Part shown: one piece after another, positions 1 through 64,000 of the stretch
Layout of the letters: the number at the start of each line of letters is the position of its first letter
Position numbering within the stretch: position 1 is the stretch's first letter
Program-made: the position numbers and the translations under genes
Notes under the pieces: model-generated
What the model was told of the DNA's origin: nothing
The model's input: only the letters and a program-made list of their open reading frames with translations
The model's database searches: none
NCBI GenBank assembly: GCA_964373295.1
Contig: CAYJUA010000001.1
Coordinates: 4,608-68,607 of the forward strand
Direction: 5' to 3'
DNA length: 64,000 nucleotides
Source: an uncultured Planctomycetia bacterium
Lineage (GTDB): Bacteria > Omnitrophota > Gorgyraeia > 1-14-0-20-64-10

Positions 1-506
1 CCGGCTCCGCCGCGATCGACCGCCGGCTCCGCTCCCTGCGGGCCCACGGCAGGCGGGAGGGGCTGGTCCAGGCGGAGCTGGGCCGCAACAGCCGACTGGA
101 TGAGCTCCAGGCCGCCGTGCTCCGGGTGAAGCTGGCGCGGCTCAGGGGGTGGGTCGCGCGGCGGCGGCGGCTGGCCCGCATTTACACGCGGGGGCTGTCC
201 GGCCTGCGCGGCGTGACATGCCCCGCGGAGGCGCCGGGCGCGGAGCACGCGTTCCATCTTTACGTGATCCGGTGCCGCGCGCGCCGGCGCCTGCAGAAGG
301 GCCTGGCGCGCAGGGGGATCGCCTCCCAGGTCTACTACCCGGTGCCGGTGCACCGCCAGCCGACGCACCGGGCGCGGTCGCGCGGCGCGCGCCTCCCTGA
401 AACCGACCGGGCCGCGCGGGAGGCGCTGGCCCTGCCGCTGTTCCCGGAGATGAGGGTGGAGGAGGTGCGGCGCGTCTGCCGCGCGGCGCGGGAGGCGCTG
501 CGCTAG
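1..506 (+). CDS. DegT/DnrJ/EryC1/StrS-family PLP-dependent sugar aminotransferase, C-terminal fragment (5' part outside window)
   Basis: Frame is open from the window edge to TGA 504-506. The translation (...[12 protein letters not shown]...[15 protein letters not shown]...[20 protein letters not shown]...) matches the conserved C-terminal blocks of DegT-type aminotransferases. Confidence 0.7.
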
Positions 507-1714
507 AGGCTGAGCTTGCGGGCGGCGAGGCCTGCGATCGTATCGCCGATCGCGAGCGAGGCGGTCGCGGCCGGGGAAGGGGTGTTGCAGACGTGGAGGG
601 CCCTCTCCCCCTGGATGATCCGGAAGTCGTCCAGGAGCGTCCCATCCGGGTCGACCGCCTGCGCCCGGACGCCGGCCCCCGCCGGGACCAGGTCACCCCG
701 TTCCAGGCAGGGCACCAGCCGCCGCGCCGAGCGCAGGAAGGCCGCCGCGCTGAGAGACCGCCAGCACTCCATCAGCCCCGTCCTCCAGTGACGGCCCGCC
801 ATCCGCCAGAAGCCAGGGTAGAGGGCCACCTCGGCTGCGTCCCGCAGGCTCACATCCGTTTTGCGGTACCCCTCCCGCTTGAGCGCCAGCACGGCGTTTG
901 GGCCCACCTCGACGCGGCCGTCCACGCGCCGGGAGAGGTGCACCCCCAGGAACGGGAAGCGGGGGTCCGGCACCGGGTAAATCAGGCCGCGCACCAGGGA
1001 CCGTTTGGAGGGGACCAGCTCGTAATATTCACCCCGGAAGGGAAGGATCCGCGTCGGGAGGAGGGCCCCGGAGGAGCGCGCCACCCGGTCGGCGTGCAGG
1101 CCCGCGCAATTGATAAGGAAGCGGGCGGAGAATTCGCCCCCGGTGGTTTCCAGCACCACCCCGCCCGGCACCGCGCGGCTGCGCAGGAGGCGGGTCCCGG
1201 TGAAGATCCGGACCCCCAGGCGGCGGGCTTCGGCGGCCATCTCCTCGGCGACCCGGCCGAAATCCACGCTCCAGACATGGGGGACATGGAGGGCGCGGAT
1301 CCCCGCGGCCGAGGGCTCGACCTCCCGCAGCTCTTCCGGGCTGAGGAGGCGCAGGTCCCGCACCCCGTTGGCCTTGCCCCGGTGGTAGAGCTCCTCGAGG
1401 CGGGCGATCTCAGCGGGCTCGATGGCGACAACCACTTTCCCACAGCGGCGAAGAGGGATGCCCCGCTCCTGGCAGAAGCCCACCATCCGCCGCCCTCCCC
1501 GGACGCAGAGCCCGGCCTTGAGGGAGCCCGGGCGGTAATAGATCCCCGAATGGATGACCCCGCTGTTGTGCCCGGTCTGGTGCGAGCCGGGGGCGCTCTC
1601 CTTCTCAAGCAGGGTGAGGCTGAGGCGCGGGAAATCGCGGGCGAGGGCGAGGGCGGCGGCGAGCCCGACAATCCCGCCCCCCACCACCGCCAGATCGGAC
1701 TCCTGAGTCGGCAT
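503..1714 (-). CDS. lhgO: FAD-dependent L-2-hydroxyglutarate oxidase/dehydrogenase-like oxidoreductase
   Basis: 403-aa ORF. N-terminal FAD dinucleotide-binding motif [19 protein letters not shown], plus the segment [23 protein letters not shown] that is typical of LhgO-family enzymes. It is the only convincing minus-strand gene and is convergent with the DegT fragment. Confidence 0.7.
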
Positions 1715-1765
1715 TCTCCCTTTCGTTTTTCCCTCGTATCATATAACATGAGGATTCAATCTCAA
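1715..1765. promoter_or_regulatory. Divergent intergenic region with an AT-rich island (tttcgttttt ... TATCATATAAC); candidate promoter/operator for lhgO and the UXS operon
   Basis: 51 bp between the divergent starts. The AT-rich 11-mer at about 1737-1747 stands out in GC-rich DNA. An AGGA Shine-Dalgarno motif lies about 11 nt before ATG 1766. Confidence 0.3.
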
Positions 1766-4108
1766 ATGCGGATCCTCATCACCGGGGGCGCCGGTTTCAT
1801 CGGCTCGCACCTCACCGAGCGTTTCCTCGCGGAGGGCCACGAGGTCCTCTGCGTGGACAACTTCATCACCGGCGCGGAGAAGAACCTTTCCGGGGCGGAC
1901 GGGAAGAGCTCCTTTCAGCTGGTCCGGCATGACATCAGCCGGCCGCTGGAGGTGGAAGGTTCGGTGGATTTCGTCCTCCATTTCGCGTCGCCCGCCAGCC
2001 CGCCGGACTACATGCGGTACCCCATCCAGACGATGAAGGTGGGCGCCCTGGGAACGCACAACGCCTTGGGGATCGCCAAGGCGAAGAAAGCGAAGTTCCT
2101 GCTGGCCTCCACCTCGGAGGTGTACGGGGACCCGGAGATCCACCCTCAGAAGGAGAGTTATTGGGGCCACGTGAACCCCGTGGGGCCGCGCGGGGTCTAC
2201 GACGAAGCCAAGCGGTTCGCCGAGGCGCTCACCATGGCGTACCACCGGGAGCACGAGGTGGACACCCGGATCGTCCGGATCTTCAACAGTATTCTTGCGG
2301 ATGAGACGGTGGTTCTCTTCAATGAGCGCAAGCTGCATCTGGAGCCCATCGCGGACTACGTGGCCGGTTTGGAGCGCCGTCTGGAGCTCGATCCGCCGAA
2401 GATTCTTGTTCCGTCCTTTGATCCCGAGACCTGCCGAGTGTCTTTGGCGGAAGTCAGCGCGGTCATCAAGCATCCCTGCCAAACCGAGTGCTTTCAGCTC
2501 CATCTTCGCTATGGCCGCAGCGTCAAGGTGACCGGCGATCATAGCGTCTTCACCTGCGATGAAAACGGTGCGCCGATCGCAATCCCTGTTCGTCAATTGC
2601 AGGTTGGCGATTACGTTGCGATCCCTGCAGCCTTGCCTGCCGTCGAAAATGACGTTGAACGCTTTCATCTGGGGGACGCTCTCATGCGAGCCCTACCCGA
2701 AGCTGAGCTGTGGGATTATGTCGTTCAGGCTCCCAGCCTCCGGGCAATCATCGACAGCCGAAGGGACGATCTGCACAGGATCCTTGAGGAAAGCGCGCGC
2801 CTTCAGGCAAAGCGGAGGAAAAACGCTCTGGGATGCGCCGCAAGAAAGTATCTGAAGCAGTCTTTTCTGCCGCTTTATGTCCTCAAGCGGTTGGGGATCG
2901 CTGTCCCCGAGGGGGGTCGGTTGCGGGTCTTCAAGTCGGGTGCGCACATCCGGCTGCCTGCGACGATTGAACTTACCGATGACCTTTTGTGGCTCATCGG
3001 CTTCTTCATCGCGGAAGGCGGCTTCCATTATTCGGCCGGGAAAAGCGCGTACATCTCGTTTTGCTCCAACGGCTACTTGCTTGACCGCGCCGCAAGCATC
3101 CTGCAGGGGTTGGGTTGCCACGTCGTTCGGGTCCCTCCAACTGAGAAAACAGGCCCTGCAGTGACGGCGCATTCCCGGCTTCTCCATCATTTGTTCAAAG
3201 ATGTTTTCGGGGTCGTCGGAGAGGGAAAGAGATTTCCAACATGGATTCTCCAGTTGCCGCTCTCCCGGCTGAAGCATGTCCTGGAAGGTTTCCGGGAAGG
3301 GGACGGCACCCACAGCGGGAAGAAAATGGGCAAGGAGCTTTGTTTCGATACGACCAGCGAGCCTCTAGCCCAGCAACTCCTGTATCTCTTGCTTCGGTTC
3401 GGAATCGTCGGTAGCTTCGGAAAGTACGGCACTACGTTCCGGAAAAAATATGGAGACCGACGGTTCCCGTTCTTCCGCGTGACCATCTGCGAGTTGGATA
3501 ATTTCGATGTTCTCGGTTGGGATCGAGGGGTTCGGCAAACACTTGATGCAAGACGGAAGGGCGACTTGGTGTGGTCCAGAGTGAAGCGGATTGAGCCTTG
3601 TGAACCGACGGGATTTGTCTACGACTTCTCCGTGCCGCAGAGGGAGAATTTTGTGGCTGGAAACGGCGTCTTCTGCCATAACACCTACGGTCCCCGGATG
3701 CGGGAGGAGGACGGCCGCGCCATTCCCAACTTCATCACCCAGGCGCTCGCGGGGAAGCCGGTGACGGTCTTCGGGGGCGGTTCCCAGACCCGGTCGTTCT
3801 GCTACATCTCGGACATGGTCGAGGGGATCGCGCGCCTGATGAAGAGCGATTTGCACGACCCGGTGAATCTGGGGAATCCCAATGAGATGACCCTTCTGGC
3901 CCTGGCGCGGTTCATTCTGCGGCTGAGCGGCAGCAAAAGCCTCATCGAGTTCCGCCCGCTGCCGGTGGACGACCCGAAGGTCCGGTGCCCGGACATTTCC
4001 CGCGCCCGGGAGGTGCTGCGCTGGAGGCCGGCTGTGCCGCTGGAGGAAGGGCTGCTGAAGACGGTCGAGTGGTTCCGCCAGCTTGACACCCGCTTAAAAT
4101 TTCGGTAA
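1766..4108 (+). CDS. UDP-glucuronate decarboxylase (UDP-xylose synthase)-like NAD-dependent epimerase/dehydratase, interrupted in-frame by an intein
   Basis: N-extein [16 protein letters not shown]...YDEAKR...RIVRIFN and C-extein [18 protein letters not shown]...GNPNEMTL... together give a contiguous UXS/ArnA-like SDR with the hallmark RIFNTYGPRM motif once the insert is removed. An alternative in-frame ATG lies at 1748. The AGGA RBS favours 1766. Confidence 0.85.
2288..3682 (+). mobile_element. Intein (465 aa) with LAGLIDADG homing-endonuclease domain, inserted between N and T of the RIFN|TYGPRM motif
   Basis: Starts with Ser1 ([11 protein letters not shown], block A). TxxH block B ([10 protein letters not shown]). 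Dodecapeptide-like blocks [14 protein letters not shown] and [14 protein letters not shown]. Block [18 protein letters not shown]. Terminal ...VFCHN followed by +1 Thr. In frame with no stops. Confidence 0.8.
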
Positions 4109-4112
4109 TGTT

Positions 4113-4131
4113 CATCCATTGAACATGGATG
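4113..4131 (+). terminator. Short hairpin (CATCCAT-tgaac-ATGGATG) 5 nt after the UXS stop
   Basis: 7-bp inverted repeat with a 5-nt loop seen directly in the sequence. The stem is AT-rich and there is no T-tract, so terminator function is doubtful. It could equally be a protein-binding site. Confidence 0.2.
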
Positions 4132-4182
4132 CCTGCGTGTACCCAACCCCCTGTCCCATCGTGAGCTAGTGGGGCCTGCCTG

Positions 4183-5574
4183 GTGAGGATCGAGGAGTAC
4201 CGGAGCCTTCAACTCCTCCACGAGCTCTCCGAGGATCCCGAAGTGACGCAGCGGGGTCTGGGCCGGAGGGTCGGCTTGGCCCTGGGGCTCATCAACGCCC
4301 ACCTGCACCGCCTGAGCACGCAGGGGCTCATCGAGATCCTGGATGGGAACAGGGGGCGCATCCGCTATCAGATCACGGCCGCCGGGGTGGAGGAGAAGAG
4401 CCACCTGATCGGGGAATACCTCGAATACTCCTTGCATTTCTACCGCGATCTCCGGCGTTTCCTGAGGGAGCGTCTTGTCCAGCTGGCGGGGCAAGGGGTG
4501 CAGCGGATCCTCCTGGTCGGGACGGGCGACCTGGCGGAGGTGGCCTATCTCACGCTGCAGGAAGTGGGCCTGGCCCTTGCCGGGGTGGTGGGGGAAGGAG
4601 AGGGCCGGAGGCAGACCTTCTTCAATCTCCCGGTCCGCGATCTCTCGGCGGCCGGCTCTTTGGAGTTCGACCATGTCATCGTGGCGGCCGAAAAATCCGA
4701 CGGCCGCCTCTCGCGGGAACTGGCCGCCCTGGGCATCCCGCAAAAGAGGGTGATTCTCCTTCCCCACGACCCCTCCTCCTTCGCCGGGCTGGGCCTCAAG
4801 GATTGGTTCGTGCCGAGCTCGGAGAATGGAAGACCTTTGCGTCCCTCGACCACGGATGTGGTGGTCCTCTGCGGCGGGAGGGGGACCCGCCTGGGCTCGC
4901 TGACGGCGGAGACGCCGAAACCGCTCCTCCCCGTGGGGGAGGAGCCGTTTCTCCTGCGCCTCATCGCCCGCCTGAAAAGGGAAGGGTTCACGCGGATCGT
5001 GCTGGCGGCCCACTACCGCCCCGACCAGTTCGAGGCGCTCCTCCAGGAACGGCGGGCCGAGCTCGCCGACGTGGAGCTGGTGGTTGAGCCGGAACCCCTG
5101 GGCACCGGCGGGGCGCTCCGGCACGCCGTGGAGCATGTGCTCAGCCCCGCGTTCGTGGTGCTCAACGGGGACACCTGGGTGCGGCAGCCGCTGGGCCCGG
5201 TGCTGGAGGAGCACGGCACGTTGGGGCGCCAGTTCACCGTGGTCGCGGTGCATTCCTCGCGGGTGGAGGGGGAGCCGCTGAAGAAGGGGGTCTGGCGGAT
5301 CGGGCCCCGGGGCGAGGTGCTGGGGTTCGAGACGCAGGATTCGGTGGCGAACGGATGGGTGAACGCGGGCTGCTACGTGCTGGACCGGGGCATGGTGCAG
5401 GCGTGGCCCGTGGGGTCGTACAGCTTGGAGGCGAACCTCCCGGCGCTCCTCAAGGGGCGAAGGAGCGGCGTGTTCTGCTCGGAGGGAAGGATGCTGGACA
5501 TCGGCATGCCGAGCACTTACGACCGGGCGGCGGCGGTCCTGGAATCCTACGGGTCGATGGAGGTCCTCGCGTGA
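4183..5574 (+). CDS. Three-domain protein: N-terminal winged-helix DNA-binding domain plus Rossmann-like domain (Rex-like arrangement) fused to a sugar-1-phosphate nucleotidyltransferase
   Basis: GTG start. N-terminal section (residues 1-95) looks like a wHTH. A GVQRILLVGTGDLAEVAYL Rossmann-type stretch follows. The C-terminal half has the nucleotidyltransferase signature VVVLCGGRGTRLGSLTAETPKPLLPVGEEPFL and later GWVNAGCYVL. It is a single uninterrupted ORF. Confidence 0.6.
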   Translation: MRIEEYRSLQLLHELSEDPEVTQRGLGRRVGLALGLINAHLHRLSTQGLIEILDGNRGRIRYQITAAGVEEKSHLIGEYLEYSLHFYRDLRRFLRERLVQLAGQGVQRILLVGTGDLAEVAYLTLQEVGLALAGVVGEGEGRRQTFFNLPVRDLSAAGSLEFDHVIVAAEKSDGRLSRELAALGIPQKRVILLPHDPSSFAGLGLKDWFVPSSENGRPLRPSTTDVVVLCGGRGTRLGSLTAETPKPLLPVGEEPFLLRLIARLKREGFTRIVLAAHYRPDQFEALLQERRAELADVELVVEPEPLGTGGALRHAVEHVLSPAFVVLNGDTWVRQPLGPVLEEHGTLGRQFTVVAVHSSRVEGEPLKKGVWRIGPRGEVLGFETQDSVANGWVNAGCYVLDRGMVQAWPVGSYSLEANLPALLKGRRSGVFCSEGRMLDIGMPSTYDRAAAVLESYGSMEVLA

Positions 5575-6731
5575 GCTTGGCCACGTCGGCCCCAGCGGAG
5601 GCCAAGCGGCCTTACCGGATCACGTTCGGGTACATCGAGGTGGGGGCGTCGGGGCGGCGCTGGTTGGAGGAGGCGCTGGACCGGAACTGGGTCTCTGAAG
5701 GCCCCAACGTCCAGCGGTTCGAGGAGCTCTTCGCGAAGCGGTTCGGATACCGGCAGGCGGTGGCGACCAGCTCCGGGACGGACGCCGGGATCGTGGCGAT
5801 GTCGGTGCTGATGGATCGCGGGGTGCAGCGGGGCGACGAGGTGATCACCCCGTCGCTGGCGTTCGTGGCCACGGGGAACTGCATCCTCGCGGCGGGGCTG
5901 ACCCCGAAGTTCGTGGACGTGGAGCTCGGGACCCTCAACATCGACCCGGCCCTCCTTGAGCGGGCGATCACGCCCCGGACGCGCGCCATCCAGGTGGTGC
6001 ACACGATGGGCAAGCCGTGCCGGATGGGCCCGATCCTGGAGGTCGCGCGGAGGCACAAGCTCGCCGTCATCGAGGACTGCTGCGAGGCGCATGGGGCGAC
6101 GCTCAACGGCCAGGTGGTCGGCTCCTTCGGGGAGATGGGGCTCTTCAGCTTCTACGTGGCGCACATCATCTGCAGCGGCGAGGGCGGGATGATCTCCACG
6201 GGCGATGCCGGCCTGGCGCTCCTTTGCCGGTCGGTGCGCAGCCACGGCCGCCGGGGCGGGCAGCTCTATTTCCACTTCGACCGGGTCGGTTACAACTCCA
6301 AGATGAACGACCTGGAGGCGGCCATCGGCCTCGAGGGGTTGGAGTTGTTCGACCGGACCTTCGGCATCCGCCGGCGGCATCTCCAGCGGCTCTGGGAGCG
6401 GCTGGCCCCTCTGGAGGACCGTCTGATCCTGTACCGCGACGGGCCGGGCGAGGTGACCTGCCCCCACGCCTTCCCGCTCGTGCTGCGCGACCCCCGGGCC
6501 TCCATCGAGGGGCTCTATCAGCACCTGGAGAGCCGGGGGATCCAGTGCAAGACGCTGTTCGGATCGCTGCCGGTTCAGCACGACTGCTTCAAGTTCCTCG
6601 GCTACCGCACGGGCAGCTTCCCCGTGGCGGAGCGGATCGGGCGGACCGGCCTTCATTTCGGCGTCCATCAGTATTTGACCGAAGGGGACATCCATTATGC
6701 TGCAGAATGCATCCGGTCCTACTTCAAGTAA
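5571..6731 (+). CDS. DegT/DnrJ/EryC1/StrS-family PLP-dependent sugar aminotransferase
   Basis: GTG start overlaps the upstream stop (GTGA). ...FEELFAKRFGYRQAVATSSGTDAGIVAM..., lysine-containing block FSFYVAHIICSGEGG, and C-terminal ...LPVAERIGRTGLHFGVHQYLTEGDI... are typical of DegT enzymes. Confidence 0.85.
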   Translation: MSLATSAPAEAKRPYRITFGYIEVGASGRRWLEEALDRNWVSEGPNVQRFEELFAKRFGYRQAVATSSGTDAGIVAMSVLMDRGVQRGDEVITPSLAFVATGNCILAAGLTPKFVDVELGTLNIDPALLERAITPRTRAIQVVHTMGKPCRMGPILEVARRHKLAVIEDCCEAHGATLNGQVVGSFGEMGLFSFYVAHIICSGEGGMISTGDAGLALLCRSVRSHGRRGGQLYFHFDRVGYNSKMNDLEAAIGLEGLELFDRTFGIRRRHLQRLWERLAPLEDRLILYRDGPGEVTCPHAFPLVLRDPRASIEGLYQHLESRGIQCKTLFGSLPVQHDCFKFLGYRTGSFPVAERIGRTGLHFGVHQYLTEGDIHYAAECIRSYFK

Positions 6732-8802
6732 GCCGCTGAAGACAGCCGAGGCGGCTCCCTTCGGAAACGGGGAGGGCCTGCGCCTCTACCGGAAGCTGAT
6801 CCTGTCCCGCCGGGCGGAGGAGAGGGTCCGCAGGGAATACCCCGGCGACGAGATGAAGACGCCGGTTCATCTGGGCGTCGGCCAGGAGGCGATCCCGGTC
6901 GGCGTTTGCTCTGTCCTTCCTCCCGGGACGCGGGCGTTCGGGACCTACCGGAACCACGCCCTGTACCTCTCCCTCACCGACGACGTGGATGGTTTCTTCG
7001 GGGAACTCTACGGCCGGGCCACGGGGCCGGGCAAGGGCAAAGCCGGCTCCATGCATTTGACTTATCCGGAGCGCGGCTTGATGGCCACCTCCGCGGTGGT
7101 CGGCACCACCCTCCCGCTTGCCGTCGGCGCGGCCCTGGCCAACGCCTACCGGAAGAGCCCCGCTTGGGTGGTGGCCTTCTTCGGGGATGGCGCGGCGGAG
7201 GAAGGCGCTTTCTGGGAAAGCCTCAATTTCGCCTGCCTGCGGCGCCTGCGGATCCTCTTCGTGTGCGAAGACAACGGATTGGCCATCCACACCTCAACCC
7301 CTCAGCGGCAGGGCTTCCGCTCGATCCCGGAGGCGGTGCAGGGGTTTGAATGCCATGTGGACAGCCAGGATGGGAGCGACCTCGCGGCGGTCGTCGCCTC
7401 CACCCGGCGGATGCTGGAGCGGATGGAGAGGGATCCCAAGCCCGGCTTCCTGCACTTCACCTATTTCCGCTTCCTCGAGCACGTGGGACCCCGGGAGGAT
7501 TTTGAGGCGGGATATCGGCGCCGCCCCACGCCGGAGGAGATGGAGCGCCTGGATCCCGTTTCCCGGTTCGAGAAGGCCCTTTGCCGGAACGGCTGCACCC
7601 CGGCGGACCTGCAGCGGGTCCAGTCGGAGGTGGACAGCCGGATCGACCGCGCGGTGCAGGGCGCCCGGACGGCCGCGTTCGCCCCGCCCGCCGAGCTGTA
7701 CACGGATCTCTTCGCCGAGGCGCAGCACGCCCAAGCCCGGCCCGATGCGCCCGAGATCCCGAGGGCGCAGATCTCCTTCCGGCAGGCCCTGACGCTGGCC
7801 CTGCGCAGGGAGATGGAGTCCGACCCGGAGGTTTTTGTTTTCGGGCTGGACGTGCCCGACCACAAGCGGATTTTCGGGAGCACGGCCGGGCTGGTGGAGC
7901 AGTTCGGACCGGAGCGCTGTTTCGGCACCCCTCTTTCGGAGGAGGCGATGACCGGGGTCGCGCTGGGCGCCGCCATCTCCGGCCTGCGCCCCGTCCATGT
8001 CCACATCCGGGCCGATTTCATGCTGCTGGCCATGAACCAGATCGTCAACATGATCTCGAACCTCCGCTACATGACCGGTGGGCGGCTCCGGATCCCCCTG
8101 GTCATCCGGGCGGTGATCGGGCGTGGCTGGGGCCAATCCGCGCAGCACAGCAAGACGCTCCACGGCATCCTCAGCCATTTCCCGGGGCTCAAGGTGGTGA
8201 TGCCATCGACCCCCCAGGACGCGTACAGCCTGCTCCGCTCCTCTGTCCGGGACGACAACCCGGTCATCTTCCTGGAGCACCGGTGGCTTTACGACGTCGT
8301 CGGCGAGGTGGACGAAGCCAAGGCCATCCCGCTGGGGCTCCCCGCCCTCCGGCGCCGCGGCGGAGCCCTGACGGTGGTCAGCACCTCCTGGATGACGGTG
8401 GAGGCCTTGAAGGCGGCGGAGGTCCTTTCCCGGAAGCAGGGGGTGGAGCTGGAGGTCGTGGATGTCCGGACCGTCTCGCCCCTGGACGTGGAGCCGATGG
8501 TGGAGTCGGTCCGGAAGACCCGCCACTGCATCGTGGCCGACTACGACTGGGCATTCTCGGGCTTCTCCGCGGAGCTGGCGGCGCAGATTGGCCATCGCTG
8601 CTTCGGGATCTTAAAGAAGCCGGTGGAACGGCTGGGGTTCGCCCATGTCCCGTGCCCGACGACGCGGCCGCTGGAAAACCTCTTTTACCCCTCCGCCGTC
8701 CACATCATCCGGACGGCCGAGAAGATGCTGGGCCTGTCCGAGCAGGACCTGTCGGGAGAATCGTTCTACAGCTATGAGCACAAGTTCAAGGGGCCCTTCT
8801 GA
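6697..8802 (+). CDS. Fused thiamine-diphosphate-dependent 2-oxoacid dehydrogenase E1 component (alpha and beta subunits in one 701-aa chain)
   Basis: Alpha part: LRLYRKLILSRRAEERV...GDGAAEEGAFWESLNFA (TPP-binding GDG motif). Beta part: ...FGLDVPDHKRIFGSTAGLVEQFGPERCFGTPLSEEAMTGVALGAAISGLRP...MPSTPQDAYSLL... The start overlaps the upstream gene by 35 nt, so a later start is possible. Confidence 0.8.
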   Translation: MLQNASGPTSSKPLKTAEAAPFGNGEGLRLYRKLILSRRAEERVRREYPGDEMKTPVHLGVGQEAIPVGVCSVLPPGTRAFGTYRNHALYLSLTDDVDGFFGELYGRATGPGKGKAGSMHLTYPERGLMATSAVVGTTLPLAVGAALANAYRKSPAWVVAFFGDGAAEEGAFWESLNFACLRRLRILFVCEDNGLAIHTSTPQRQGFRSIPEAVQGFECHVDSQDGSDLAAVVASTRRMLERMERDPKPGFLHFTYFRFLEHVGPREDFEAGYRRRPTPEEMERLDPVSRFEKALCRNGCTPADLQRVQSEVDSRIDRAVQGARTAAFAPPAELYTDLFAEAQHAQARPDAPEIPRAQISFRQALTLALRREMESDPEVFVFGLDVPDHKRIFGSTAGLVEQFGPERCFGTPLSEEAMTGVALGAAISGLRPVHVHIRADFMLLAMNQIVNMISNLRYMTGGRLRIPLVIRAVIGRGWGQSAQHSKTLHGILSHFPGLKVVMPSTPQDAYSLLRSSVRDDNPVIFLEHRWLYDVVGEVDEAKAIPLGLPALRRRGGALTVVSTSWMTVEALKAAEVLSRKQGVELEVVDVRTVSPLDVEPMVESVRKTRHCIVADYDWAFSGFSAELAAQIGHRCFGILKKPVERLGFAHVPCPTTRPLENLFYPSAVHIIRTAEKMLGLSEQDLSGESFYSYEHKFKGPF

Positions 8803-8815
8803 TGAGCTCCGATCC

Positions 8816-9781
8816 ATGAAGAGCATTTTCGTGCCGGGGCACACCGGTTTGGTGGGTTCGGCGCTGTGCCGGCGGTGGGCAGGCCGGCCGGGACTCCGGG
8901 TCATCACCGCGCCGCGGCGCGAGCTGGACCTGGCCGACTCCGCCGCGGTGAAAGGGTTCCTCCAGCGGGAGAAGCCGGAGGCGGTGGTGATCGCCGCCGG
9001 CAGGGTGGGCGGGATCCGGGCGAACGACTCGCGGCCGGCGGAGTTCATCCACGACAACCTGATGATCGAGGCGAATCTCATCCACGGGGCCTGGAAGGCG
9101 GGGATCCGCCTTCTCCTCAACTTCGGGAGCGGCTGCATGTACCCCCGGGAGTGCCCGCAGCCGATGGCTCCGGAGCACCTGATGTCAGGCCCGATGGAGC
9201 CGACCAGCGAGCCGTATTCCCTGGCGAAGCTGGCCGGCTGGATCCTGTGCCGGTCATACAACCGGCAGTACGGGACCCGGTATGTGACGGCGATCCCCTC
9301 CTCGGTGTACGGGCCGGGCGACAACTTCGATCCGGAAGCGGGGCATGTGCTCTCAGGGCTCCTGCGGAAGTTCCACGAGGCGAAGGAAGAGGGACGAGGG
9401 CACGTCACGCTCTGGGGCACGGGGAAGGCTCGCCGCGAGTTCATCTACGCGGATGACCTGGCCGAGGCCTGCGAGCTGCTCCTGGAAAAGCACCCGGGAG
9501 ACGAGCCCATCAACGTGGGCACGGGAGAGCCGGTGAGCATCCGGGAGCTGGCAGGGCTCATCGCGGAAGGGGTGGGTTTTAAAGGCAGGGTCGAGTGGGA
9601 TCCTTCCCGGCCCGATGGCGCTCCGGCCAAGCGGCTGGATTCCCGGCCGCTGCGGGCGATGGGGTGGTCTCCGCGGACGGGTTTAAGGGAAGGGCTGGAG
9701 AGGACGTACGCGTGGTTCCTGCAGAGTGCGGCCGGGAGCCCGGAAGGGCGGGCGGCCGCACAGGCGGGCGTTGAGAGGTGA
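8816..9781 (+). CDS. fcl: GDP-L-fucose synthase-like NDP-4-keto-6-deoxyhexose 3,5-epimerase/4-reductase
   Basis: MKSIFVPGHTGLVGSAL...RELDLADSAAV...FIHDNLMIEANLIHGAWKAGIRLL...PTSEPYSLAKLAG...YNRQYGTRY...VYGPGDNFDPEAGHVLSGLLRKFHEA...TLWGTGKARREFIYADDLAEA is colinear with Fcl/WcaG. The ORF start in the track lies upstream in junk. ATG 8816 is in frame and follows the E1 stop. Confidence 0.75.
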   Translation: MKSIFVPGHTGLVGSALCRRWAGRPGLRVITAPRRELDLADSAAVKGFLQREKPEAVVIAAGRVGGIRANDSRPAEFIHDNLMIEANLIHGAWKAGIRLLLNFGSGCMYPRECPQPMAPEHLMSGPMEPTSEPYSLAKLAGWILCRSYNRQYGTRYVTAIPSSVYGPGDNFDPEAGHVLSGLLRKFHEAKEEGRGHVTLWGTGKARREFIYADDLAEACELLLEKHPGDEPINVGTGEPVSIRELAGLIAEGVGFKGRVEWDPSRPDGAPAKRLDSRPLRAMGWSPRTGLREGLERTYAWFLQSAAGSPEGRAAAQAGVER

Positions 9782-9785
9782 CCGG

Positions 9786-10748
9786 ATGAGAGGATCCAAC
9801 GGACAGGCCGGCGGCTTCAAGGTCCTCGTCACCGGTGGTGCGGGATACATCGGATCCGTCCTCGTGCCGATGCTCCTCGAGGAGGGGCATCAGGTGACGG
9901 TGATGGACAACTTCATGTACGGGCAGACGTCGCTGCTGGACTGCTGCCACCGGGCGAACCTCGCGGTGGTGCGCGGCGACGCGCGGGACGAGCGGGTGGT
10001 GCGGCCCCTGGTTAGCCAAGCGGACGTGGTCCTGCCGCTGGCCTGCCTGACGGGGGCGCCGCTGTGCGAGAAGGATCCCGCGCAGGCCCGGCAGGTGAAC
10101 CTCGACGCCGTCCGCGCCGTCACGCAGTGGAAATCCCGCGGCCAGCGGATCATCTTCCCGACGACCAACAGCGGGTACGGGATCGGGCAGGATGGGATCC
10201 ACTGCACGGAGGAGACGCCCCTGCGGCCGATCTCCACGTACGGGCGCCTCAAGGTGGACGCCGAGAAGGCGGTCCTGGACGCGGGAAACAGCATCACCTT
10301 CCGCCTGGCCACGGCCTTCGGGATCAGCCCCCGGATGCGGCTGGACCTGCTGGTCAACGATTTCGTCTACCGGGCGGTAACGGACGGTTTCCTGGTGCTC
10401 TTCCAGGCGCATTTCAAGCGGAACTACATCCACGTCCGGGACATCGGCGGGGCCTTCCTCCATGCCATCGGCAGCTTCGACGCGATGAAGGGCCATGCCT
10501 ACAACGTGGGCTTGAGCGACGCGAACCTCTCCAAGCGGGAGCTCTGCGAGGAGATCAAGAAGCAGGTCCCGCGGTTCTACTTCATCGAGGCGGAGGTCGG
10601 GGAGGACCCCGACAAACGGAACTACATTGTCAGCAACGAGAAGATGGAGCGGACCGGCTTCAAGCCGGAGGTCTCCCTGCGGGAAGGCATCGCGGGGCTG
10701 ATCAAGGGCTATCAGGTGATTCGCCGGATGCAGTTCGCCAACGCGTAG
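9786..10748 (+). CDS. NAD-dependent sugar epimerase/dehydratase family protein
   Basis: FKVLVTGGAGYIGSVLVPMLLEEGHQVTVMDNF... Rossmann N-terminus. YxxxK region ISTYGRLKVDAEK. Confidence 0.75.
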   Translation: MRGSNGQAGGFKVLVTGGAGYIGSVLVPMLLEEGHQVTVMDNFMYGQTSLLDCCHRANLAVVRGDARDERVVRPLVSQADVVLPLACLTGAPLCEKDPAQARQVNLDAVRAVTQWKSRGQRIIFPTTNSGYGIGQDGIHCTEETPLRPISTYGRLKVDAEKAVLDAGNSITFRLATAFGISPRMRLDLLVNDFVYRAVTDGFLVLFQAHFKRNYIHVRDIGGAFLHAIGSFDAMKGHAYNVGLSDANLSKRELCEEIKKQVPRFYFIEAEVGEDPDKRNYIVSNEKMERTGFKPEVSLREGIAGLIKGYQVIRRMQFANA

Positions 10749-10757
10749 GAGGGGCCG

Positions 10758-11825
10758 ATGATCATCTGCCGGACGCCCTTCCGGATCTCCTTTTTCGGCG
10801 GCGGGACGGATTACCCCGCCTGGTACCGGGAGAACGGGGGGGCCACGCTGGTGACGACGATCAGCAAGTACTGCTACATCACCTGCCGCTGGCTGCCTCC
10901 TTTCTTCCAGCACCGCAGCCGGATTGTTTGGTCGAAGATCGAGCTGGTGCGGGAGACCGGGGAGATCGAGCACCCCGCGGTGCGTGAGGCGCTGCAGCAC
11001 CTCCACATTCGGCACGGGATCGAGATCCACCACGACGGCGACCTCCCGGCTCGAACCGGCCTGGGGTCGAGCTCCGCCTTCACGGTGGGCCTCCTTCACG
11101 CCCTCTACGGCCTGAAGGGGGTCATGCCGAGCAAGCGGCAGCTCGCGCTGGAGGCGATCCGCGTGGAGCAGGGGTGGCTCCAGGAGAATGTGGGGTGCCA
11201 GGACCAGGTGGCGGCGGCCTTCGGAGGCTTCAACCGGATCGATTTCGAGCGCAACGATGGGATCCAGGTTTCCCCGATCCTCTTGGATCCGGGTCGGCTG
11301 GTGGAGCTCCAGAGCCGCCTGATGCTTTACTACACGGGGATCTCGCGGACCGCTTCGGAAATCGCCGGCGAGCAGATCAAGGCGACTTCCCGCAAGAAGG
11401 AGGAGCTTCGGGCGATCTACGGGATGGTGGATGAGGCGGTGCGGATCCTGCAGAGCGGCGAGGATTTGAAGGCCTTCGGGCGGATTCTCCACGAAAGCTG
11501 GAAGCTCAAACGGTCGCTCACCCCGCGGATCTCGACCCCCATGATCGATCAGCTCTACGAAACCGCCCGGGCTGCGGGAGCCACCGGCGGGAAGATCCTG
11601 GGGGCCGGAGGCGGGGGGTTCCTGCTGCTCTTCGTCGAACCGGATCGCCAGCCGGAGGTCCGCGAGGCCCTGGGACAACTGCTGCACGTCCCGGTGCAGT
11701 TCGAGAGCTCTGGGAGCCGAATCATCTTCTATGACCCGGACGGCTACGATCCGGAGGAGGGGGTGGCGCAGCAGCAGCGAACGGGGAGTTCTCCGGAACA
11801 AGAAGGGATTTTGACCCCGGGATGA
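10758..11825 (+). CDS. GHMP-family sugar kinase (HddA / fucokinase-like)
   Basis: MIICRTPFRISFFGGGTDYPAWY N-terminus and GHMP motif PARTGLGSSSAFTVGLLHAL. Strong AGGAGG RBS upstream. Confidence 0.75.
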   Translation: MIICRTPFRISFFGGGTDYPAWYRENGGATLVTTISKYCYITCRWLPPFFQHRSRIVWSKIELVRETGEIEHPAVREALQHLHIRHGIEIHHDGDLPARTGLGSSSAFTVGLLHALYGLKGVMPSKRQLALEAIRVEQGWLQENVGCQDQVAAAFGGFNRIDFERNDGIQVSPILLDPGRLVELQSRLMLYYTGISRTASEIAGEQIKATSRKKEELRAIYGMVDEAVRILQSGEDLKAFGRILHESWKLKRSLTPRISTPMIDQLYETARAAGATGGKILGAGGGGFLLLFVEPDRQPEVREALGQLLHVPVQFESSGSRIIFYDPDGYDPEEGVAQQQRTGSSPEQEGILTPG

Positions 11826-12625
11826 CGGCGCTCTCTGGAGGGGCCCAAACGGTTGCCGCTGGGAGCGGGGTCGGGGCGACGCAGCGGCGTCTGAAGTACA
11901 CGATGCTGGTCATGACGCTCAACGAGATCGAGGGAATGAAGGTGATCATGCCCCGGGTGCGCGGGGAGTGGCTTGACCAGATCATCGTGGTGGACGGGGG
12001 CTCCTCCGACGGCACCATCGAGTGGGCCCGGGAGCGCGGCTATGAGGTCCATGTGCAGCAGCGTCCGGGTTTCCGAAGCGCCTACCAGGAGGTGTGGCCG
12101 AAGGTTTCCGGGGACGTGGTGATCTACTTCACACCCGATGGAAATACCGTGCCGGAGGCGATCCCACAGCTCATCGAGAAAATGGAGGAGGGATACGACC
12201 TCGTGATCGGGTCCCGCTACCTGGGCGACGCGAAGTCCCTGGATGACGACGCGGTGACCTCCTTCGGGAACTGGCTGTTTCGCACGCTGACCAATCTGCT
12301 GCTGAAGCCTCGGGGCTCTCCCCGGATGACCGATCCCATGATCATGTTCCGAGCGCACCGCAGGGACCTCCCCCATCGGCTGGGGCTGGATCGGCCGGAG
12401 CCGTTCGAGGGGCTCGAGCATCTCTTCAGGACCCGGGTGGACTGGATCCCCCTGATGAGCATGCGGGCCCTGAAATGGGGAGCCCGGTGGACCGAGATCC
12501 CGGCGGATGAACCGCCCCGGATCGGAGGGGAGAGGAAGCTCCAGATCCTCAAGTGGGGAGCGGTCTTCCTTCTTCAGCTCCTGCGGGAGGCGGTCTCGGG
12601 ATCCCGGAAAGCGCCGCTGGCCTAG
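11822..12625 (+). CDS. Family-2 glycosyltransferase (polyprenyl-phosphate sugar synthase / DPM-synthase-like)
   Basis: ATGA overlap with the kinase. MLVMTLNEIEG...VVDGGSSDGT...DLVIGSRYLGDAKS pattern of GT2 DPM1-like enzymes. Confidence 0.7.
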   Translation: MTALSGGAQTVAAGSGVGATQRRLKYTMLVMTLNEIEGMKVIMPRVRGEWLDQIIVVDGGSSDGTIEWARERGYEVHVQQRPGFRSAYQEVWPKVSGDVVIYFTPDGNTVPEAIPQLIEKMEEGYDLVIGSRYLGDAKSLDDDAVTSFGNWLFRTLTNLLLKPRGSPRMTDPMIMFRAHRRDLPHRLGLDRPEPFEGLEHLFRTRVDWIPLMSMRALKWGARWTEIPADEPPRIGGERKLQILKWGAVFLLQLLREAVSGSRKAPLA

Positions 12626-12645
12626 CGGAAGGCAGGAAGCTCCCC

Positions 12646-14949
12646 TTGTCCGCGTCCCGGCGGCGGGTCCTCCTTTACAGGGTTGTGCCTGCGGCATCGG
12701 TTCTCCTGTTCCTCGGCCTGCTGGCCCCCGCAGTCCGCGGCGCCGTCCCGGACACCGACCACTGGTGGATCCTCCCGACCTTTTCCCACTACGTGGAAGG
12801 GCAATCCGCCTCGGAGATCGCCTCTTTCCTCCTGAACCATTCCCCGAAATATTTCCGGCCGCCTCTGCTCAAGGGGCTGATCCTGTTTGTGGACGGCTTC
12901 CTGGGACTTCCGTTCCGCGCCTTCCCAGCAGCCGGCCTGCTGATCCACCTGCTCAACGCTGTCCTCCTGGCCCTCCTTTGTCGGAAGATGGGGATCTCCC
13001 TTCGGGCGGCGATCTCCAGCGGGGTCATCTTCCTGGCCCTCTTCATCCATTTCCACGGCTACCTCTGGCTTCCGGCGTCTCAGCACCCCTACTCGATCAC
13101 CACCACCCTGGCGGTGCTGTGGCTCTTCCTCCGGACGGAGGAACTCAGGCGCCGGGGCCGGCCCTGGAAAGGAACCTATGCCCTCACGGCGCTGGGGACC
13201 GCTGTGGGATCGCTCCAGCACTCTGGAATGATCGCGCTGGGCTCGATGGTCTGCCACGCGTGGGTGGCGCCGGGCTTAAGCGGGATCCAGCGGAGGGAAT
13301 TGTGCAGGCGCTGGCTGCCGGTCTGGGGGCTGTTCCTGATCTATCCTTTGTGGGCGATGGCCGCCTTCGGTGACAACACGGCGATCTCGGCCATCGAGAA
13401 GATCCCCCTTCCGCCGCTGGCCAAGACGGCGGCGCTGCTCCTGGCGGCGGCCGCCGGGCTGCTGCTGATCCGCTTCGCGGCGGGAATGAGGAGCCTGCGC
13501 AGGGGCTGGGTCGGCCTGGCCCTGGCTTTGGGGGTCTGGATTCTCCTGATGGCGCGGGACTTGCGGCAGGTTCTCCTGCCGTACAACGGGCTGGTCCCCT
13601 TCATGACGGTGCTGGGCTCTTTCCTGGACCCGATCCATTCCGCTCTGCGGATGGATTCCGTCGACCCCTACCATTACGCGCAGCCCCAGGTCTCCGTTTT
13701 CCTCCTCCTGCTCACCCTCGTTACCGCCGGGACGTTTACCCTGGCCTTCGCGCGGAGAAAGAGAGGCCTGGCGGTGTGGGGGGTGTGGTATGGGATCGCG
13801 CTGGCTTACTTGCTCCTCCATAAGCACGTCGCCTCCAGCATGCCGTTCCGGACGCAGTCCCGCTATTTTCTGTACCTCTCCCCCCTCTTCTCCGTGATGG
13901 CCGGGTGCGGGCTGGCCTATGCCGCCGCGGTTCTGGCGCGGGGCGCCAGGTGGAAGAGACGGGGGCGGGATGCGGCGCTGGCTCTCACGCTGGCCGCGCT
14001 GTGCGTGCCCAATCTCCTGGCGATCCGGTTGGCCTTGTTCCGCGGGAGGCTGGTCAACACCTACTTCGTCTACGACGATGTCCGCGCCGCGGCCCTGATC
14101 GCCAGCGACCTGAAAGGCGCGGGGGATGGGGAACCGGTCGCCGTGGAGGGGCTGACCTCCTTCTGGTTTCGGAAGAAGTGGAGCCGGCCGGTGGAGGGCG
14201 AGCGGATCGCTTTCGACAATTTTCGGAGGATCCTGAGGGACCGAATCGGCCGCTCCCATCCGCTGGAGCTCGCCGGGGAGGCCAGGTGGGGGAAGGGACG
14301 CGGGTACCGGATCGGCGGCGGCCAGGTCTTCGCGCCGGACGGCAGGCCGCTCGATCTGTTCCGGGAGGAGGTCCGGGTGGGGCTGGCGCTCCTACAGGAG
14401 GGGCGCAGGGAGGAGGCGAGACGCCGCTTCCTCGCGGGGGCCGCCCGGCGGCCCTTCCTGGTGAACTACGTCCTGGGGGAGAGAGGGCGGCTGTCCGACG
14501 CGGAGTGGATCACCGGCGGCCTGGATCTGCGGGACTGGGCCGAGTGGATGGGCCGGCGCTACCGGCGATGGAGCATTGCGCCGGCGGAAAAGTGGGAGGC
14601 GGTTTCCTCCCTGATACGCGCCGAACTTTCCGATTACCTGCTCTGCCTATCGGTGCTCGCTTTCCTGGAGGATCAGGGCGGGCGGCCAGAGGAAGCCAAG
14701 CGATGGCTCTGCCAAGTCTACCTGCTGGAGCGTGATCCGGAGCGGGCGGCGGAGCTCCTCCGCGGGGATCCGCGCGCGGGCGAATCGATCCTGCTTCAGG
14801 AATTCTCCGCGCGCTTCCTGGATCCGGAGTGGTTTCACAACCCGGCCCCGTGGCGGAGGAACGACTACGCGTTTGCCAGGTTCCTGGCCCGGGCTCTCTT
14901 TGGATTGGATCTGCGGTCCGGTTGGGACCGGCGGGCAGGGGCGGCGTGA
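12646..14949 (+). CDS. Large polytopic membrane protein with C-terminal soluble domain, GT-C-fold-like putative glycosyltransferase (tandem paralog A)
   Basis: About 11 predicted TM segments in the first ~480 aa. Acidic first-loop motif VPDTDHWWILPTFSHYVEG. The C-terminal domain is rich in Arg and Trp. The ORF track begins at 12553 but that overlaps the GT2 by 73 nt. TTG 12646 has a GGAAGG RBS and is proposed as the start. Confidence 0.5.
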   Translation: MSASRRRVLLYRVVPAASVLLFLGLLAPAVRGAVPDTDHWWILPTFSHYVEGQSASEIASFLLNHSPKYFRPPLLKGLILFVDGFLGLPFRAFPAAGLLIHLLNAVLLALLCRKMGISLRAAISSGVIFLALFIHFHGYLWLPASQHPYSITTTLAVLWLFLRTEELRRRGRPWKGTYALTALGTAVGSLQHSGMIALGSMVCHAWVAPGLSGIQRRELCRRWLPVWGLFLIYPLWAMAAFGDNTAISAIEKIPLPPLAKTAALLLAAAAGLLLIRFAAGMRSLRRGWVGLALALGVWILLMARDLRQVLLPYNGLVPFMTVLGSFLDPIHSALRMDSVDPYHYAQPQVSVFLLLLTLVTAGTFTLAFARRKRGLAVWGVWYGIALAYLLLHKHVASSMPFRTQSRYFLYLSPLFSVMAGCGLAYAAAVLARGARWKRRGRDAALALTLAALCVPNLLAIRLALFRGRLVNTYFVYDDVRAAALIASDLKGAGDGEPVAVEGLTSFWFRKKWSRPVEGERIAFDNFRRILRDRIGRSHPLELAGEARWGKGRGYRIGGGQVFAPDGRPLDLFREEVRVGLALLQEGRREEARRRFLAGAARRPFLVNYVLGERGRLSDAEWITGGLDLRDWAEWMGRRYRRWSIAPAEKWEAVSSLIRAELSDYLLCLSVLAFLEDQGGRPEEAKRWLCQVYLLERDPERAAELLRGDPRAGESILLQEFSARFLDPEWFHNPAPWRRNDYAFARFLARALFGLDLRSGWDRRAGAA

Positions 14950-17270
14950 AGATCGGCGCGCGGGGGTGGCTCCTGATCGCGTCGGTGGCCGCCTACTTTG
15001 CTGTCTTGTGGCCGGCGGCTCTGCGGATCGTCCCGGAGGACGACCTCTGGTGGATGCTGCCCACGATGTCGCACTATCTCGAGGGTCGGTCCCCGTGGGG
15101 AACCCTCCTCTTCCTCCTGGATACCCTGCCGGTGGGCTTTGCCCAGCCCACCCTGAAGCTCTTCCTGTACGCTGTCTCCCGGCTTTTTGGGCCGGAGGTG
15201 CGCTGGCTCCTCCTGGCTTCGATGGTGATCCAGGTCGGCAACGCAGCGCTCCTGGGCCTGCTGGCGCGGCAGTGGGGATTGAGCGTCCGGATCGCCGCCG
15301 TTTCAGCGGTGCTCTTCCTGTTCTTCTTCGGGCATTTCCACGCGGTCCTCTGGCCGACGGCCGCCCAGCACCTGTTGGCCGTGACCACCCTCCTGGCCCT
15401 GCTGAATCTCTATTTCTGGACGGAGGGGCGGGTCCGCGAGGGGAAATGGGGCGCGGCGGCGGGTTTCATCGGGGCGGGGGCGGCGGCCCTCGCGGCCTCG
15501 ATGCAGAGGAGCACCATCATCGCGCTGGCGGTGATGGCGGCGGACCTCGTCGCTTTTTCGCGGGACGCGGAGGAGCGGGCGGCGCGGTTCCGGCGCTGGT
15601 CCTGGATCTTCCTCCTGTACGCGCTCTATCCCATCGTGATGGTGACCTCCTCAGGGGATCCGGTGGTGACGGAAGGCCTGCGCAAGCTCTCGATACCGGA
15701 CTGGCTGAGGGGGCTGGTGGTGACGGATCCCCTCTTCCCCAACTCCATCCCGTGGGGGATCCGCGCGGCGATCCTGATCGGCTTTGTCCTGGGGGGTCTG
15801 GGGGCCGTCTGGGCGGTGTTGCGCGCCGCGCCGGGCCGCTGGCTGGACCGGACCGGCTGGCGGCCGTGGGCGGCGGTCGGGGCGGGCGTGCTCCTCCTGT
15901 GGTGTTGGAAGGACCATCGGCAGCTGCTGTTCCCCTACAGCGGTTCGGTGCCGTTCCTGGCTCCCTTCTCGCTCCTCCTGGACCCTCTCCGGGCGGCTTT
16001 CGAGATGGATTCGACGGAGCCCTACTACTACCTGGCCCCCCAGGTGAGCGCTGGGACCCTCCTGCTGGCGCTGGCGGCCATCGTCGCCTTTTGGAAAACC
16101 CACCTTCTCCGGAACCGGAAGCTGGCTTTGCTCTTCGTCTGGTACGTCGTCACCCTGGGGGTTACGCTCCATCAGGATTCCAGCCATCCGCTGCACACGC
16201 CGTCGCGCTACTTCATTTACCTTTCGCCGTTGGCGGCTATCGTGGTTTCCTGCGGCCTGGAGGATCTGGCCGGCTGGGCGGCCCGGGGGCGGAGGGAGCG
16301 CTGGCGCGAGATCGCGCTGTACGGGATGGCGGGGCTCTTGTGCGCGGCGAACCTGGCGGCCATCCGCGTGGCACTCTTCCGGGGGAGGCTGGTCAACGCG
16401 GTCCTCTTTTATGACGATTTTAGGACGGTCCGCCTCATCCAGGATGAAGCCCTTGAAACTCAGGCGGTTCGGGTGAGCGGCGTGGTGCCAATGCCGATCC
16501 GGGAGGTGTGGAGGGATTTCCCCCTTTCCGTCCCGCCGGATTACGACAACCTGCACGCTGCCGCGGCGGCTTTGGGATCGATCCCGCTGCGAGGAGGGGA
16601 AGGAGCGCCGCAAGGTCTTTCCGTGTACCGCCTGGAGGGCATGCGGGTGTTGAGCCCCCTGGGGCGCTCGATTGAGCCCTTCGACCAGCTGGTCCAGGGG
16701 GGGTGGAACAAGATTTCCAGTCGGGAGTTTCAGGAGGCGTCGGAGACGTTCTTGGACGCCGTGACCAGGCCCCCGTTCCTGGTGCGCTGGCTCACGGAGG
16801 GGATCCGCATCTCCGATCTGCGCTGGGTGACCGGCGGATCGGATCTCAACGATTGGCTGGAGCGGGTTGTGGACTCCCAAAGAGAGCCCGGTCAGCCTGA
16901 GCCCAAGAAGCTGACCCGCGTGAGGGAGCTTCTCCAGGCAGAGTTGGACGCTTACGCTCGGGCGTTGGTGCTTCTCGCTTACGCCCATCACCGCTGCGGG
17001 AGGGACGCCGAAAGCCGATACTGGCTCTCGCAGACTCAGCTCTTGGAGCGTGACCCGCGAGCGATTGTTCATGAAATGGACAAGCTTCCCAAAGGGAGAT
17101 TGTCTCCGGAGCTGATCTCTTTCCTGAACCGCATGGAGGATTCCCGCTTCCTTCCCGAGGCCCATGACGTGAAGAAGGAGGATTATGCGGCAGGCCGCTT
17201 CCTGGTCCGGCTGATCCTGGGATGGGACATCCGCTCGAGCTGGGACCGGCGTTTTTCAAAGACGCTGTGA
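14946..17270 (+). CDS. Large polytopic membrane protein, GT-C-fold-like putative glycosyltransferase (tandem paralog B of the preceding gene)
   Basis: Shares many colinear motifs with paralog A: DLWWMLPTMSHYLEG vs DHWWILPTFSHYVEG, FPYSGSVPFL vs LPYNGLVPFM, EMDSTEPYYYLAPQVS vs RMDSVDPYHYAQPQVS, SRYFIYLSPL vs SRYFLYLSPL, AIRVALFRGRLVN vs AIRLALFRGRLVN, and C-terminal SSWDRR vs SGWDRR. A GTG at 14946 overlaps the stop of paralog A (GTGA). The ORF track start 14829 would overlap by 121 nt. Confidence 0.5.
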   Translation: MKIGARGWLLIASVAAYFAVLWPAALRIVPEDDLWWMLPTMSHYLEGRSPWGTLLFLLDTLPVGFAQPTLKLFLYAVSRLFGPEVRWLLLASMVIQVGNAALLGLLARQWGLSVRIAAVSAVLFLFFFGHFHAVLWPTAAQHLLAVTTLLALLNLYFWTEGRVREGKWGAAAGFIGAGAAALAASMQRSTIIALAVMAADLVAFSRDAEERAARFRRWSWIFLLYALYPIVMVTSSGDPVVTEGLRKLSIPDWLRGLVVTDPLFPNSIPWGIRAAILIGFVLGGLGAVWAVLRAAPGRWLDRTGWRPWAAVGAGVLLLWCWKDHRQLLFPYSGSVPFLAPFSLLLDPLRAAFEMDSTEPYYYLAPQVSAGTLLLALAAIVAFWKTHLLRNRKLALLFVWYVVTLGVTLHQDSSHPLHTPSRYFIYLSPLAAIVVSCGLEDLAGWAARGRRERWREIALYGMAGLLCAANLAAIRVALFRGRLVNAVLFYDDFRTVRLIQDEALETQAVRVSGVVPMPIREVWRDFPLSVPPDYDNLHAAAAALGSIPLRGGEGAPQGLSVYRLEGMRVLSPLGRSIEPFDQLVQGGWNKISSREFQEASETFLDAVTRPPFLVRWLTEGIRISDLRWVTGGSDLNDWLERVVDSQREPGQPEPKKLTRVRELLQAELDAYARALVLLAYAHHRCGRDAESRYWLSQTQLLERDPRAIVHEMDKLPKGRLSPELISFLNRMEDSRFLPEAHDVKKEDYAAGRFLVRLILGWDIRSSWDRRFSKTL

Positions 17271-17319
17271 GCGGAACCTGTGTTATCATAACCCAATCCG
17301 ATAGGGAGGCTTACCCCTC
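17271..17319 (+). promoter_or_regulatory. AT-rich palindromic motif GTTATcATAAC and GGGAGG RBS upstream of the pseB-like gene
   Basis: The palindrome at about 17283-17293 resembles the TATCATATAAC element upstream of the UXS gene. GGGAGG lies about 9 nt before ATG 17320. Confidence 0.3.
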
Positions 17320-18330
17320 ATGATTCTCAAAGAGAAGGTGGTTCTGGTCACCGGAGGCACCGGTTCCTTTGGAAGGAAATTCACCGAGACCGTCCTGCGG
17401 GACCACTCTCCCAAGAAGCTGATCATCTTCAGCCGGGATGAGTGGAAACAGTCGGAGATGGCGCACCAGTTCAACGATCCCCGCGTGCGTTTTTTCCTGG
17501 GGGACGTGCGGGATAAGGACCGGCTGGAGCGGGCGTTCGACGGCGTTCAGGTGGTCGTGCACGCCGCGGCGCTGAAGCAGATCCCCACGGCGGAATACAA
17601 TCCGTTAGAGGTGATCAAAACCAATGTTCTGGGCGCGGCCAACGTGATCGACGCCGCCATCGACCGAGGGGTCGAGCAGGTGGTGGCCCTCTCGACCGAC
17701 AAGGCGGCCAACCCGATCAACCTCTACGGGGCCAGCAAGCTTTGCTCCGACAAGCTCTTCATCGCCGCCAACGTTTACTCGGGGCCCCACCGGGCCAAAT
17801 TCAGCGTGGTGCGCTATGGCAACGTGGTGGGCAGCCGGGGCAGCGTGATCCCCCTCTTCCTGAAGCGCCGGGAGACCGGCAGGATCCCCCTCACCGACCG
17901 GCGGATGACCCGTTTCTGGATCACCTTGGAGCAGGGGGTTCAGCTGGTTCTGCATGCCCTGGCGGGGATGCACGGCGGCGAGATCTTCGTCCCCAAAGTC
18001 CCCAGCATGACGCTGGTGGACCTGGCTGAGGCGATCGCGCCGGACTGCAAGCAGGAGATTGTGGGCATCCGTCCGGGAGAGAAGCTCCACGAGGTCATGA
18101 TCACCACCGATGACTCCCGCCGGACGGTGGAGATGCCTGAATTCTACGTCATCCAACCCGATTTTCCCGCGATCCATCCCGGTTCCAACTGGGAAGAGGG
18201 GAAACCGGTTCCTGCCGGTTTCTCCTACACCAGCGATTCCAACACGCAGTGGCTCAGCAAGGCGGAGCTGCTGAAGCTGGTCGGCCAGGTGGAAGGGGTT
18301 CTGCAGGAAGCGGGCAGGGATGGGGACTGA
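17320..18330 (+). CDS. pseB: UDP-N-acetylglucosamine 4,6-dehydratase (inverting), PseB/FlaA1/CapD-like
   Basis: MILKEKVVLVTGGTGSFGRKF...LIIFSRDEWKQSEM...YGASKLCSDKLF... is about 336 aa and colinear with PseB-type short-form dehydratases. Confidence 0.7.
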   Translation: MILKEKVVLVTGGTGSFGRKFTETVLRDHSPKKLIIFSRDEWKQSEMAHQFNDPRVRFFLGDVRDKDRLERAFDGVQVVVHAAALKQIPTAEYNPLEVIKTNVLGAANVIDAAIDRGVEQVVALSTDKAANPINLYGASKLCSDKLFIAANVYSGPHRAKFSVVRYGNVVGSRGSVIPLFLKRRETGRIPLTDRRMTRFWITLEQGVQLVLHALAGMHGGEIFVPKVPSMTLVDLAEAIAPDCKQEIVGIRPGEKLHEVMITTDDSRRTVEMPEFYVIQPDFPAIHPGSNWEEGKPVPAGFSYTSDSNTQWLSKAELLKLVGQVEGVLQEAGRDGD

Positions 18331-20017
18331 GGAATATTTTTATCAGCGCTTCCGCGACGGCGAGGCGCTGAGCTCCGCCGGGCCCCGGCTCACGACCGGG
18401 GGATCCGCCGCCGAGTTCCCGTCCCGCCCTGAGGGGCTTAAGATCCTCCTGATCAATGCTCCCATCCGGGAGTGGTCTTATCCCAACATCATGCCCATCG
18501 GGCATGGGTACGTGGCTTCCGTCGCCCTCATGGACGGGCACACCGTGGACGTGCTGGATCTCAACGCGGAGCGGCGGCGGCCGATGAAGCGCTCTCCCGA
18601 AGAGATCGCCCGGTGGATCGAAGAGCGGGTGGAGGCCAAGCTCAGCGCCCCCAAGCCGGAGGTCATCGGGCTGGGCGGGATCGTGACGCAGTACAGCCAC
18701 ATCCGGCGGATCTCGCGGATCTGCCGCTCGGTCTATCCCGACGTCTTCCAGGTGCTGGGCGGCGGGATCGGATCCTCCCTGCCGCTCTTCATGGTGAAGC
18801 GGATCGGCGTGGACGCGGTGGTCCAGGAGGAGGGGGAGGTGACCTTCTCGGAGCTGCTCCACCGGCTGGAGGCCGGCGCTCCCCTGGAGGGACTGAAAGG
18901 ATTGGCGTACCGGCGGCAGATTCGGCCCGGGGAATGGGACTACCGGGACAACGGCCTGCGGCCCTCGGTGAAGACCCGCGCCCTTGGCCTCGACGCCCTG
19001 CCGTGGCCGCACCGGGAGCCCTGGCCCCTGGACGACGTTTACAAGCTCAACCCCGTGGGCCACCTGAACTGGCGGACGAAATGGATCGACGGCTCTCCGG
19101 TCTGCGAAGGGCAATACTCGGAGTCGATGATCGCCTCGCGGGGGTGCCCTTACGCCGCCACCGCGTGCGATTACTGCTATGCCGCGTACCTCAGCAAGCA
19201 GTACCGCCTGCGCAGCCCCCAGGACATCGTTGACGAGATGGTTTTCCTCAAGGAGCGGTACGGGCTCACCTACATCCATTTCCTGGACGACCTGATGATG
19301 ACCGACTACCGCTGGGCGCTGGAGTTCTGCGCGGGGCTGCGCGAGCGCCGAAGGGATACCGGCTTCGAGGTCCTCTGGGGGGGCACCTGCCGGACGAACA
19401 TCGTGGCCGACGACGTGATCCGCGCGAAAAAGGAGGGGCGGCCGCACATGCTGGAACAGGCCTACGAGGTGGGAATGCGCCAAGCCGGCTACGGGGTGGA
19501 ATCGGCCAGCCCCACGATCCTCAAGTCCATCGATAAGAGCGGCCAAACCGTCGAGAAGATGGAGATCGCCATCTCCGAGACCAAGCGGATCATGGGGTAC
19601 GCCGACTGCTCCTTCATGATCGGCTCTCCGGGGGAAAGCCGGCAGACGGTGCAGGAGACGGTAGACTTCTGCCGGAAGGTGGGCTTAAAGCCGGAGGTAT
19701 TCTTCTTCACCACGGCCTATCCCGCCACGACCTTCTGGCAGGTGGCGCTGGACCGCGGGCTCATCGCCAAGGCGGTGACCGGCAAGGCAGGCCCGGCAGA
19801 CGAGGATACGGTCGAAGAATACCTGGTCCGGCTGGGGGAGCAGGGGGAAGAGGTCCGCACAAACTTCAGCGATCTGCCGGACGAAGAGGTGATCGACCTC
19901 TCCTGGTGGGCGATCAACGAGCTGGGCGCCCAGAACACGGTGCGGCACCCCCACACCGGAGAAGAGCAGCCGCTTCAGAAGGCCGCCGTCCGCGGGGCCA
20001 GCAGAGCCGACCTGTAG
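18320..20017 (+). CDS. B12-binding-domain radical SAM enzyme (class B), with an atypical Cys spacing
   Basis: N-terminal cobalamin-binding-like domain (LKILLINAPIREWSYPNIMPIGHGYVASVAL...). Radical-SAM core with ASRGCPYAATACDYCYAAY, which gives a CX7CX2C spacing instead of canonical CX3CX2C. Length 565 aa. Confidence 0.65.
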   Translation: MGTEEYFYQRFRDGEALSSAGPRLTTGGSAAEFPSRPEGLKILLINAPIREWSYPNIMPIGHGYVASVALMDGHTVDVLDLNAERRRPMKRSPEEIARWIEERVEAKLSAPKPEVIGLGGIVTQYSHIRRISRICRSVYPDVFQVLGGGIGSSLPLFMVKRIGVDAVVQEEGEVTFSELLHRLEAGAPLEGLKGLAYRRQIRPGEWDYRDNGLRPSVKTRALGLDALPWPHREPWPLDDVYKLNPVGHLNWRTKWIDGSPVCEGQYSESMIASRGCPYAATACDYCYAAYLSKQYRLRSPQDIVDEMVFLKERYGLTYIHFLDDLMMTDYRWALEFCAGLRERRRDTGFEVLWGGTCRTNIVADDVIRAKKEGRPHMLEQAYEVGMRQAGYGVESASPTILKSIDKSGQTVEKMEIAISETKRIMGYADCSFMIGSPGESRQTVQETVDFCRKVGLKPEVFFFTTAYPATTFWQVALDRGLIAKAVTGKAGPADEDTVEEYLVRLGEQGEEVRTNFSDLPDEEVIDLSWWAINELGAQNTVRHPHTGEEQPLQKAAVRGASRADL

Positions 20018-20028
20018 TGGCATTCGCG

Positions 20029-21033
20029 ATGAAGGCGCTGGTGCTGGGCTGCGGTTCAATCGGGTTGAGGCACGTGGGTCACCTGCGGGAGCTCGGGCTC
20101 TCCGACATCCAGGTGGCGGATCCGAGCCCCTCCGCGCGCGACAGGGTCAAGGCCCAGTTCGGCATCCGCGCGCTGGCCGACTCGGAGGAAGCCCTTTCCG
20201 CCCGGCCGGACGCTGTCCTGATCTGCACCCCCGCCGACACGCACATTCCATTGGTGGAAAAGGCGCTGGCTGCCGGCGCGGATGTTTTCGTGGAGAAGCC
20301 GCTCTCCACAAGCCTTCAGGGCAGCGAGGATCTCCTTCGGAAGGTCCGCGCAGACGGCCGTATCGTTCAGGTCGGCTACAACCTCCGCTACCACCCCGCG
20401 GTTCGGGCCACCAAGTCGATTCTGGAATCCGGCCGGCTCGGCCGGGTGGTGTCGGGCCATCTGGAGTTCGGGCTGTACCTGCCCAAGTGGTGGAACAACC
20501 GGGACTACCGGGCAAGCTACATGGCCAACCCCGACCTGGGCGGCGGCCTCCTGCTGGACGCCTCACATGAGATTGATCTCGTCCTCTTTTTCCTCGGTCA
20601 CGTGACCGAAGTGGCTGCTTACGGCGGTCAGCTGAGCAGCCTGGAGATCCGGGGGCTGGATGTCCTCAAGGCTCTTCTCTGGACGAAGGAGCAGGCCCTC
20701 GTTTCCGTGCACATGGACTGCGTGCAGCCGACGTACACCCGCAGCTTCGTGCTGATCGGAGAGGACGCGGCGCTGCGCTGGGATTGCCCCAACGGCAGGG
20801 CGGACGGCAGCGTGGGGCGGCTGCTCCTGTGCGGCCGAGGGTCGGACGGCTATGAGGCGGTGCCGATCGAGGGGAGCCCTTCGGAAACCTACGTCGGCGA
20901 GCTGCGGGATTTCCTGGCCTCCATCTCCAGCAAGAAGCCCCCGGCCATCGGTGTCGAATCGGGAATCGAGGTCCTCCGGGTGGCCACGGCGATCCAGGAA
21001 TCGATGCGGACCGGGACGTCGGTCCGACTCTGA
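20029..21033 (+). CDS. Gfo/Idh/MocA-family NAD(P)-dependent oxidoreductase
   Basis: MKALVLGCGSIGLRHVGHL...LICTPADTHIPLVEKALAAGADVFVEKPLS...GRIVQVGYNLRYHP architecture. Confidence 0.8.
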   Translation: MKALVLGCGSIGLRHVGHLRELGLSDIQVADPSPSARDRVKAQFGIRALADSEEALSARPDAVLICTPADTHIPLVEKALAAGADVFVEKPLSTSLQGSEDLLRKVRADGRIVQVGYNLRYHPAVRATKSILESGRLGRVVSGHLEFGLYLPKWWNNRDYRASYMANPDLGGGLLLDASHEIDLVLFFLGHVTEVAAYGGQLSSLEIRGLDVLKALLWTKEQALVSVHMDCVQPTYTRSFVLIGEDAALRWDCPNGRADGSVGRLLLCGRGSDGYEAVPIEGSPSETYVGELRDFLASISSKKPPAIGVESGIEVLRVATAIQESMRTGTSVRL

Positions 21034-23078
21034 TGCTGGCGGCGATCATCCAAGCGCGGATGGGCTCCTCCCGTTTCCCCGGAAAGACCTTGGCCGACGT
21101 GGAGGGCAAGCCGATGCTCGAGCGGTTTGTGGAGCGGGTCCGCCGCTCCCGCCGCATCGAGCAGGTGATCATCGCGACGACGACCGAGCCGAAGGATGAC
21201 CCGATCGTGGAATTCGCCCGGGCGCGGGGACTTCAATTCACGCGGGGCAGCGAGAGCGATGTGCTGGACCGCTTCTGCCGGGCCGCGGCCGAGCACGGCG
21301 TGGAGACCGTGGTGCGGGTGACCCCGGACTGCCCGCTCATCGACCCGGAGGTGATCGACCAGGTGATCGACCTGTTCCGTTCCGGCGGGTACGACTACGC
21401 CAGCAACACCCTGGGGCGGGGCTGCCCGGACGGGCTGGACGTGGAGGTCTTCTCCCGCGGCGCGCTGGAGAGGGCGCACCGGGAGGCGGGGCTCCCTTCA
21501 GAGCGAGAGCATGTGACCTCGTTCATGAAAAACTCAGGGCAGTTCCGCTTGGGCTGGCTGGAGATGCCGGAGCCGCTGGGCGCGTTCAAGTGGTCCGTGG
21601 ACCGCGAGGAGGATCTCGCTTTTGTCCGAGCCGTGTACAGGCGTCTCGATCGCCTCGACCGCTCCTTTGGCCATCGGGAGATCCTGCAGCTCTTGAAGGA
21701 GCACCCGGAGATGGAAGGGATCAACCGGAGCAGCGTCGTCAACGAGGGGTACTACCGCTCGATCCTGCAGGATCCCCTGATCCCGCCGCGGAAAGTTTCC
21801 CTCGAGCATGGCCGGGCGCTGAAGGAACGGGCGCTGGAGCGGATCCCCGGCTGCTCGCAGACCTTCAGCAAGGGCCCGACGCAGTTCGTGCAGGGAGCGG
21901 CACCCCCATTCGCCGTGCGGGGGAAGGGATGCCGCCTCTGGGATGCCGACGGCAATGAGTACCTCGACTGCGGCATGGCCCTGGGGGCGGTGATCCTGGG
22001 CTATTCGGACGAGGAGGTGAACGAAGCGGTCCGCGCCCAGCTGGGAGCGGGGACGATCTTCACCCTGCCGCACCCGCTGGAGGTGGAAGTCGCCGAGGCC
22101 CTCTGCGGGGCGTTCCCCTGGGCGGAGATGGCCCGCTTCGGGAAGAACGGATCGGATGTCACCTCCGGGGCGGTGCGCCTGGCCCGCGCCGTCACGGGCC
22201 GGGAGGTCATCGCCGCCTGCGGGTACCACGGCTGGCAGGACTGGTACATCGGCACCACGACCCGGGCGCGGGGGGTGCCGGAGTCGGTGAAGCGGCTCAC
22301 GGCTCCGTTCCAGTACAACCGGATCGAATCGCTGGAGCGGATCTTCGCGGAGCATCCGCGAAGCGTCGCCGCGGTGATCATGGAGCCGGTGGGGATCGCG
22401 GAGCCGGAGGGGGGATTCCTTTCGCGGGTGCGCGAGCTCTGCCGGCGGGAGGGGGCGCTGTTGATCTTCGACGAGGTTCTGACCGGCTTCCGGTTCGGTC
22501 TGGGAGGGGCTCAGAGCCGGTTTGGGGTCCAGCCGGACCTCTCGTGCGTGGGCAAGGCGGTGGCCAACGGCTTCCCGCTCTCGGCCATCGTGGGGCCGAG
22601 GGCGCTGCTCAAGGAGTTCGAGGAGATCTTCTTCTCCTTCACGTTCGGCGGGGAGACCCTGTCCCTCGCGGCGGCCAAGGCGACCCTCGCAAGAATCCAG
22701 AGGGACGACGTCGCGGGGCAGATCGGCCGGGAAGGGGAGAGGCTCCGGGACGGGTACAACGTCCTGGCCGGGCACCTGGGGCTGGAGAAGGTCACGCAGT
22801 GTGTGGGGATGGGGCCGCGCACGGTGGCGGAGTTCCACGGGAAGGATGAGAGGGGGTCGCTGGCGCTTAAATCCCTTTTCCAGCAGGAATGCATCCGCAG
22901 GGGCGTGCTGTTCACCGGCTACCACCTGCCTTCCTGGAGCCACGGGGAGGCGGAGGTGGACCAGATCCTGCATGTCTACCACTCCGCGATGCGGGTTCTG
23001 GAAGAAGCGGTGGAGAAAAACGACGTGGAAAACCGGCTTGTGGGCAAGCCGGTGGAGCCGGTCTTCCGGTCGGCCTGA
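21033..23078 (+). CDS. Bifunctional protein: N-terminal CMP-sugar (NeuA/PseF/SpsF-like) cytidylyltransferase domain fused to a class-III (GSA-aminomutase-like) PLP aminotransferase domain
   Basis: N-terminal domain: MLAAIIQARMGSSRFPGKTLADVEGKPML...VIIATT. C-terminal domain: ...GNEYLDCGMALGAVILGYSDEEVNEAV...GTIFTLPHPLEVEVAEAL...ACGYHGWQDWY...DEVLTGFRFG...SCVGKAVANGFPLSAIVG. Single 681-aa ORF. Confidence 0.75.
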   Translation: MLAAIIQARMGSSRFPGKTLADVEGKPMLERFVERVRRSRRIEQVIIATTTEPKDDPIVEFARARGLQFTRGSESDVLDRFCRAAAEHGVETVVRVTPDCPLIDPEVIDQVIDLFRSGGYDYASNTLGRGCPDGLDVEVFSRGALERAHREAGLPSEREHVTSFMKNSGQFRLGWLEMPEPLGAFKWSVDREEDLAFVRAVYRRLDRLDRSFGHREILQLLKEHPEMEGINRSSVVNEGYYRSILQDPLIPPRKVSLEHGRALKERALERIPGCSQTFSKGPTQFVQGAAPPFAVRGKGCRLWDADGNEYLDCGMALGAVILGYSDEEVNEAVRAQLGAGTIFTLPHPLEVEVAEALCGAFPWAEMARFGKNGSDVTSGAVRLARAVTGREVIAACGYHGWQDWYIGTTTRARGVPESVKRLTAPFQYNRIESLERIFAEHPRSVAAVIMEPVGIAEPEGGFLSRVRELCRREGALLIFDEVLTGFRFGLGGAQSRFGVQPDLSCVGKAVANGFPLSAIVGPRALLKEFEEIFFSFTFGGETLSLAAAKATLARIQRDDVAGQIGREGERLRDGYNVLAGHLGLEKVTQCVGMGPRTVAEFHGKDERGSLALKSLFQQECIRRGVLFTGYHLPSWSHGEAEVDQILHVYHSAMRVLEEAVEKNDVENRLVGKPVEPVFRSA

Positions 23079-23091
23079 CGCAGAGGGGGAG

Positions 23092-24258
23092 ATGGCGCGG
23101 GTCCTGTACATCTCGCAGGGATACAACACCCATGACCGCCGCTTTCTCGAGAAACTGACGCAGAGCGGGCATGAGATCTGGTTCCTGCCGTGCGGCAGCG
23201 ATCCCGTGCCGCTGGAATCCCGGCCGATCCCCCCGGGCGTCCGGCGGCTGCCGCCGCTGGCCGACGGAAAAGGCGGGGGGCCGCTCCGTGGATGGCTGAT
23301 TTCCTGGCGGCGGCTCCAGCGGCATCTCCGGGAGATCCGGCCGGACCTGGTGCACGCGGGGCCGGTCCAGTCGGGAGGTTTCCTGGCCGCCGCGGCCGGG
23401 GCCAGGCCGCTCATGGTGATGTCCTGGGGTTCGGACGTCCTGGTGGCGCCCCACCGCGGTCTTTGGCCCCGGTGGGTCACGCGGTTCACGCTCAAGCGAG
23501 CCGGGATGGTGGTGGCGGATTGCCGCGCGGTGAGCGAGCGGATCGCCGTCCTCGGTGGGATTGAGCCGGACAGGATCGTTCAGCTCCCGTTCGGGGTGGA
23601 TCTGGGCCGATTCTCCGGGGAGGCGCCTGCCGCGGGGCTCCGCGGACGGCTGGGGTGGGAGCGGTGCCGGGTGATCTTAAGCACACGCTCCTTCGAGCCG
23701 GGGCGGGGGGCCGAGGTTTTTCTCTCGGCGGTGGAGCGGGTCCTGCGGGGGATGCCGGACGTTCGAGTCCTGATGCTCGGGGATGGGACGCTCCGCCCGC
23801 GTGTCGAGGCGCTTGTGAAGCAGACGGGGCTGGGTCCCCGTGTCCACCTGGCCGGCCAGGTCCCCAACGATCGGATGGCCGGTTACTTCCGGGAGGCGGA
23901 CCTCTACGTGAGCGCCAGCGAGAGCGACGGAACGTCGATCAGCCTGCTGGAGGCGATGGCCTGCGGGCTCGCCGTGGTGGTGCCGGACGCTTTCGGGAAC
24001 CGGGAGTGGGTGACGCCCGGGGTCAACGGCTGGAGATACCCCGTCGGCGATGCTGAGGCGCTGGCCCGCTGCGTCCGCGAGGCGCTGGCTGACCCCGGGC
24101 GGCGGCAGGCGATGGGCGAGGCCAACCGGGCGCTCGTCTCGGAACAGGCGGATTGGAACAGGAACTTCGGGCGTCTTCTTCAGGGGTATGACCGGCTGCT
24201 GACCGCAGCCTCTGCGAACGGAGAGGGAGGCAACGGTGGCTCGATTCAAGATCGGTAA
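23092..24258 (+). CDS. GT4-family (GT-B) glycosyltransferase
   Basis: C-terminal GT4 signature ...DLYVSASESDGTSISLLEAMACGLAVVVPDAFGNREWV... Confidence 0.8.
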   Translation: MARVLYISQGYNTHDRRFLEKLTQSGHEIWFLPCGSDPVPLESRPIPPGVRRLPPLADGKGGGPLRGWLISWRRLQRHLREIRPDLVHAGPVQSGGFLAAAAGARPLMVMSWGSDVLVAPHRGLWPRWVTRFTLKRAGMVVADCRAVSERIAVLGGIEPDRIVQLPFGVDLGRFSGEAPAAGLRGRLGWERCRVILSTRSFEPGRGAEVFLSAVERVLRGMPDVRVLMLGDGTLRPRVEALVKQTGLGPRVHLAGQVPNDRMAGYFREADLYVSASESDGTSISLLEAMACGLAVVVPDAFGNREWVTPGVNGWRYPVGDAEALARCVREALADPGRRQAMGEANRALVSEQADWNRNFGRLLQGYDRLLTAASANGEGGNGGSIQDR

Positions 24259-25342
24259 GCGATGGGTGGGAGATGGGGAGCCGACTTATTTCGTCGCCGA
24301 TATCTCGGCCAACCACGACGGCCGGCTGGAGCGAGCGCTGGAACTGATTCGGTTGGCGAAGGAGGCCGGGGCCGACGGAGCGAAGTTCCAGCACTTCCGG
24401 GCGTCCAAGATCGTAAGCCGCCACGGCTTCGAGTCCCTGGGGAGGCAGCTCTCCCACCAGTCCTCCTGGAAGAAAAACGTCTACCAGGTCTACGAGGAGG
24501 CGTCGCTGCCGTGGGAGTGGACGCCGAAGCTCAAGGCCTGCTGCGGAGAGGTCGGGATCGACTTCTTCTCCGCCCCCTACGACCTGGAGGCGGTGGAGAT
24601 GCTCTCCCCGCACGTGCCGGTCTGGAAGATCGGCTCCGGCGACGTCACCTGGCCGGAGATCTTGGAGAAGATCGCAAGCCAGGGCCAGCCGGTGATCCTG
24701 GCCACGGGCGCCTCCTCCCTGGAGGAGGTCCGGCGCGCCGTGCGGATCATCCTGAATCACGACCGGGATCTGGGGCTGATGCAGTGCAATACCAACTACA
24801 CCGGAAGCCCGGACAACTTCGACCACCTGCACCTGAACGTTCTGCAGACCTACCGAAAGGAATTCCCCGAGGCGGTGCTGGGGCTCTCCGACCACACCCG
24901 CGGCCCCAGCGCGATCCTCGGCGCGGTGGCCCTGGGGGCGCGGATCATCGAGCGCCACTTCACGGATGACAACCGAAGGGAAGGGCCGGACCACCCGTTC
25001 TCCACAACGCCCAAGGAATGGCGCGAGATGGTAGATCGGACGCGGGAGCTCGAGCGCTCCCTGGGCGGAAGCGAGAAGACCGTGGCGGAGAACGAGCAGG
25101 AGACGGTGGTGGTGCAGCGGCGCTGCCTGCGGGCGGCCCGGGACCTGCCGGCGGGACACCTCCTCCGGCGGGAAGAGATCGAGGCCCTGCGGCCCTCACC
25201 GCCCGCCGCGGTCCAGCCGTATGAGCTGGAAGAGCTGATCGGTTCCTTCGTGGTTTCCCCGATGCAGGCGGGCGAGGATTTCACGTGGGCCAAGGTGCGG
25301 CGCCGGATGAGGGGGGCCGTCCCCGCGGCGGTGAACCGATGA
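24236..25342 (+). CDS. NeuB/PseI/LegI-family nonulosonic (sialic-acid-like) acid synthase with C-terminal SAF domain
   Basis: MARFKIGKRWVGDGEPTYFVADISANHDGRLERALELIRLAKEAGADGAKFQHF... is the hallmark N-terminus of the NeuB family. C-terminal SAF-like region ...FTWAKV... Confidence 0.85.
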   Translation: MARFKIGKRWVGDGEPTYFVADISANHDGRLERALELIRLAKEAGADGAKFQHFRASKIVSRHGFESLGRQLSHQSSWKKNVYQVYEEASLPWEWTPKLKACCGEVGIDFFSAPYDLEAVEMLSPHVPVWKIGSGDVTWPEILEKIASQGQPVILATGASSLEEVRRAVRIILNHDRDLGLMQCNTNYTGSPDNFDHLHLNVLQTYRKEFPEAVLGLSDHTRGPSAILGAVALGARIIERHFTDDNRREGPDHPFSTTPKEWREMVDRTRELERSLGGSEKTVAENEQETVVVQRRCLRAARDLPAGHLLRREEIEALRPSPPAAVQPYELEELIGSFVVSPMQAGEDFTWAKVRRRMRGAVPAAVNR

Positions 25343-25932
25343 AGAGCCCCTTCCTGGTCGGGAAGAAGTGCTACCTGCGGCCGTTCGAGGAGTCGGACCT
25401 GCACGACGACTACGCCGCCTGGTTCAATGATCCGGCCATCACGCGGTACCTGGGGATGGGAAAATTCCCGGTCAGCCGGGAGGGCCTGCGCCTGTCGCTG
25501 GACCGGTTCCGAAACTCCACGAGCGACATCCTCCTGGCGATCATCGACGCCAAGACCGAAACCCACATCGGCAACGTGGCTCTGAACCGGATCAACTGGG
25601 TGCACCGGACCGCGGACACCGGCCTCGTGATCGGGCGCAAGGAATTCTGGGGGAAAGGGTACGCGACCGAGGCCTGGGCGTTGCTGGTGCGCTACGCGTT
25701 CGACACCCTCAACCTCCACAAGGTGATCGCCACGGTGGTGGGCGGCCACGACAGCAGCCAGGCGGCGCTGGAGAGGATCGGTTTCAAGGTGGAGGGGAGA
25801 TGCCGGGAGGAATTCTACGTGGACGGGGAGTACCACGACTACATCCGGCTGGGGCTGCTCCGGGGCGATCTCGCGCCGAAGCCGGTGAACGGAGAGAAGG
25901 CGGCCGCCGCCAACTCTAAGAGGGGACGGTGA
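25339..25932 (+). CDS. GNAT-family N-acetyltransferase (PseH/RimL-like)
   Basis: ATGA overlap with the synthase. ...HIGNVALNRINWVHRTADTGLVIGRKEFWGKGYATEAWALLVRYAFDTLNLHKV... is an acetyl-CoA-binding GNAT core. Confidence 0.75.
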   Translation: MKSPFLVGKKCYLRPFEESDLHDDYAAWFNDPAITRYLGMGKFPVSREGLRLSLDRFRNSTSDILLAIIDAKTETHIGNVALNRINWVHRTADTGLVIGRKEFWGKGYATEAWALLVRYAFDTLNLHKVIATVVGGHDSSQAALERIGFKVEGRCREEFYVDGEYHDYIRLGLLRGDLAPKPVNGEKAAAANSKRGR

Positions 25933-27956
25933 CCCGCGAGGTCTTCTTCGAGACGATCACCCGCGGCCATCGCCCGCTCGTGGCCTGGTACCTGGCGCGG
26001 GGTTGGCGGGTCCGCGTGTTCGACTTCAGCTGCCGGTTGAAGTCCATGGCGTGGATGAGGCCGCTCCTCTTCGAGGGCCGTGTGGAACGGGTCTATGTCC
26101 ACATCAATTCAAGGGCCGACGGGCTGGCGATCGATGCGGCGGAATTGCTCTTCCACCGGTTCGCCGGTCATCGGCTCATCCGGCGGATGGGGGCGATCTT
26201 CGGGCGCGAGGAAAGCGAGCCGGTCTTCAAGCATGCGCTGGTCGAGAGCCTGTCGAGGTATTTCTTCTGCCGCCTCTACCTGGAAGAGCGCCTCCGGTCT
26301 GGGGGGGCCGCGGCCCGGGTGGAGTTCGTCCCGGATTCTTACCGGCGATGGGACCGCCTGCTGGAGGAGTGGTGCCGGACGCGCGGGATCGGCGGCATCG
26401 CCGCCGTCCGGATCCCGCCGCTGCCTGCTCTCGGGTCGGAATGGCTGGGGGCGTGGGGTCGGCGCGCTCAACAGCTTCCGCGGTATCTCTCGGCCGGAAT
26501 CCTCGCGCTGGCGGCGGGCGTTCTGCGCGTTTTGCGGCGCGGGTGGAGGTCGGAGCCGCCGGTCGCCTGCACCTACCTGTACGCGATCGACTCCAAATTC
26601 CAGACGAAGTTTGAAGGGGGCCGCCGGTTCGATTTCCTCCTCGATGGGGAGCGGATCACGCGGGAGAACACCCTCTTCCTGGTCCATCCCTCCGTGGAGG
26701 GCCCCTGGCTTGAGCAGACGCGACGGGAGGGGTGCCGGGTCCTGCTCCGTTCCGAATGCCAGGGGTTGAAGGGGTTCCTTCACCATCCGCCGAGGGGGAT
26801 CCCCGTGGGGGCGGCGCTGCGGGCGGTGGGAACGGGGCTGGCGAGGATCGGGGCGCCGGAATGGCTGCATGCGGCGGCGACGACGGGTCTGGGGATCCTG
26901 ACGCGGGAGCTCAACACCCTGGAAAGGGTCCGGTTTTCCCACTACATCTACTCCAGCCAGTACCGGCTGACTCCCCGCTGGCGGAACATCCTGATCCGAA
27001 GGGCGGGGGGGCAAAGCTGGTGGTTCGCCTACTCCAACGGCGGGGGGCACCTCTACCGGCAGCACGGGCCCTTCGGAGGGGACGGCGATTTTGGGGGGCG
27101 GCACCGGTTCTGGGCACACGAGAACGCGGACCATTTCGTCTCTCCCTCCGCGGCGTTGGTCGAGTACCATCGCTCTCACCACCAGAGGATCCGGCATTAC
27201 CACGATGTGGGGAACATCTGGTCCGAGCAGATCCTGGCGATGGGATCCTCCCTGAACGTTGAGCAGGTCCGGGCGGAATGGTTCGGGCCGCGCGCCCGGG
27301 GAAAGAAGGTGATCGCCTGGTTCGACACCACCTTCGTGGAAGCGCCCAACTCCCCCAGCACGATCACGGAGGCCATCCGGTCGTACCGGGACCTCCTGCG
27401 CCTGGTTTCGGAGGACGAGCGGATCTGCGCGGTGATCAAGCCGTCGAAGGACGAGGGCTATTTCGTGGGGGAGGGGCCGGATCGCCAGTGGGCGATCCCG
27501 CGCCTGGGCCACGGCCTGATGGAGGTCTGGAGGGAGATGAGGAGTCAGCCGGGGATCCGCTTCCTGCCGGACAGCGCCGACCCGACTGTGGTGGTCGCCG
27601 CGAGCGACCTGACCGTGACGTTCCACGTCTCCTCGGTGAGCGCCGAGGCCCTCGGCGCCCGGCGGCGGGGCATCTGGTACGAGCCGGGAGAACGCTGGCG
27701 GGACACGCCGATGGGCAGGGAGCCGCTCCTGGCTGCCCACGGCTACGCGGAGCTCAAGGCCCTGGTGGAGAAGCTACTCTTCGAGATGAGCGACACGGCG
27801 TACGAGGTTTTTCTGGAGGAGCGGGTTCGGGGCCGGGTGGAGACTTGGATGGATGGAAAGGGATTGACCCGGTTCCGGGACCTGCTGGCGGGCGGGGCAG
27901 CCGCGGATCGGAGCGTGAGGGAGACGGCGCGATGGGCGATCTCGGCGGCACGCTGA
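25929..27956 (+). CDS. Hypothetical 675-aa protein, possibly a TagF-like/GT-B-fold glycosyl- or phosphotransferase
   Basis: No clear signature. The C-terminal third (KKVIAWFDTTFVEAPNS ... VVVAASDLTVTFHVSSVSAEALGARRRGIWY) loosely matches the xAPTW ... ITDYSS arrangement of the TagF family. It sits directly after the nonulosonate genes. Confidence 0.35.
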   Translation: MTREVFFETITRGHRPLVAWYLARGWRVRVFDFSCRLKSMAWMRPLLFEGRVERVYVHINSRADGLAIDAAELLFHRFAGHRLIRRMGAIFGREESEPVFKHALVESLSRYFFCRLYLEERLRSGGAAARVEFVPDSYRRWDRLLEEWCRTRGIGGIAAVRIPPLPALGSEWLGAWGRRAQQLPRYLSAGILALAAGVLRVLRRGWRSEPPVACTYLYAIDSKFQTKFEGGRRFDFLLDGERITRENTLFLVHPSVEGPWLEQTRREGCRVLLRSECQGLKGFLHHPPRGIPVGAALRAVGTGLARIGAPEWLHAAATTGLGILTRELNTLERVRFSHYIYSSQYRLTPRWRNILIRRAGGQSWWFAYSNGGGHLYRQHGPFGGDGDFGGRHRFWAHENADHFVSPSAALVEYHRSHHQRIRHYHDVGNIWSEQILAMGSSLNVEQVRAEWFGPRARGKKVIAWFDTTFVEAPNSPSTITEAIRSYRDLLRLVSEDERICAVIKPSKDEGYFVGEGPDRQWAIPRLGHGLMEVWREMRSQPGIRFLPDSADPTVVVAASDLTVTFHVSSVSAEALGARRRGIWYEPGERWRDTPMGREPLLAAHGYAELKALVEKLLFEMSDTAYEVFLEERVRGRVETWMDGKGLTRFRDLLAGGAAADRSVRETARWAISAAR

Positions 27957-29125
27957 CGCGGAGGTTGGGCAGGCTGGCGCGGGAGGTGGCCGGCGGGGCC
28001 AAGGGCATTGCGTACACGGATGAAGGCAATCGCTCCATCGTGCGGCTGAACTATCGCTCCTACCTGCGGGACCCGCATCTGCTCCGGCTTTTCACCGAGT
28101 ACCAGGCCACAGGAAACTTCACGGGACACCTCTGCGATCTCTCCCCGGAGGATGCGGAGATGGTCCGGGAGATCCGAGAGGGGCTCCGGGCTCTGCGGAA
28201 GGCCCAGGGCGACCGGGGGTACGCCGCCGGCCCCATGTGGGCGAAGTGGAACGACCGGATGCTGGGGGCCGCCCTGGCGGCCGACCCGCGCCTGTACAAC
28301 CACATCGGCGCGCTCAATTACAAGAGCTTCGAGCCGCAGGCGCTGAGCCTGGAGGCGGTGATCCTGGAGGTCCTCCGCACCCTGGTTCTCCATGACTATT
28401 TCCGGGAGAGAACGCAGGATTTCGGCGGGCTGTTCACCGGTTTGAACAGCCGGCACTTCACGCTGGAAGGGTGCCGGCTCAACGCCGGCCTGCGGGCCAT
28501 CGAGGAGAAGCTGCTCCTGGAGCCGGTTTTGGCCCGCGCGAGGGAGAGGGGCGGCAGGCCCCGCGTGCTGGAGATCGGCGCGGGGAGCGGCCAGCTGGCG
28601 AACCTGCTTTGCCGGGGGGGGGCCCGGATGGTGGTGATCGACCTGCCCGGCATGCACGCCCGGGCGCCGTACTTCCTCTACAAGAGTTCCGGACTTCGGG
28701 TCTGCACCTATTCCCGTTTCCTCTCTTTGGACAGGGATCTGGAGGGGGCGCTGGAGCGTTACGACGTGGTCTACCTGCCCCCCTGGGAGAAGGAGGCGCT
28801 GGCCCCGCTCCGGTTCGATCTGGGGGTGAACGTCCATTCGCTTGGCGAGATGAGCGTCGGGGAGGTGCGGGGCTACCTGGCGCTGGTGCGGGAGAGCTGC
28901 GGCCATTTCTTCTCGATCAACACGAGCACGCGGGACCTGGACCCCCGCAAACAGCCGGGCTATTCGGAGAACGGGACTCTCTTTCAGGAGGTGGGGCTCG
29001 GGATGAAGCTGGTCGCGACGGGAACCCCGCTCTTCGACACGGCGTTCCAGAAGACAGCCCACTACGGGTACGCCCTCTATCAGCGGGCGCAGGCGGCGGG
29101 GAACGGAGGGGGAACGTCGGGATGA
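27932..29125 (+). CDS. Class-I SAM-dependent methyltransferase (sugar O-methyltransferase-like)
   Basis: SAM-binding motif RVLEIGAGSGQLANLL...VVIDLPGM in the C-terminal half. The start overlaps the upstream gene by 25 nt. Confidence 0.6.
   Translation: MGDLGGTLTRRLGRLAREVAGGAKGIAYTDEGNRSIVRLNYRSYLRDPHLLRLFTEYQATGNFTGHLCDLSPEDAEMVREIREGLRALRKAQGDRGYAAGPMWAKWNDRMLGAALAADPRLYNHIGALNYKSFEPQALSLEAVILEVLRTLVLHDYFRERTQDFGGLFTGLNSRHFTLEGCRLNAGLRAIEEKLLLEPVLARARERGGRPRVLEIGAGSGQLANLLCRGGARMVVIDLPGMHARAPYFLYKSSGLRVCTYSRFLSLDRDLEGALERYDVVYLPPWEKEALAPLRFDLGVNVHSLGEMSVGEVRGYLALVRESCGHFFSINTSTRDLDPRKQPGYSENGTLFQEVGLGMKLVATGTPLFDTAFQKTAHYGYALYQRAQAAGNGGGTSG
28614..28622 (+). repeat. Poly-G tract (G9) inside the methyltransferase CDS
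   Basis: ...tgccGGGGGGGGGcccgg... encodes CRGGA. Coordinates are +/-1. Confidence 0.5.
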
Positions 29126-30936
29126 AGCGGACGGGCCTGAAAGCCCTTGGGGTGCTTATCGCCCCGTATCGATGGTGGATGCTGCTTCTTTTGTCAGCGT
29201 CGCTTGCCGTCAGTCTGTTGGAAGGCCTGCACGTCGCCGCTTTCTTCCCGGTTTTTCAGACTCTCTTGGGCGAAAAGGCTGGAGCGCCGGTTGGGCTCCT
29301 GCAATGGATGACGGATTGGGTCGCTGGACTCCCGCTCAGAGATCCGATTGCGGGAGCCACGCTGTTTCTCCTGGCCATCACGGTGCTGCGCTGCCTGATG
29401 ATCCTGGCGTACGACGCCCTGCTTGCCCGGGTGAGCGGGCACGTGCATGACGACCTGAAAAATCGCCTGATGCACCGGCTCGCCGGGTCCGCTTATTCCT
29501 TCTTTCTGGATCACAAGCAAGGAGAGCTGCTTTACACGCTTTACTTCGGGACCAGCCGGGTGGGGACGCTCACCCAGAAGGTGTCAAAGCTGGTGTCGGA
29601 GGCGCTGATGGTCAGCGGGATCGCGGTCCTCCTTTTCATCTCGATGCGGGAAGCGACGGTCCTGTTGGCGCTGATGGGGCTTGTCTACTACGGATTGACG
29701 CGCCGGCTTTCGTCAAAAATCTCTTACCATGTGGGCCGGATGCGCGTGGCCTCCGGCGCGGAACAGACCTCCATTGCCAACGAGTTTCTGACCGGCATCC
29801 GGCAGATCATGGCTTTCGGGACGCAGCCGGCGTGGCTGGGGAGTTTCCGTAGGGAGAGCACCCGCTTCCGGGACCTTTACGTGAAGGACTCCATCTGGTT
29901 GAGCATCCCCAAGGTGCTGCTGGAGTTCTTCGTGATCTCCTTTCTTGTGGGGGTGGTTCTGCTCCTGCGCATCCGGAACCCCGGGTTCCTTTCGAGTCAC
30001 CTGGCGCTCTTTGCCCTGTTCGCCGTGGGAGTGATGCGGATTCTGCCTTCCCTGTCCCTGCTCGGGCATTTGATGATGGAAATTTCCGGGCTGATCCCGG
30101 ACGCGGAGGCGGTCCACCGGCTCCTGACCCAGCCGCTCCCGGCCCATCGGGGGGGGAGCCGTCCCTTTCGGCCGATGAGGCGGGAGATCGCGTTGGAGGG
30201 GGTCCACTTCGGTTATCCCGGCAGAGAGCCTCTCTTCCAGGGCCTGCAGACCACTTTTCCCAGGGGAAAGGTGACCGGCATCGTGGGAACCTCCGGCAGC
30301 GGCAAGAGCACTCTGGCTCACCTGCTCCTGGGGCTCTTGGAGCCGGCGAGGGGCCGGATCCTGGTGGACGGAGTGGAGCTGCGGGAATATCCGTTGGAGG
30401 AATGGAGAAAGCGGATCGGCTTCGTCAGCCAGGAGATGTTTGCCTTCCACGCTTCCATCGCGGACAACATCCGGTTCGGCCGGAAGGGGTATCCCGATGA
30501 GCGCGTCCGGAGGGCGGCGGAACTGGCGAAGGCCCATTCCTTCATTCAGGAGCTTCCCCATGGATACGAGACGGTGGTCGGCGAGCGGGGGATGAAGATC
30601 TCGGGCGGACAGCAGCAGAGGATCGCCATCGCGCGGGCGGCGCTCCACGACCCGGAGATCCTGATCTTCGATGAGGCCACCAGCTTCCTTGATACAGAGT
30701 CGGAGCGTCTCGTCCAGGAGGCGATCGAATCGGTCTCCCGGGAACGGACCGTGATCCTGATCGCGCATCGGCTCTCGACGGTGAGGAACGCGGACCAAAT
30801 CCTGGTGATGGAACGGGGCAGGATCGCGGAGGAGGGGACCCACGAGGAGCTTCTCCGGTTCACTGGGATCTATCACCGGCTGGTGGCCTCGGCAGGGCTC
30901 CAGGCCGAACCCCAGGTGGCGGAGGGAACCCGATGA
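29122..30936 (+). CDS. ABC transporter, fused permease/ATP-binding protein (MsbA-type exporter)
   Basis: Six-TM N-terminal half. C-terminal NBD with Walker A GTSGSGKST, ABC signature ISGGQQQRIAIARAAL and Walker B ILIFDEATS. Confidence 0.85.
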   Translation: MKRTGLKALGVLIAPYRWWMLLLLSASLAVSLLEGLHVAAFFPVFQTLLGEKAGAPVGLLQWMTDWVAGLPLRDPIAGATLFLLAITVLRCLMILAYDALLARVSGHVHDDLKNRLMHRLAGSAYSFFLDHKQGELLYTLYFGTSRVGTLTQKVSKLVSEALMVSGIAVLLFISMREATVLLALMGLVYYGLTRRLSSKISYHVGRMRVASGAEQTSIANEFLTGIRQIMAFGTQPAWLGSFRRESTRFRDLYVKDSIWLSIPKVLLEFFVISFLVGVVLLLRIRNPGFLSSHLALFALFAVGVMRILPSLSLLGHLMMEISGLIPDAEAVHRLLTQPLPAHRGGSRPFRPMRREIALEGVHFGYPGREPLFQGLQTTFPRGKVTGIVGTSGSGKSTLAHLLLGLLEPARGRILVDGVELREYPLEEWRKRIGFVSQEMFAFHASIADNIRFGRKGYPDERVRRAAELAKAHSFIQELPHGYETVVGERGMKISGGQQQRIAIARAALHDPEILIFDEATSFLDTESERLVQEAIESVSRERTVILIAHRLSTVRNADQILVMERGRIAEEGTHEELLRFTGIYHRLVASAGLQAEPQVAEGTR

Positions 30937-31880
30937 GGTCCCGCGCGCTGGTGACCGGCGCCTGCGGCCTCCTCGGGGCCCATCTCGTGGAGCTGCTTTC
31001 CCGGCAGCACCGGGTGACGGGGACCGACCGGCATCCCTGGTGGGGCGACCGGCCCGCGGCCGTGGTGCCCGGGGACCTCACGGACGCGGCCTTCGTCCGA
31101 AAATTCGTGCGGGATACGGCGCCGGACCTGCTGCTCCACTGCGCGGCGATGACCGATGTGGAAGGGTGCGAGCAGGCGCCCTCGCGGGCGCGCGCGGTGA
31201 ACGTGGAGGCCACGCGCCGGCTCGCCCAGGAGGCGGGGAAGGAATGCCTCTTCGTCTACATCTCCACCGACGCGGTCTTCTCCGGTGAGAAGCCGTTCTG
31301 GAGGGAGGAGGATCCAGCGGAACCCCTCTCCGTTTACGCCCGCTCGAAGCTGGAGGGGGAGAAGGCCGCGCGGGAGACGGCCCCGAGGCGCCTGATGATC
31401 CGGACCAACTTCTACGGGTGGGGCTCCGGCCGGAAGGCCACGTTCGGGGAATGGATGTACAGCTCTTTGAAGGAGGGAAGGCCGATCACGCTGTTTGGCG
31501 ACGTCTATTTCAGCCCGATCGACGTGAGCGACCTGGCGGAGCGGATCGGCCTGCTCATTGCCTTGGGGAAGACGGGCCTGTTCCACCTGGGCGGAGCGGA
31601 TCGGGTGTCGAAGGCGGAGTTTGGATTGAAGATGGCGGAGCGGGCCGGGTTCCCGTCGGGCCGGGCGAAGATCGGCTCGGTGGAAAGGTCTCCCCTGCGG
31701 GCTCCACGGGCCAAGGACACCTCGCTGGACAGCTCCCGGTTCCGTCGGGAAACCGGTGCCGCGCTCCCCGACTGCCGGGCCGGCCTGGAGCGGTTCCTGC
31801 GGGAGAGGGGGACGCCCTTGAGCGCCCGTTTCGCAGCGGAATCGCAGCTCTTGAGCGCGGCGGGGAGGGCCGCTCGCTGA
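30933..31880 (+). CDS. dTDP-4-dehydrorhamnose reductase (RmlD)-like NAD(P)-dependent sugar reductase
   Basis: MRSRALVTGACGLLGAHLVELL...ISTDAVFSGEKPFWREEDPAEPLSVYARSKLEGE pattern of the RmlD family. Confidence 0.7.
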   Translation: MRSRALVTGACGLLGAHLVELLSRQHRVTGTDRHPWWGDRPAAVVPGDLTDAAFVRKFVRDTAPDLLLHCAAMTDVEGCEQAPSRARAVNVEATRRLAQEAGKECLFVYISTDAVFSGEKPFWREEDPAEPLSVYARSKLEGEKAARETAPRRLMIRTNFYGWGSGRKATFGEWMYSSLKEGRPITLFGDVYFSPIDVSDLAERIGLLIALGKTGLFHLGGADRVSKAEFGLKMAERAGFPSGRAKIGSVERSPLRAPRAKDTSLDSSRFRRETGAALPDCRAGLERFLRERGTPLSARFAAESQLLSAAGRAAR

Positions 31881-31888
31881 ACGCGCGG

Positions 31889-32722
31889 GTGACGGTGCTG
31901 ATGGCGGTGTACAACGACGCCGGCTACCTGCCGACGGCGGTGGAGAGCATCCTGGGGCAGGGCTACGGGGATTTCCGCTTCCTGATCCTGGACGACTGCT
32001 CGACCGACCGGACGCCGGAGCTCCTGCGCTCCTACGGCCGGGCCGATCCGCGGGTCGAGGTGGTCCGGCTGGAGCGCAACGTGGGCCAGACGGCAGCGCT
32101 CAACATCGGCCTGCGCCGGGCGGAGACTCCCTGGATCGCCCGGATGGACGCGGACGACTACTCCGCCCCGGACCGCCTGGAGCGGCAGATGAAGGCGCTG
32201 GAAGAAACCCCCGATGTCGCCTGCCTCGGGACGGCTGCCTGGGAATTCCGCGAGGACCCCGGGCAGAGGGACAGCATCGTCCGGAGACCCCCAGAGCACG
32301 GGGAGATCCGCCGCGCCGCCCTCTTGGGGGCGGGGATGATCCACGGCACCATCGTGGTGCGGCGGGAAGAGCTCCTGAGCTGCGGCGGGTACGATGAGCG
32401 GTACCGCTACGCCTCCGACCGAGAGATGTTCATCCGGCTTTTCCAGAAGGTGAAGGGGCGCAACCTTTCCGAGCCCCTGATGGGCCTGCGCCGGAACCCG
32501 GGCCAGGATTCTTACTCCCTGCGCGCGGCCGACGAATACATCGACATCTACCTGCGCCTCCTCAAGGCGGATGGGTTCCCGGTCGAGGAAAAGCGCGTCC
32601 TGCGGGACAGCCTGGCCTACAGCTACCTATTCCGGGCCCGCTGCCACCAGGCCGCCGGGAGGTGGGGGCACTGGATGACCGACGTGGCCCGAGCGCTGTG
32701 GACCCGGGGGACACCGCGATGA
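31889..32722 (+). CDS. Family-2 glycosyltransferase
   Basis: VTVLMAVYNDAGYLPTAVESILGQGYGDFRFLILDDCSTDRT...IARMDADD is the classic GT2 N-terminus (DxD). Confidence 0.75.
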   Translation: MTVLMAVYNDAGYLPTAVESILGQGYGDFRFLILDDCSTDRTPELLRSYGRADPRVEVVRLERNVGQTAALNIGLRRAETPWIARMDADDYSAPDRLERQMKALEETPDVACLGTAAWEFREDPGQRDSIVRRPPEHGEIRRAALLGAGMIHGTIVVRREELLSCGGYDERYRYASDREMFIRLFQKVKGRNLSEPLMGLRRNPGQDSYSLRAADEYIDIYLRLLKADGFPVEEKRVLRDSLAYSYLFRARCHQAAGRWGHWMTDVARALWTRGTPR

Positions 32723-34302
32723 TCCTGGCCGCCCCCTCCATCCCAAGGCAGGCCCCTCCCCGCGATCTCTCCCCCCTGCGCCGGCTGTTCGCCGCCATCG
32801 GCCGGGTGCGGCGGGCGGTCCCGGACCCGGTCCTGGCCTGCGTGCCGTGGATGCAGGTGAAGCACCCGCTGGTCCCGGCCCAGGAAGATTTCATGGAGAA
32901 GGGAACGCTGGGAGGGCGGATCTCCGGTATCCAGGCGGCGGGCCGGCTTCTCCTTGCGCTGGCCTATGCCGTCTATCTGTCGCTGCGGATCCTCCAGGTG
33001 AAGGCCGCTTGGGGAAAGAGACTCCGCGCCCTGCGCGCGGCTCGCTTTGATCTCGTGGCAAAAAGCTGGGGCATCGGAAACCTGCCGGGGGGAGGGAGCG
33101 GAAGCGAGGACTTCTACCTGGGGGACCTCCAGGGCAGGGTGGGGGCGGAGGGGGCTTCCCTCCTGGTCCTTTTCGGGGACCCGAACGGACAGAGCTGGAA
33201 GATTCCGGCGCCGTCCCCTCCCGCCGGATGGAGTGGAGCCCGGCTCTGCGAGCTGGCCCTTGTCCCGGCCTGGGCGCCGCTGACGATTCCCTTTCGGCAG
33301 GCGCGCCTGTCGCTGCGTCTGCGCTCCCTGAGCCGGTCCAGCGGGGACCCCCTTGTCCGGGAAGTGGCCGCCCGAGCCGCCGGGGACGTCCTGTCGCGCC
33401 GGATCCTCCACAACGCGCTCTACCTCTGGGTCGGCTCCGTGTCGGCCCGCCTTTGGAGGCCCAAGGGGTGGATCTCGCTCTACGAGGGGAACAGCTGGGA
33501 GCAGTGCCTCTGGAAGGGGGCCAAGTCGGTCCTGCCGGAGTGCCGGACCATCGGCTACCAGCACACGATCCTGCTCCGGCACAACCTCTCCCTCCTGGAC
33601 CCGGAAGGATCCCGGTTCAATGAGCGGCCCGACCTCCTCCTGTGCCTTGGGCCCCGGACCCGCGAGCTGATGGCGCCAGGCCACCCCGAATCTTTCCCCC
33701 TTCTTTTCGGGAGCTTCCGTGCCCCCCGCGGGGGCCAAGCCGCAGGGGTTCCGCGCCCGGAGCGGCGGACCGTCCTGGTCGTTCCGGAGGGTTACCCCTG
33801 GGAGGGGAGGATCCTCTTGGAGTGCGCGATCCGCGCCGCCCGCCTGCGCCCGGATTGGAGGTTCATCCTCCGCTGCCATCCGGTCCTTCCCTTTGAGAGG
33901 ATCCGCGGCCTCCTCCAAGAGGCGCCGGAGCGCCTCTCCAACGTGGAGGTTTCCCGCACACGCTCCCTCCAGGAGGACCTGGCGAGCTCCTCCGTCCTCC
34001 TCTACCGGGGCTCCTCGGTAGTCCTGTACGCCCTGCTGGACGGCCTGAAGCCGGTCTATGTCGAGGATCCCCGCGCCCAGGAGGTGGACCCTCTCTTCGA
34101 GCTGGCACGGTGGCGGGAACGCGTGGGCTCGGCGGAGGAGCTCTCCGCCGTCCTGGGGGAATACGGCGCCGCCGCGGAGCCCCAGGAGGGGTGGGACGAG
34201 GCGGCCCGCTACGTCCGGGAGTACGTGCTCCCGGTCACCGCGGAAAACGTCCGGGCGCTCCTCCGTTCGGTCGAGCGCAGCGATGCGGGGAACAAGGCAT
34301 GA
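32719..34302 (+). CDS. Hypothetical 527-aa protein, possible GT-B/TagF-like transferase
   Basis: ATGA overlap. No strong signature. Segments RRTVLVVPEGYPWEGR and SSVLLYRGSSVVLYALLDGLKPVYV resemble the TagF-type C-terminal domain. Confidence 0.3.
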   Translation: MILAAPSIPRQAPPRDLSPLRRLFAAIGRVRRAVPDPVLACVPWMQVKHPLVPAQEDFMEKGTLGGRISGIQAAGRLLLALAYAVYLSLRILQVKAAWGKRLRALRAARFDLVAKSWGIGNLPGGGSGSEDFYLGDLQGRVGAEGASLLVLFGDPNGQSWKIPAPSPPAGWSGARLCELALVPAWAPLTIPFRQARLSLRLRSLSRSSGDPLVREVAARAAGDVLSRRILHNALYLWVGSVSARLWRPKGWISLYEGNSWEQCLWKGAKSVLPECRTIGYQHTILLRHNLSLLDPEGSRFNERPDLLLCLGPRTRELMAPGHPESFPLLFGSFRAPRGGQAAGVPRPERRTVLVVPEGYPWEGRILLECAIRAARLRPDWRFILRCHPVLPFERIRGLLQEAPERLSNVEVSRTRSLQEDLASSSVLLYRGSSVVLYALLDGLKPVYVEDPRAQEVDPLFELARWRERVGSAEELSAVLGEYGAAAEPQEGWDEAARYVREYVLPVTAENVRALLRSVERSDAGNKA

Positions 34303-35324
34303 GGTGCCTCATCTTCGGCTATGGCTACATGGGCAAGATTCGCTGGCAGGCGCTGCGCAGGCACCCCGTGGTCCGGCGGGTCACCGTCGTGGACCCGGAG
34401 CTTGCCGCTTCCCCGCCGGAGCTGGAGGGGGCGCTCCTTCCACCCGGCGCCGAGATCCCCTGGGAGGAGACCGACGCGGTCTTTGTCTGCACGCCGAACC
34501 ACGTGACGGCTTCCCTCTGCGCCGAGGGGCTGCGCCGCTGCGGACGGGTCTTCTGCGAGAAGCCCCCGGGTCGCGGGTGGGAAGAGTTCCAGCAGATCGC
34601 GGAGGCGGCGCAAAACACTCCCGGACACACGTTGGTGTTCGGATTCAACCACCGCCTTCATCCCTCCATCCAGGCGGCAAAGGCCTGGGTGGGCCAGGGC
34701 GGGCTCGGGGAGATCCTCTACATCAAAGGAACCTACGGCAAGTCGGGAGGGCTAAGGTACCGGGACAGTTGGCGGAACAAGGTGGAGATCTCCGGGGGCG
34801 GGATCCTCCTGGACCAGGGGATCCACATGCTCGACCTCTTCTGCCTGTTCCTTGGCCCCCTGGAGGTGAGCGAGGCGATCCTCCGCGATTCCTTCTGGGG
34901 TTGCGGGGTGGAGGATAACGCCTTCGTCCTTCTGCGCTCCGCGGAGGGGGGCATCCCGGCGTTCCTCCATTCCTCAGCGACCCTCTGGAAGCATACCTTC
35001 CGGCTGGAGATCGGCTGCCGGGACGGCTACCTCGCGGCCGCGGGGCTTCTGTCGCAAAGCGGCAGCTACGGGCGCGAGCAGCTGGTGATCGGCCGGCGGC
35101 AGTTCGAGGATGAGGCGATGGCGCTGGGCAACCCCCGGGAGGAGGTCATCCATTTCGACCGGGACGTTTCATGGGACCAGGAGATCAACGAGTTCCTCCT
35201 GGCCGCCCAGGAGGGCCGCCCCGCCACGCACGGCACCCTGGAGGACGCCCGGAGGGTCATGGAGGTCGTCCGGGACGTGTACGCGCTGGAAAGGCAACAG
35301 GCCACCGCCGGAAGGAAGCCCTGA
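34299..35324 (+). CDS. Gfo/Idh/MocA-family oxidoreductase
   Basis: MRCLIFGYGYMGKIRWQAL...VFVCTPNHVTASLCAEGLRRCGRVFCEKPPG... architecture. Confidence 0.75.
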   Translation: MRCLIFGYGYMGKIRWQALRRHPVVRRVTVVDPELAASPPELEGALLPPGAEIPWEETDAVFVCTPNHVTASLCAEGLRRCGRVFCEKPPGRGWEEFQQIAEAAQNTPGHTLVFGFNHRLHPSIQAAKAWVGQGGLGEILYIKGTYGKSGGLRYRDSWRNKVEISGGGILLDQGIHMLDLFCLFLGPLEVSEAILRDSFWGCGVEDNAFVLLRSAEGGIPAFLHSSATLWKHTFRLEIGCRDGYLAAAGLLSQSGSYGREQLVIGRRQFEDEAMALGNPREEVIHFDRDVSWDQEINEFLLAAQEGRPATHGTLEDARRVMEVVRDVYALERQQATAGRKP

Positions 35325-36298
35325 TGCGGACGATACAGACGCAGACGACATTCCCCCTCTCCTCCGTGAAACCGCTGGAGGGGGTGGCCCAGTACCGGAA
35401 AAGCTGCCTGGCGGCGACCCGGAAAGCGTGCAGGCAGGGGACGCGGCGCAGGGATCGGTCCCCGGTGACGGGCAGCCCCCTGGAAAGGATCGGGGAGATC
35501 GAGGGGATGGGATACTCCCGCTGTCCCGATACCGGATCCCTCTTTCTATCCGAGGCGCCTGAGTGGAAGGAGTGGGCAGCCCTCCTGCGGGAGGTGGCGC
35601 GGTTCCGGCGCTCGCCGGAGGCGTTCCACCTGGACCTGGCCCCTTCGCGCGTTGAAAACGTCCACCGGCCCAAGTTAGAATGGGTGCAGGAGACCCTCCG
35701 GCTTCAGGAATTGGACCGTCCCCGCGTCATCGAGGTGGTCACTCCCCCGAGCGAGCTCTTCCCATTCCTGCGGGAGAGCGGCTCCTTCTCCGAGGTCCAC
35801 AGCATGGACGAGATGGAGATGATCCACGGGGCGGGCGAGGGTCCCAGCGGAGGCCAAACCCAGGCGGCGCTCCTTTTTGAGTCGCTGGACCGGGTGGATG
35901 ACCCGGAGGGGCTTCTGGGCAAGGTGGCGGGCCGGCTGCAGCGGGGCGGCCTGCTCTTCATCACGGGGCTCGTGGCCTCGGGCTTCGACCTGGCGGTTCT
36001 GGGCCTGCGAAGCCTCTACCTGTACCCGCCGGACCGGGCCAATTGCTTTTCGCTGGAGGGCCTGAAGCGCCTCCTCGAGCGGCATGGTTTTTCGCTCCTC
36101 GAGGTGAGCACACCCGGGGTTCTGGACGTGCAGATCGTCCAGGAGCACCGGCGCCTGGACCCCGCGCTGGAGCTGTCGGCGTTCGAACGGGAGATCCTCT
36201 CGGCGCCGGCCGAGGCGCAGGCGGCTTTCCAATCCTTCCTGCAGGAGTGGGGCTGGAGCTCGTTCGCCCGCATCGTGGCGAGGAAAACGCAGTCATGA
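35324..36298 (+). CDS. Methyltransferase-fold protein with degenerate SAM motif and remnants of an N-terminal Zn-ribbon (possibly non-catalytic)
   Basis: TGATG overlap. N-terminal ...SPVTGSPL...YSRCPDTGSLF resembles the Zn-binding domain of TylC3-type methyltransferases but has lost most of the Cys residues. The expected glycine-rich motif I is replaced by RVIEVVTPPSE. Confidence 0.35.
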   Translation: MRTIQTQTTFPLSSVKPLEGVAQYRKSCLAATRKACRQGTRRRDRSPVTGSPLERIGEIEGMGYSRCPDTGSLFLSEAPEWKEWAALLREVARFRRSPEAFHLDLAPSRVENVHRPKLEWVQETLRLQELDRPRVIEVVTPPSELFPFLRESGSFSEVHSMDEMEMIHGAGEGPSGGQTQAALLFESLDRVDDPEGLLGKVAGRLQRGGLLFITGLVASGFDLAVLGLRSLYLYPPDRANCFSLEGLKRLLERHGFSLLEVSTPGVLDVQIVQEHRRLDPALELSAFEREILSAPAEAQAAFQSFLQEWGWSSFARIVARKTQS

Positions 36299-36930
36299 AG
36301 AGCGAGCCTTCGGCGGAATTTCTGCGCACCTACTTCCGGCAGGCGGCGGAGATCGCCTCCCGCATCGACATCGGGACGCTGGACCGGATGGTCGAGCGGC
36401 TGCGCCGCCTCCGGGAGGAGGGCGGGCGGCTGTTCCTGATCGGCGTGGGGGGCAGCGCCGGGAACTGCAGCCACGCGGTGAACGACTTCCGAAAACTCGA
36501 CGGGATCGAGGCTTATTCACCCGTGGACAATGTGTCCGAGCTCACCGCCCGCACCAACGACGAAGGATGGGACACCGTCTTCGCCGCGTGGCTCCGGACC
36601 AGCCGGCTGGGCCCGAAGGATGCCGTGCTGGTCCTGTCGGTGGGGGGGGGGAGCCGCGAGCGGAACATCAGCGCGAACCTCGTCGCCGCCGTTGACGAGG
36701 CCAAGGCCCGCGGCGCCGACGTCCTGGGCATCGTGGGGAGGGACGGGGGCCACACCAAGAAGCGGGGGGACATCGTGCTGGTGATCCCCACGGCCGACGC
36801 GGCCCTTGTCACCCCGCATACCGAGGCGTTCCAGGCGGTGGTCTGGCATGGCCTGGTGTGCGACCCGCGCCTCATGCTCCAGGGAAACAAGTGGGAGACC
36901 ACCGTGACAGCTCCGGGTCAGCCTGCATGA
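36295..36930 (+). CDS. gmhA: SIS-domain sugar-phosphate isomerase (GmhA-like sedoheptulose-7-phosphate isomerase)
   Basis: ...EEGGRLFLIGVGGSAGNCSHAVNDF...VLVLSVGGGSRERNISANLVAAVDEAKARGADVLGIVGRDGG... is a single SIS domain of about 211 aa. Confidence 0.65.
   Translation: MKSEPSAEFLRTYFRQAAEIASRIDIGTLDRMVERLRRLREEGGRLFLIGVGGSAGNCSHAVNDFRKLDGIEAYSPVDNVSELTARTNDEGWDTVFAAWLRTSRLGPKDAVLVLSVGGGSRERNISANLVAAVDEAKARGADVLGIVGRDGGHTKKRGDIVLVIPTADAALVTPHTEAFQAVVWHGLVCDPRLMLQGNKWETTVTAPGQPA
36642..36651 (+). repeat. Poly-G tract (G10) inside the gmhA-like CDS
   Basis: ...tcggtGGGGGGGGGGagc... encodes SVGGGS. It is the longest homopolymer noticed in the window. Coordinates are +/-1. Confidence 0.5.
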
Positions 36931-37802
36931 GCGGGTCAATCCTCCAGGCAGAGACGGCCGCGGCGCAGGCTTCGGACCGCTGGTACATCGACTGGCAGGC
37001 CCAAGGGCACGCGGCCCTTTTCGACAGCCGGGCAGGGCTGTCGGACCTGCGGCTCCGCGTCCAGATGGAGTCCTTCAATGACGTGAGGCTTCTCCGGGAG
37101 CGGTTGGACCGGTCCCGCTCGGTCCGCCTGCTGGAGGTCGGCTGCGCCACCGGCGAGTTCTACCGGTACCTTCGCAACAGCTTTCCCCGCGTGCAGTACT
37201 GGGGCATGGACATCTCCCGCCCAGCGCTCGCCCGCGCCCGGGAGAAGTACCCCCAAGGCAAGTTCTTCGAGTGCGATGAGCGATCCCGTGTCCGAGAGAA
37301 CCTGCGCCGGGCGGAGGAGGAGCTTGTCCCCGAGCTCCTCTATTCGAAAGACGTCCTGCACCACCAGACCGACCCCTGGGGCTTCCTGAAACAGCTCCTG
37401 GAGATCCCTTCCGAAGCGCTGATCCTGCGCACCCGCACCCGCGACACGGGCGCCACGGTGCTCGACCCGGACCTCTCCTGCCAGTACCACTACCAGGGCT
37501 GGATGCCCTACATCGTGCTGAACCTGCAGGAGCTGGTGGAGAGGATCCAGGCGTCCGCCCCCGCGGCCGAGGTCGTGGTCCTGCGGCACCGCAGGGTGCT
37601 GGGCGGAAGGGAGAACCGGTTCCTCCCGAAGGAGTGCTACCAGCCGGAGACGGGGACCGCGGAAACCGCGGTGGGCGTATTCCTGAAGAGCGGGCGGCCG
37701 GGCGCCGTCTGCGTTGAGGACCGGCAGGACTCGAACCCCTCGTATCCCCTCTGGGAGCGGGTCCGGGCGGCCACGGCGCGGTGGGCGGGGAGACGGCATT
37801 GA
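36927..37802 (+). CDS. Class-I SAM-dependent methyltransferase
   Basis: Motif I VRLLEVGCATGEFYRYL and motif II-like YWGMDIS. Confidence 0.7.
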   Translation: MSGSILQAETAAAQASDRWYIDWQAQGHAALFDSRAGLSDLRLRVQMESFNDVRLLRERLDRSRSVRLLEVGCATGEFYRYLRNSFPRVQYWGMDISRPALARAREKYPQGKFFECDERSRVRENLRRAEEELVPELLYSKDVLHHQTDPWGFLKQLLEIPSEALILRTRTRDTGATVLDPDLSCQYHYQGWMPYIVLNLQELVERIQASAPAAEVVVLRHRRVLGGRENRFLPKECYQPETGTAETAVGVFLKSGRPGAVCVEDRQDSNPSYPLWERVRAATARWAGRRH

Positions 37803-39010
37803 GGCGAATTCACTTCGTCCTGGCGGCGAACAACTCCAGCAGCCAGACCCGGGTCACGGTCGAATACGCCAACGAGCTTGCCCGGCGAGGCTGCGAGGTC
37901 ACGGTCTCCGTGCCCCGCTTTGACTTCTTCGACTTCGTGCTCTGGCGGCTGCGCAGGGAGATCGCGCTCGGGCGAAGCCGCCCCCAGCTGTGGCGGCAGT
38001 GGCTCTCGTGGCTCATCCTGCCGGGTCTTCGCTCGCTGGTGTTCAGCCGGCGCTGGATCGGCCAGACGGACCACCGGCTGAACCCCCGGATCCGGGTGCG
38101 CCGGTACGCCTTCCGACCCGGCAGGGGAAACATGCCGGATGCCGACGTGATCCTCGCCTTCCAATGCTATCTCCTCCCCCATCTCATCGGCCTTCCACCC
38201 GGCAAGGGCAGGGTGATCGGGAGCATCCGGCTGGATTACCGGGCGGGAACCGCCGATCCTGTGGAGGAGGTCGCGCAGTGGCGGGAATTCTGCAACTCCT
38301 TCTACCAGCGGTTGAACGTGCCCCTCTTCGCCGTGAGCCGCAGGGTAAAGGAGTCGGCCGTGGAGATGGGGATCGCCGTGGGTGCGGTGATCCAGAACGG
38401 GATCAACATGTCAGAGTTCAGGGACGGCGGCCGCCGCGGCGGCGCGCGTCTTCTCCAGGTCACCCTGTTCACCCATGACCATCCCCAGAAGGGGCAGGAC
38501 TTCGGCTGCGCCGCCCTCCGCCGGATCCGGGAACGCGTCGGAACGCGGCCTGACATCCGCTTCTCCTCGGTGGGCGGAAGCGTCAAGCCCCAGCACCGGG
38601 ACCTCTTCGACCACCATTACGGTTACTTGACCGGCGCCGACTACGTCCGGATGTTCCAGACAACGGACATCTTCATCTTCCCCAGCCAGTATGAGGGGTT
38701 TCCCGCGGTGCCGCTGGAGGCGATGGCATGCGGGTGCGCGCTGGCGACCACGCAGGTCTCGGGCGTCGAGGAGTACGCCGTCCATGGGAAGAACAGCATG
38801 CTCTGCCTCCCCCACGAGGTGGACCGGATGGCGGATCACGTGCTCGCCCTGATCGCCGACGAACGCCTGCGGGATTCGCTCCGGGAAGAGGGGGTCCGAT
38901 CGGCGGCGGAGTATTCCTGGGAAAAGGCGGCGGACCGGCTGTTGGCCTTCCTCGAGGAGCAGGCGACCGCCGGCCGACGCGCCGAGGAGCCGGGGGTGCT
39001 TGTCTCGTGA
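37781..39010 (+). CDS. GT4-family (GT-B) glycosyltransferase
   Basis: C-terminal ...DIFIFPSQYEGFPAVPLEAMACGCALATTQVSGVEEYAVHGKNSML is the GT4 EX7E-type signature. The start is uncertain: GTG 37781 from the track, or TTG 37799. Confidence 0.75.
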   Translation: MGGETALRRIHFVLAANNSSSQTRVTVEYANELARRGCEVTVSVPRFDFFDFVLWRLRREIALGRSRPQLWRQWLSWLILPGLRSLVFSRRWIGQTDHRLNPRIRVRRYAFRPGRGNMPDADVILAFQCYLLPHLIGLPPGKGRVIGSIRLDYRAGTADPVEEVAQWREFCNSFYQRLNVPLFAVSRRVKESAVEMGIAVGAVIQNGINMSEFRDGGRRGGARLLQVTLFTHDHPQKGQDFGCAALRRIRERVGTRPDIRFSSVGGSVKPQHRDLFDHHYGYLTGADYVRMFQTTDIFIFPSQYEGFPAVPLEAMACGCALATTQVSGVEEYAVHGKNSMLCLPHEVDRMADHVLALIADERLRDSLREEGVRSAAEYSWEKAADRLLAFLEEQATAGRRAEEPGVLVS

Positions 39011-39807
39011 ACAACCTGCGCGCGAGGATGCGGGCGCGCGCCCCGGTGTTCGGAGCCTGGACCTCCCTGGGACACCCTTCGATCACCGAGATCTTCGCCC
39101 GGATGGGGGTGGACTTCGTCGGGATCGACATCGAGCACAGCACGATCAGCCAAGAGCAGGCGCAGCGGATCATCGCCGCGGCGCAGGCAGGCGGGACCCG
39201 CTGCCTGCCGCGTGTCGCCTCCCACAACGTGGAGCAGATCCGCAGGGTCCTGGACTCGGGGGCGGACGGCGTGATCGTCCCCAACGTCGGCTCCCTGGCC
39301 GAGGTCAAGCGGCTCGTCGAGTGGGCCAAGTACCCGCCGGAGGGCAAGCGCAGCTACGGGGTGGCCCGGGCGCAGGGCTACGGGTTCGACTTCGGCGAAT
39401 ACGTCACGGAATGGAACCATCGCTCGCCGCTCATCGTCCAGATCGAGTCGGCCGCCGGGGTCGAGCATGTCGAGGAGATCGTGGGCCACCCCGAGGTGGA
39501 TGGGGCGATGGTGGGGCCCTACGACATCTCCGGCTCGCTGGGCATCCCCGGCCAGCTCGAGCACCCGAAGGTGCGCGCCGCGTGCCAGCAGGTGATCGAG
39601 GCCTGCCGGCGGCTGGGCAAGGCCTGCGGCACGCAGCTTGTGGAGCCCAACTCGGGAAGGGTGGCCGATGCCCTGGGGGCCGGCTACACCTTCATCGTCC
39701 TCTCCTCGGATCTCTTCCTCCTCTGGAAATGGTGCGACGCGATGAGGCGCGTGGTGGAGGAGCATCGCCGCTCCGCGGCGGACCGGGTGGGCGGCCGTGA
39801 GCCCTGA
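39007..39807 (+). CDS. HpcH/HpaI-family class-II (pyruvate-dependent) aldolase
   Basis: ...VFGAWTSLGHPSITEIFARMGVDFVGIDIEHSTIS...CLPRVASHNVEQIRRVLDSGADGVIVPNV...KYPPEGKRSYG...IVQIES... is colinear with 2-keto-3-deoxy-sugar-acid aldolases of the HpcH family. Alternative start at ATG 39028. Confidence 0.8.
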   Translation: MNNLRARMRARAPVFGAWTSLGHPSITEIFARMGVDFVGIDIEHSTISQEQAQRIIAAAQAGGTRCLPRVASHNVEQIRRVLDSGADGVIVPNVGSLAEVKRLVEWAKYPPEGKRSYGVARAQGYGFDFGEYVTEWNHRSPLIVQIESAAGVEHVEEIVGHPEVDGAMVGPYDISGSLGIPGQLEHPKVRAACQQVIEACRRLGKACGTQLVEPNSGRVADALGAGYTFIVLSSDLFLLWKWCDAMRRVVEEHRRSAADRVGGREP

Positions 39808-40459
39808 GGCGGGAGTGTCCGCCCTGGAAGAGATCCTGGCGCGCGCGCGCGTCCTCTTCTTTGATTTCGATGGGACGCTGGTGGACTCCAACCGCATCAA
39901 ATGGGCGGCCTTCGAGAGCTGCTTCTCCGGTTTCCCGGAGCATCTGGAGGAGATCATGGCCTACTGCCGGGGCAACAGCCACACCACGCGGCTGGAGAAG
40001 TTCCGGTGGGTGTACGAGCGGATACTGGGCCTCCCCTATACCCGGCGGGTGGAGGAGCGCCTGAGCCGCCAGTTTGAGGGAGCCACCACGGAGCGGATCA
40101 TCCGGGCGCCGGAGATCCCCGGCGCGGAGGCGTTCCTGCGCGCGCAGGGGGTCTCCCGGACGCTGGGGCTGATCTCCTCCACCCCGCACGATATCCTCCT
40201 CCGAATACTCTCCGGCCGGGGCTGGAAGGGGTATTTCCAGGTCATTCGCGGAGCGCCGGTGGACAAGCGGGCCTTCCTTGAGGAATACCAGCGGGAGAGC
40301 GGGTTCCGGCCCGGAGATGGGATTTTCTTCGGCGACACGCCGGAAGACCGCGACGCCGCCGGGGGAGCCGGCTGGCCCTTCGTGGCGGTTCACCCTCTGC
40401 CGGCAACGGATGGAGGAATGGGGATCTCCGATTACCAGGAGGCCTGGGCGCGTGGCTGA
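39797..40459 (+). CDS. HAD-superfamily hydrolase (phosphatase, subfamily IA-like)
   Basis: Motif I VLFFDFDGTLVDS and a C-terminal motif around GIFFGDTPEDRDAA. Confidence 0.7.
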   Translation: MSPEAGVSALEEILARARVLFFDFDGTLVDSNRIKWAAFESCFSGFPEHLEEIMAYCRGNSHTTRLEKFRWVYERILGLPYTRRVEERLSRQFEGATTERIIRAPEIPGAEAFLRAQGVSRTLGLISSTPHDILLRILSGRGWKGYFQVIRGAPVDKRAFLEEYQRESGFRPGDGIFFGDTPEDRDAAGGAGWPFVAVHPLPATDGGMGISDYQEAWARG

Positions 40460-40460
40460 T

Positions 40461-41753
40461 ATGCAGATGGAAACGGTTCTCCTCCAAGGCTGGGAAAAAC
40501 GAGTTCGGCGGATCGAGCGCTGCCGGATCTGCGGGAACCCTTCCTTCGAGCCGGTCATCGACCTGGGCGTTCAGGCGCTGGCCTCCCTCTTCGACGACGG
40601 GCGGGCCCACAACCGGCTGGATGCGCCAATCCCCCTGGACGTGGTTCGCTGCAGCTCGAGGGGCAACCCCAATGCCTGCGGGTTCGTGCAGCTGCGCCAT
40701 ACCGTGCCCCCGGAGCTCATGTTCCGCGACTATGGGTACCGCTCCGGGATCAACACGACGATGCGGACGCACCTCCAAAACCTGGCGCGCGAGATCGAAT
40801 CCAAGATCCACCTCGGGCCAGGGGACATCCTCCTGGACATCGGGGCCAATGACGGCACCCTCCTCTCCGCCTACCGTTCCGCAGGAGTCCACCGCGTGGG
40901 GTTCGAACCCTCGGATGTTCGTCCGACAGGACCCGGGCACAACATCCAATACATCCCCACCTTCTTCCAGGTTGGGGAGTTCAGGAAGGCGCTGCCCGGG
41001 AAGAGGGCGCGCGTGGTCACCAGCATCGCCATGTTCTACGACGTCGACGACCCAATGGAGTTCTGCCGGGACGTGGCCCGAATCCTCGCGGCTGACGGGC
41101 TCTGGGTCATCGAGATGGGCTATTGGGGCGACGTGCTCGACAACGCCGGCTTCGACTCGATCTGTCACGAGCATCTCGGCTACTACACCCTCTCGTCTCT
41201 GCGCTGGCTCTGCGAGTGGACAGGGTTTGAGTTCTTCGACGTCTCGTTCAACTCCTCCAACGGCGGAAGCGTTCGCGCCTACCTGGTTCGCCGAGGATCG
41301 CCGCGGCCCATCCCGCCGGAGAACCGGGCCCGGATCGAATCGGCCCTCTGGAAGGAGCGGAGGTACACTGCCTCCCGCCGGCACGAAGAGTTCCGCGCCA
41401 AGGCCGGGGCGGTCCGCGCCGGCCTGCGGGGGATCCTGGAGGAGGCCCGCCGGGCAGGGAAGAGCGTGTACGGGTATGGGGCCTCCACGAAAGGGAACGT
41501 CCTTCTTCAGTACTGCGGGATCGGGCCGGCGGAAATCCGGGCGATCGCGGACCGCAACCCGGCCAAGCGGGGCCGGTGGACCCCCGGCAGCCGGATCCCC
41601 ATCTGCTCCGAGGAGGAGATGAGGGCCGCGAGGCCGGACCTGCTCCTCATTCTCCCCTGGCACTTCACCAGCGAGTTTTTGGAAAGGGAAGGGGCTCTCC
41701 GGGCCTCTGGGACGCGCTTCATCGTCCCGTTCCCGGAGCCGAGGATCCTCTGA
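40461..41753 (+). CDS. NDP-sugar C-methyltransferase (TylC3/EvaC-like; Zn-ribbon + class-I MTase + C-methyltransferase C-terminal domain)
   Basis: N-terminal CRICGNP...VVRCSSRGNPNACGFVQL Zn-ribbon. SAM motif ILLDIGANDGTLL. Characteristic C-terminal domain ...VYGYGASTKGNVLLQYCGI... Confidence 0.75.
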   Translation: MQMETVLLQGWEKRVRRIERCRICGNPSFEPVIDLGVQALASLFDDGRAHNRLDAPIPLDVVRCSSRGNPNACGFVQLRHTVPPELMFRDYGYRSGINTTMRTHLQNLAREIESKIHLGPGDILLDIGANDGTLLSAYRSAGVHRVGFEPSDVRPTGPGHNIQYIPTFFQVGEFRKALPGKRARVVTSIAMFYDVDDPMEFCRDVARILAADGLWVIEMGYWGDVLDNAGFDSICHEHLGYYTLSSLRWLCEWTGFEFFDVSFNSSNGGSVRAYLVRRGSPRPIPPENRARIESALWKERRYTASRRHEEFRAKAGAVRAGLRGILEEARRAGKSVYGYGASTKGNVLLQYCGIGPAEIRAIADRNPAKRGRWTPGSRIPICSEEEMRAARPDLLLILPWHFTSEFLEREGALRASGTRFIVPFPEPRIL

Positions 41754-42505
41754 TGCCGTCCCGGGCCCTCCTCATCATCCCAACCTACAACGAGGCGGGA
41801 AACATCACGCATCTGATCTCCGAAATCTTGGAGCAGGGGACGGGTCTCGACATCCTCATCATTGACGACAGCTCCCCGGACGGCACGGCCGCCCTGGCGG
41901 AGCGCCTGGCGGAACGCGCCCCCATCACGGTGATCCGGCGGGAGGGGAAGCTGGGCATCGGCTCCGCGCACAAGCGGGGGTTCCAGTACGCGCTCGACCG
42001 GGGCTACGAGTGGGCGCTCACTATGGACGCGGACTTCTCTCACTCTCCCCGCTACCTGCGCGATCTCCTCGAGGCCTCGCGCTGCGCGGACGTCGCCGTC
42101 GGGTCCCGGTACATCCCGGGCGGAGGGCTCTTCGGGTGGGGCGCCTTCCGGCTGCTGCTCACGCACACGGCCCACTGGCTCACCACGCACGTCCTCCGGG
42201 TGCCGTACGACTGCACCGGCGGGTTCCGGCTTTATCACGCCGATGTCCTCCGGGCGATCGATTTCCAGCGAATCCGTTCCGAAGGATACGCCTTCCTCAT
42301 CGAGATGATCTTCCAGGTCTCCCGGAGCGGTTTCCAGGTCCGGGAGGTGCCCATCGTGATCAACTCCCGCCACAAGGGGGTCTCCAAGATATCCCGCTAC
42401 GAGATCTTCAAGGCGGTGAAGACGCTCCTCCGCCTGAGCTTCTCGTACCACCCCCCCGCCGTCCGCCCTGCGGTCCCCCGCGCACGGGTCGAGATGCCGG
42501 TCTGA
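41753..42505 (+). CDS. Family-2 glycosyltransferase (dolichyl/polyprenyl-phosphate sugar synthase-like)
   Basis: ALLIIPTYNEAGNITHLISEIL...ILIIDDSSPDGT...WALTMDADFSH...GSRYIPGGG... is colinear with DPM1/GtrB-type enzymes. Confidence 0.8.
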   Translation: MPSRALLIIPTYNEAGNITHLISEILEQGTGLDILIIDDSSPDGTAALAERLAERAPITVIRREGKLGIGSAHKRGFQYALDRGYEWALTMDADFSHSPRYLRDLLEASRCADVAVGSRYIPGGGLFGWGAFRLLLTHTAHWLTTHVLRVPYDCTGGFRLYHADVLRAIDFQRIRSEGYAFLIEMIFQVSRSGFQVREVPIVINSRHKGVSKISRYEIFKAVKTLLRLSFSYHPPAVRPAVPRARVEMPV

Positions 42506-42518
42506 AGATCCGGCCGAC

Positions 42519-43217
42519 ATGGACTGGAACCTCTACTGGGCGAAGGCGCAGGGCATCCAGCGGAAGAAGGGCCTCTACGAGGTCATCGCCAAGTTCTACC
42601 GTGACCAGATCATCTCCCGCTCGGCGGCCCGGCTCCTTTCCCGCTACTTCCCCGATGAGCAGGGCCGGCGCTACCTCCACGCCGGCTGCGGAAGCGGCGG
42701 CTCGGACTGGCGCATCTCGCTGGGCCGGCCCCGGTTCCACTTCCTCGACATCGCGTCGGTGGCGCTCGCCCTGCACCGCCGGCAGCCCATTCGGTTGAAG
42801 CGCCACTACTCCGGTGGGGACATCTTCCGGCTCCCGTACCGCGACGCCAGCATGGACGGGATCTTCAACTTCGGCGTCATGGAGCATTTCACGGAGGAGG
42901 AGATCGGGCGGATCCTGGCGGAGTTCCGCCGGGTCCTGGACGCCCGCGGGCGGGTCGTCCTTTTCTGGCCTCCGGATTTCGGTCTTTCCGTCATCGCCCT
43001 CGCCTTCTTTCTCGGGGTGGTCAACCGTTTCCGGCGCGAGCCGCTGAAGCTCTACCCGGATGAGATCTCCCGGATCAAGTCGTTCCGGTGGGCCCGGGAG
43101 CTGATGGAGGGGAACGGTTTCCGCGTCCTGCGGCTCGAGTTCGGGCCGGGGGACCTCTTCACCTACGTGGCCGTGGCAGCCGAGAAGGCGCCGGCCAACG
43201 GGAACGGCGCCTCATGA
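42519..43217 (+). CDS. Class-I SAM-dependent methyltransferase
   Basis: Motif I RYLHAGCGSGGSDW and motif ...MDGIFNFGVMEHF... Confidence 0.7.
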   Translation: MDWNLYWAKAQGIQRKKGLYEVIAKFYRDQIISRSAARLLSRYFPDEQGRRYLHAGCGSGGSDWRISLGRPRFHFLDIASVALALHRRQPIRLKRHYSGGDIFRLPYRDASMDGIFNFGVMEHFTEEEIGRILAEFRRVLDARGRVVLFWPPDFGLSVIALAFFLGVVNRFRREPLKLYPDEISRIKSFRWARELMEGNGFRVLRLEFGPGDLFTYVAVAAEKAPANGNGAS

Positions 43218-44518
43218 TCACTTGGCGCAAGGTCTTCTGGGCGGCGGTGGTGGCTTACACGGCGGCGCACCTGGGCTACTCGGTGGTCCGGTACAACATC
43301 TTTTCGGGGCTGGCCAGCGGCGACTTCAACCGCGTCTACCAGGAAGCGACCAACTGGGCCCGCTCAAGCACCTACTCCCCGGACGCCGGGGTCTGGCACC
43401 CGCCCTTCTATTACTGGTTCCTCCTCCACCTGGACAAGGCCGTGGGGGGGCAGCAGCGGCTGGCCCACGCCCTCTATTTCTCGCAGTTCCTCCTGTTCCC
43501 CCTGGCCGTGCACGCGATGGTGAAGGCCGCCCGGCTTGAGAAGCGGCCCGCGGCGATGCTGTACATGGCCGCGGCGGCCCTCACGGTCAACTTCCAGCCG
43601 TTCCTGGAGACGCTCGCCCAGCACAAGGTGGAGGGGATCGAGTTTTTCCTCATCGCCCTGGCCGTTCTCTGGTACCGCCAGGGAAGGGACCTCCTCTGCG
43701 GGGCGGCGGTGATGCTCGCCGCGAACCTCAAGTACCTGCCGGGGATCCTGATCCTTTTCTTTCTGGTGAAGAGGCAGTGGCGGGTGCTCCTCGGGATGCT
43801 CCTCATGGAGGGGGCCATCGTGCTCCTGCTCGCCCACAGCTACGGGCTCGAGGTCCTGCGCTTCGCGCTGATCCAGCACCCTGCGGACCTCCTTTTCTCC
43901 CACAGGCACGAGGGGACCTTCCCGCTGGCCAGCGTGGAGATGCAAACCCTGGCGGGAACGGTCAACCGGCTGCTGGCCCGTCCTGACCCGGCCTACGGCT
44001 TCATGTACTACATCGAGACCGAAAACTACATGCCGGTCTCCCGCCCCGCGTTGGCGCAGGGAATCGCCGGCGCCCTGCGCCTCCTGCTCATCGGCGTCTG
44101 GGTCTTCTTCATCCGGAGGGGCATCCCGGTCCGAGAGAGAGAGCGGGCCTGGCCCCGGCTGCTCCTGGAGCTTTCCTTCACGCTGGTGATGCTCCTGATG
44201 ATCTCCCAGCTGGCGCGGGTCCACTATGGGATCCTCCTGCTCCCGGCCTTCGTGGCCGTGGGCCTGCTCCTGTATCAATGGAGGTGCCGCTTTCGGCCTC
44301 TGGAGCGATGGCTTTTCCTCGCCGCCTATGGCTTAAGCGCCATGCTTATCCCTGGAGGCTTCCTTAATAAGCTGCCTCCCGCGCCCTTGTGGGGGAGCAG
44401 CTACTCCGACCTGTACCTCTGGGCGTCCCTGCCGTTCATCGGGTACGTCCTGCTCGGCGCCTGCATCCTCCTCTGCGCCCGGCGGCTAAGGGCCGCTCCG
44501 CCCGGGAAGTCCTCATGA
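43214..44518 (+). CDS. Polytopic membrane protein, GT87/DUF2029-like putative GT-C glycosyltransferase
   Basis: About 10 predicted TM segments. First loop has GLASGDFNRVYQ and VWHPPFYYWFLL, reminiscent of mannosyltransferase-type GT-C proteins. Confidence 0.45.
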   Translation: MITWRKVFWAAVVAYTAAHLGYSVVRYNIFSGLASGDFNRVYQEATNWARSSTYSPDAGVWHPPFYYWFLLHLDKAVGGQQRLAHALYFSQFLLFPLAVHAMVKAARLEKRPAAMLYMAAAALTVNFQPFLETLAQHKVEGIEFFLIALAVLWYRQGRDLLCGAAVMLAANLKYLPGILILFFLVKRQWRVLLGMLLMEGAIVLLLAHSYGLEVLRFALIQHPADLLFSHRHEGTFPLASVEMQTLAGTVNRLLARPDPAYGFMYYIETENYMPVSRPALAQGIAGALRLLLIGVWVFFIRRGIPVRERERAWPRLLLELSFTLVMLLMISQLARVHYGILLLPAFVAVGLLLYQWRCRFRPLERWLFLAAYGLSAMLIPGGFLNKLPPAPLWGSSYSDLYLWASLPFIGYVLLGACILLCARRLRAAPPGKSS

Positions 44519-45444
44519 GCGGGGCTGTGGGCCAACCTCTCTCGGGGGAAGAGACCGGGCAGAGGATCGCCTTCCCGTGCCCCCTCTGCGGCAGGACGGA
44601 TCTGAAGGTGCTCTACCCGGACACGCTCGGCCAAGAGATGCCGCGCTTCGGGTACGATTTCACGCCGGAGCACACACGGACCTACCGGGTCGTCCTCTGC
44701 CGCCCCTGCCGGCACGCCTTCTGCTCCCCGAGACCCGCGCGCCTGTGGGCGGAATACGCGGAGGTGGAGGACCCTGCCTACCTGGAGCGGCAGGAGGACC
44801 GGATCGCCACCGCTGGCCAGGTGCTCTCGCGCCTCCAACGCTTCGCCCCGTCGGGACGCCTCCTGGACATCGGCTGCGCCACCGGCGATTTCCTCGCCGT
44901 CGCCCGCGAGAACTACCAGGTCGAGGGCTTGGAGCTCTCCGCTTGGGCTGCCGCGATCGCCCGGCGCCGCGGCCTCACCCTCCATGAAACCGACCTGGCC
45001 GGCTTTCACCCCAACGCTCCCTTCGACCTGCTGACCCTGTGGGGAGTGATCGAGCATTTCGAGGACCCGGCGCGGGAGGTGCGCACGATGTCCCGCCTGG
45101 TCCGCCCCGGGGGCCTCGTCTGCCTCTGGACCGGAGACCGGGAGGCCTGGCTGGCCCGGCTGCTGGAGCGGCGGTGGTGGTATATTCAGGGTCAGCACCT
45201 CCAGGTCTTCAGCCGGGCCTCGCTGGAGAAGGTCTTCCGGGACGCCGGCTTCGAGACGCTTTGGGTTGGCCGGTACCCCTGCGTCATGACGATGCGCTCC
45301 ATCGCGAAGTCCCTACGGAGGTACCCGCTGCTGGGATCGGCCACCGCACGGCTGCTGGGCTCGGGGCCGCTGGCATCCCGGTCGGTCACGCTGACCCTGC
45401 CGGGCGAGATGTTCGCAGTCTTCAGGAGGAAAACGTCATCGTGA
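44515..45444 (+). CDS. Class-I SAM-dependent methyltransferase with N-terminal Zn-ribbon
   Basis: CPLCG...CRPCRHAFC Zn-ribbon. SAM motif RLLDIGCATGDFL... Confidence 0.7.
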   Translation: MSGAVGQPLSGEETGQRIAFPCPLCGRTDLKVLYPDTLGQEMPRFGYDFTPEHTRTYRVVLCRPCRHAFCSPRPARLWAEYAEVEDPAYLERQEDRIATAGQVLSRLQRFAPSGRLLDIGCATGDFLAVARENYQVEGLELSAWAAAIARRRGLTLHETDLAGFHPNAPFDLLTLWGVIEHFEDPAREVRTMSRLVRPGGLVCLWTGDREAWLARLLERRWWYIQGQHLQVFSRASLEKVFRDAGFETLWVGRYPCVMTMRSIAKSLRRYPLLGSATARLLGSGPLASRSVTLTLPGEMFAVFRRKTSS

Positions 45445-45581
45445 ATCTGCCGTTGGCCTACATGAACCCCGGCGCGGGGAGCCTCCTGCTCCAGCTGATC
45501 CTGATGGGGACGGCCGGCCTCTTCCTGGCGGGTAAGTCCCTCTGGCACTCCTTCCGATCGCTCTGTTCGCGCAAGAAGTAG
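45441..45581 (+). CDS. Small hydrophobic ORF (46 aa, one predicted TM helix); may instead be the displaced 5' end of the next gene
   Basis: GTGA overlap with the upstream stop. Peptide VNLPLAYMNPGAGSLLLQLILMGTAGLFLAGKSLWHSFRSLCSRKK. See the finding on a possible frameshift. Confidence 0.25.
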   Translation: MNLPLAYMNPGAGSLLLQLILMGTAGLFLAGKSLWHSFRSLCSRKK

Positions 45582-45733
45582 ATTCTCTGGCAGGGGAGCT
45601 GGACGAGCTGCGCCGCTTCCACCGGAATGGGAGCTGGCTGCGGCAGGCGCTGGTCTTCTACTCGGAGACGGCCGGTTACTACCCCTGCTTCCGGCCGGTC
45701 CTCCGCGCCCTCCAGCAGCGCTCGCGGGAGGAG

Positions 45734-46711
45734 ATGGGCTACATCACCTCCGACCCCGCCGACCCGCTGCGGTCCTCCGCGCCGGAAGGCCTGCGGGTGT
45801 TCTGGTTCCGGCGCCTCCTCCCCTTCGTGATCCAGTTCCTCCGCGCGCCAGCCCTGGTTATGACGACGACCGACCTCCACCGCTTCCACCTCCGCCGCTC
45901 CGTCTTCCCCGTGAACCACGTCTACCTGTTCCACGCGCTGGTGAGCACCCACATGATCTATCGCTTCGGCGCCTTCGACCATTACGACACGATCCTCTGC
46001 GGCGGCCCCCACCACGTGCGGGAGATCCGCCGGGCCGAGGAGCTTTACCGGCTCCGGCCCAAGCGCCTGCTCGAGGCAGGCTACCCCCACCTGGACGAAC
46101 TGGCGGATGCCCACCGGCGCCGGCTCGGGCGCCCGCGGGAGGGAAAGGGGACCGTTCTCATCGCGCCCTCCTGGGGGGCGGCGAACATCCTGGAGTCCTG
46201 CGAACCCCGCCTGACCCAGGCCCTTTCCGGGGCGGGGTACCGGGTGATCGTCCGACCGCATCCGGAGTTCTGCAGGAGAAACCCTGATCGGATCGCCCAA
46301 CTTTCAAAAATTCTCGCTTCGAAGGGGGGGGTCATGGACATGGACTACGGCTCCGAGGAATCGCTCCACGCCGCCGACCTGCTGATCACCGATTGGTCCG
46401 GGATCGCGATGGAATACGCCTTCGCCACCGAGAGGCCGGTGCTGTTCCTGGACGTCCTGCGGAAAGTCAATAACCCCAGGTACGAGGAGCTGGGGATCCC
46501 TTCCCTGGAGGCCGAGATCCGGGAAAGGATCGGGCAGGTGGTTTCTCCTGTGGAGGTCGAGCGGATCCCCGGCCGTGCCGAACAGATGCTGCGGGAGGGC
46601 CCGGACTACCGGCCGCGCATCGTTGAGGAGCGCGCCCGACGCCTCTTCAACGCAGGATCCTCCGCCGCGGCCTGCGCCGACTTCCTCCTTGAACTCCGCC
46701 GGCCCGTCTGA
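45734..46711 (+). CDS. TagB/TagF-family (CDP-alcohol phosphotransferase-type, GT-B) protein. The annotated start is probably too far downstream
   Basis: ...KGTVLIAPSWGAANI... and ...ADLLITDWSGIAMEYAFATERPVLFLD... match the TagF catalytic domain. The frame stays open upstream to 45536 and there encodes ALVFYSETAGYYPCFRPVL, a conserved TagF N-terminal motif, but without an ATG, GTG or TTG. Confidence 0.65.
   Translation: MGYITSDPADPLRSSAPEGLRVFWFRRLLPFVIQFLRAPALVMTTTDLHRFHLRRSVFPVNHVYLFHALVSTHMIYRFGAFDHYDTILCGGPHHVREIRRAEELYRLRPKRLLEAGYPHLDELADAHRRRLGRPREGKGTVLIAPSWGAANILESCEPRLTQALSGAGYRVIVRPHPEFCRRNPDRIAQLSKILASKGGVMDMDYGSEESLHAADLLITDWSGIAMEYAFATERPVLFLDVLRKVNNPRYEELGIPSLEAEIRERIGQVVSPVEVERIPGRAEQMLREGPDYRPRIVEERARRLFNAGSSAAACADFLLELRRPV
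46324..46331 (+). repeat. Poly-G tract (G8) inside the TagF-like CDS
   Basis: ...cgaagGGGGGGGGtcatgg... encodes SKGGV. Coordinates are +/-1. Confidence 0.45.
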
Positions 46712-46754
46712 TAGCATGGCTGTCAACTGATAGCTGACAGGTGAACCCCTGCCC
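46709..46754 (+). promoter_or_regulatory. Candidate operator: direct repeat TGATAGC (x2) interleaved with the inverted repeat CTGTCA-n9-TGACAG, immediately upstream of the XRE-HTH nucleotidyltransferase gene
   Basis: tgatagcatggCTGTCAactgatagcTGACAGgtgaa read directly from the sequence. AGGTGA Shine-Dalgarno about 12 nt before GTG 46755. Confidence 0.3.
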
Positions 46755-47924
46755 GTGAAAAGCTCCGCCAAAAAAACCAACGGATCCCGGCCCACGAACG
46801 GCTCCCGGAAGCCCTTCGGGAGTGTGGTCCGCTCCCTCCGCAAAAAGGCCAACTTGAGCCTCCGCGAGATGGCCCGCCGGACGGGGATCACCGCCTCGTA
46901 CCTCAGCGACATCGAGGCCCTCCACCGGCGGCCGCCTTCCAAGGAGGTCATCCAGCGGTTGGCCGCCGAACTGCGCGTCGCCCCGGAGGGGCTGTTCGAC
47001 CTGGCGGGGCTGGACGGCGACCGGATCCCCCCGGACGTCCCCGACATCATCAAATGGAGGCCGGAGTCGGTCTCCCTCCTGCGGGCCATCCGGCACCACC
47101 AATCCTCCTCGCAGCAGATTCGGGACCTCACCCGCCGGGTGGGCGGGGCGGAGGTGCGGGCCCTGATCCTGGCGGCGGGGATGGGCACGCGGCTGAAAGA
47201 ATACACGCAGGACCTCCCCAAGTGCATGGCCGTGGTGCTCAACGGCAAACCGCTCATCGAGATCCAGATGGATACCCTCCGAGCCTGCGGGATCAGCGAC
47301 ATCTCGATCGTCCGGGGGTACAGAGCCGAGAAGATGCGGTTTCCGGAGGTGCGCTGCTACCACAACCCCGACTATGCGCGCACCAACATCCTCGCCTCCC
47401 TATTCAGCGCCGAGGAGGCGCTCGATGGTGACGTGATCGTCTCCTATTCCGACATCTGGTACGAGACCGCCGTGGTGAAGCGGCTCCTCCGGTGCGAGAA
47501 GGACATCGCCATCGGCGTGGACATCGACTGGAAGGAGTATTACCTGGGCCGGAAGGACCACCCCATCGAGGAGGCCGAGAACGTCATCCTCGACAGCGAC
47601 AACCGCGTGGTGAAGATCGGCAAGATCGCCGCTGAGAAGGCGGAGGTCCACGGCGAGTTCATCGGGATGATGAAGCTCACCCGCCGGGGCTGCGAGCTGC
47701 TCCGGCGCCACTACCACCGGGCGAAGGCGGCGCACGAGGGCAAGCCGTTCCAGCGGGCCGCCCGCTTCGAGGAGGCGTACCTGACCGACCTCCTCCAGGA
47801 GATGGCGGACCTCGGGGTGCCGATCCACGGCGAGATCATCGGCTCCGGCTGGAAGGAGATCGACACCGTGGAGGATCTCCAGAAGGCGATCGCTGTTTTC
47901 CATCAGAAGGAGACGCTTTCATGA
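46755..47924 (+). CDS. XRE-family HTH domain fused to a sugar/alcohol-phosphate nucleotidyltransferase (LicC/cytidylyltransferase-like)
   Basis: GTG start. HTH SLREMARRTGITASYLSDIE. Nucleotidyltransferase signature RALILAAGMGTRLKEYTQDLPKCMAVVLNGKPLIE. C-terminal ...HGEIIGSGWKEIDTVEDL. An A7 run sits at codons 6-7. Confidence 0.75.
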   Translation: MKSSAKKTNGSRPTNGSRKPFGSVVRSLRKKANLSLREMARRTGITASYLSDIEALHRRPPSKEVIQRLAAELRVAPEGLFDLAGLDGDRIPPDVPDIIKWRPESVSLLRAIRHHQSSSQQIRDLTRRVGGAEVRALILAAGMGTRLKEYTQDLPKCMAVVLNGKPLIEIQMDTLRACGISDISIVRGYRAEKMRFPEVRCYHNPDYARTNILASLFSAEEALDGDVIVSYSDIWYETAVVKRLLRCEKDIAIGVDIDWKEYYLGRKDHPIEEAENVILDSDNRVVKIGKIAAEKAEVHGEFIGMMKLTRRGCELLRRHYHRAKAAHEGKPFQRAARFEEAYLTDLLQEMADLGVPIHGEIIGSGWKEIDTVEDLQKAIAVFHQKETLS

Positions 47925-48640
47925 TGCAGTCCCAGAATGTTGTCCAGCAGGCCCTCTACAAGAGTCACGGAACCCTGATCCATGCCTGGCGCAACGAAGT
48001 CAAGCACACCTTCGAGATGGTTTCCCGGGACACCGGCATCCCGGTCGAGCGCCTCCGCTCCCTCGAGGCGGGAATGGAGAAGCCCTCCTGGGAGGAGCTG
48101 GAGCTCCTGGCCAGGCAATTCACCGTGAGCGTCCGGGACCTCCTCCCCTTTGAGAACGACCTCGACCGCGGCATGAAGTTCCTGAGGAACCGGGACGCCC
48201 GCGCCTTTGACCAAAAGAGAGCGGGGCAGCTGCAGTACACCTATTGGGAGAGGGTGATGACCTCCGCGATCCCGGGGATCAAGCCGGTCGAACTGCTCCT
48301 CCATCTGAACCGGAGGGAGGAGGTCGTCATGAACCGCGGGCATTTCTTCCATCAGTACACGCAGGTCCTCCACGGCGGGCCTGTGGCCTATCTGTGGGAG
48401 TGGAAGGGCGCCACGCATGAGGATGTCTTCGAGGAAGGGGACTCCTGGCTGATCCCCGGTTTCGTCCCCCACGGCTTCTACTCTCCCGATGCGCAGCGGC
48501 CCGGGCAGATCCTGGCGATCACCTTCGGCCAAAACCTCACCGGGGACGCGCGCCAGGAGCTGGCCCTCCTCGGACGGGAGAACGCCTCTCGGATCGTCTC
48601 CGATGACCAGGACTACTACCCCCAGGAGGGGCGGAAGTGA
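47921..48640 (+). CDS. XRE-like HTH domain fused to a single metal-binding cupin domain (HppE-like architecture; could also be a cupin-sensor regulator)
   Basis: ATGA overlap. HTH TFEMVSRDTGIPVERLRSLEAG. Cupin motifs NRGHFFHQYTQVLHG and GDSWLIPGFVPHGF with conserved His residues. Confidence 0.7.
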   Translation: MMQSQNVVQQALYKSHGTLIHAWRNEVKHTFEMVSRDTGIPVERLRSLEAGMEKPSWEELELLARQFTVSVRDLLPFENDLDRGMKFLRNRDARAFDQKRAGQLQYTYWERVMTSAIPGIKPVELLLHLNRREEVVMNRGHFFHQYTQVLHGGPVAYLWEWKGATHEDVFEEGDSWLIPGFVPHGFYSPDAQRPGQILAITFGQNLTGDARQELALLGRENASRIVSDDQDYYPQEGRK

Positions 48641-48644
48641 GTCG

Positions 48645-50342
48645 ATGACCGAGCGGGCGTCTTCCTTAAGAAAGCGCCTCCGATCCGGGAAGATCGTCCG
48701 GGCCATGGGAGCCCACAATGGGCTGGGGGCCCGACTCATCGAGCGGACCGGCTTCGACGCCGTCTGGGCCAGTGGCTTGGAGATCTCCACCGCCTACGGC
48801 GTGCCCGATGCCAACATCCTCACCATGACGGAAAATCTCGATGCCGCCCGGGCGATCCACGAGGCGACGGCGCTGCCGATCATCTGCGACTGCGACACCG
48901 GCTACGGCAACGCTTCCAACGTCCGCCACATGGTCCGCCGCTACGAGGCGGCGGGGCTGGCGGCCATCGTCATCGAGGACAAGATCTTCCCCAAGGTCAA
49001 CAGCTTCATCCCGGACGGACAGGAGCTGGCCCCCGTGGGCGAGTTCATGGGGCGAATCCGGGCGGCCAAGGCCACCCAACGCAACCCGGATTTCATGGTC
49101 TTCGCGCGGGTGGAAGCGCTGATTGCCGGCTGGGGCCTCGAGGAGGCGATGCGCCGCGCCAATGCCTACGTGGATGCCGGCGCCGACGGGATCGTGATTC
49201 ACTCGAAGGCTTCTTCTCCCGAAGAGGTGCTTGCCTTCGCCCGGAGCTGGAAGCGGCCCGTGCCCCTCGTGGCGATCCCGACCACCTACTACCAAATCAC
49301 GGCCGAGGAGCTGCAGCGGGCAGGCTTCTCCATGGTGATCTACGCCAACCATGGCCTCCGGGCGGCGATCCGCGCGATGGAATCCACCTTCCGCGAGATC
49401 CAGCGGACCGGGACGACCCTGGGAGTGGAGGGAAAGATCGCCACCCTGAAAGAGGTCTTCGAGCTCCAGGGGATGAAGGACCTCAAGGAGGACGAAAAGC
49501 GCTTCTCCGGCGAAGAGCCGATCCGGGTGGTGATCCCCGCGGCCCGCGACCACCGGAGGCAGACGGACCTCTGGGAGCTGCTCCCTGACAAGCCTCTCTG
49601 CATGCTGGAGATGGGAGGGAAGACCCTCCTCGACCGGCAGATGGAGCTTCTCCGCTCGGTGGGTGCCGCCGACATCCACGTGGTCGGCGGCTATCTCCAC
49701 GAGCGGATCAAGGCGGAGGGGGCCCACGTCCTCTTCAACCCGGACTACGCCCGGTACCACTGCGCCCAGTCGATCCTCTTCGCCAAGGAGCACCTCCAGG
49801 GAAGGACCCTGCTGGTCTATTCCGATGTCCTGTTCGACCGACAGATCCTGGAGCGCCTCGTGGAGAGCCCCCACCCCATCACCCTCGTCATCGACCGGGC
49901 CTACCAGACCCTTCCCCTGCGCGAGAAGTCGCTGGACCTCGTTGCGGTGGATGCGGTCGGCGAGGCGGCGGGGCGTCGGCTGCGCATGAACCTGTTCAAG
50001 CCGATCCGGCAGATCGGGAAAGGCGTCGTCCAGCGGCCCACGCACGAGTTCATCGGAGTCGCTTTCCTCCGCGACAACGGAGCCGAGGAGCTCAAGCGCG
50101 CCTGGGAGGAGGCGCTGGCCGAGTTCCGCGGCAAGCCGTTCCATGAAGCGCGCAGCGTGGAGGAGGCTGACCTCACGGACCTGCTCCAGCACATGATCCG
50201 CCGGGGCACCCCCGTCTTCGGGATGGAGATCGAGCACGGCTGGTCCGAGATCCATTCGCGGGACGACTACGATCGGGTGCGGCAGCATTTTCAGAAGCCG
50301 GCCATGGCGCTGGCCGGCGGGAGAAGCCTTTCGCCGCGCTGA
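48645..50342 (+). CDS. Phosphoenolpyruvate phosphomutase (Ppm) fused to a C-terminal nucleotidyltransferase-like domain with a degenerate active-site loop
   Basis: Ppm N-terminus LRKRLRSGKIVRAMGAHNGLGARLIERTGFDAVWASGLE and signature AIVIEDKIFPKVNSF. The C-terminal about 250 aa is a paralog of the 46755 nucleotidyltransferase domain (LTDLLQHMIRRGTPVFGMEIEHGWSEI vs LTDLLQEMADLGVPIHGEIIGSGWKEI), but the glycine-rich loop is VVIPAARDHRRQ instead of LAAGxGTRL. Confidence 0.85.
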   Translation: MTERASSLRKRLRSGKIVRAMGAHNGLGARLIERTGFDAVWASGLEISTAYGVPDANILTMTENLDAARAIHEATALPIICDCDTGYGNASNVRHMVRRYEAAGLAAIVIEDKIFPKVNSFIPDGQELAPVGEFMGRIRAAKATQRNPDFMVFARVEALIAGWGLEEAMRRANAYVDAGADGIVIHSKASSPEEVLAFARSWKRPVPLVAIPTTYYQITAEELQRAGFSMVIYANHGLRAAIRAMESTFREIQRTGTTLGVEGKIATLKEVFELQGMKDLKEDEKRFSGEEPIRVVIPAARDHRRQTDLWELLPDKPLCMLEMGGKTLLDRQMELLRSVGAADIHVVGGYLHERIKAEGAHVLFNPDYARYHCAQSILFAKEHLQGRTLLVYSDVLFDRQILERLVESPHPITLVIDRAYQTLPLREKSLDLVAVDAVGEAAGRRLRMNLFKPIRQIGKGVVQRPTHEFIGVAFLRDNGAEELKRAWEEALAEFRGKPFHEARSVEEADLTDLLQHMIRRGTPVFGMEIEHGWSEIHSRDDYDRVRQHFQKPAMALAGGRSLSPR

Positions 50343-50350
50343 AAGCAGCC

Positions 50351-51484
50351 ATGACCTTGCCGGCCCCATACTGGAACCCGACCCGGCGGCTGATCGCCGA
50401 GGGAGCGCTCGCCCGGATCGGCGAGGCGGCCGGAGAATACCGGCCCAAGAAGATCCTCCTGGTCCTGGGCCGTTCCTCTTTCCGCGGGTCCGCCCATGAC
50501 CGCGCCCTGCGGGACGCCCTCACGGGTTTCCAGGTGGAGGAGTCCAATCCGGTGCAGCACAGCCCCAGCATCGCCTTCATCCAGGAAATGTGGAACGCCC
50601 TGAAGGGGAGGGGCATCGATCTCGTGGTCGGGGTGGGAGGGGGGAGCGTGATCGACTGCGCGAAAGCGATCCGGATCCTTCTCACGCAGGGAGAGGGCAC
50701 CTTGGAGGATTACGCCGAGAAGCGCCGTGCGTTCCGGAAGCCGGGGCTGCCGTTCATCGCCGTGCCCACCACCGCCGGAACCGGCAGCGAGGTGACGCCC
50801 TACTCCTCCCTGCAGACCGCGGCGCACCAGAAGATCAGTCTGACGCACCCCTGGCTTTTCCCGGAGCTGGCGCTCATCGACCCCCTGCTCACCCACTCGA
50901 TGCCCCGCTACGTCACCGCCTGCACGGCGTTGGACGCCCTGGCGCAGGCGATCGAGTCCTTCTGGTCCGTCCACCACACGCCGTTCTCCGAGACGCATTC
51001 GATCCGCGCCATCACCTTGATCCTGGAGAACCTGCCCGTGGTCCTGCGGGAGCCGGGGAACGCCCCTGCCAGGTTCGCCATGTCGGTGGCGAGCTGCGAG
51101 GCAGGGCTGGCGATCACGCAGACCCGCACCACGGCGGTCCACGCCGTTTCCTATCCCCTGACCACCTTCTTCGACATCCCCCACGGCCACGCCTGCGCCC
51201 TCACGCTCCCCTCCTTCATCCGGTACAACGGCACGGCGCTGGAGCCCGTCCGGGGAGTCGTCCTCTGGAGGGCGCTGGGGTGCAGCTCCTGGGAGGAGGC
51301 GGCGCGGCGGGTCGAGCACCTGATGGACGAAGCGGGCGTCGAGCGTTCCCTGCGCAAGATGGGACTGGACGAGAAAGGGATCCAGACGGTGATCGACCAC
51401 GGGTTCCGCTCGGACCGCGTGGTGAACAACCCCCGGGAAGTCACTCAGGAGGCGCTGCGTGAAATCCTCGAAAAGATCTACTGA
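50351..51484 (+). CDS. Iron-containing (group III) alcohol dehydrogenase, phosphonoacetaldehyde-reductase (PhpC/FomC)-like by context
   Basis: ...DLVVGVGGGSVIDCAKAI...PFIAVPTTAGTGSEVTPYSS... and His-rich metal site ...AVHAVSYPLTTFFDIPHGHACAL... are typical of the Fe-ADH family. Confidence 0.8.
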   Translation: MTLPAPYWNPTRRLIAEGALARIGEAAGEYRPKKILLVLGRSSFRGSAHDRALRDALTGFQVEESNPVQHSPSIAFIQEMWNALKGRGIDLVVGVGGGSVIDCAKAIRILLTQGEGTLEDYAEKRRAFRKPGLPFIAVPTTAGTGSEVTPYSSLQTAAHQKISLTHPWLFPELALIDPLLTHSMPRYVTACTALDALAQAIESFWSVHHTPFSETHSIRAITLILENLPVVLREPGNAPARFAMSVASCEAGLAITQTRTTAVHAVSYPLTTFFDIPHGHACALTLPSFIRYNGTALEPVRGVVLWRALGCSSWEEAARRVEHLMDEAGVERSLRKMGLDEKGIQTVIDHGFRSDRVVNNPREVTQEALREILEKIY

Positions 51485-53123
51485 CGCGGCGGGCATGGCC
51501 CCCCCGGACCTCTTCTGGGCGGCGTGGGGCGCCACCACGCTGCTCGTCCAGATCCCGCTGAGCGGGATGATCCTGCAGGACCCCCAATCCCTCCTGCTCG
51601 GCGTCTGGAACCTGAAAACCCTGGCGCTGTTTTGCGCGGTGACCTTCCTGGGCCTCCCCCTTGCGGTGGGGGCCGCCTGGGCCGCGGCGGCCAGGGTCTC
51701 CACGCGCTGGGCCTGCCTCCTCCTGGCGGTTGGGATCGCCTATGTCCTGACGATGCAGATCAATTTCCATTACCTCCAGGTCCGCTTCTTCGATATGGCT
51801 TGGCGCCGCATGGCGGAAGTGGTGCTGTTCGGTGTCGGCGCCGCAGCCTGCTGGGCGGGACGGAGAGGGCTCACCCGGCTTCTCAAGGTCTGCGCCGGGC
51901 TGAGCGCCGCGGTCTGCCTCCTTTTCGCCTTCCAGGCCTGGCCCTCCTCCTCGGGAAAGGCCTCCCCGGCGGATGAGGCTCCTCAGACGCAGGATTCCCC
52001 ATCGGCGGAATTCCCGGTTTTCTTCCTGACCTTCGAGAAGCTCTGCGCCTCGTACGTGGCGGATGAGCAGGGCCGCGTCGTCGCCGACCGGCTGCCCAAC
52101 CTGGCGAAGTTCGCCTCGGAGGCCGACGACTATCCGGAAACCCACGCCAACTGCACGGCCACGGTTTACTCTCTGAAGACCCTCTATTCCGGCAGAGTGA
52201 CCACGCGCGCGAAGGACTGGGCCCGCCGCCCGAACCTGAGGGACATCGTGGGCGCGAACCGCAAGGTCGTGATGCAGCTGGACCTTCTGACAAACTACTG
52301 CGACCCCGAGCGCAACGTCTGCCTGAGGGCGATCGGATTGGAAGGGATCCGCGGGGTGGACCTCATCGCAGGCTGGTACAAAACGTACGTGCTCACGATC
52401 CTGCCGGATCCGCTGGAGCTGCGCCTGACCCTGCGGGGTTGGAACTTCAACCCCTGGACGGACCTGTGGATCCGCGAGGAGGAGGGGTTGGCTCCGGGAG
52501 AGGAAGTACACCACCGGGTAGGCCGCCGGCAATTCCAGCGCCTCCGCGAGGAAATCCAGCGGCAGGGGAATGCCCCGAACCTCTACCTCATGCACAATTT
52601 CATCTCCGACACGCCCGAGGTGAAGGCTTCCGGCCTGTCTGGAAAGCACTGGGAACGGTACGCGGAGGAGCTGGACGGGGCGCGCCGCAACCTGGCCGTC
52701 TTCGATGAGGAACTGGGGAAGTTCTTCGATTTCCTCAAGGAGAAGGGCCTTTACGACCGGTCGCTGATCGTGGTCACCACCGACACCGGATACGACTACG
52801 ATTCGCGGCGGGTCCTGGGCGACGCGGAGCTGCCCCCTTCGCGCGACCTCACGCGGATCTTCTTCGCGCTCAAGCGCCCCGGCCAGAAAGAGGGAAGGGT
52901 CTTCCGCTCGTCCCTGCGGCATGTGGACGTTCTGCCGACCCTGCTCGCCCACTTGGGCATCGATCCCAAACCCTACGGGTTCGAGGGGGTCCCGGTCACG
53001 GACCCTTCCGAGCAGGCCACGCTGCGGGAGCGCCCGCTGGATTTCATGCTGACCTCCGAGCAGGCCGGCGTGCTGCGCTATCGGATGGACCAGCCGCAGG
53101 GCGGCATGCGGAGGGTCCGGTAG
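51459..53123 (+). CDS. Membrane-anchored alkaline-phosphatase-superfamily (sulfatase/LtaS/EptA-like) transferase
   Basis: About 5 N-terminal TM segments. The soluble domain has ...[13 protein letters not shown]..., ...[17 protein letters not shown]... and ...[16 protein letters not shown]..., which are characteristic of sulfatase-fold phospho-headgroup transferases. The track start overlaps the ADH by 26 nt. An in-frame ATG at 51495 is an alternative. Confidence 0.6.
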
Positions 53124-53127
53124 CGCG

Positions 53128-54177
53128 ATGAACATCCTGGTCACCGGGAGCAGCGGCCTGATCGGCTCGGAAGCGGTGGAGTACTTCGACAAGCGCGGGC
53201 ACACCGTTCACGGCGTTGACAACAACATGCGGATGGAGTTCTTCGGGCCGGGAGGGGACACCCGCTGGAACCTGCGGCGGCTGCGGGCCTCCTGCAGGCG
53301 TTTTCAGCACCACGAGCTGGACATCCGCGACCGGGCGGGGGTCCTGCGGCTCTTCGGGGAGGTCCTCATCGATTGGGTGATCCACTGCGCAGCCCAGCCG
53401 TCCCACGATCTGGCCAAGCAGCGGCCCCTGGACGACTTCGACGTCAACGCGGTCGGGACCATCAACCTGTTGGAAGCGACCCGCCGGCACGCGCCGGAAG
53501 CGGTCTTCTGCCTGCTCAGCACGAACAAGGTCTACGGGGACGCACCGAACAAGCTCCCCCTCAAGGAGGAGCCGACCCGCTGGGACTACGCCGACCCCAA
53601 ACAGGCTCACGGCGTGGACGAGCGTTGCCGGCTGGACTTCTCCACCCACAGCGTCTTCGGCGCCAGCAAGGCGGCCGCCGACCTGATGACCCAGGAGTAC
53701 GCCCGCACGTTCGGGATGAAGACCGGCGTTTTCCGGGGGGGATGCCTGACCGGGCCCCAGCATTCGGGCGTGGAGCTGCATGGGTTCCTTTCGTACCTCG
53801 TCAAGGTCGTGAAGAGCGGGACTCCCTACCGGATCTATGGCTACAAGGGCAAGCAGGTCAGGGACCAGATCCACAGCTTCGATGTGATCCGCGCCCTCGA
53901 GGAGTTCGCCGACAATCCCCGCCCGGGCGAGGTCTACAACATCGGAGGGGGGCGGGGCAACAGCCTTTCCATCCTGGAGGCCATCGACACGGCGGAGCGT
54001 CTGACCGGCAGGAAGTTCGAATACGAGTACGTGGAGACGCCAAGGGTCGGCGACCACATCTGCTACATCACCGATTTCCGGAAGCTGCAGTCCCACTATC
54101 CCAACTGGGAGATCACGAGAAGCCTGCTCTCGATTTGGGAGGAGATGATGGAGGCCGTCCCGTGCGCGTCACGCTGA
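53128..54177 (+). CDS. NAD-dependent epimerase/dehydratase, CDP-paratose-2-epimerase-like
   Basis: [52 protein letters not shown]... is the pattern of the RfbE/CDP-tyvelose epimerase subgroup. Confidence 0.7.
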
Positions 54178-55703
54178 TCCACCCACCGCAGTTCGTCGCC
54201 TACGGGAACCAGGTCTCCACCATCGCGATGCCCCCCCTGGGGCTCGCTTACCTGGCCAGCAGCCTGAGGGAAGCGGGCCACCCGGTGTCGCTGGTGGACG
54301 GCTTCGGCGATGGGCTGGACCGGCAGACGCCGTTCGGCCACGGGTCGGTCTACCTCTGGGGGCTTCCGGACGAGGAGATCGTTTCCCGGATCCCGCGAGA
54401 CACCGAGGTGATCGGGGTCGGCCAGATGTTCTCCTCGGGCTGGCTTTCCGTCCGGATCCTCCTGAAGAAGATCAAAGAGGCTTTTCCCTCGGTGCCCCTC
54501 CTCCTGGGCGGAGAGCACGCCTCCGGCCTGCCGGCGATGTGCTTCTCGCAGAGCCCCATCGACCTGCTGGTCCAGGGGGAAGGGGAGGAGACCCTCGTGG
54601 AGCTGGTGGGGAAGCTGGCTTCGGGAGATCCGGTTGAGGCGGTCCCCGGGGTCGGCTACCGCAAGGACGGACGGATGATGCTGAACCCCAGGCGGAACCG
54701 GATTCGCAACGTGAACGACATACCCTGGCCGGCCTGGGATCTCGTAGACCTGGAGGGCTACATCCGGGTGAACTGCCCCCACGGCATCGCGCGCGGGCGC
54801 TTCATCCCCATGCTGGCGACCCGGGGATGCCCGTTTCAGTGCACCTTCTGCACCAGCCCTCAGATGTGGACCCAGCTTTGGATCGCGCGCGACGTCAAAG
54901 GCGTGGTCGACGAGATCGAGCATTACGTCCGCGAGTACCGGATCCAGGACATCCAGTTCGAGGACCTCACCGCGATCGTGCGGAGGGACTGGATCGTCGA
55001 GTTCTGTCGGGAGATCCTGAGAAGAGGGCTCGAGATCACTTTCCAGCTTCCCTCCGGGACCCGCAGCGAAGCGGTGGACAAGGAGGTGGCGGCCCTGATG
55101 AAGCAGGCCGGCTGCCCGGAGTTCTCCTTCGCCCCGGAGTCCGGGGACGAGGAGACCCTGAAGATCATCAAGAAGCAGGTCAACCTGAAGAAGATGTTTG
55201 CCTCTGCGCGCGACGCGATCCGAGCCGGGATCGGCGTCTCCTGCTTCTTCATCATTGGATTTCCCCACGAGCGCTGGAAGCACATCCTCAACACCTACGG
55301 GGCCCTGGTTCGGTGCGCCGTCATGGGGATCAAGACGGTCAGCGTCAACGTCTTCTCGCCGGAGCCCTCCACGCGCCTGTTCAACGAGCTGCTGGAGCAG
55401 AAGAAGATCCAGCTGGACGATCCCTTCCTCTGGTCGCTGTTTGATTTCCCCGCGTTCGGCCGGAAGAAGACGTCGTTCAACGACCGGTTCAGCGACGTCC
55501 AGATCACGGCGATTTCGGTCGGCGGGATGTTCCTTTTCTACGCGATCCGCTACCTCCTGCGCCCCCACCTGCTCATCGGGGTCCTCCGGGAGACGTTTGG
55601 GGAGACCCCCCACAACGACAACCGGCTGGGGAAATACCTCCGCGCGATGCGGAAGGAACTCATCCGCTCGCTCAAGTTCAAGTTCCGGCGGGCGGTGGCG
55701 TAA
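54162..55703 (+). CDS. B12-binding-domain radical SAM enzyme (class B; Fom3/GenK-type C-methyltransferase candidate)
   Basis: GTG start overlapping the epimerase by 16 nt. B12-like N-terminal domain. Canonical cluster motif [17 protein letters not shown]. About 514 aa. Confidence 0.8.
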
Positions 55704-55704
55704 C

Positions 55705-56427
55705 ATGTATCCCCGGGAACGGCTCGAATACGAGCGGCAGGTTTGGAAGCGGAAACCCTCGCTGAGGATCCTGAAGGCGGACTATTATGCCCAAGTCCGC
55801 GACCACCTCCCTCCCGGGGGAAGGAAGGTGGTCGAGCTGGGCTCCGGCTGCGGGGGCCTGAAGGAGTCGATCCCCGGGGTGATCCAGACCGACATCTTTC
55901 CTACCCCCTGGGTGGATGTGGTGACCGCAGCTGAGCGGCTGCCGTTCGCCGACGGGTCGGTGGACGGGCTGATCGGACTCGATGTGCTGCACCACCTGGA
56001 GGAGCCGCTCCGGTTCTTCCGAGAAGCGGCGCGGGTGCTGCAGGCCGGCGGACGGCTGATCCTGATCGACCCCTACGTGAGCCTGGGCTCCTGGATCCCG
56101 TGGCATTACCTCCACCACGAGGCCTGCTTGATGCGGGAACCCTACAGCCTGGCCGGCCGGTTCGAGCGCGAGAACAACGCCCGGGCCACGCTGTGGTTTG
56201 ACGGCAACCGCGCCCGCACCGAAGCCCTGATCCGGCCCTTGCGCCTCCAGACGATGAAAACCTTCGACCTGTTTTATTACCCCCTCACCGGCGGGTTCCG
56301 GCCGTGGTCCTTGATCCCTCCCGGGTTCGCCCGCGGGCTGCTGCGGGCGGACCGCTGGCTCGGGAACTGGCTCGGCCGGTGGCTCGGCTATCGGATGCTT
56401 CTGGTCTTTGAAAAGGCTCCGGTATGA
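55705..56427 (+). CDS. Class-I SAM-dependent methyltransferase
   Basis: Motif I KVVELGSGCGGL and motif ...VDGLIGLDVLHHLEEP...GGRLILIDP. Confidence 0.7.
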   Translation: MYPRERLEYERQVWKRKPSLRILKADYYAQVRDHLPPGGRKVVELGSGCGGLKESIPGVIQTDIFPTPWVDVVTAAERLPFADGSVDGLIGLDVLHHLEEPLRFFREAARVLQAGGRLILIDPYVSLGSWIPWHYLHHEACLMREPYSLAGRFERENNARATLWFDGNRARTEALIRPLRLQTMKTFDLFYYPLTGGFRPWSLIPPGFARGLLRADRWLGNWLGRWLGYRMLLVFEKAPV

Positions 56428-57941
56428 GCCGACAGGCCCACCACGAGCGGATCCGGCGGCATTTCGACTCCATCGCGCCCGCTTACCTCCGCTGGAAGGG
56501 TGTGAACGCCTACTACAACAACCAGCTGATCCGCTGGTGCCGCTCCCGGGTCCCGCCGGGGCGGAGGATCCTGGACCTCGGGTGCGGGCGGGGAGACACC
56601 CTCGCGGCGCTCGAGCCCCGGGAAGGGACCGGCATCGACCTCAGCGGAGAGATGATCCGCCGAGCCGCCGTCGACCACCCGGCCTTCGATTTCGAGGAGA
56701 CCCGGATCGAGGAGTTCGAGCCGCGGAGGGAATACGACGTGGTCCTGTGCGTCAACACGCTCGAGTACACGTGGGACATCAGCGCCGTGCTGGACAAGAT
56801 CCACGCCTGTCTGCGCGACAACGGCCGGGTCCTCATCGCCACCGGGAACCCCCTCTGGTCCCCCATCTTCCACCTGGCCAGCTCCTGGGGGCTCCGGATG
56901 CCGGAATGCACGCGCCTGTTCATCACCAACAAGGACCTGGAGAACATGCTGGCCCTGCACGGGTTCGACGTGGTGGACTCCCGGATGGCGCTGCCCCTCC
57001 CGAAATTCATCCCCCTCCTGACCCCTCTTGTGAACTGGCTCCTCCCCCGGATCCCGCTCCTGAACCTGCTCTGCTCGACCCAGCTGATCACCGCCCGGAA
57101 GATCCCGCCGGTCCGAAAGGACTACTCGGTGTCGATCATCGTCCCCTGCCACAACGAGGCGGGCAACGTTGAGCGCTGTGTGCGGGAGACGAGGAGGCTG
57201 GGGCTGCGGACCGAGCTGATCTTCGTGGACGACGGATCCACCGATGGGACCGCGCAGGCGGTCCGGCCGGAGATGAACCCCGGTCTGGAGGTGAAGGTCG
57301 TCCGCTACACGCCCAACCGCGGCAAGGGCCGCGCCGTCCAGGCAGGCATCGAAGCGGCCACAGGGGACATCGTCATGATCGTGGACGCGGATCTCACCAC
57401 CCATCCCGCGGAGCTGGGCCCCCTCTACGAGGCCTTCGCATCGGGCCACGCCGAATTCGTCAACTGCACCCGCTTCGTCTATCCTCGGGAGCGCAACTCC
57501 ATGCGGATGGCCAACTACATCGGCAACAAGCTGTTCGCCATCTGGGTGAGCCTCGTGATGGAGGCGAGGGTGAGCGACACCCTCTGCGGGACGAAGGCGA
57601 TGTTCCGGTGGGACTACGACCACATGGCGATGGGCCGGGACCGGTGGGGGGATTACGACCTGCTGTTCGGCGCGGCCCAGCAGCGCCTGGTGATCCGCGA
57701 ACTGCCGGTCCACTACCAGGGGCGGCGGGCGGGCCAATCCAAGATGAAGACCCTCCGGCACACGCTCAACCTGTTCCGAATGTGCTGGCATGGGTTCTGG
57801 CAGGTGAAGACGCTCCGTCCGCTGCCACCGGCCCGCCGCCGGAAGCCCTTGCCCGCGCGCGGACCGGGGCAGGATCTCGCGGGCGCGCCGCGCGAAGCCG
57901 CGCCCTCAGCGCCCATCCTGGAAGGCGGGGAAGAGGGATGA
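56424..57941 (+). CDS. Bifunctional SAM-dependent methyltransferase (N-terminal) / family-2 glycosyltransferase (C-terminal)
   Basis: ATGA overlap. MTase motif RILDLGCGRGDTL. GT2 part SVSIIVPCHNEAGNVERCV...LIFVDDGSTDGT...IVMIVDADL. Confidence 0.75.
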   Translation: MSRQAHHERIRRHFDSIAPAYLRWKGVNAYYNNQLIRWCRSRVPPGRRILDLGCGRGDTLAALEPREGTGIDLSGEMIRRAAVDHPAFDFEETRIEEFEPRREYDVVLCVNTLEYTWDISAVLDKIHACLRDNGRVLIATGNPLWSPIFHLASSWGLRMPECTRLFITNKDLENMLALHGFDVVDSRMALPLPKFIPLLTPLVNWLLPRIPLLNLLCSTQLITARKIPPVRKDYSVSIIVPCHNEAGNVERCVRETRRLGLRTELIFVDDGSTDGTAQAVRPEMNPGLEVKVVRYTPNRGKGRAVQAGIEAATGDIVMIVDADLTTHPAELGPLYEAFASGHAEFVNCTRFVYPRERNSMRMANYIGNKLFAIWVSLVMEARVSDTLCGTKAMFRWDYDHMAMGRDRWGDYDLLFGAAQQRLVIRELPVHYQGRRAGQSKMKTLRHTLNLFRMCWHGFWQVKTLRPLPPARRRKPLPARGPGQDLAGAPREAAPSAPILEGGEEG

Positions 57942-58759
57942 GCAGCCTCGCGGAAGGCGGTTTTGTTCAGAGTGCCCTCCTCCGGACGTACCGCGCAGCC
58001 GTTGACACGGGCCTGCTGAAGAGCCGGGTCGGGGTGCCTCTCTACGAATGGGGCTATGGATGGTACAAGGCGCGTGTGGAGGCCCCGTGGCTGCGCCTCC
58101 TGCGCCCCTTCGTCCGGCCGGGGAGTACGGCGGTGGACGTGGGCGCGAACATCGGGTTTTTCAGCCAGCCCTTCGCGCGCTGGGTGGGCTCGGAGGGGCG
58201 CGTCGTCGCCATCGAGCCGGAGCCGGCCAATTTCGAACGGCTCCGCCGCCGGATGCGCCGCGGGATGGAGGAGGGCCGGGTTTTTCTTCACCGGGCGGCG
58301 GCCGCCGAGCGGGGGGGAGAAACCTTCCTGACGCTCAACCCTTACCACCCTGGAGACCACCGCCTCGGAGATTCGGGCATCCGGGTGCGCGCCGTGACGC
58401 TGGACGCCCTGCTGGATCAGACCCCGTCGCCCCCTGTTTCCTTGATCAAGATCGACGTCCAGGGCGCGGAGACGAGGGTCATCGCCGGGGCTCGGCACAT
58501 TCTTGCGGAATCCCGCCCGGCGCTGTGCGTGGAGGTGGACGACTCGGCGCTCCGGCAGCAGGGAAGCAGCTGCTCGGAATTGGCGCGGATCCTGCAGGCC
58601 CTGGGCTATCGGGCCCGCAGGCTGCGTCCCGGATCCCTCTCGGATCCGCTGGAGCCCGAAGAGGCGATCGCTCCGATGTCGCGCAGCGGGACCTACGCGG
58701 ATTTCCTGTTCCTCCGGGACGGGGATCCCGGGAGGGGCGGGGAGGGGCGTGCCGAATGA
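57938..58759 (+). CDS. FkbM-family methyltransferase
   Basis: ...GSTAVDVGANIGFFSQPFA...VVAIEPEPANFERL...LIKIDVQGAETRVIAGA... is the pattern of FkbM-type O-methyltransferases. Confidence 0.7.
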   Translation: MSSLAEGGFVQSALLRTYRAAVDTGLLKSRVGVPLYEWGYGWYKARVEAPWLRLLRPFVRPGSTAVDVGANIGFFSQPFARWVGSEGRVVAIEPEPANFERLRRRMRRGMEEGRVFLHRAAAAERGGETFLTLNPYHPGDHRLGDSGIRVRAVTLDALLDQTPSPPVSLIKIDVQGAETRVIAGARHILAESRPALCVEVDDSALRQQGSSCSELARILQALGYRARRLRPGSLSDPLEPEEAIAPMSRSGTYADFLFLRDGDPGRGGEGRAE

Positions 58760-60288
58760 AGCAAGCGCAAGGGATCCTTCTTCCTGTTCTGGCGGTGGTC
58801 GGCCTGAACCTCCTGGCCCACTTCCTCCCCTTTGAGCGGGCGGCGTGGTCCGGCGACGACTTCCAGTACCTGGCGGTCTCTTCCTGGCAGGCCCGGTGGG
58901 ACCTGGTGCGGGACCATCTGACGACGGCGCTCCGGCGGCCTCTCGAGGTCTCGCACCAGGTCCTCCACTGGGGGATCGGGGAAAACCAGCTGCTCTGGGT
59001 GGCGCCTCTTTTCCTGGCCGCAAGCCTGTTCGCGGTGTCGGTCTATTTCGTGATGCGGGAACTGCTCGGCGACCCCCGGCTGAGCCTGGCCTGCGCGATG
59101 CTCTACGTGCTTCTTCCCAACAAAGCGCAGCTTTACAGCTACGTCGCTTACACGCACATCAACGCCGTCTACACCTTCACGGCGGCAAGCCTGGCCTTTT
59201 TTCTGGCCTACCTCAGGACGTCGCGGCGGACCTGGCTCTGGGCCTCGCTGGCCTGCTACACGCTCACCCTCTTCTGGTACGAGCTGGGCTTCTTCCTTCC
59301 CCTTGTGCTGGCCGCGACGGCGGCTCTGTACGGCAAAAAGAAGATGGGGGCCTGTCTCTTCTTCCTCCTGCCCATCCTCCTCAACGTGCTCTGGAGAGCC
59401 GGCGTTCTCCTGGGACAGGACTTCCTTCTAAAGCCTGAATGGGTGGGGGGAACCGCGTTGTGGCCGAAGTTCATCGACGGGGCGGGGAGCCTCTATTTCG
59501 GGCGGCAGATGCTGAAGTTCCTCCTTTACGGCCTGGGCCGTTTTCCTTCCATGGATCTGCCCTGGCTGGCGGCCTTGACGGCGGCCGATGCCCTGGTCCT
59601 CGGGGGGATGTATCGGTGGCTTCGGAAAAAACCGCTGCCGCCGGTCCCCGGGAGGGCGCTGGGCGTCGCGGCCGCGGCGTGGATTTTCCTGATGATCCCC
59701 GCCGCCATGGGGCACGGGATCCTGGACCGGCACACCGGCCTGTCCTCCATCGGTTTCGCCGTCTTTCTTGCGGCGGCCGCCCGCTTCGCCACCGGCTCCC
59801 GGCCCGTCCTTCTGGCGGCCTTCCTGACCCTGCTTTCCGGCGTGGGCCTGGTCGTCTGCCAGACGACGGCCTGGAACCAGGTCGTTTCCTGCCGGATCAA
59901 CCACGCGGTCCTGGAAACGCTGCGGGAGAAGAGGCAGGCCCTCGGCTCCCTCCGCCGCACGGGTTTGGTTCTCATCGACCAGTACAGTTTCTCTGAAAAA
60001 ATCCCTTACACCTGGGTGAAGGACCCCCACAATCACCTCGATACCTATTGGGGGGTGGGGGGGATGGCGGGGGAAGGGTACGGGGGATATGTTTCCTGGG
60101 TCGCCGGGAAGAGAAAGCGCGTGGAGATCGTCCGGTCCCCGATCCGGGCGGAAGGGAGTGCGCTCACCTTCGAAGCCTACAACCCCGGCACCTATCAATT
60201 CGATCGGAGATCCGTTCCTCGGAAGGGGACGCTCCTGATCGACTACGCGGCGGTCTACCCGCGCGGCTTTCACCAGGGGAAGAGATGA
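58756..60288 (+). CDS. Polytopic membrane protein, GT-C-fold-like putative glycosyltransferase
   Basis: About 11 predicted TM segments. First loop has the acidic motif ERAAWSGDDFQYLAV. No recognisable soluble catalytic domain. Confidence 0.45.
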   Translation: MKQAQGILLPVLAVVGLNLLAHFLPFERAAWSGDDFQYLAVSSWQARWDLVRDHLTTALRRPLEVSHQVLHWGIGENQLLWVAPLFLAASLFAVSVYFVMRELLGDPRLSLACAMLYVLLPNKAQLYSYVAYTHINAVYTFTAASLAFFLAYLRTSRRTWLWASLACYTLTLFWYELGFFLPLVLAATAALYGKKKMGACLFFLLPILLNVLWRAGVLLGQDFLLKPEWVGGTALWPKFIDGAGSLYFGRQMLKFLLYGLGRFPSMDLPWLAALTAADALVLGGMYRWLRKKPLPPVPGRALGVAAAAWIFLMIPAAMGHGILDRHTGLSSIGFAVFLAAAARFATGSRPVLLAAFLTLLSGVGLVVCQTTAWNQVVSCRINHAVLETLREKRQALGSLRRTGLVLIDQYSFSEKIPYTWVKDPHNHLDTYWGVGGMAGEGYGGYVSWVAGKRKRVEIVRSPIRAEGSALTFEAYNPGTYQFDRRSVPRKGTLLIDYAAVYPRGFHQGKR

Positions 60289-61046
60289 GAACCGCTGAGC
60301 AGGGCTTCGACCTGCGGGGGAAGACCGCCGTGGTCATCGGGGGGGCCGGCCACCTCTGCTCCGTGCTGGCCGGGGCCATGCAGGGGCGCGGTATGAAGGT
60401 GGCGGTGCTGGACCCCCTCCCCCCCGGCAGGGTGCCGGGAGACCGGAGGGCGGGGGAGCTCTACCTGCAGTGCGACGTTACGTCCAAGCCCCGACTCGCC
60501 CAATGCCGGGAGCGGATCCTCCGGCGCTTCGGCAGGGTTGACGTCCTGCTCAACGGGGCCGGCGCCAATGCCCCCACGCCGTTTTTTAAAATCACGCCGC
60601 AGGAGATCCGCCGGATCATGGGCGCGCACGTAGAAGGGCTCATCTACAGCTGCCAGGTTTTCGGCGAGACCATGCTCCGGCAGAGGTCGGGCAGCATCAT
60701 CAACTTCGCGTCGGTCTCCGCAGGCCCGCCGCTGTCCAAGGCCTTCGTCTATTCAGCGGCCAAGTCGGGGGTCGTCAGTCTCACGCAGAACCTGGCCCGG
60801 GAATGGGCGCCGTACAACGTGCGGGTGAACGCCCTCAAGCCCGGCTTTTTCCCCACGGAGTGGAGCATGAAGCATTTCATCGACAAGGGCAGGAAGGCGG
60901 ACATCTTCCGACACACCCCCATGCGCCGGTTTGGCCGTCCCGAAGAGCTCGTCGGGGCGGTCCTGTGGCTCGCCTCGGATTCGGCCGGCTTCGTGACCGG
61001 ATCGGTGGTGACGGTGGACGGCGGTTTCACCGCCATGACCCTATGA
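60285..61046 (+). CDS. Short-chain dehydrogenase/reductase (SDR) family oxidoreductase
   Basis: TAVVIGGAGHLCSVLA glycine-rich motif. Catalytic YSAAKSG (YxxxK). Confidence 0.8.
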   Translation: MRTAEQGFDLRGKTAVVIGGAGHLCSVLAGAMQGRGMKVAVLDPLPPGRVPGDRRAGELYLQCDVTSKPRLAQCRERILRRFGRVDVLLNGAGANAPTPFFKITPQEIRRIMGAHVEGLIYSCQVFGETMLRQRSGSIINFASVSAGPPLSKAFVYSAAKSGVVSLTQNLAREWAPYNVRVNALKPGFFPTEWSMKHFIDKGRKADIFRHTPMRRFGRPEELVGAVLWLASDSAGFVTGSVVTVDGGFTAMTL

Positions 61047-61795
61047 GAAACGGCGCGCTGCGCGTCGCAGTCACGGGCGGCAACCGGGGAATCGGGCGGG
61101 CCATCGCGGAGCTGTTCCAGAGCCGGGGCCACCGGGTGGCGGTCTGCTCCCGCTCGCCGCGGGGTCCCCGCCTGCCCAAGGGAATCCTCCATTTCCGGCT
61201 CGATGCCGGCCGGCGGGAGCAGGCCCGGCTCTTCCTCCGCGGAGCGAGAAAACGTCTGGGGGGCCTGGACGTGATCATCAATTCGGCCGGCACCTCGTTG
61301 TGGAGAGCCCTGCCGGACGTGGACGAGCGGTTCGTGGAGGAGATGTTCCGATCGAACCTGCTCAGCGCCCTCTGGACCTGCGCGGAGGGGGCCCGGTTCC
61401 TGAAGCGGGGCGGGGTGATCCTCAACGTCTCGAGCCTTGCCGGCAAGCGGGGGAGCGCCAACAACAGCGTCTACTGCGCCGCCAAGTTCGCATTGAACGG
61501 CGTCACCCAGGCGCTGGCCAAGGAGCTCGGCCCCCAGGGTGTCCGGGTGAATGCCGTCTGCCCGGTGTACGTGAAGACGCGTCGCATCCTGCGCTCCCTT
61601 TCCGATCCCGCCTCGCCGGCCGGAGGCAAGGGCGTGGAGCGGTACCTGGCGCAGTTCGCCTCCGGCCAGACCGCGCTCGGGCGCCTCCCCACGGACAGGG
61701 AGGTCGCGGAGGTGGCCTACTTTTTAGCCAGCCCCGCCGCGGCCGCCGTGACCGGCCAGTGCCTGAACGTCGACTGCGGGGCACTGCCTCAGTAG
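61043..61795 (+). CDS. Short-chain dehydrogenase/reductase (SDR) family oxidoreductase
   Basis: VAVTGGNRGIGRAIAE glycine-rich motif. YCAAKFAL catalytic motif. Confidence 0.8.
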   Translation: MRNGALRVAVTGGNRGIGRAIAELFQSRGHRVAVCSRSPRGPRLPKGILHFRLDAGRREQARLFLRGARKRLGGLDVIINSAGTSLWRALPDVDERFVEEMFRSNLLSALWTCAEGARFLKRGGVILNVSSLAGKRGSANNSVYCAAKFALNGVTQALAKELGPQGVRVNAVCPVYVKTRRILRSLSDPASPAGGKGVERYLAQFASGQTALGRLPTDREVAEVAYFLASPAAAAVTGQCLNVDCGALPQ

Positions 61796-61807
61796 GGGGA
61801 TTCCAGC

Positions 61808-62587
61808 ATGCCCGACATCAGGATTGCAGCGATTATTCCAGCCCGGATGGCCTCCCGCCGTTTCCCCGGGAAACCCCTCCTCAAGATCGAGGGGCTTCCG
61901 ATGGTGGAGCACGTCCGACGGAGGGCCTGCCTCTGCCGCGGTTTTTCCGAGGTGGCGGTGGCCACCTGCGACGAGGAGATCGCGCGGGCCGTCAGGGGCT
62001 TCGGAGGCCAGGTGGTGATGACCTCCCCCGACCACCCTGCGGCCACGGACCGGGTGGCCGAGGCGGCCCGGAAGATCGACTGCACCCACGTCGTCAACGT
62101 GCAGGGGGACGAGGTGCTCGTCCTGCCGGCCGACCTGGAGCGGATGGCGCGGGGGATTCGATCGGAGCCGGACGCGCCGGCGTGGAACGCCATGGCGCAC
62201 GTGGAGCGGGCAGGTGAGCTGTCCGACCCATCCGTCGTCAAGTGCGGCGTCTCCGTCTCCAGCCGGATCCTGTTCTGCGCGCGGGACCTCTCCCATCTTG
62301 CGGGGACGTTGAAGGCCCCGTGGGAAGGGGTGCGCAGGATCCTGGGGATCCTGGGCTACCGGAAGGATTTCCTCGAACGCTACCTCACGATGGGGCGGAC
62401 CCCCCTGGAGAGGGCCGAATCGATCGACCAGTTCAGGATCCTCGAGCACGATGTCCCGCTCCGGGGAATCCTCTTCCACAAGGGATACCTGGGGATCAAT
62501 GAGAGCAGGGAGCTGCCGGTGGTCCGATGCTTCCTGGAGAAGGACCCGCTCCAGCAGGCGGTCCTCCAGGATGTCCTGGCCGGATGA
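61808..62587 (+). CDS. KdsB/NeuA-family 3-deoxy-2-ulosonate (CMP-Kdo / CMP-nonulosonate) cytidylyltransferase
   Basis: MPDIRIAAIIPARMASRRFPGKPLLKIEGLPMVEHV...VVNVQGDEVL... is colinear with CMP-Kdo synthetase. Confidence 0.8.
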   Translation: MPDIRIAAIIPARMASRRFPGKPLLKIEGLPMVEHVRRRACLCRGFSEVAVATCDEEIARAVRGFGGQVVMTSPDHPAATDRVAEAARKIDCTHVVNVQGDEVLVLPADLERMARGIRSEPDAPAWNAMAHVERAGELSDPSVVKCGVSVSSRILFCARDLSHLAGTLKAPWEGVRRILGILGYRKDFLERYLTMGRTPLERAESIDQFRILEHDVPLRGILFHKGYLGINESRELPVVRCFLEKDPLQQAVLQDVLAG

Positions 62588-63507
62588 GCGCGCCCCGCGT
62601 CTACATCGCCCTCCAGAGCTTCTGCGAGTGGGATGATCAGCCGCTCGACCTCCTCCGCGAGGCGGGGATCGAAATCCGGAGGAACACCCTCGGCCGTCGG
62701 CTGCGCCGGGAAGAGGTGGCCGCCGCCCTCGGCGACAGCGACGCCGTCCTCGCCGGGGTGGAGCCGTACGACGCGCAGATCCTCTGCGCCCTCCCCCACC
62801 TGCGCTGCATCAGCCGCTGCGGGGTGGGGACCGATTCGATCGACCTCGAGGCGGCCCGCAGCCGGAAGGTCGCGGTGCTGACCACGGCGGAGGAGGCGGC
62901 CGAACCGGTCGCCCAGCTGACCGCCGCGATGATCCTGGCGCTGGCGAGGAACATTCCCCAGCATGTTCGGGAGATGGCCGTGGGGGAGTGGAAGAAGCAG
63001 ACCGGGCACCTGCTCTCGGAATGGAAGATCGGCTTGGTCGGCTTCGGCAGGATCGGGCAGGCGGTGGAGCGCTGCCTGCGGCCGTTCGGGCCCGCGGTGC
63101 TCGTCCACGACCCCCAGATGGACGCCTCCAAGTTGCCGCCGGGGATCCGGGCGTGCATCCTGGAGGAGCTGCTGGGGGAGTCCGACCTGGTTTCGCTCCA
63201 TGCCGCCCGACGGGCGGAGCAGGGGGTCCTCCTGGGGGCCCCGGAGATCGCCCGCATGAAGAGAGGCAGCCGCCTCGTCAACACGGCGCGCGGCTACCTG
63301 CTCGATGAGAAGGCGCTGGCCGCGGCGCTGGAGTCGGGCCACCTTTCCGCCGCCGCCCTCGATGTCTTCCAGGAAGAGCCGTACACCGGGCCGCTGGGCC
63401 GGCTGCCCCAGGTCCTCCTGACTCCCCATGTGGCCACGCTGACCGAGTCCTCCCGCGCGGCGATGGAGCTCCGGGCGGTGCGCAACCTCCTGGAGTTCCT
63501 CCAATGA
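62584..63507 (+). CDS. D-isomer-specific 2-hydroxyacid dehydrogenase family NAD-dependent oxidoreductase
   Basis: KIGLVGFGRIGQAVERCL NAD motif. ...LVNTARGYLLDEKALAAAL... and ...LTPHVATLTE... Confidence 0.8.
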   Translation: MSAPRVYIALQSFCEWDDQPLDLLREAGIEIRRNTLGRRLRREEVAAALGDSDAVLAGVEPYDAQILCALPHLRCISRCGVGTDSIDLEAARSRKVAVLTTAEEAAEPVAQLTAAMILALARNIPQHVREMAVGEWKKQTGHLLSEWKIGLVGFGRIGQAVERCLRPFGPAVLVHDPQMDASKLPPGIRACILEELLGESDLVSLHAARRAEQGVLLGAPEIARMKRGSRLVNTARGYLLDEKALAAALESGHLSAAALDVFQEEPYTGPLGRLPQVLLTPHVATLTESSRAAMELRAVRNLLEFLQ

Positions 63508-64000
63508 GCCCGGCCGTCTCGGTCGTGGTCATCGCCTACAACAAGGCCGATACCATCGGACCGGCCATCGAGTCGGTCCTCCGCCAGACCTACACCGACT
63601 ACGAGCTCCTGGTCGTGGACGACGGCTCCACCGACAATACCGCCGGGGTGGTGGGCCGGTACGGGACGCGGGTGCGGTGCCTCCCCAAGGAGAACGGCGG
63701 GACCGGCTCCGCGCGGAACCTGGGGATCGCACAGGCGAAAGGGAAGTACGTCGCCCTGCTGGATGGGGACGATCTGTGGCTGCCGGGCAAGCTGGAGCGG
63801 CAGATGGCCGCGTTCGAGCGGGAGCCGGGGATCCTCGCGGCGCAGTGCAGCGCCTACCTCGTGGATGAGCGGCTCCGCGTCTTCGACCTGCGGGTCTGCC
63901 GGCCGGAGCGGGACACACTGAAGGATTTCCTCCTGTTCCGGAACCTGCCGGCTTTCTCCTCCACCGTCGTGGTGCGCCGGGAAGCCCTCGATGCCGTGGG
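63504..64000 (+). CDS. Family-2 glycosyltransferase, N-terminal fragment (3' end outside window)
   Basis: MSPAVSVVVIAYNKADTIGPAIESVLRQTYTDYELLVVDDGSTDNT...YVALLDGDDLW is the classic GT2 N-terminus. Open to the window edge. Confidence 0.75.
   Translation, partial: MSPAVSVVVIAYNKADTIGPAIESVLRQTYTDYELLVVDDGSTDNTAGVVGRYGTRVRCLPKENGGTGSARNLGIAQAKGKYVALLDGDDLWLPGKLERQMAAFEREPGILAAQCSAYLVDERLRVFDLRVCRPERDTLKDFLLFRNLPAFSSTVVVRREALDAV

What the first reader, a model, noticed from the sequence alone, without database searches (positions are those of the whole stretch)
46755..50342. Paralogous nucleotidyltransferase domains: one intact and fused to an XRE HTH, one degenerate and fused to Ppm
The C-terminal domain of the Ppm fusion and the C-terminal domain of the XRE-fused protein are clear paralogs, with several colinear blocks (PDYARTNILASLFSAEEALDGDVIVSYSD vs PDYARYHCAQSILFAKEHLQGRTLLVYSD; HGEFIGMMKLTRRG vs THEFIGVAFLRDNG; KPFQRAARFEEAYLTDLLQ vs KPFHEARSVEEADLTDLLQ). 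Only the XRE-fused copy keeps the catalytic glycine-rich loop (LAAGMGTRL). The Ppm-fused copy has VVIPAARDHRRQ at that position. This looks like a catalytic plus pseudo-catalytic pair. It is analogous to large/small subunits of ADP-glucose pyrophosphorylase or to GMPPA/GMPPB, but here it is wired to a DNA-binding domain and to Ppm. It may couple phosphonate flux to transcription of the locus.
Basis: seen in the sequence. Interest (0 to 1): 0.6.

Follow-up and report, generated by a model that had tools for sequence, protein, structure and literature searches.

The report
Dead and live phosphonate cytidylyltransferase paralogs
One operon for a phosphonate-decorated cell-surface sugar encodes two related nucleotide-transferase domains: an intact one fused to a DNA-binding domain that has a conserved binding site in front of its own gene, and a catalytically crippled one fused to the enzyme that makes the C-P bond. 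The crippled form turns out to be the rule for such fusions.

Summary
The C-terminal domains of the HTH protein (46755-47924) and of the PEP mutase (Ppm) fusion (48645-50342) are LicC/PntC-type nucleotidyltransferase (NTase) paralogs, 33% identical over 280 aa (E 9e-36). Only the HTH copy keeps the GxGxR...PK...EID catalytic set.

The Ppm copy has a 3-residue insertion without the Arg, Leu in place of the Lys, and His in place of the metal-binding Asp. This is not local decay. None of 42 Ppm-fused homologues keeps the loop, and they form one old clade across bacteria and archaea.

The HTH is real. A ~30-bp palindrome (core TGTT.GC.AACA) occurs 41 times in HTH-NTase loci (0.5 expected). It lies before the HTH-NTase gene or before a neighbouring phosphonate-binding-protein gene. 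The best match in the whole window lies 5-37 nt upstream of the HTH-NTase start.

An obligate catalytic/pseudo-catalytic complex is not supported, because each protein often occurs without the other.

Best reading:
- the HTH-NTase is a BirA/NadR-like enzyme-repressor;
- the Ppm-fused domain is a conserved pseudo-NTase, probably a ligand sensor on Ppm (inferred).

The gene between them is a half-size MPnS/HEPD homologue, not a regulator.

The parts
46689..46717 (+). Promoter-like stretch: -35-like TTGAAC (46689-46694), 17-nt spacer, -10-like TAGCAT (46712-46717). It overlaps the 3' end of the TagF-like gene.
   Evidence: Read from the sequence. It scores 8/12, below the 9/12 threshold of the consensus scan, which reported no promoter. 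TTCCTCCTTGAACT and TGATA are invariant in the two syntenic relatives L168 and L082. That this is a promoter is an inference.
46718..46749 (.). Operator-like site GGCTGTCAACTGATAGCTGACAGGTGAACCCC, 5-37 nt upstream of the HTH-NTase GTG start codon. It is a diverged copy of the family palindrome [TGTTA-N3-TGTTA]GC[GAACA-N3-TAACA].
   Evidence: It is the best hit of all ~128,000 positions of the window (score 3.3, next best -3.1) to a weight matrix built only from other loci. Inverted repeat 46720-46728/46732-46740, 89% complementary, and direct repeat CTGATAGC at 46708 and 46727. The block AACTGATAGCTGA.AG.TGA is conserved in L168 and L082. No Rfam family matches here.
46755..47924 (+). HTH-NTase, 389 aa. 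It has an XRE-type five-helix HTH (res ~21-86), a helical linker (95-130) and an intact LicC/PntC-type nucleotidyltransferase (134-389). Proposed function: phosphonate cytidylyltransferase and autoregulator.
   Evidence: Pfam. LicC 1jyk E 3e-15 and PntC-AEPT 6pd1 E 4e-7. Family of >2600 proteins, with both the HTH and the catalytic residues invariant. AF2 model pLDDT 82, HTH >90.
47169..47228 (+). Intact catalytic signature of the HTH copy: LAAGMGTRL (47169-47195) and DLPKCM (47211-47228). This equals GXG(T/S)RX4-8PK.
   Evidence: Consensus as given in PMC6697681.
47850..47867 (+). WKEIDT: the Glu/Asp metal-ligand motif of the HTH copy (LicC E216/D218 equivalents).
47921..48640 (+). Single-module (239 aa) homologue of methylphosphonate synthase (MPnS), HEP dioxygenase (HEPD) and HppE. 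Its 'HTH' is the alpha-domain of that enzyme family.
   Evidence: 6b9s MPnS E 3e-43, with both halves of MPnS aligning to it; 6b9r HEPD E 2e-35; HppE 5u55 E 6e-12. Fe ligands are kept: GHFFHQ 48338-48355 and FVPHGF 48461-48478. Syntenic in L082, L167, L168 and the P0042 contig.
48645..49499 (+). PEP mutase (Ppm) domain of the fusion, with the Ppm-specific EDKIFPKVNS motif at 48975-49004.
   Evidence: Pfam PEP_mutase E 9e-61. 57-68% identity to annotated PEP mutases. Motif located.
49500..50342 (+). NTase': a degenerate LicC/PntC-fold domain fused to Ppm. Loop IPAARDHRRQTDL 49533-49571 (no GxGxR, +3 residues); DKPLCM 49587-49604 (Lys replaced by Leu); LVYSD 49812-49826 (Asp kept); WSEIHS 50241-50258 (Asp replaced by His).
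   Evidence: AF2 pLDDT 83.6 with the core >90. Foldseek best hits LicC 1jyk (TM 0.82 on target) and PntC 6pd2. 23 invariant columns among 10 clade members at 31-58% identity.
45734..46711 (+). TagF-like CDP-alcohol phosphotransferase (Glyphos_transf). It is the likely user of the CMP-phosphonate and a frequent neighbour of HTH-NTase genes.
   Evidence: Pfam. Neighbourhoods.
50351..51484 (+). Fe-dependent alcohol dehydrogenase (FomC/PhpC-like), next gene in the operon.
   Evidence: Pfam. Syntenic.
51459..53123 (+). Membrane protein with a sulfatase/LtaS-like domain, a likely head-group transferase.
   Evidence: Pfam, weak: E 1.8e-5, 24.7 bits, just under the cut-off of 25. Syntenic.

Best explanation
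The interval is the core of an operon that makes a hydroxyalkyl- or methyl-phosphonate, activates it with CTP and attaches it to a surface glycan. It holds two ancient paralogs of the LicC/PntC cytidylyltransferase with different jobs.

(1) The HTH-NTase is the working cytidylyltransferase and also a DNA-binding regulator. Its XRE domain recognises a ~30-bp palindrome that lies over and just after the promoter of its own operon here. In other organisms the palindrome lies in front of a phosphonate-binding-protein/ABC importer gene. The placement suggests repression. By analogy with BirA and NadR, occupancy of the NTase site (CTP, phosphonate or CMP-phosphonate) would set DNA binding.

(2) The domain fused to Ppm is a pseudo-NTase. 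It keeps the fold and many conserved pocket residues, but has lost the PPi-site Arg, the catalytic Lys and one metal ligand. It most likely binds a nucleotide or CMP-phosphonate and modulates Ppm (a GMPPA- or HisZ-like sensor, acting in cis).

Shown by computation: paralogy; loss of catalytic residues; clade-wide conservation and common origin of the degenerate form; retained fold; the operator motif, its specificity to HTH-NTase loci and its presence in the window.

Inferred: enzyme substrates; repression; ligand control; any sensor role of NTase'.
For: Paralogy. Motif states: against the consensus and mutagenesis data of PMC6697681. Ppm-fused domains: 0/42 keep G.[GSA].R, whereas 65/87 non-Ppm relatives keep all three motifs; 75 of 76 fusions in genome loci are degenerate. 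42/43 fused domains fall in one NJ clade that holds no intact sequence, with motif columns excluded. Fold. Purifying selection outside the loop. Operator: core found 40x against 0.65 in shuffles; 41 hits in 0.63 Mb of HTH-NTase loci against 1 in 1.17 Mb of control loci. Position: 20-90 nt before the HTH-NTase start, or ~35 nt before a PF12974 phosphonate-binding-protein gene. Window top hit at 46718. Top hit per locus lies upstream of HTH-NTase in L082, L048, L084, L166, L153 and L087. Footprint. The HTH is invariant across the family and confidently modelled. Phosphonate context of HTH-NTase genes: Ppm, MPnS/HEPD-like, Fe-ADH and PhnD-like importer neighbours.
Against: There is no biochemical or DNA-binding data of any kind. 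The window's operator copy is diverged: 2 mismatches in the 10 specified bases of the core, matrix score only 3.3. Two HTH-NTase+Ppm loci (L167, L016) show no site. The promoter is below the scan threshold. The sensor role of NTase' rests only on conservation and analogy. Some Ppm-NTase' genes sit alone, without Ppd or any NTase (L013; Nitrospina L031), so the domain may do something I have not thought of. My sample of fusions was gathered by similarity to the degenerate domain. It covers C-terminal fusions only and may not represent all Ppm-PF12804 fusions counted in RefSeq.
Confidence: 0.55

Rival explanations
1. One reading: the two proteins form an obligate hetero-oligomer of catalytic and pseudo-catalytic subunits (as in AGPase small/large or GMPPB/GMPPA). 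This would physically link Ppm, the NTase and DNA binding.
For: Both are in one operon, two genes apart, in at least five related loci: the window, L082/83, L167, L168 and the P0042 contig; also L016 and L048. Fusions that have lost the Lys have an intact NTase within 10 kb far more often (24/43) than those that keep it (4/33).
Against: Most HTH-NTase loci have no Ppm within reach, and several pair with a phosphonate importer instead. Most partners of Ppm-NTase' lack an HTH. 10 of 24 Lys-lost fusions with full 5-kb flanks have no partner within 10 kb. LicC and Ari-PntC are monomers (PMC6697681).
Confidence: 0.12
2. The Ppm-fused domain is still an enzyme with a remodelled active site. For example, it could nucleotidylate phosphonopyruvate or another early intermediate and so pull the unfavourable Ppm equilibrium. 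Its basic inserted loop and the new His would replace the lost residues.
For: There is strong conservation over a wide phylogenetic span. The YSD Asp and the Glu of EIH are kept, the His is nearly universal (67 of 76 loci), and the window loop is rich in Arg/His. No Ppd is found in the window or its syntenic relatives. Some fusions stand without any other NTase or Ppd.
Against: The loop sequence is not conserved between subclades (DHxxQxD, APRNQES, E-DPV, F-EKE). That fits a relaxed site, not a rebuilt one. No invariant basic residue replaces R15 or K25. Mutating either residue in Tde-PntC, FrbH or YgbP cripples activity.
Confidence: 0.15
3. The degenerate domain is only a structural appendage, serving oligomerisation, solubility, or docking of Ppm to the membrane glycan machinery. 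It has no ligand binding and no regulatory role.
For: The catalytic site is lost. The domain persists in loci of very different composition, including housekeeping surroundings in Nitrospina.
Against: Conserved positions include pocket-type residues shared with active paralogs (PAA, N of NPDY, YSD, EFIG, LTDLLQ, GW.EI). This is not expected for a mere spacer.
Confidence: 0.15
4. The N-terminal HTH of the NTase is not a DNA-binding domain. It would be a structural alpha-domain like that of HppE/HEPD/MPnS, which is encoded by the next gene.
For: The neighbouring cupin enzyme has an XRE-like alpha-domain that is not known to bind DNA. The two N-termini are weakly similar: 28% over 58 aa, E 9e-5.
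Against: The Pfam HTH_3 match is strong (E 3.7e-12, against 1e-3 for the cupin). The best PDB relatives of the N-terminus are SinR and other XRE repressors. A conserved palindrome is specifically associated with the gene family.
Confidence: 0.04

Closest known systems
LicC (S. pneumoniae CTP:phosphocholine cytidylyltransferase, 1JYK) and PntC (phosphonate cytidylyltransferases Ari1348, Tde1415; 6PD1/6PD2)
   Same: Both window domains share this fold and family: sequence E 3e-15 and 2e-6 to 1jyk, and Foldseek top hits for NTase'. The HTH copy has the complete GXG(T/S)RX4-8PK signature and sits in a phosphonate/TagF-like context, as PntC does.
   Different: The HTH copy carries an N-terminal XRE DNA-binding domain and a helical linker not described for LicC or PntC. 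The Ppm copy lacks the Arg, Lys and Asp that define catalysis.
Ppm-PF12804 fusions and 'two PntCs, one fused to Ppm' clusters (Rice et al. 2019, PMC6697681; Li & Horsman 2022, PMC8942020)
   Same: The architecture is the same: PEP mutase with a MobA-like NTP-transferase domain, plus a second NTase gene in the cluster.
   Different: Both papers call the fused domain a PntC cytidylyltransferase. Neither text contains 'catalytically', 'degenerate', 'helix-turn-helix' or 'regulator' in this connection. Here the fused domain is shown to lack the catalytic signature in every Ppm-fused sequence examined.
GMPPA/GMPPB and ADP-glucose pyrophosphorylase large/small subunits (own knowledge; GMPPB appears as 7d72)
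   Same: A catalytically inactive NTase paralog is retained next to an active one. The inactive copy keeps a nucleotide-sugar-type pocket and serves regulation.
   Different: Those are obligate hetero-oligomers of two NTase subunits. Here the dead copy is fused to a different enzyme (the first enzyme of the pathway), and co-occurrence with the live copy is facultative.
BirA and NadR, bifunctional enzyme-repressors (own knowledge)
   Same: An N-terminal HTH is fused to an enzyme that forms a nucleotidylated intermediate or product of the regulated pathway. The operator overlaps the pathway promoter.
   Different: The enzyme fold is different (LicC-type NTase), the HTH is XRE-type, and the pathway is different (phosphonate activation or uptake). 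Ligand-dependent DNA binding is untested.
HisZ/HisG (own knowledge)
   Same: A dead paralog of a later, substrate-activating enzyme is attached to the first committed enzyme of the pathway as a regulatory module.
   Different: HisZ is a separate subunit, and its role in feedback is proven. Here the module is fused, and its role is only inferred.

Membership tests
LicC/PntC-type cytidylyltransferase (PF12804), tested on the HTH-fused domain | GXG(T/S)RX4-8PK signature with the PPi-site Arg and the catalytic Lys | tested here: met
   LAAGMGTRLKEYTQDLPK. G142, G144, R146 and K156 are invariant in 12 family members.
LicC/PntC-type cytidylyltransferase (PF12804), tested on the HTH-fused domain | Metal-ligand acidic residues (LicC D107, E216, D218 equivalents) | tested here: met
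   YSD (D233) and EID (E368, D370) are invariant.
LicC/PntC-type cytidylyltransferase (PF12804), tested on the HTH-fused domain | CTP-dependent formation of a CMP-phosphonate | not testable with these tools
   Only genomic context speaks for it.
LicC/PntC-type cytidylyltransferase, tested on the Ppm-fused domain (NTase') | Family fold and profile match | tested here: met
   PF12804 36.2 bits against a cut-off of 27. Foldseek 1jyk E 2e-14, TM 0.82 on target.
LicC/PntC-type cytidylyltransferase, tested on the Ppm-fused domain (NTase') | GXG(T/S)R loop with Arg | tested here: not met
   PAARDHRRQTDL with a 3-residue insertion. 0 of 42 Ppm-fused homologues match G.[GSA].R.
LicC/PntC-type cytidylyltransferase, tested on the Ppm-fused domain (NTase') | Catalytic Lys of the PK motif | tested here: not met
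   DKPLCM: the position holds Leu (Leu or Val throughout the subclade).
LicC/PntC-type cytidylyltransferase, tested on the Ppm-fused domain (NTase') | Second metal-ligand Asp (EID) | tested here: not met
   The motif reads EIH. His occupies this position in 67 of 76 fusion loci.
PEP mutase | PF13714 match and the Ppm-specific EDKXXXXXNS motif | tested here: met
   E 8.9e-61. EDKIFPKVNS at residues 111-120.
XRE-family DNA-binding regulator | HTH_3 domain with a conserved recognition helix | tested here: met
   E 3.7e-12. The SxSYLxDIE helix is conserved. Five-helix model with pLDDT >90.
XRE-family DNA-binding regulator | Cognate palindromic operator near the regulated genes | tested here: met
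   Computational only: about 77-fold enrichment, specific to HTH-NTase loci. The window's best hit lies upstream of the gene.
XRE-family DNA-binding regulator | Demonstrated DNA binding and transcriptional effect | not testable with these tools
   Needs EMSA or footprinting and reporter assays.
GMPPA/GMPPB- or AGPase-like catalytic/pseudo-catalytic hetero-oligomer | Consistent co-occurrence of the two paralogs | tested here: not met
   An intact partner lies within 10 kb in 14/24 (Lys-lost type) and 0/15 (Lys-kept type) loci with full flanks. HTH-NTase genes usually occur without a Ppm fusion.
GMPPA/GMPPB- or AGPase-like catalytic/pseudo-catalytic hetero-oligomer | Physical complex of the two paralogs | not testable with these tools
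   No multimer prediction or biochemistry was available.
MPnS/HEPD/HppE non-haem iron enzymes (the intervening gene 47921-48640) | Fe ligands (2-His-1-Gln/Glu) in a cupin preceded by an alpha-domain | tested here: met
   The H..Q of GHFFHQ and the H of FVPHGF align to MPnS H148/Q152/H190 (residue numbering from own knowledge; alignment).
MPnS/HEPD/HppE non-haem iron enzymes (the intervening gene 47921-48640) | Two tandem alpha+cupin modules, as in MPnS and HEPD | tested here: not met
   239 aa, a single module. Both MPnS halves align to it. In this respect it resembles HppE.

The most novel reading that the evidence does not exclude
The C-terminal PF12804 domain fused to PEP mutase has so far been counted as a PntC cytidylyltransferase; together with any N-terminal fusions it is present in about a third of known PEP mutases (PMC6697681). 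It is an ancient pseudoenzyme family that senses CTP or CMP-phosphonate and gates the first committed step of phosphonate synthesis. The HTH-NTase is a previously undescribed family of enzyme-repressors with a defined operator. It controls phosphonate synthesis or phosphonate import in many lineages, including abundant marine bacteria whose loci start right after the 23S rRNA gene.
Probability: 0.3. Interest if true: 0.8.

Novelty: new variant of a known kind. Interest (0 to 1): 0.62.

Why it matters
Phosphonates make up a large share of marine dissolved organic phosphorus and decorate many cell surfaces, but how their synthesis is controlled is essentially unknown.

If the Ppm-fused domain is catalytically dead, genome surveys that count it as evidence of "nucleotidyl activation" need revising. 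The commonest PEP mutase architecture would then carry a built-in regulatory module.

If the HTH-NTase binds the palindrome found here, it offers three things. It would be the first candidate transcription factor and operator for phosphonate tailoring or uptake. Its regulon could be predicted directly from sequence. It would also be a simple enzyme-repressor system to test with EMSA and nucleotide ligands.

Tried and rejected
- **Exact-contig look-up.** The look-up of the 100%-identical NCBI protein P0038 found no contig, and its cluster carries no name or accession. The closest loci are Omnitrophota/Planctomycetia MAGs.
- **Ppm-domain search.** The third homology search, with the Ppm domain, was meant to sample fusions without bias. 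It returned almost only stand-alone mutases, so it only confirmed that the domain is a bona fide Ppm.
- **Search for Ppd.** I looked for a phosphonopyruvate decarboxylase across the whole 64-kb window by Pfam and found none.
- **Promoter scan.** The consensus promoter/terminator scan of 45400-51600 found no promoter and only chance-level terminators.
- **Rfam.** A scan of 45500-51600 at E<=1 gave nothing, so the upstream element is not a known RNA motif.
- **Half-site matrix.** A half-site-only weight matrix did not single out the window site. Only the full 32-nt matrix did.
- **Shared alpha-domain idea.** I considered that the NTase's HTH might be the same kind of alpha-domain as in the neighbouring HEPD/MPnS-like enzyme. 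I rejected this after finding the operator.
- **Recent-duplication idea.** I considered that the two NTase domains arose by recent tandem duplication. I rejected this because the degenerate clade is old and monophyletic.
- **Literature.** Searches for a described HTH-cytidylyltransferase regulator, or for a description of the fused domain as inactive, found nothing.

Full report
**What is in the interval.** The interval holds three tightly packed genes on the + strand:
- 46755-47924 (389 aa);
- 47921-48640 (239 aa, with a 4-nt overlap onto the first gene);
- 48645-50342 (565 aa; the listed ORF starts at 48489, but ATG 48645 follows the previous stop by 4 nt).

Pfam gives HTH_3 + NTP_transf_3 for the first gene, a weak HTH_3 only for the second, and PEP_mutase + NTP_transf_3 for the third. 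They sit in a long + strand glycan-biosynthesis island. A TagF-like phosphotransferase (45734-46711) lies upstream. A Fe-alcohol dehydrogenase (50351-51484), an LtaS/sulfatase-like membrane protein (51459-53123), an epimerase and a B12-radical-SAM enzyme lie downstream.

BLASTP of the two NTase-bearing proteins gives 33% identity over 280 residues, E 9e-36. Both domains hit LicC (1jyk): E 3e-15 for the HTH copy and 2e-6 for the Ppm copy. The HTH copy also hits PntC-AEPT (6pd1).

The HTH copy has the full GXG(T/S)RX4-8PK signature (LAAGMGTRLKEYTQDLPK) and the EID metal-ligand motif. The Ppm copy differs at three catalytic sites:
- its loop reads PAARDHRRQTDL, with a 3-residue insertion and no Arg in register;
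- DKPLCM has Leu where the Lys should be;
- the metal-ligand motif reads EIH.

Rice et al. 2019 (PMC6697681) define this signature. They report <10% activity for R15A, K25A and K153A of Tde-PntC, and loss of activity for the Lys mutants of FrbH and YgbP. By the family's own criteria the Ppm-fused domain should not be a cytidylyltransferase.

**The degenerate form is a clade, not an accident.**
- Close relatives of the fused domain (48-72% identical) all share the inserted loop PAA[G/R/A][D/E]H..Q.D, P[L/V]CM and EIH.
- An exhaustive profile-free search found 2640 relatives. I classified the best 150 hits of that search, together with the homologues, by motif. Of those with both motif regions present, 0 of 42 Ppm-fused domains match G.[GSA].R. 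In contrast, 65 of 87 domains not fused to Ppm keep all three motifs.
- A scan of 185,579 species-representative genomes returned 80 loci from Omnitrophota, Planctomycetia, Nitrospinota, Dehalococcoidia, ANME-1, Woesearchaeota and others. 75 of 76 fusions are degenerate. The scan patterns included the EIH motif, so this set is biased towards it.
- In an NJ tree built without the motif columns, 42 of 43 fused domains fall in one clade that contains no loop-intact sequence.
- Outside the loop the domain is well conserved: 23 invariant columns in ten sequences at 31-58% identity.
- An AF2 model is confident (pLDDT 83.6, core >90). Its best structural matches are LicC (TM 0.82 on target) and PntC.

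The loop itself differs between subclades (DHxxQxD, APRNQES, E-DPV, F-EKE). This looks like a relaxed PPi site, not a rebuilt one. The literature held here treats the fused domain as a PntC and does not mention degeneracy.

**The pair idea.**
- *HTH-NTase family.* It is large: more than 2600 hits, and nearly all of the top 120 have HTH + NTase at 50% identity or more. The HTH and the catalytic residues are invariant.
- *Conserved module.* In four relatives of the window the module TagF-like / HTH-NTase / half-size cupin / Ppm-NTase' / Fe-ADH / LtaS-like is conserved. A fifth, L167, has the same core plus Ppd.
- *HTH-NTase without the Ppm fusion.* Among 80 metagenome loci for HTH-NTase, almost none has a Ppm within the available flanks. 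In L166 the neighbours are a PhnD-type phosphonate-binding protein, an ABC importer and a sulfatase. This looks like a scavenging version of the pathway, analogous to choline uptake feeding LicC.
- *Ppm-NTase' without the HTH-NTase.* Among Ppm-NTase' loci, an HTH-bearing partner is seen only in L016 and L048. Others have a plain NTase or none.
- *Partner frequency by fusion type.* An intact NTase lies within 10 kb in 24/43 loci whose fused domain has lost the Lys, but in only 4/33 whose fused domain keeps it. The second group is mostly Nitrospina, so these loci are phylogenetically non-independent.

This pattern fits a division of labour. It does not fit an obligate hetero-oligomer.

**The HTH binds something specific.** Upstream regions of HTH-NTase genes share a ~30-bp palindrome, [TGTTA-N3-TGTTA]GC[GAACA-N3-TAACA].
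- *Enrichment.* The exact core TGTT.GC.AACA occurs 40 times in the 81 loci against 0.65 in shuffles. It occurs 41 times in 0.63 Mb of HTH-NTase loci (0.53 expected from composition). In 1.17 Mb of control Ppm-NTase' loci it occurs once (1.06 expected).
- *Position.* It lies either 20-90 nt before the HTH-NTase start, or just after its stop, about 35 nt before a gene for a PF12974 phosphonate-binding protein (E 1e-53).
- *In the window.* A matrix built from these sites, without the window or its close relatives, gives its best score of the whole 64-kb window (both strands) at 46718-46749. That is 5-37 nt before the GTG of the HTH-NTase (score 3.3, next best -3.1). The site contains an inverted repeat and a direct repeat.
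- *In close relatives.* The site is conserved in relatives whose HTH-NTase is 80% and 70% identical to the window's protein, together with a -35-like TTGAAC.
- *In other loci.* The per-locus best hit is upstream of the HTH-NTase in L082, L048, L084, L166, L153 and L087. L167 and L016 have none.
- *Caveats.* No Rfam family matches. The promoter is sub-threshold in the consensus scan, and the window site is diverged. I therefore rate the window-specific claim lower than the family-level claim.

**Mechanism proposed.**
- *Shown by computation:* the paralogy; the intact and crippled catalytic sets; the retained fold; the old common origin of the crippled form; the operator motif and its placement.
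- *Inferred:* the HTH-NTase makes the CMP-phosphonate used by the TagF-like transferase, and represses its own operon (or an importer operon elsewhere) according to what occupies its NTase site, as BirA and NadR do. NTase' binds nucleotide or CMP-phosphonate without turnover and tunes Ppm, a cis version of GMPPA or HisZ logic.

**The middle gene is not a regulator.** It matches MPnS (6b9s, E 3e-43, both halves of MPnS aligning to it), HEPD (6b9r) and HppE (5u55). It keeps the H..Q...H iron ligands. It is a single-module member of that oxygenase family, so its 'HTH' is the family's alpha-domain. Full-length (467-aa) versions follow the HTH-NTase in L084/85 and L153.

**Novelty.** The Ppm-PF12804 architecture and clusters with two 'PntCs' are known. 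Pseudo-NTase partners and enzyme-repressors are known kinds. What appears new, within the library I could search (which misses most subscription journals), is:
- that the Ppm-fused domain is uniformly non-canonical;
- the HTH-NTase family with its operator;
- the combination of the two in one operon.

I classify it as a new variant of a known kind, with interest 0.62.

Noticed in passing
window 47921-48640: A half-size (239 aa, one alpha+cupin module) homologue of methylphosphonate synthase and HEP dioxygenase. The 2-His-1-Gln ligands are intact. It has Ile at the position of MPnS I184 and Ala at that of F162 (MPnS residue numbering from own knowledge). 226-242-aa versions are syntenic in four relatives, and 467-aa versions occur in others. 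Its product (methyl-, hydroxymethyl- or another phosphonate) cannot be told from sequence.
   Followed up: partly
whole window; 62527-63507; 38728-39807; 6697-8802: No phosphonopyruvate decarboxylase is found anywhere in the 64 kb, nor within the available flanks (~10 kb) of the syntenic relatives L082/83 and the P0042 contig. L167 and L081 do have one. Candidate alternative drivers of the Ppm equilibrium are a D-2-hydroxyacid dehydrogenase (VlpB-like?), an HpcH/HpaI aldolase and a fused E1-type TPP enzyme.
   Followed up: partly
L111 1-114, L134 1-77, L163 1-165: In several AT-rich marine loci the HTH-NTase gene, with its operator, starts right after the 3' end of the 23S rRNA gene. From my own knowledge this recalls the SAR11 hypervariable region between the 23S and 5S rRNA genes. 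If so, the family would be very abundant in the ocean.
   Followed up: partly
L166 8542-17867; L139 11184-12050 and many of L090-L158: A scavenging variant of the module: TagF-like, HTH-NTase, operator, then a PhnD-like phosphonate-binding protein with an ABC importer and a sulfatase, without Ppm. This suggests that imported phosphonates are cytidylylated and attached to the surface instead of being degraded.
   Followed up: partly
L031 9041-10774 and ~30 other Nitrospina loci: Nitrospina Ppm-NTase' genes (loop GE-DPV, Lys kept, EIH) sit among housekeeping genes (RseP, ProRS, RimP, NusA, IF-2). No Ppd, ADH or second NTase lies within 10 kb.
   Followed up: partly
L013 9146-10903: A close relative of the window's Ppm-NTase' stands alone inside a glycan cluster (GT2, methyltransferase, GT87, GT1, Asn synthase, a pyruvate-kinase barrel-only protein), without Ppd, ADH or NTase.
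   Followed up: no
window 4183-5574: A second DNA-binding-domain/NTase fusion in the same island: a winged HTH (HTH_24/MarR_2) followed by an NTP_transferase domain (463-aa ORF).
   Followed up: no
window 593-4108: An NAD-dependent epimerase/dehydratase interrupted by an intein with a LAGLIDADG endonuclease domain (Intein_splicing E 1e-21).
   Followed up: no
window ~54174-55703 and 18320-20017: Two B12-binding radical-SAM enzymes. The first lies three genes downstream of the Ppm fusion and could be a Fom3/PhpK-like C- or P-methyltransferase acting on a CMP-phosphonate. A similar gene lies next to the NTase in L081 and L166.
   Followed up: no
window 45438-45581; L082 8610-8753; L168 8628-8771: A conserved ~47-aa hydrophobic peptide gene (…AYMNPG.G.L..QL…RKK*) lies just upstream of the TagF-like gene in the window and its relatives.
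   Followed up: partly
L167 15868-17150: In one relative a NUDIX hydrolase and a cytidylate kinase follow Ppm, Ppd and ADH. This fits CMP-phosphonate turnover and CMP recycling.
   Followed up: no
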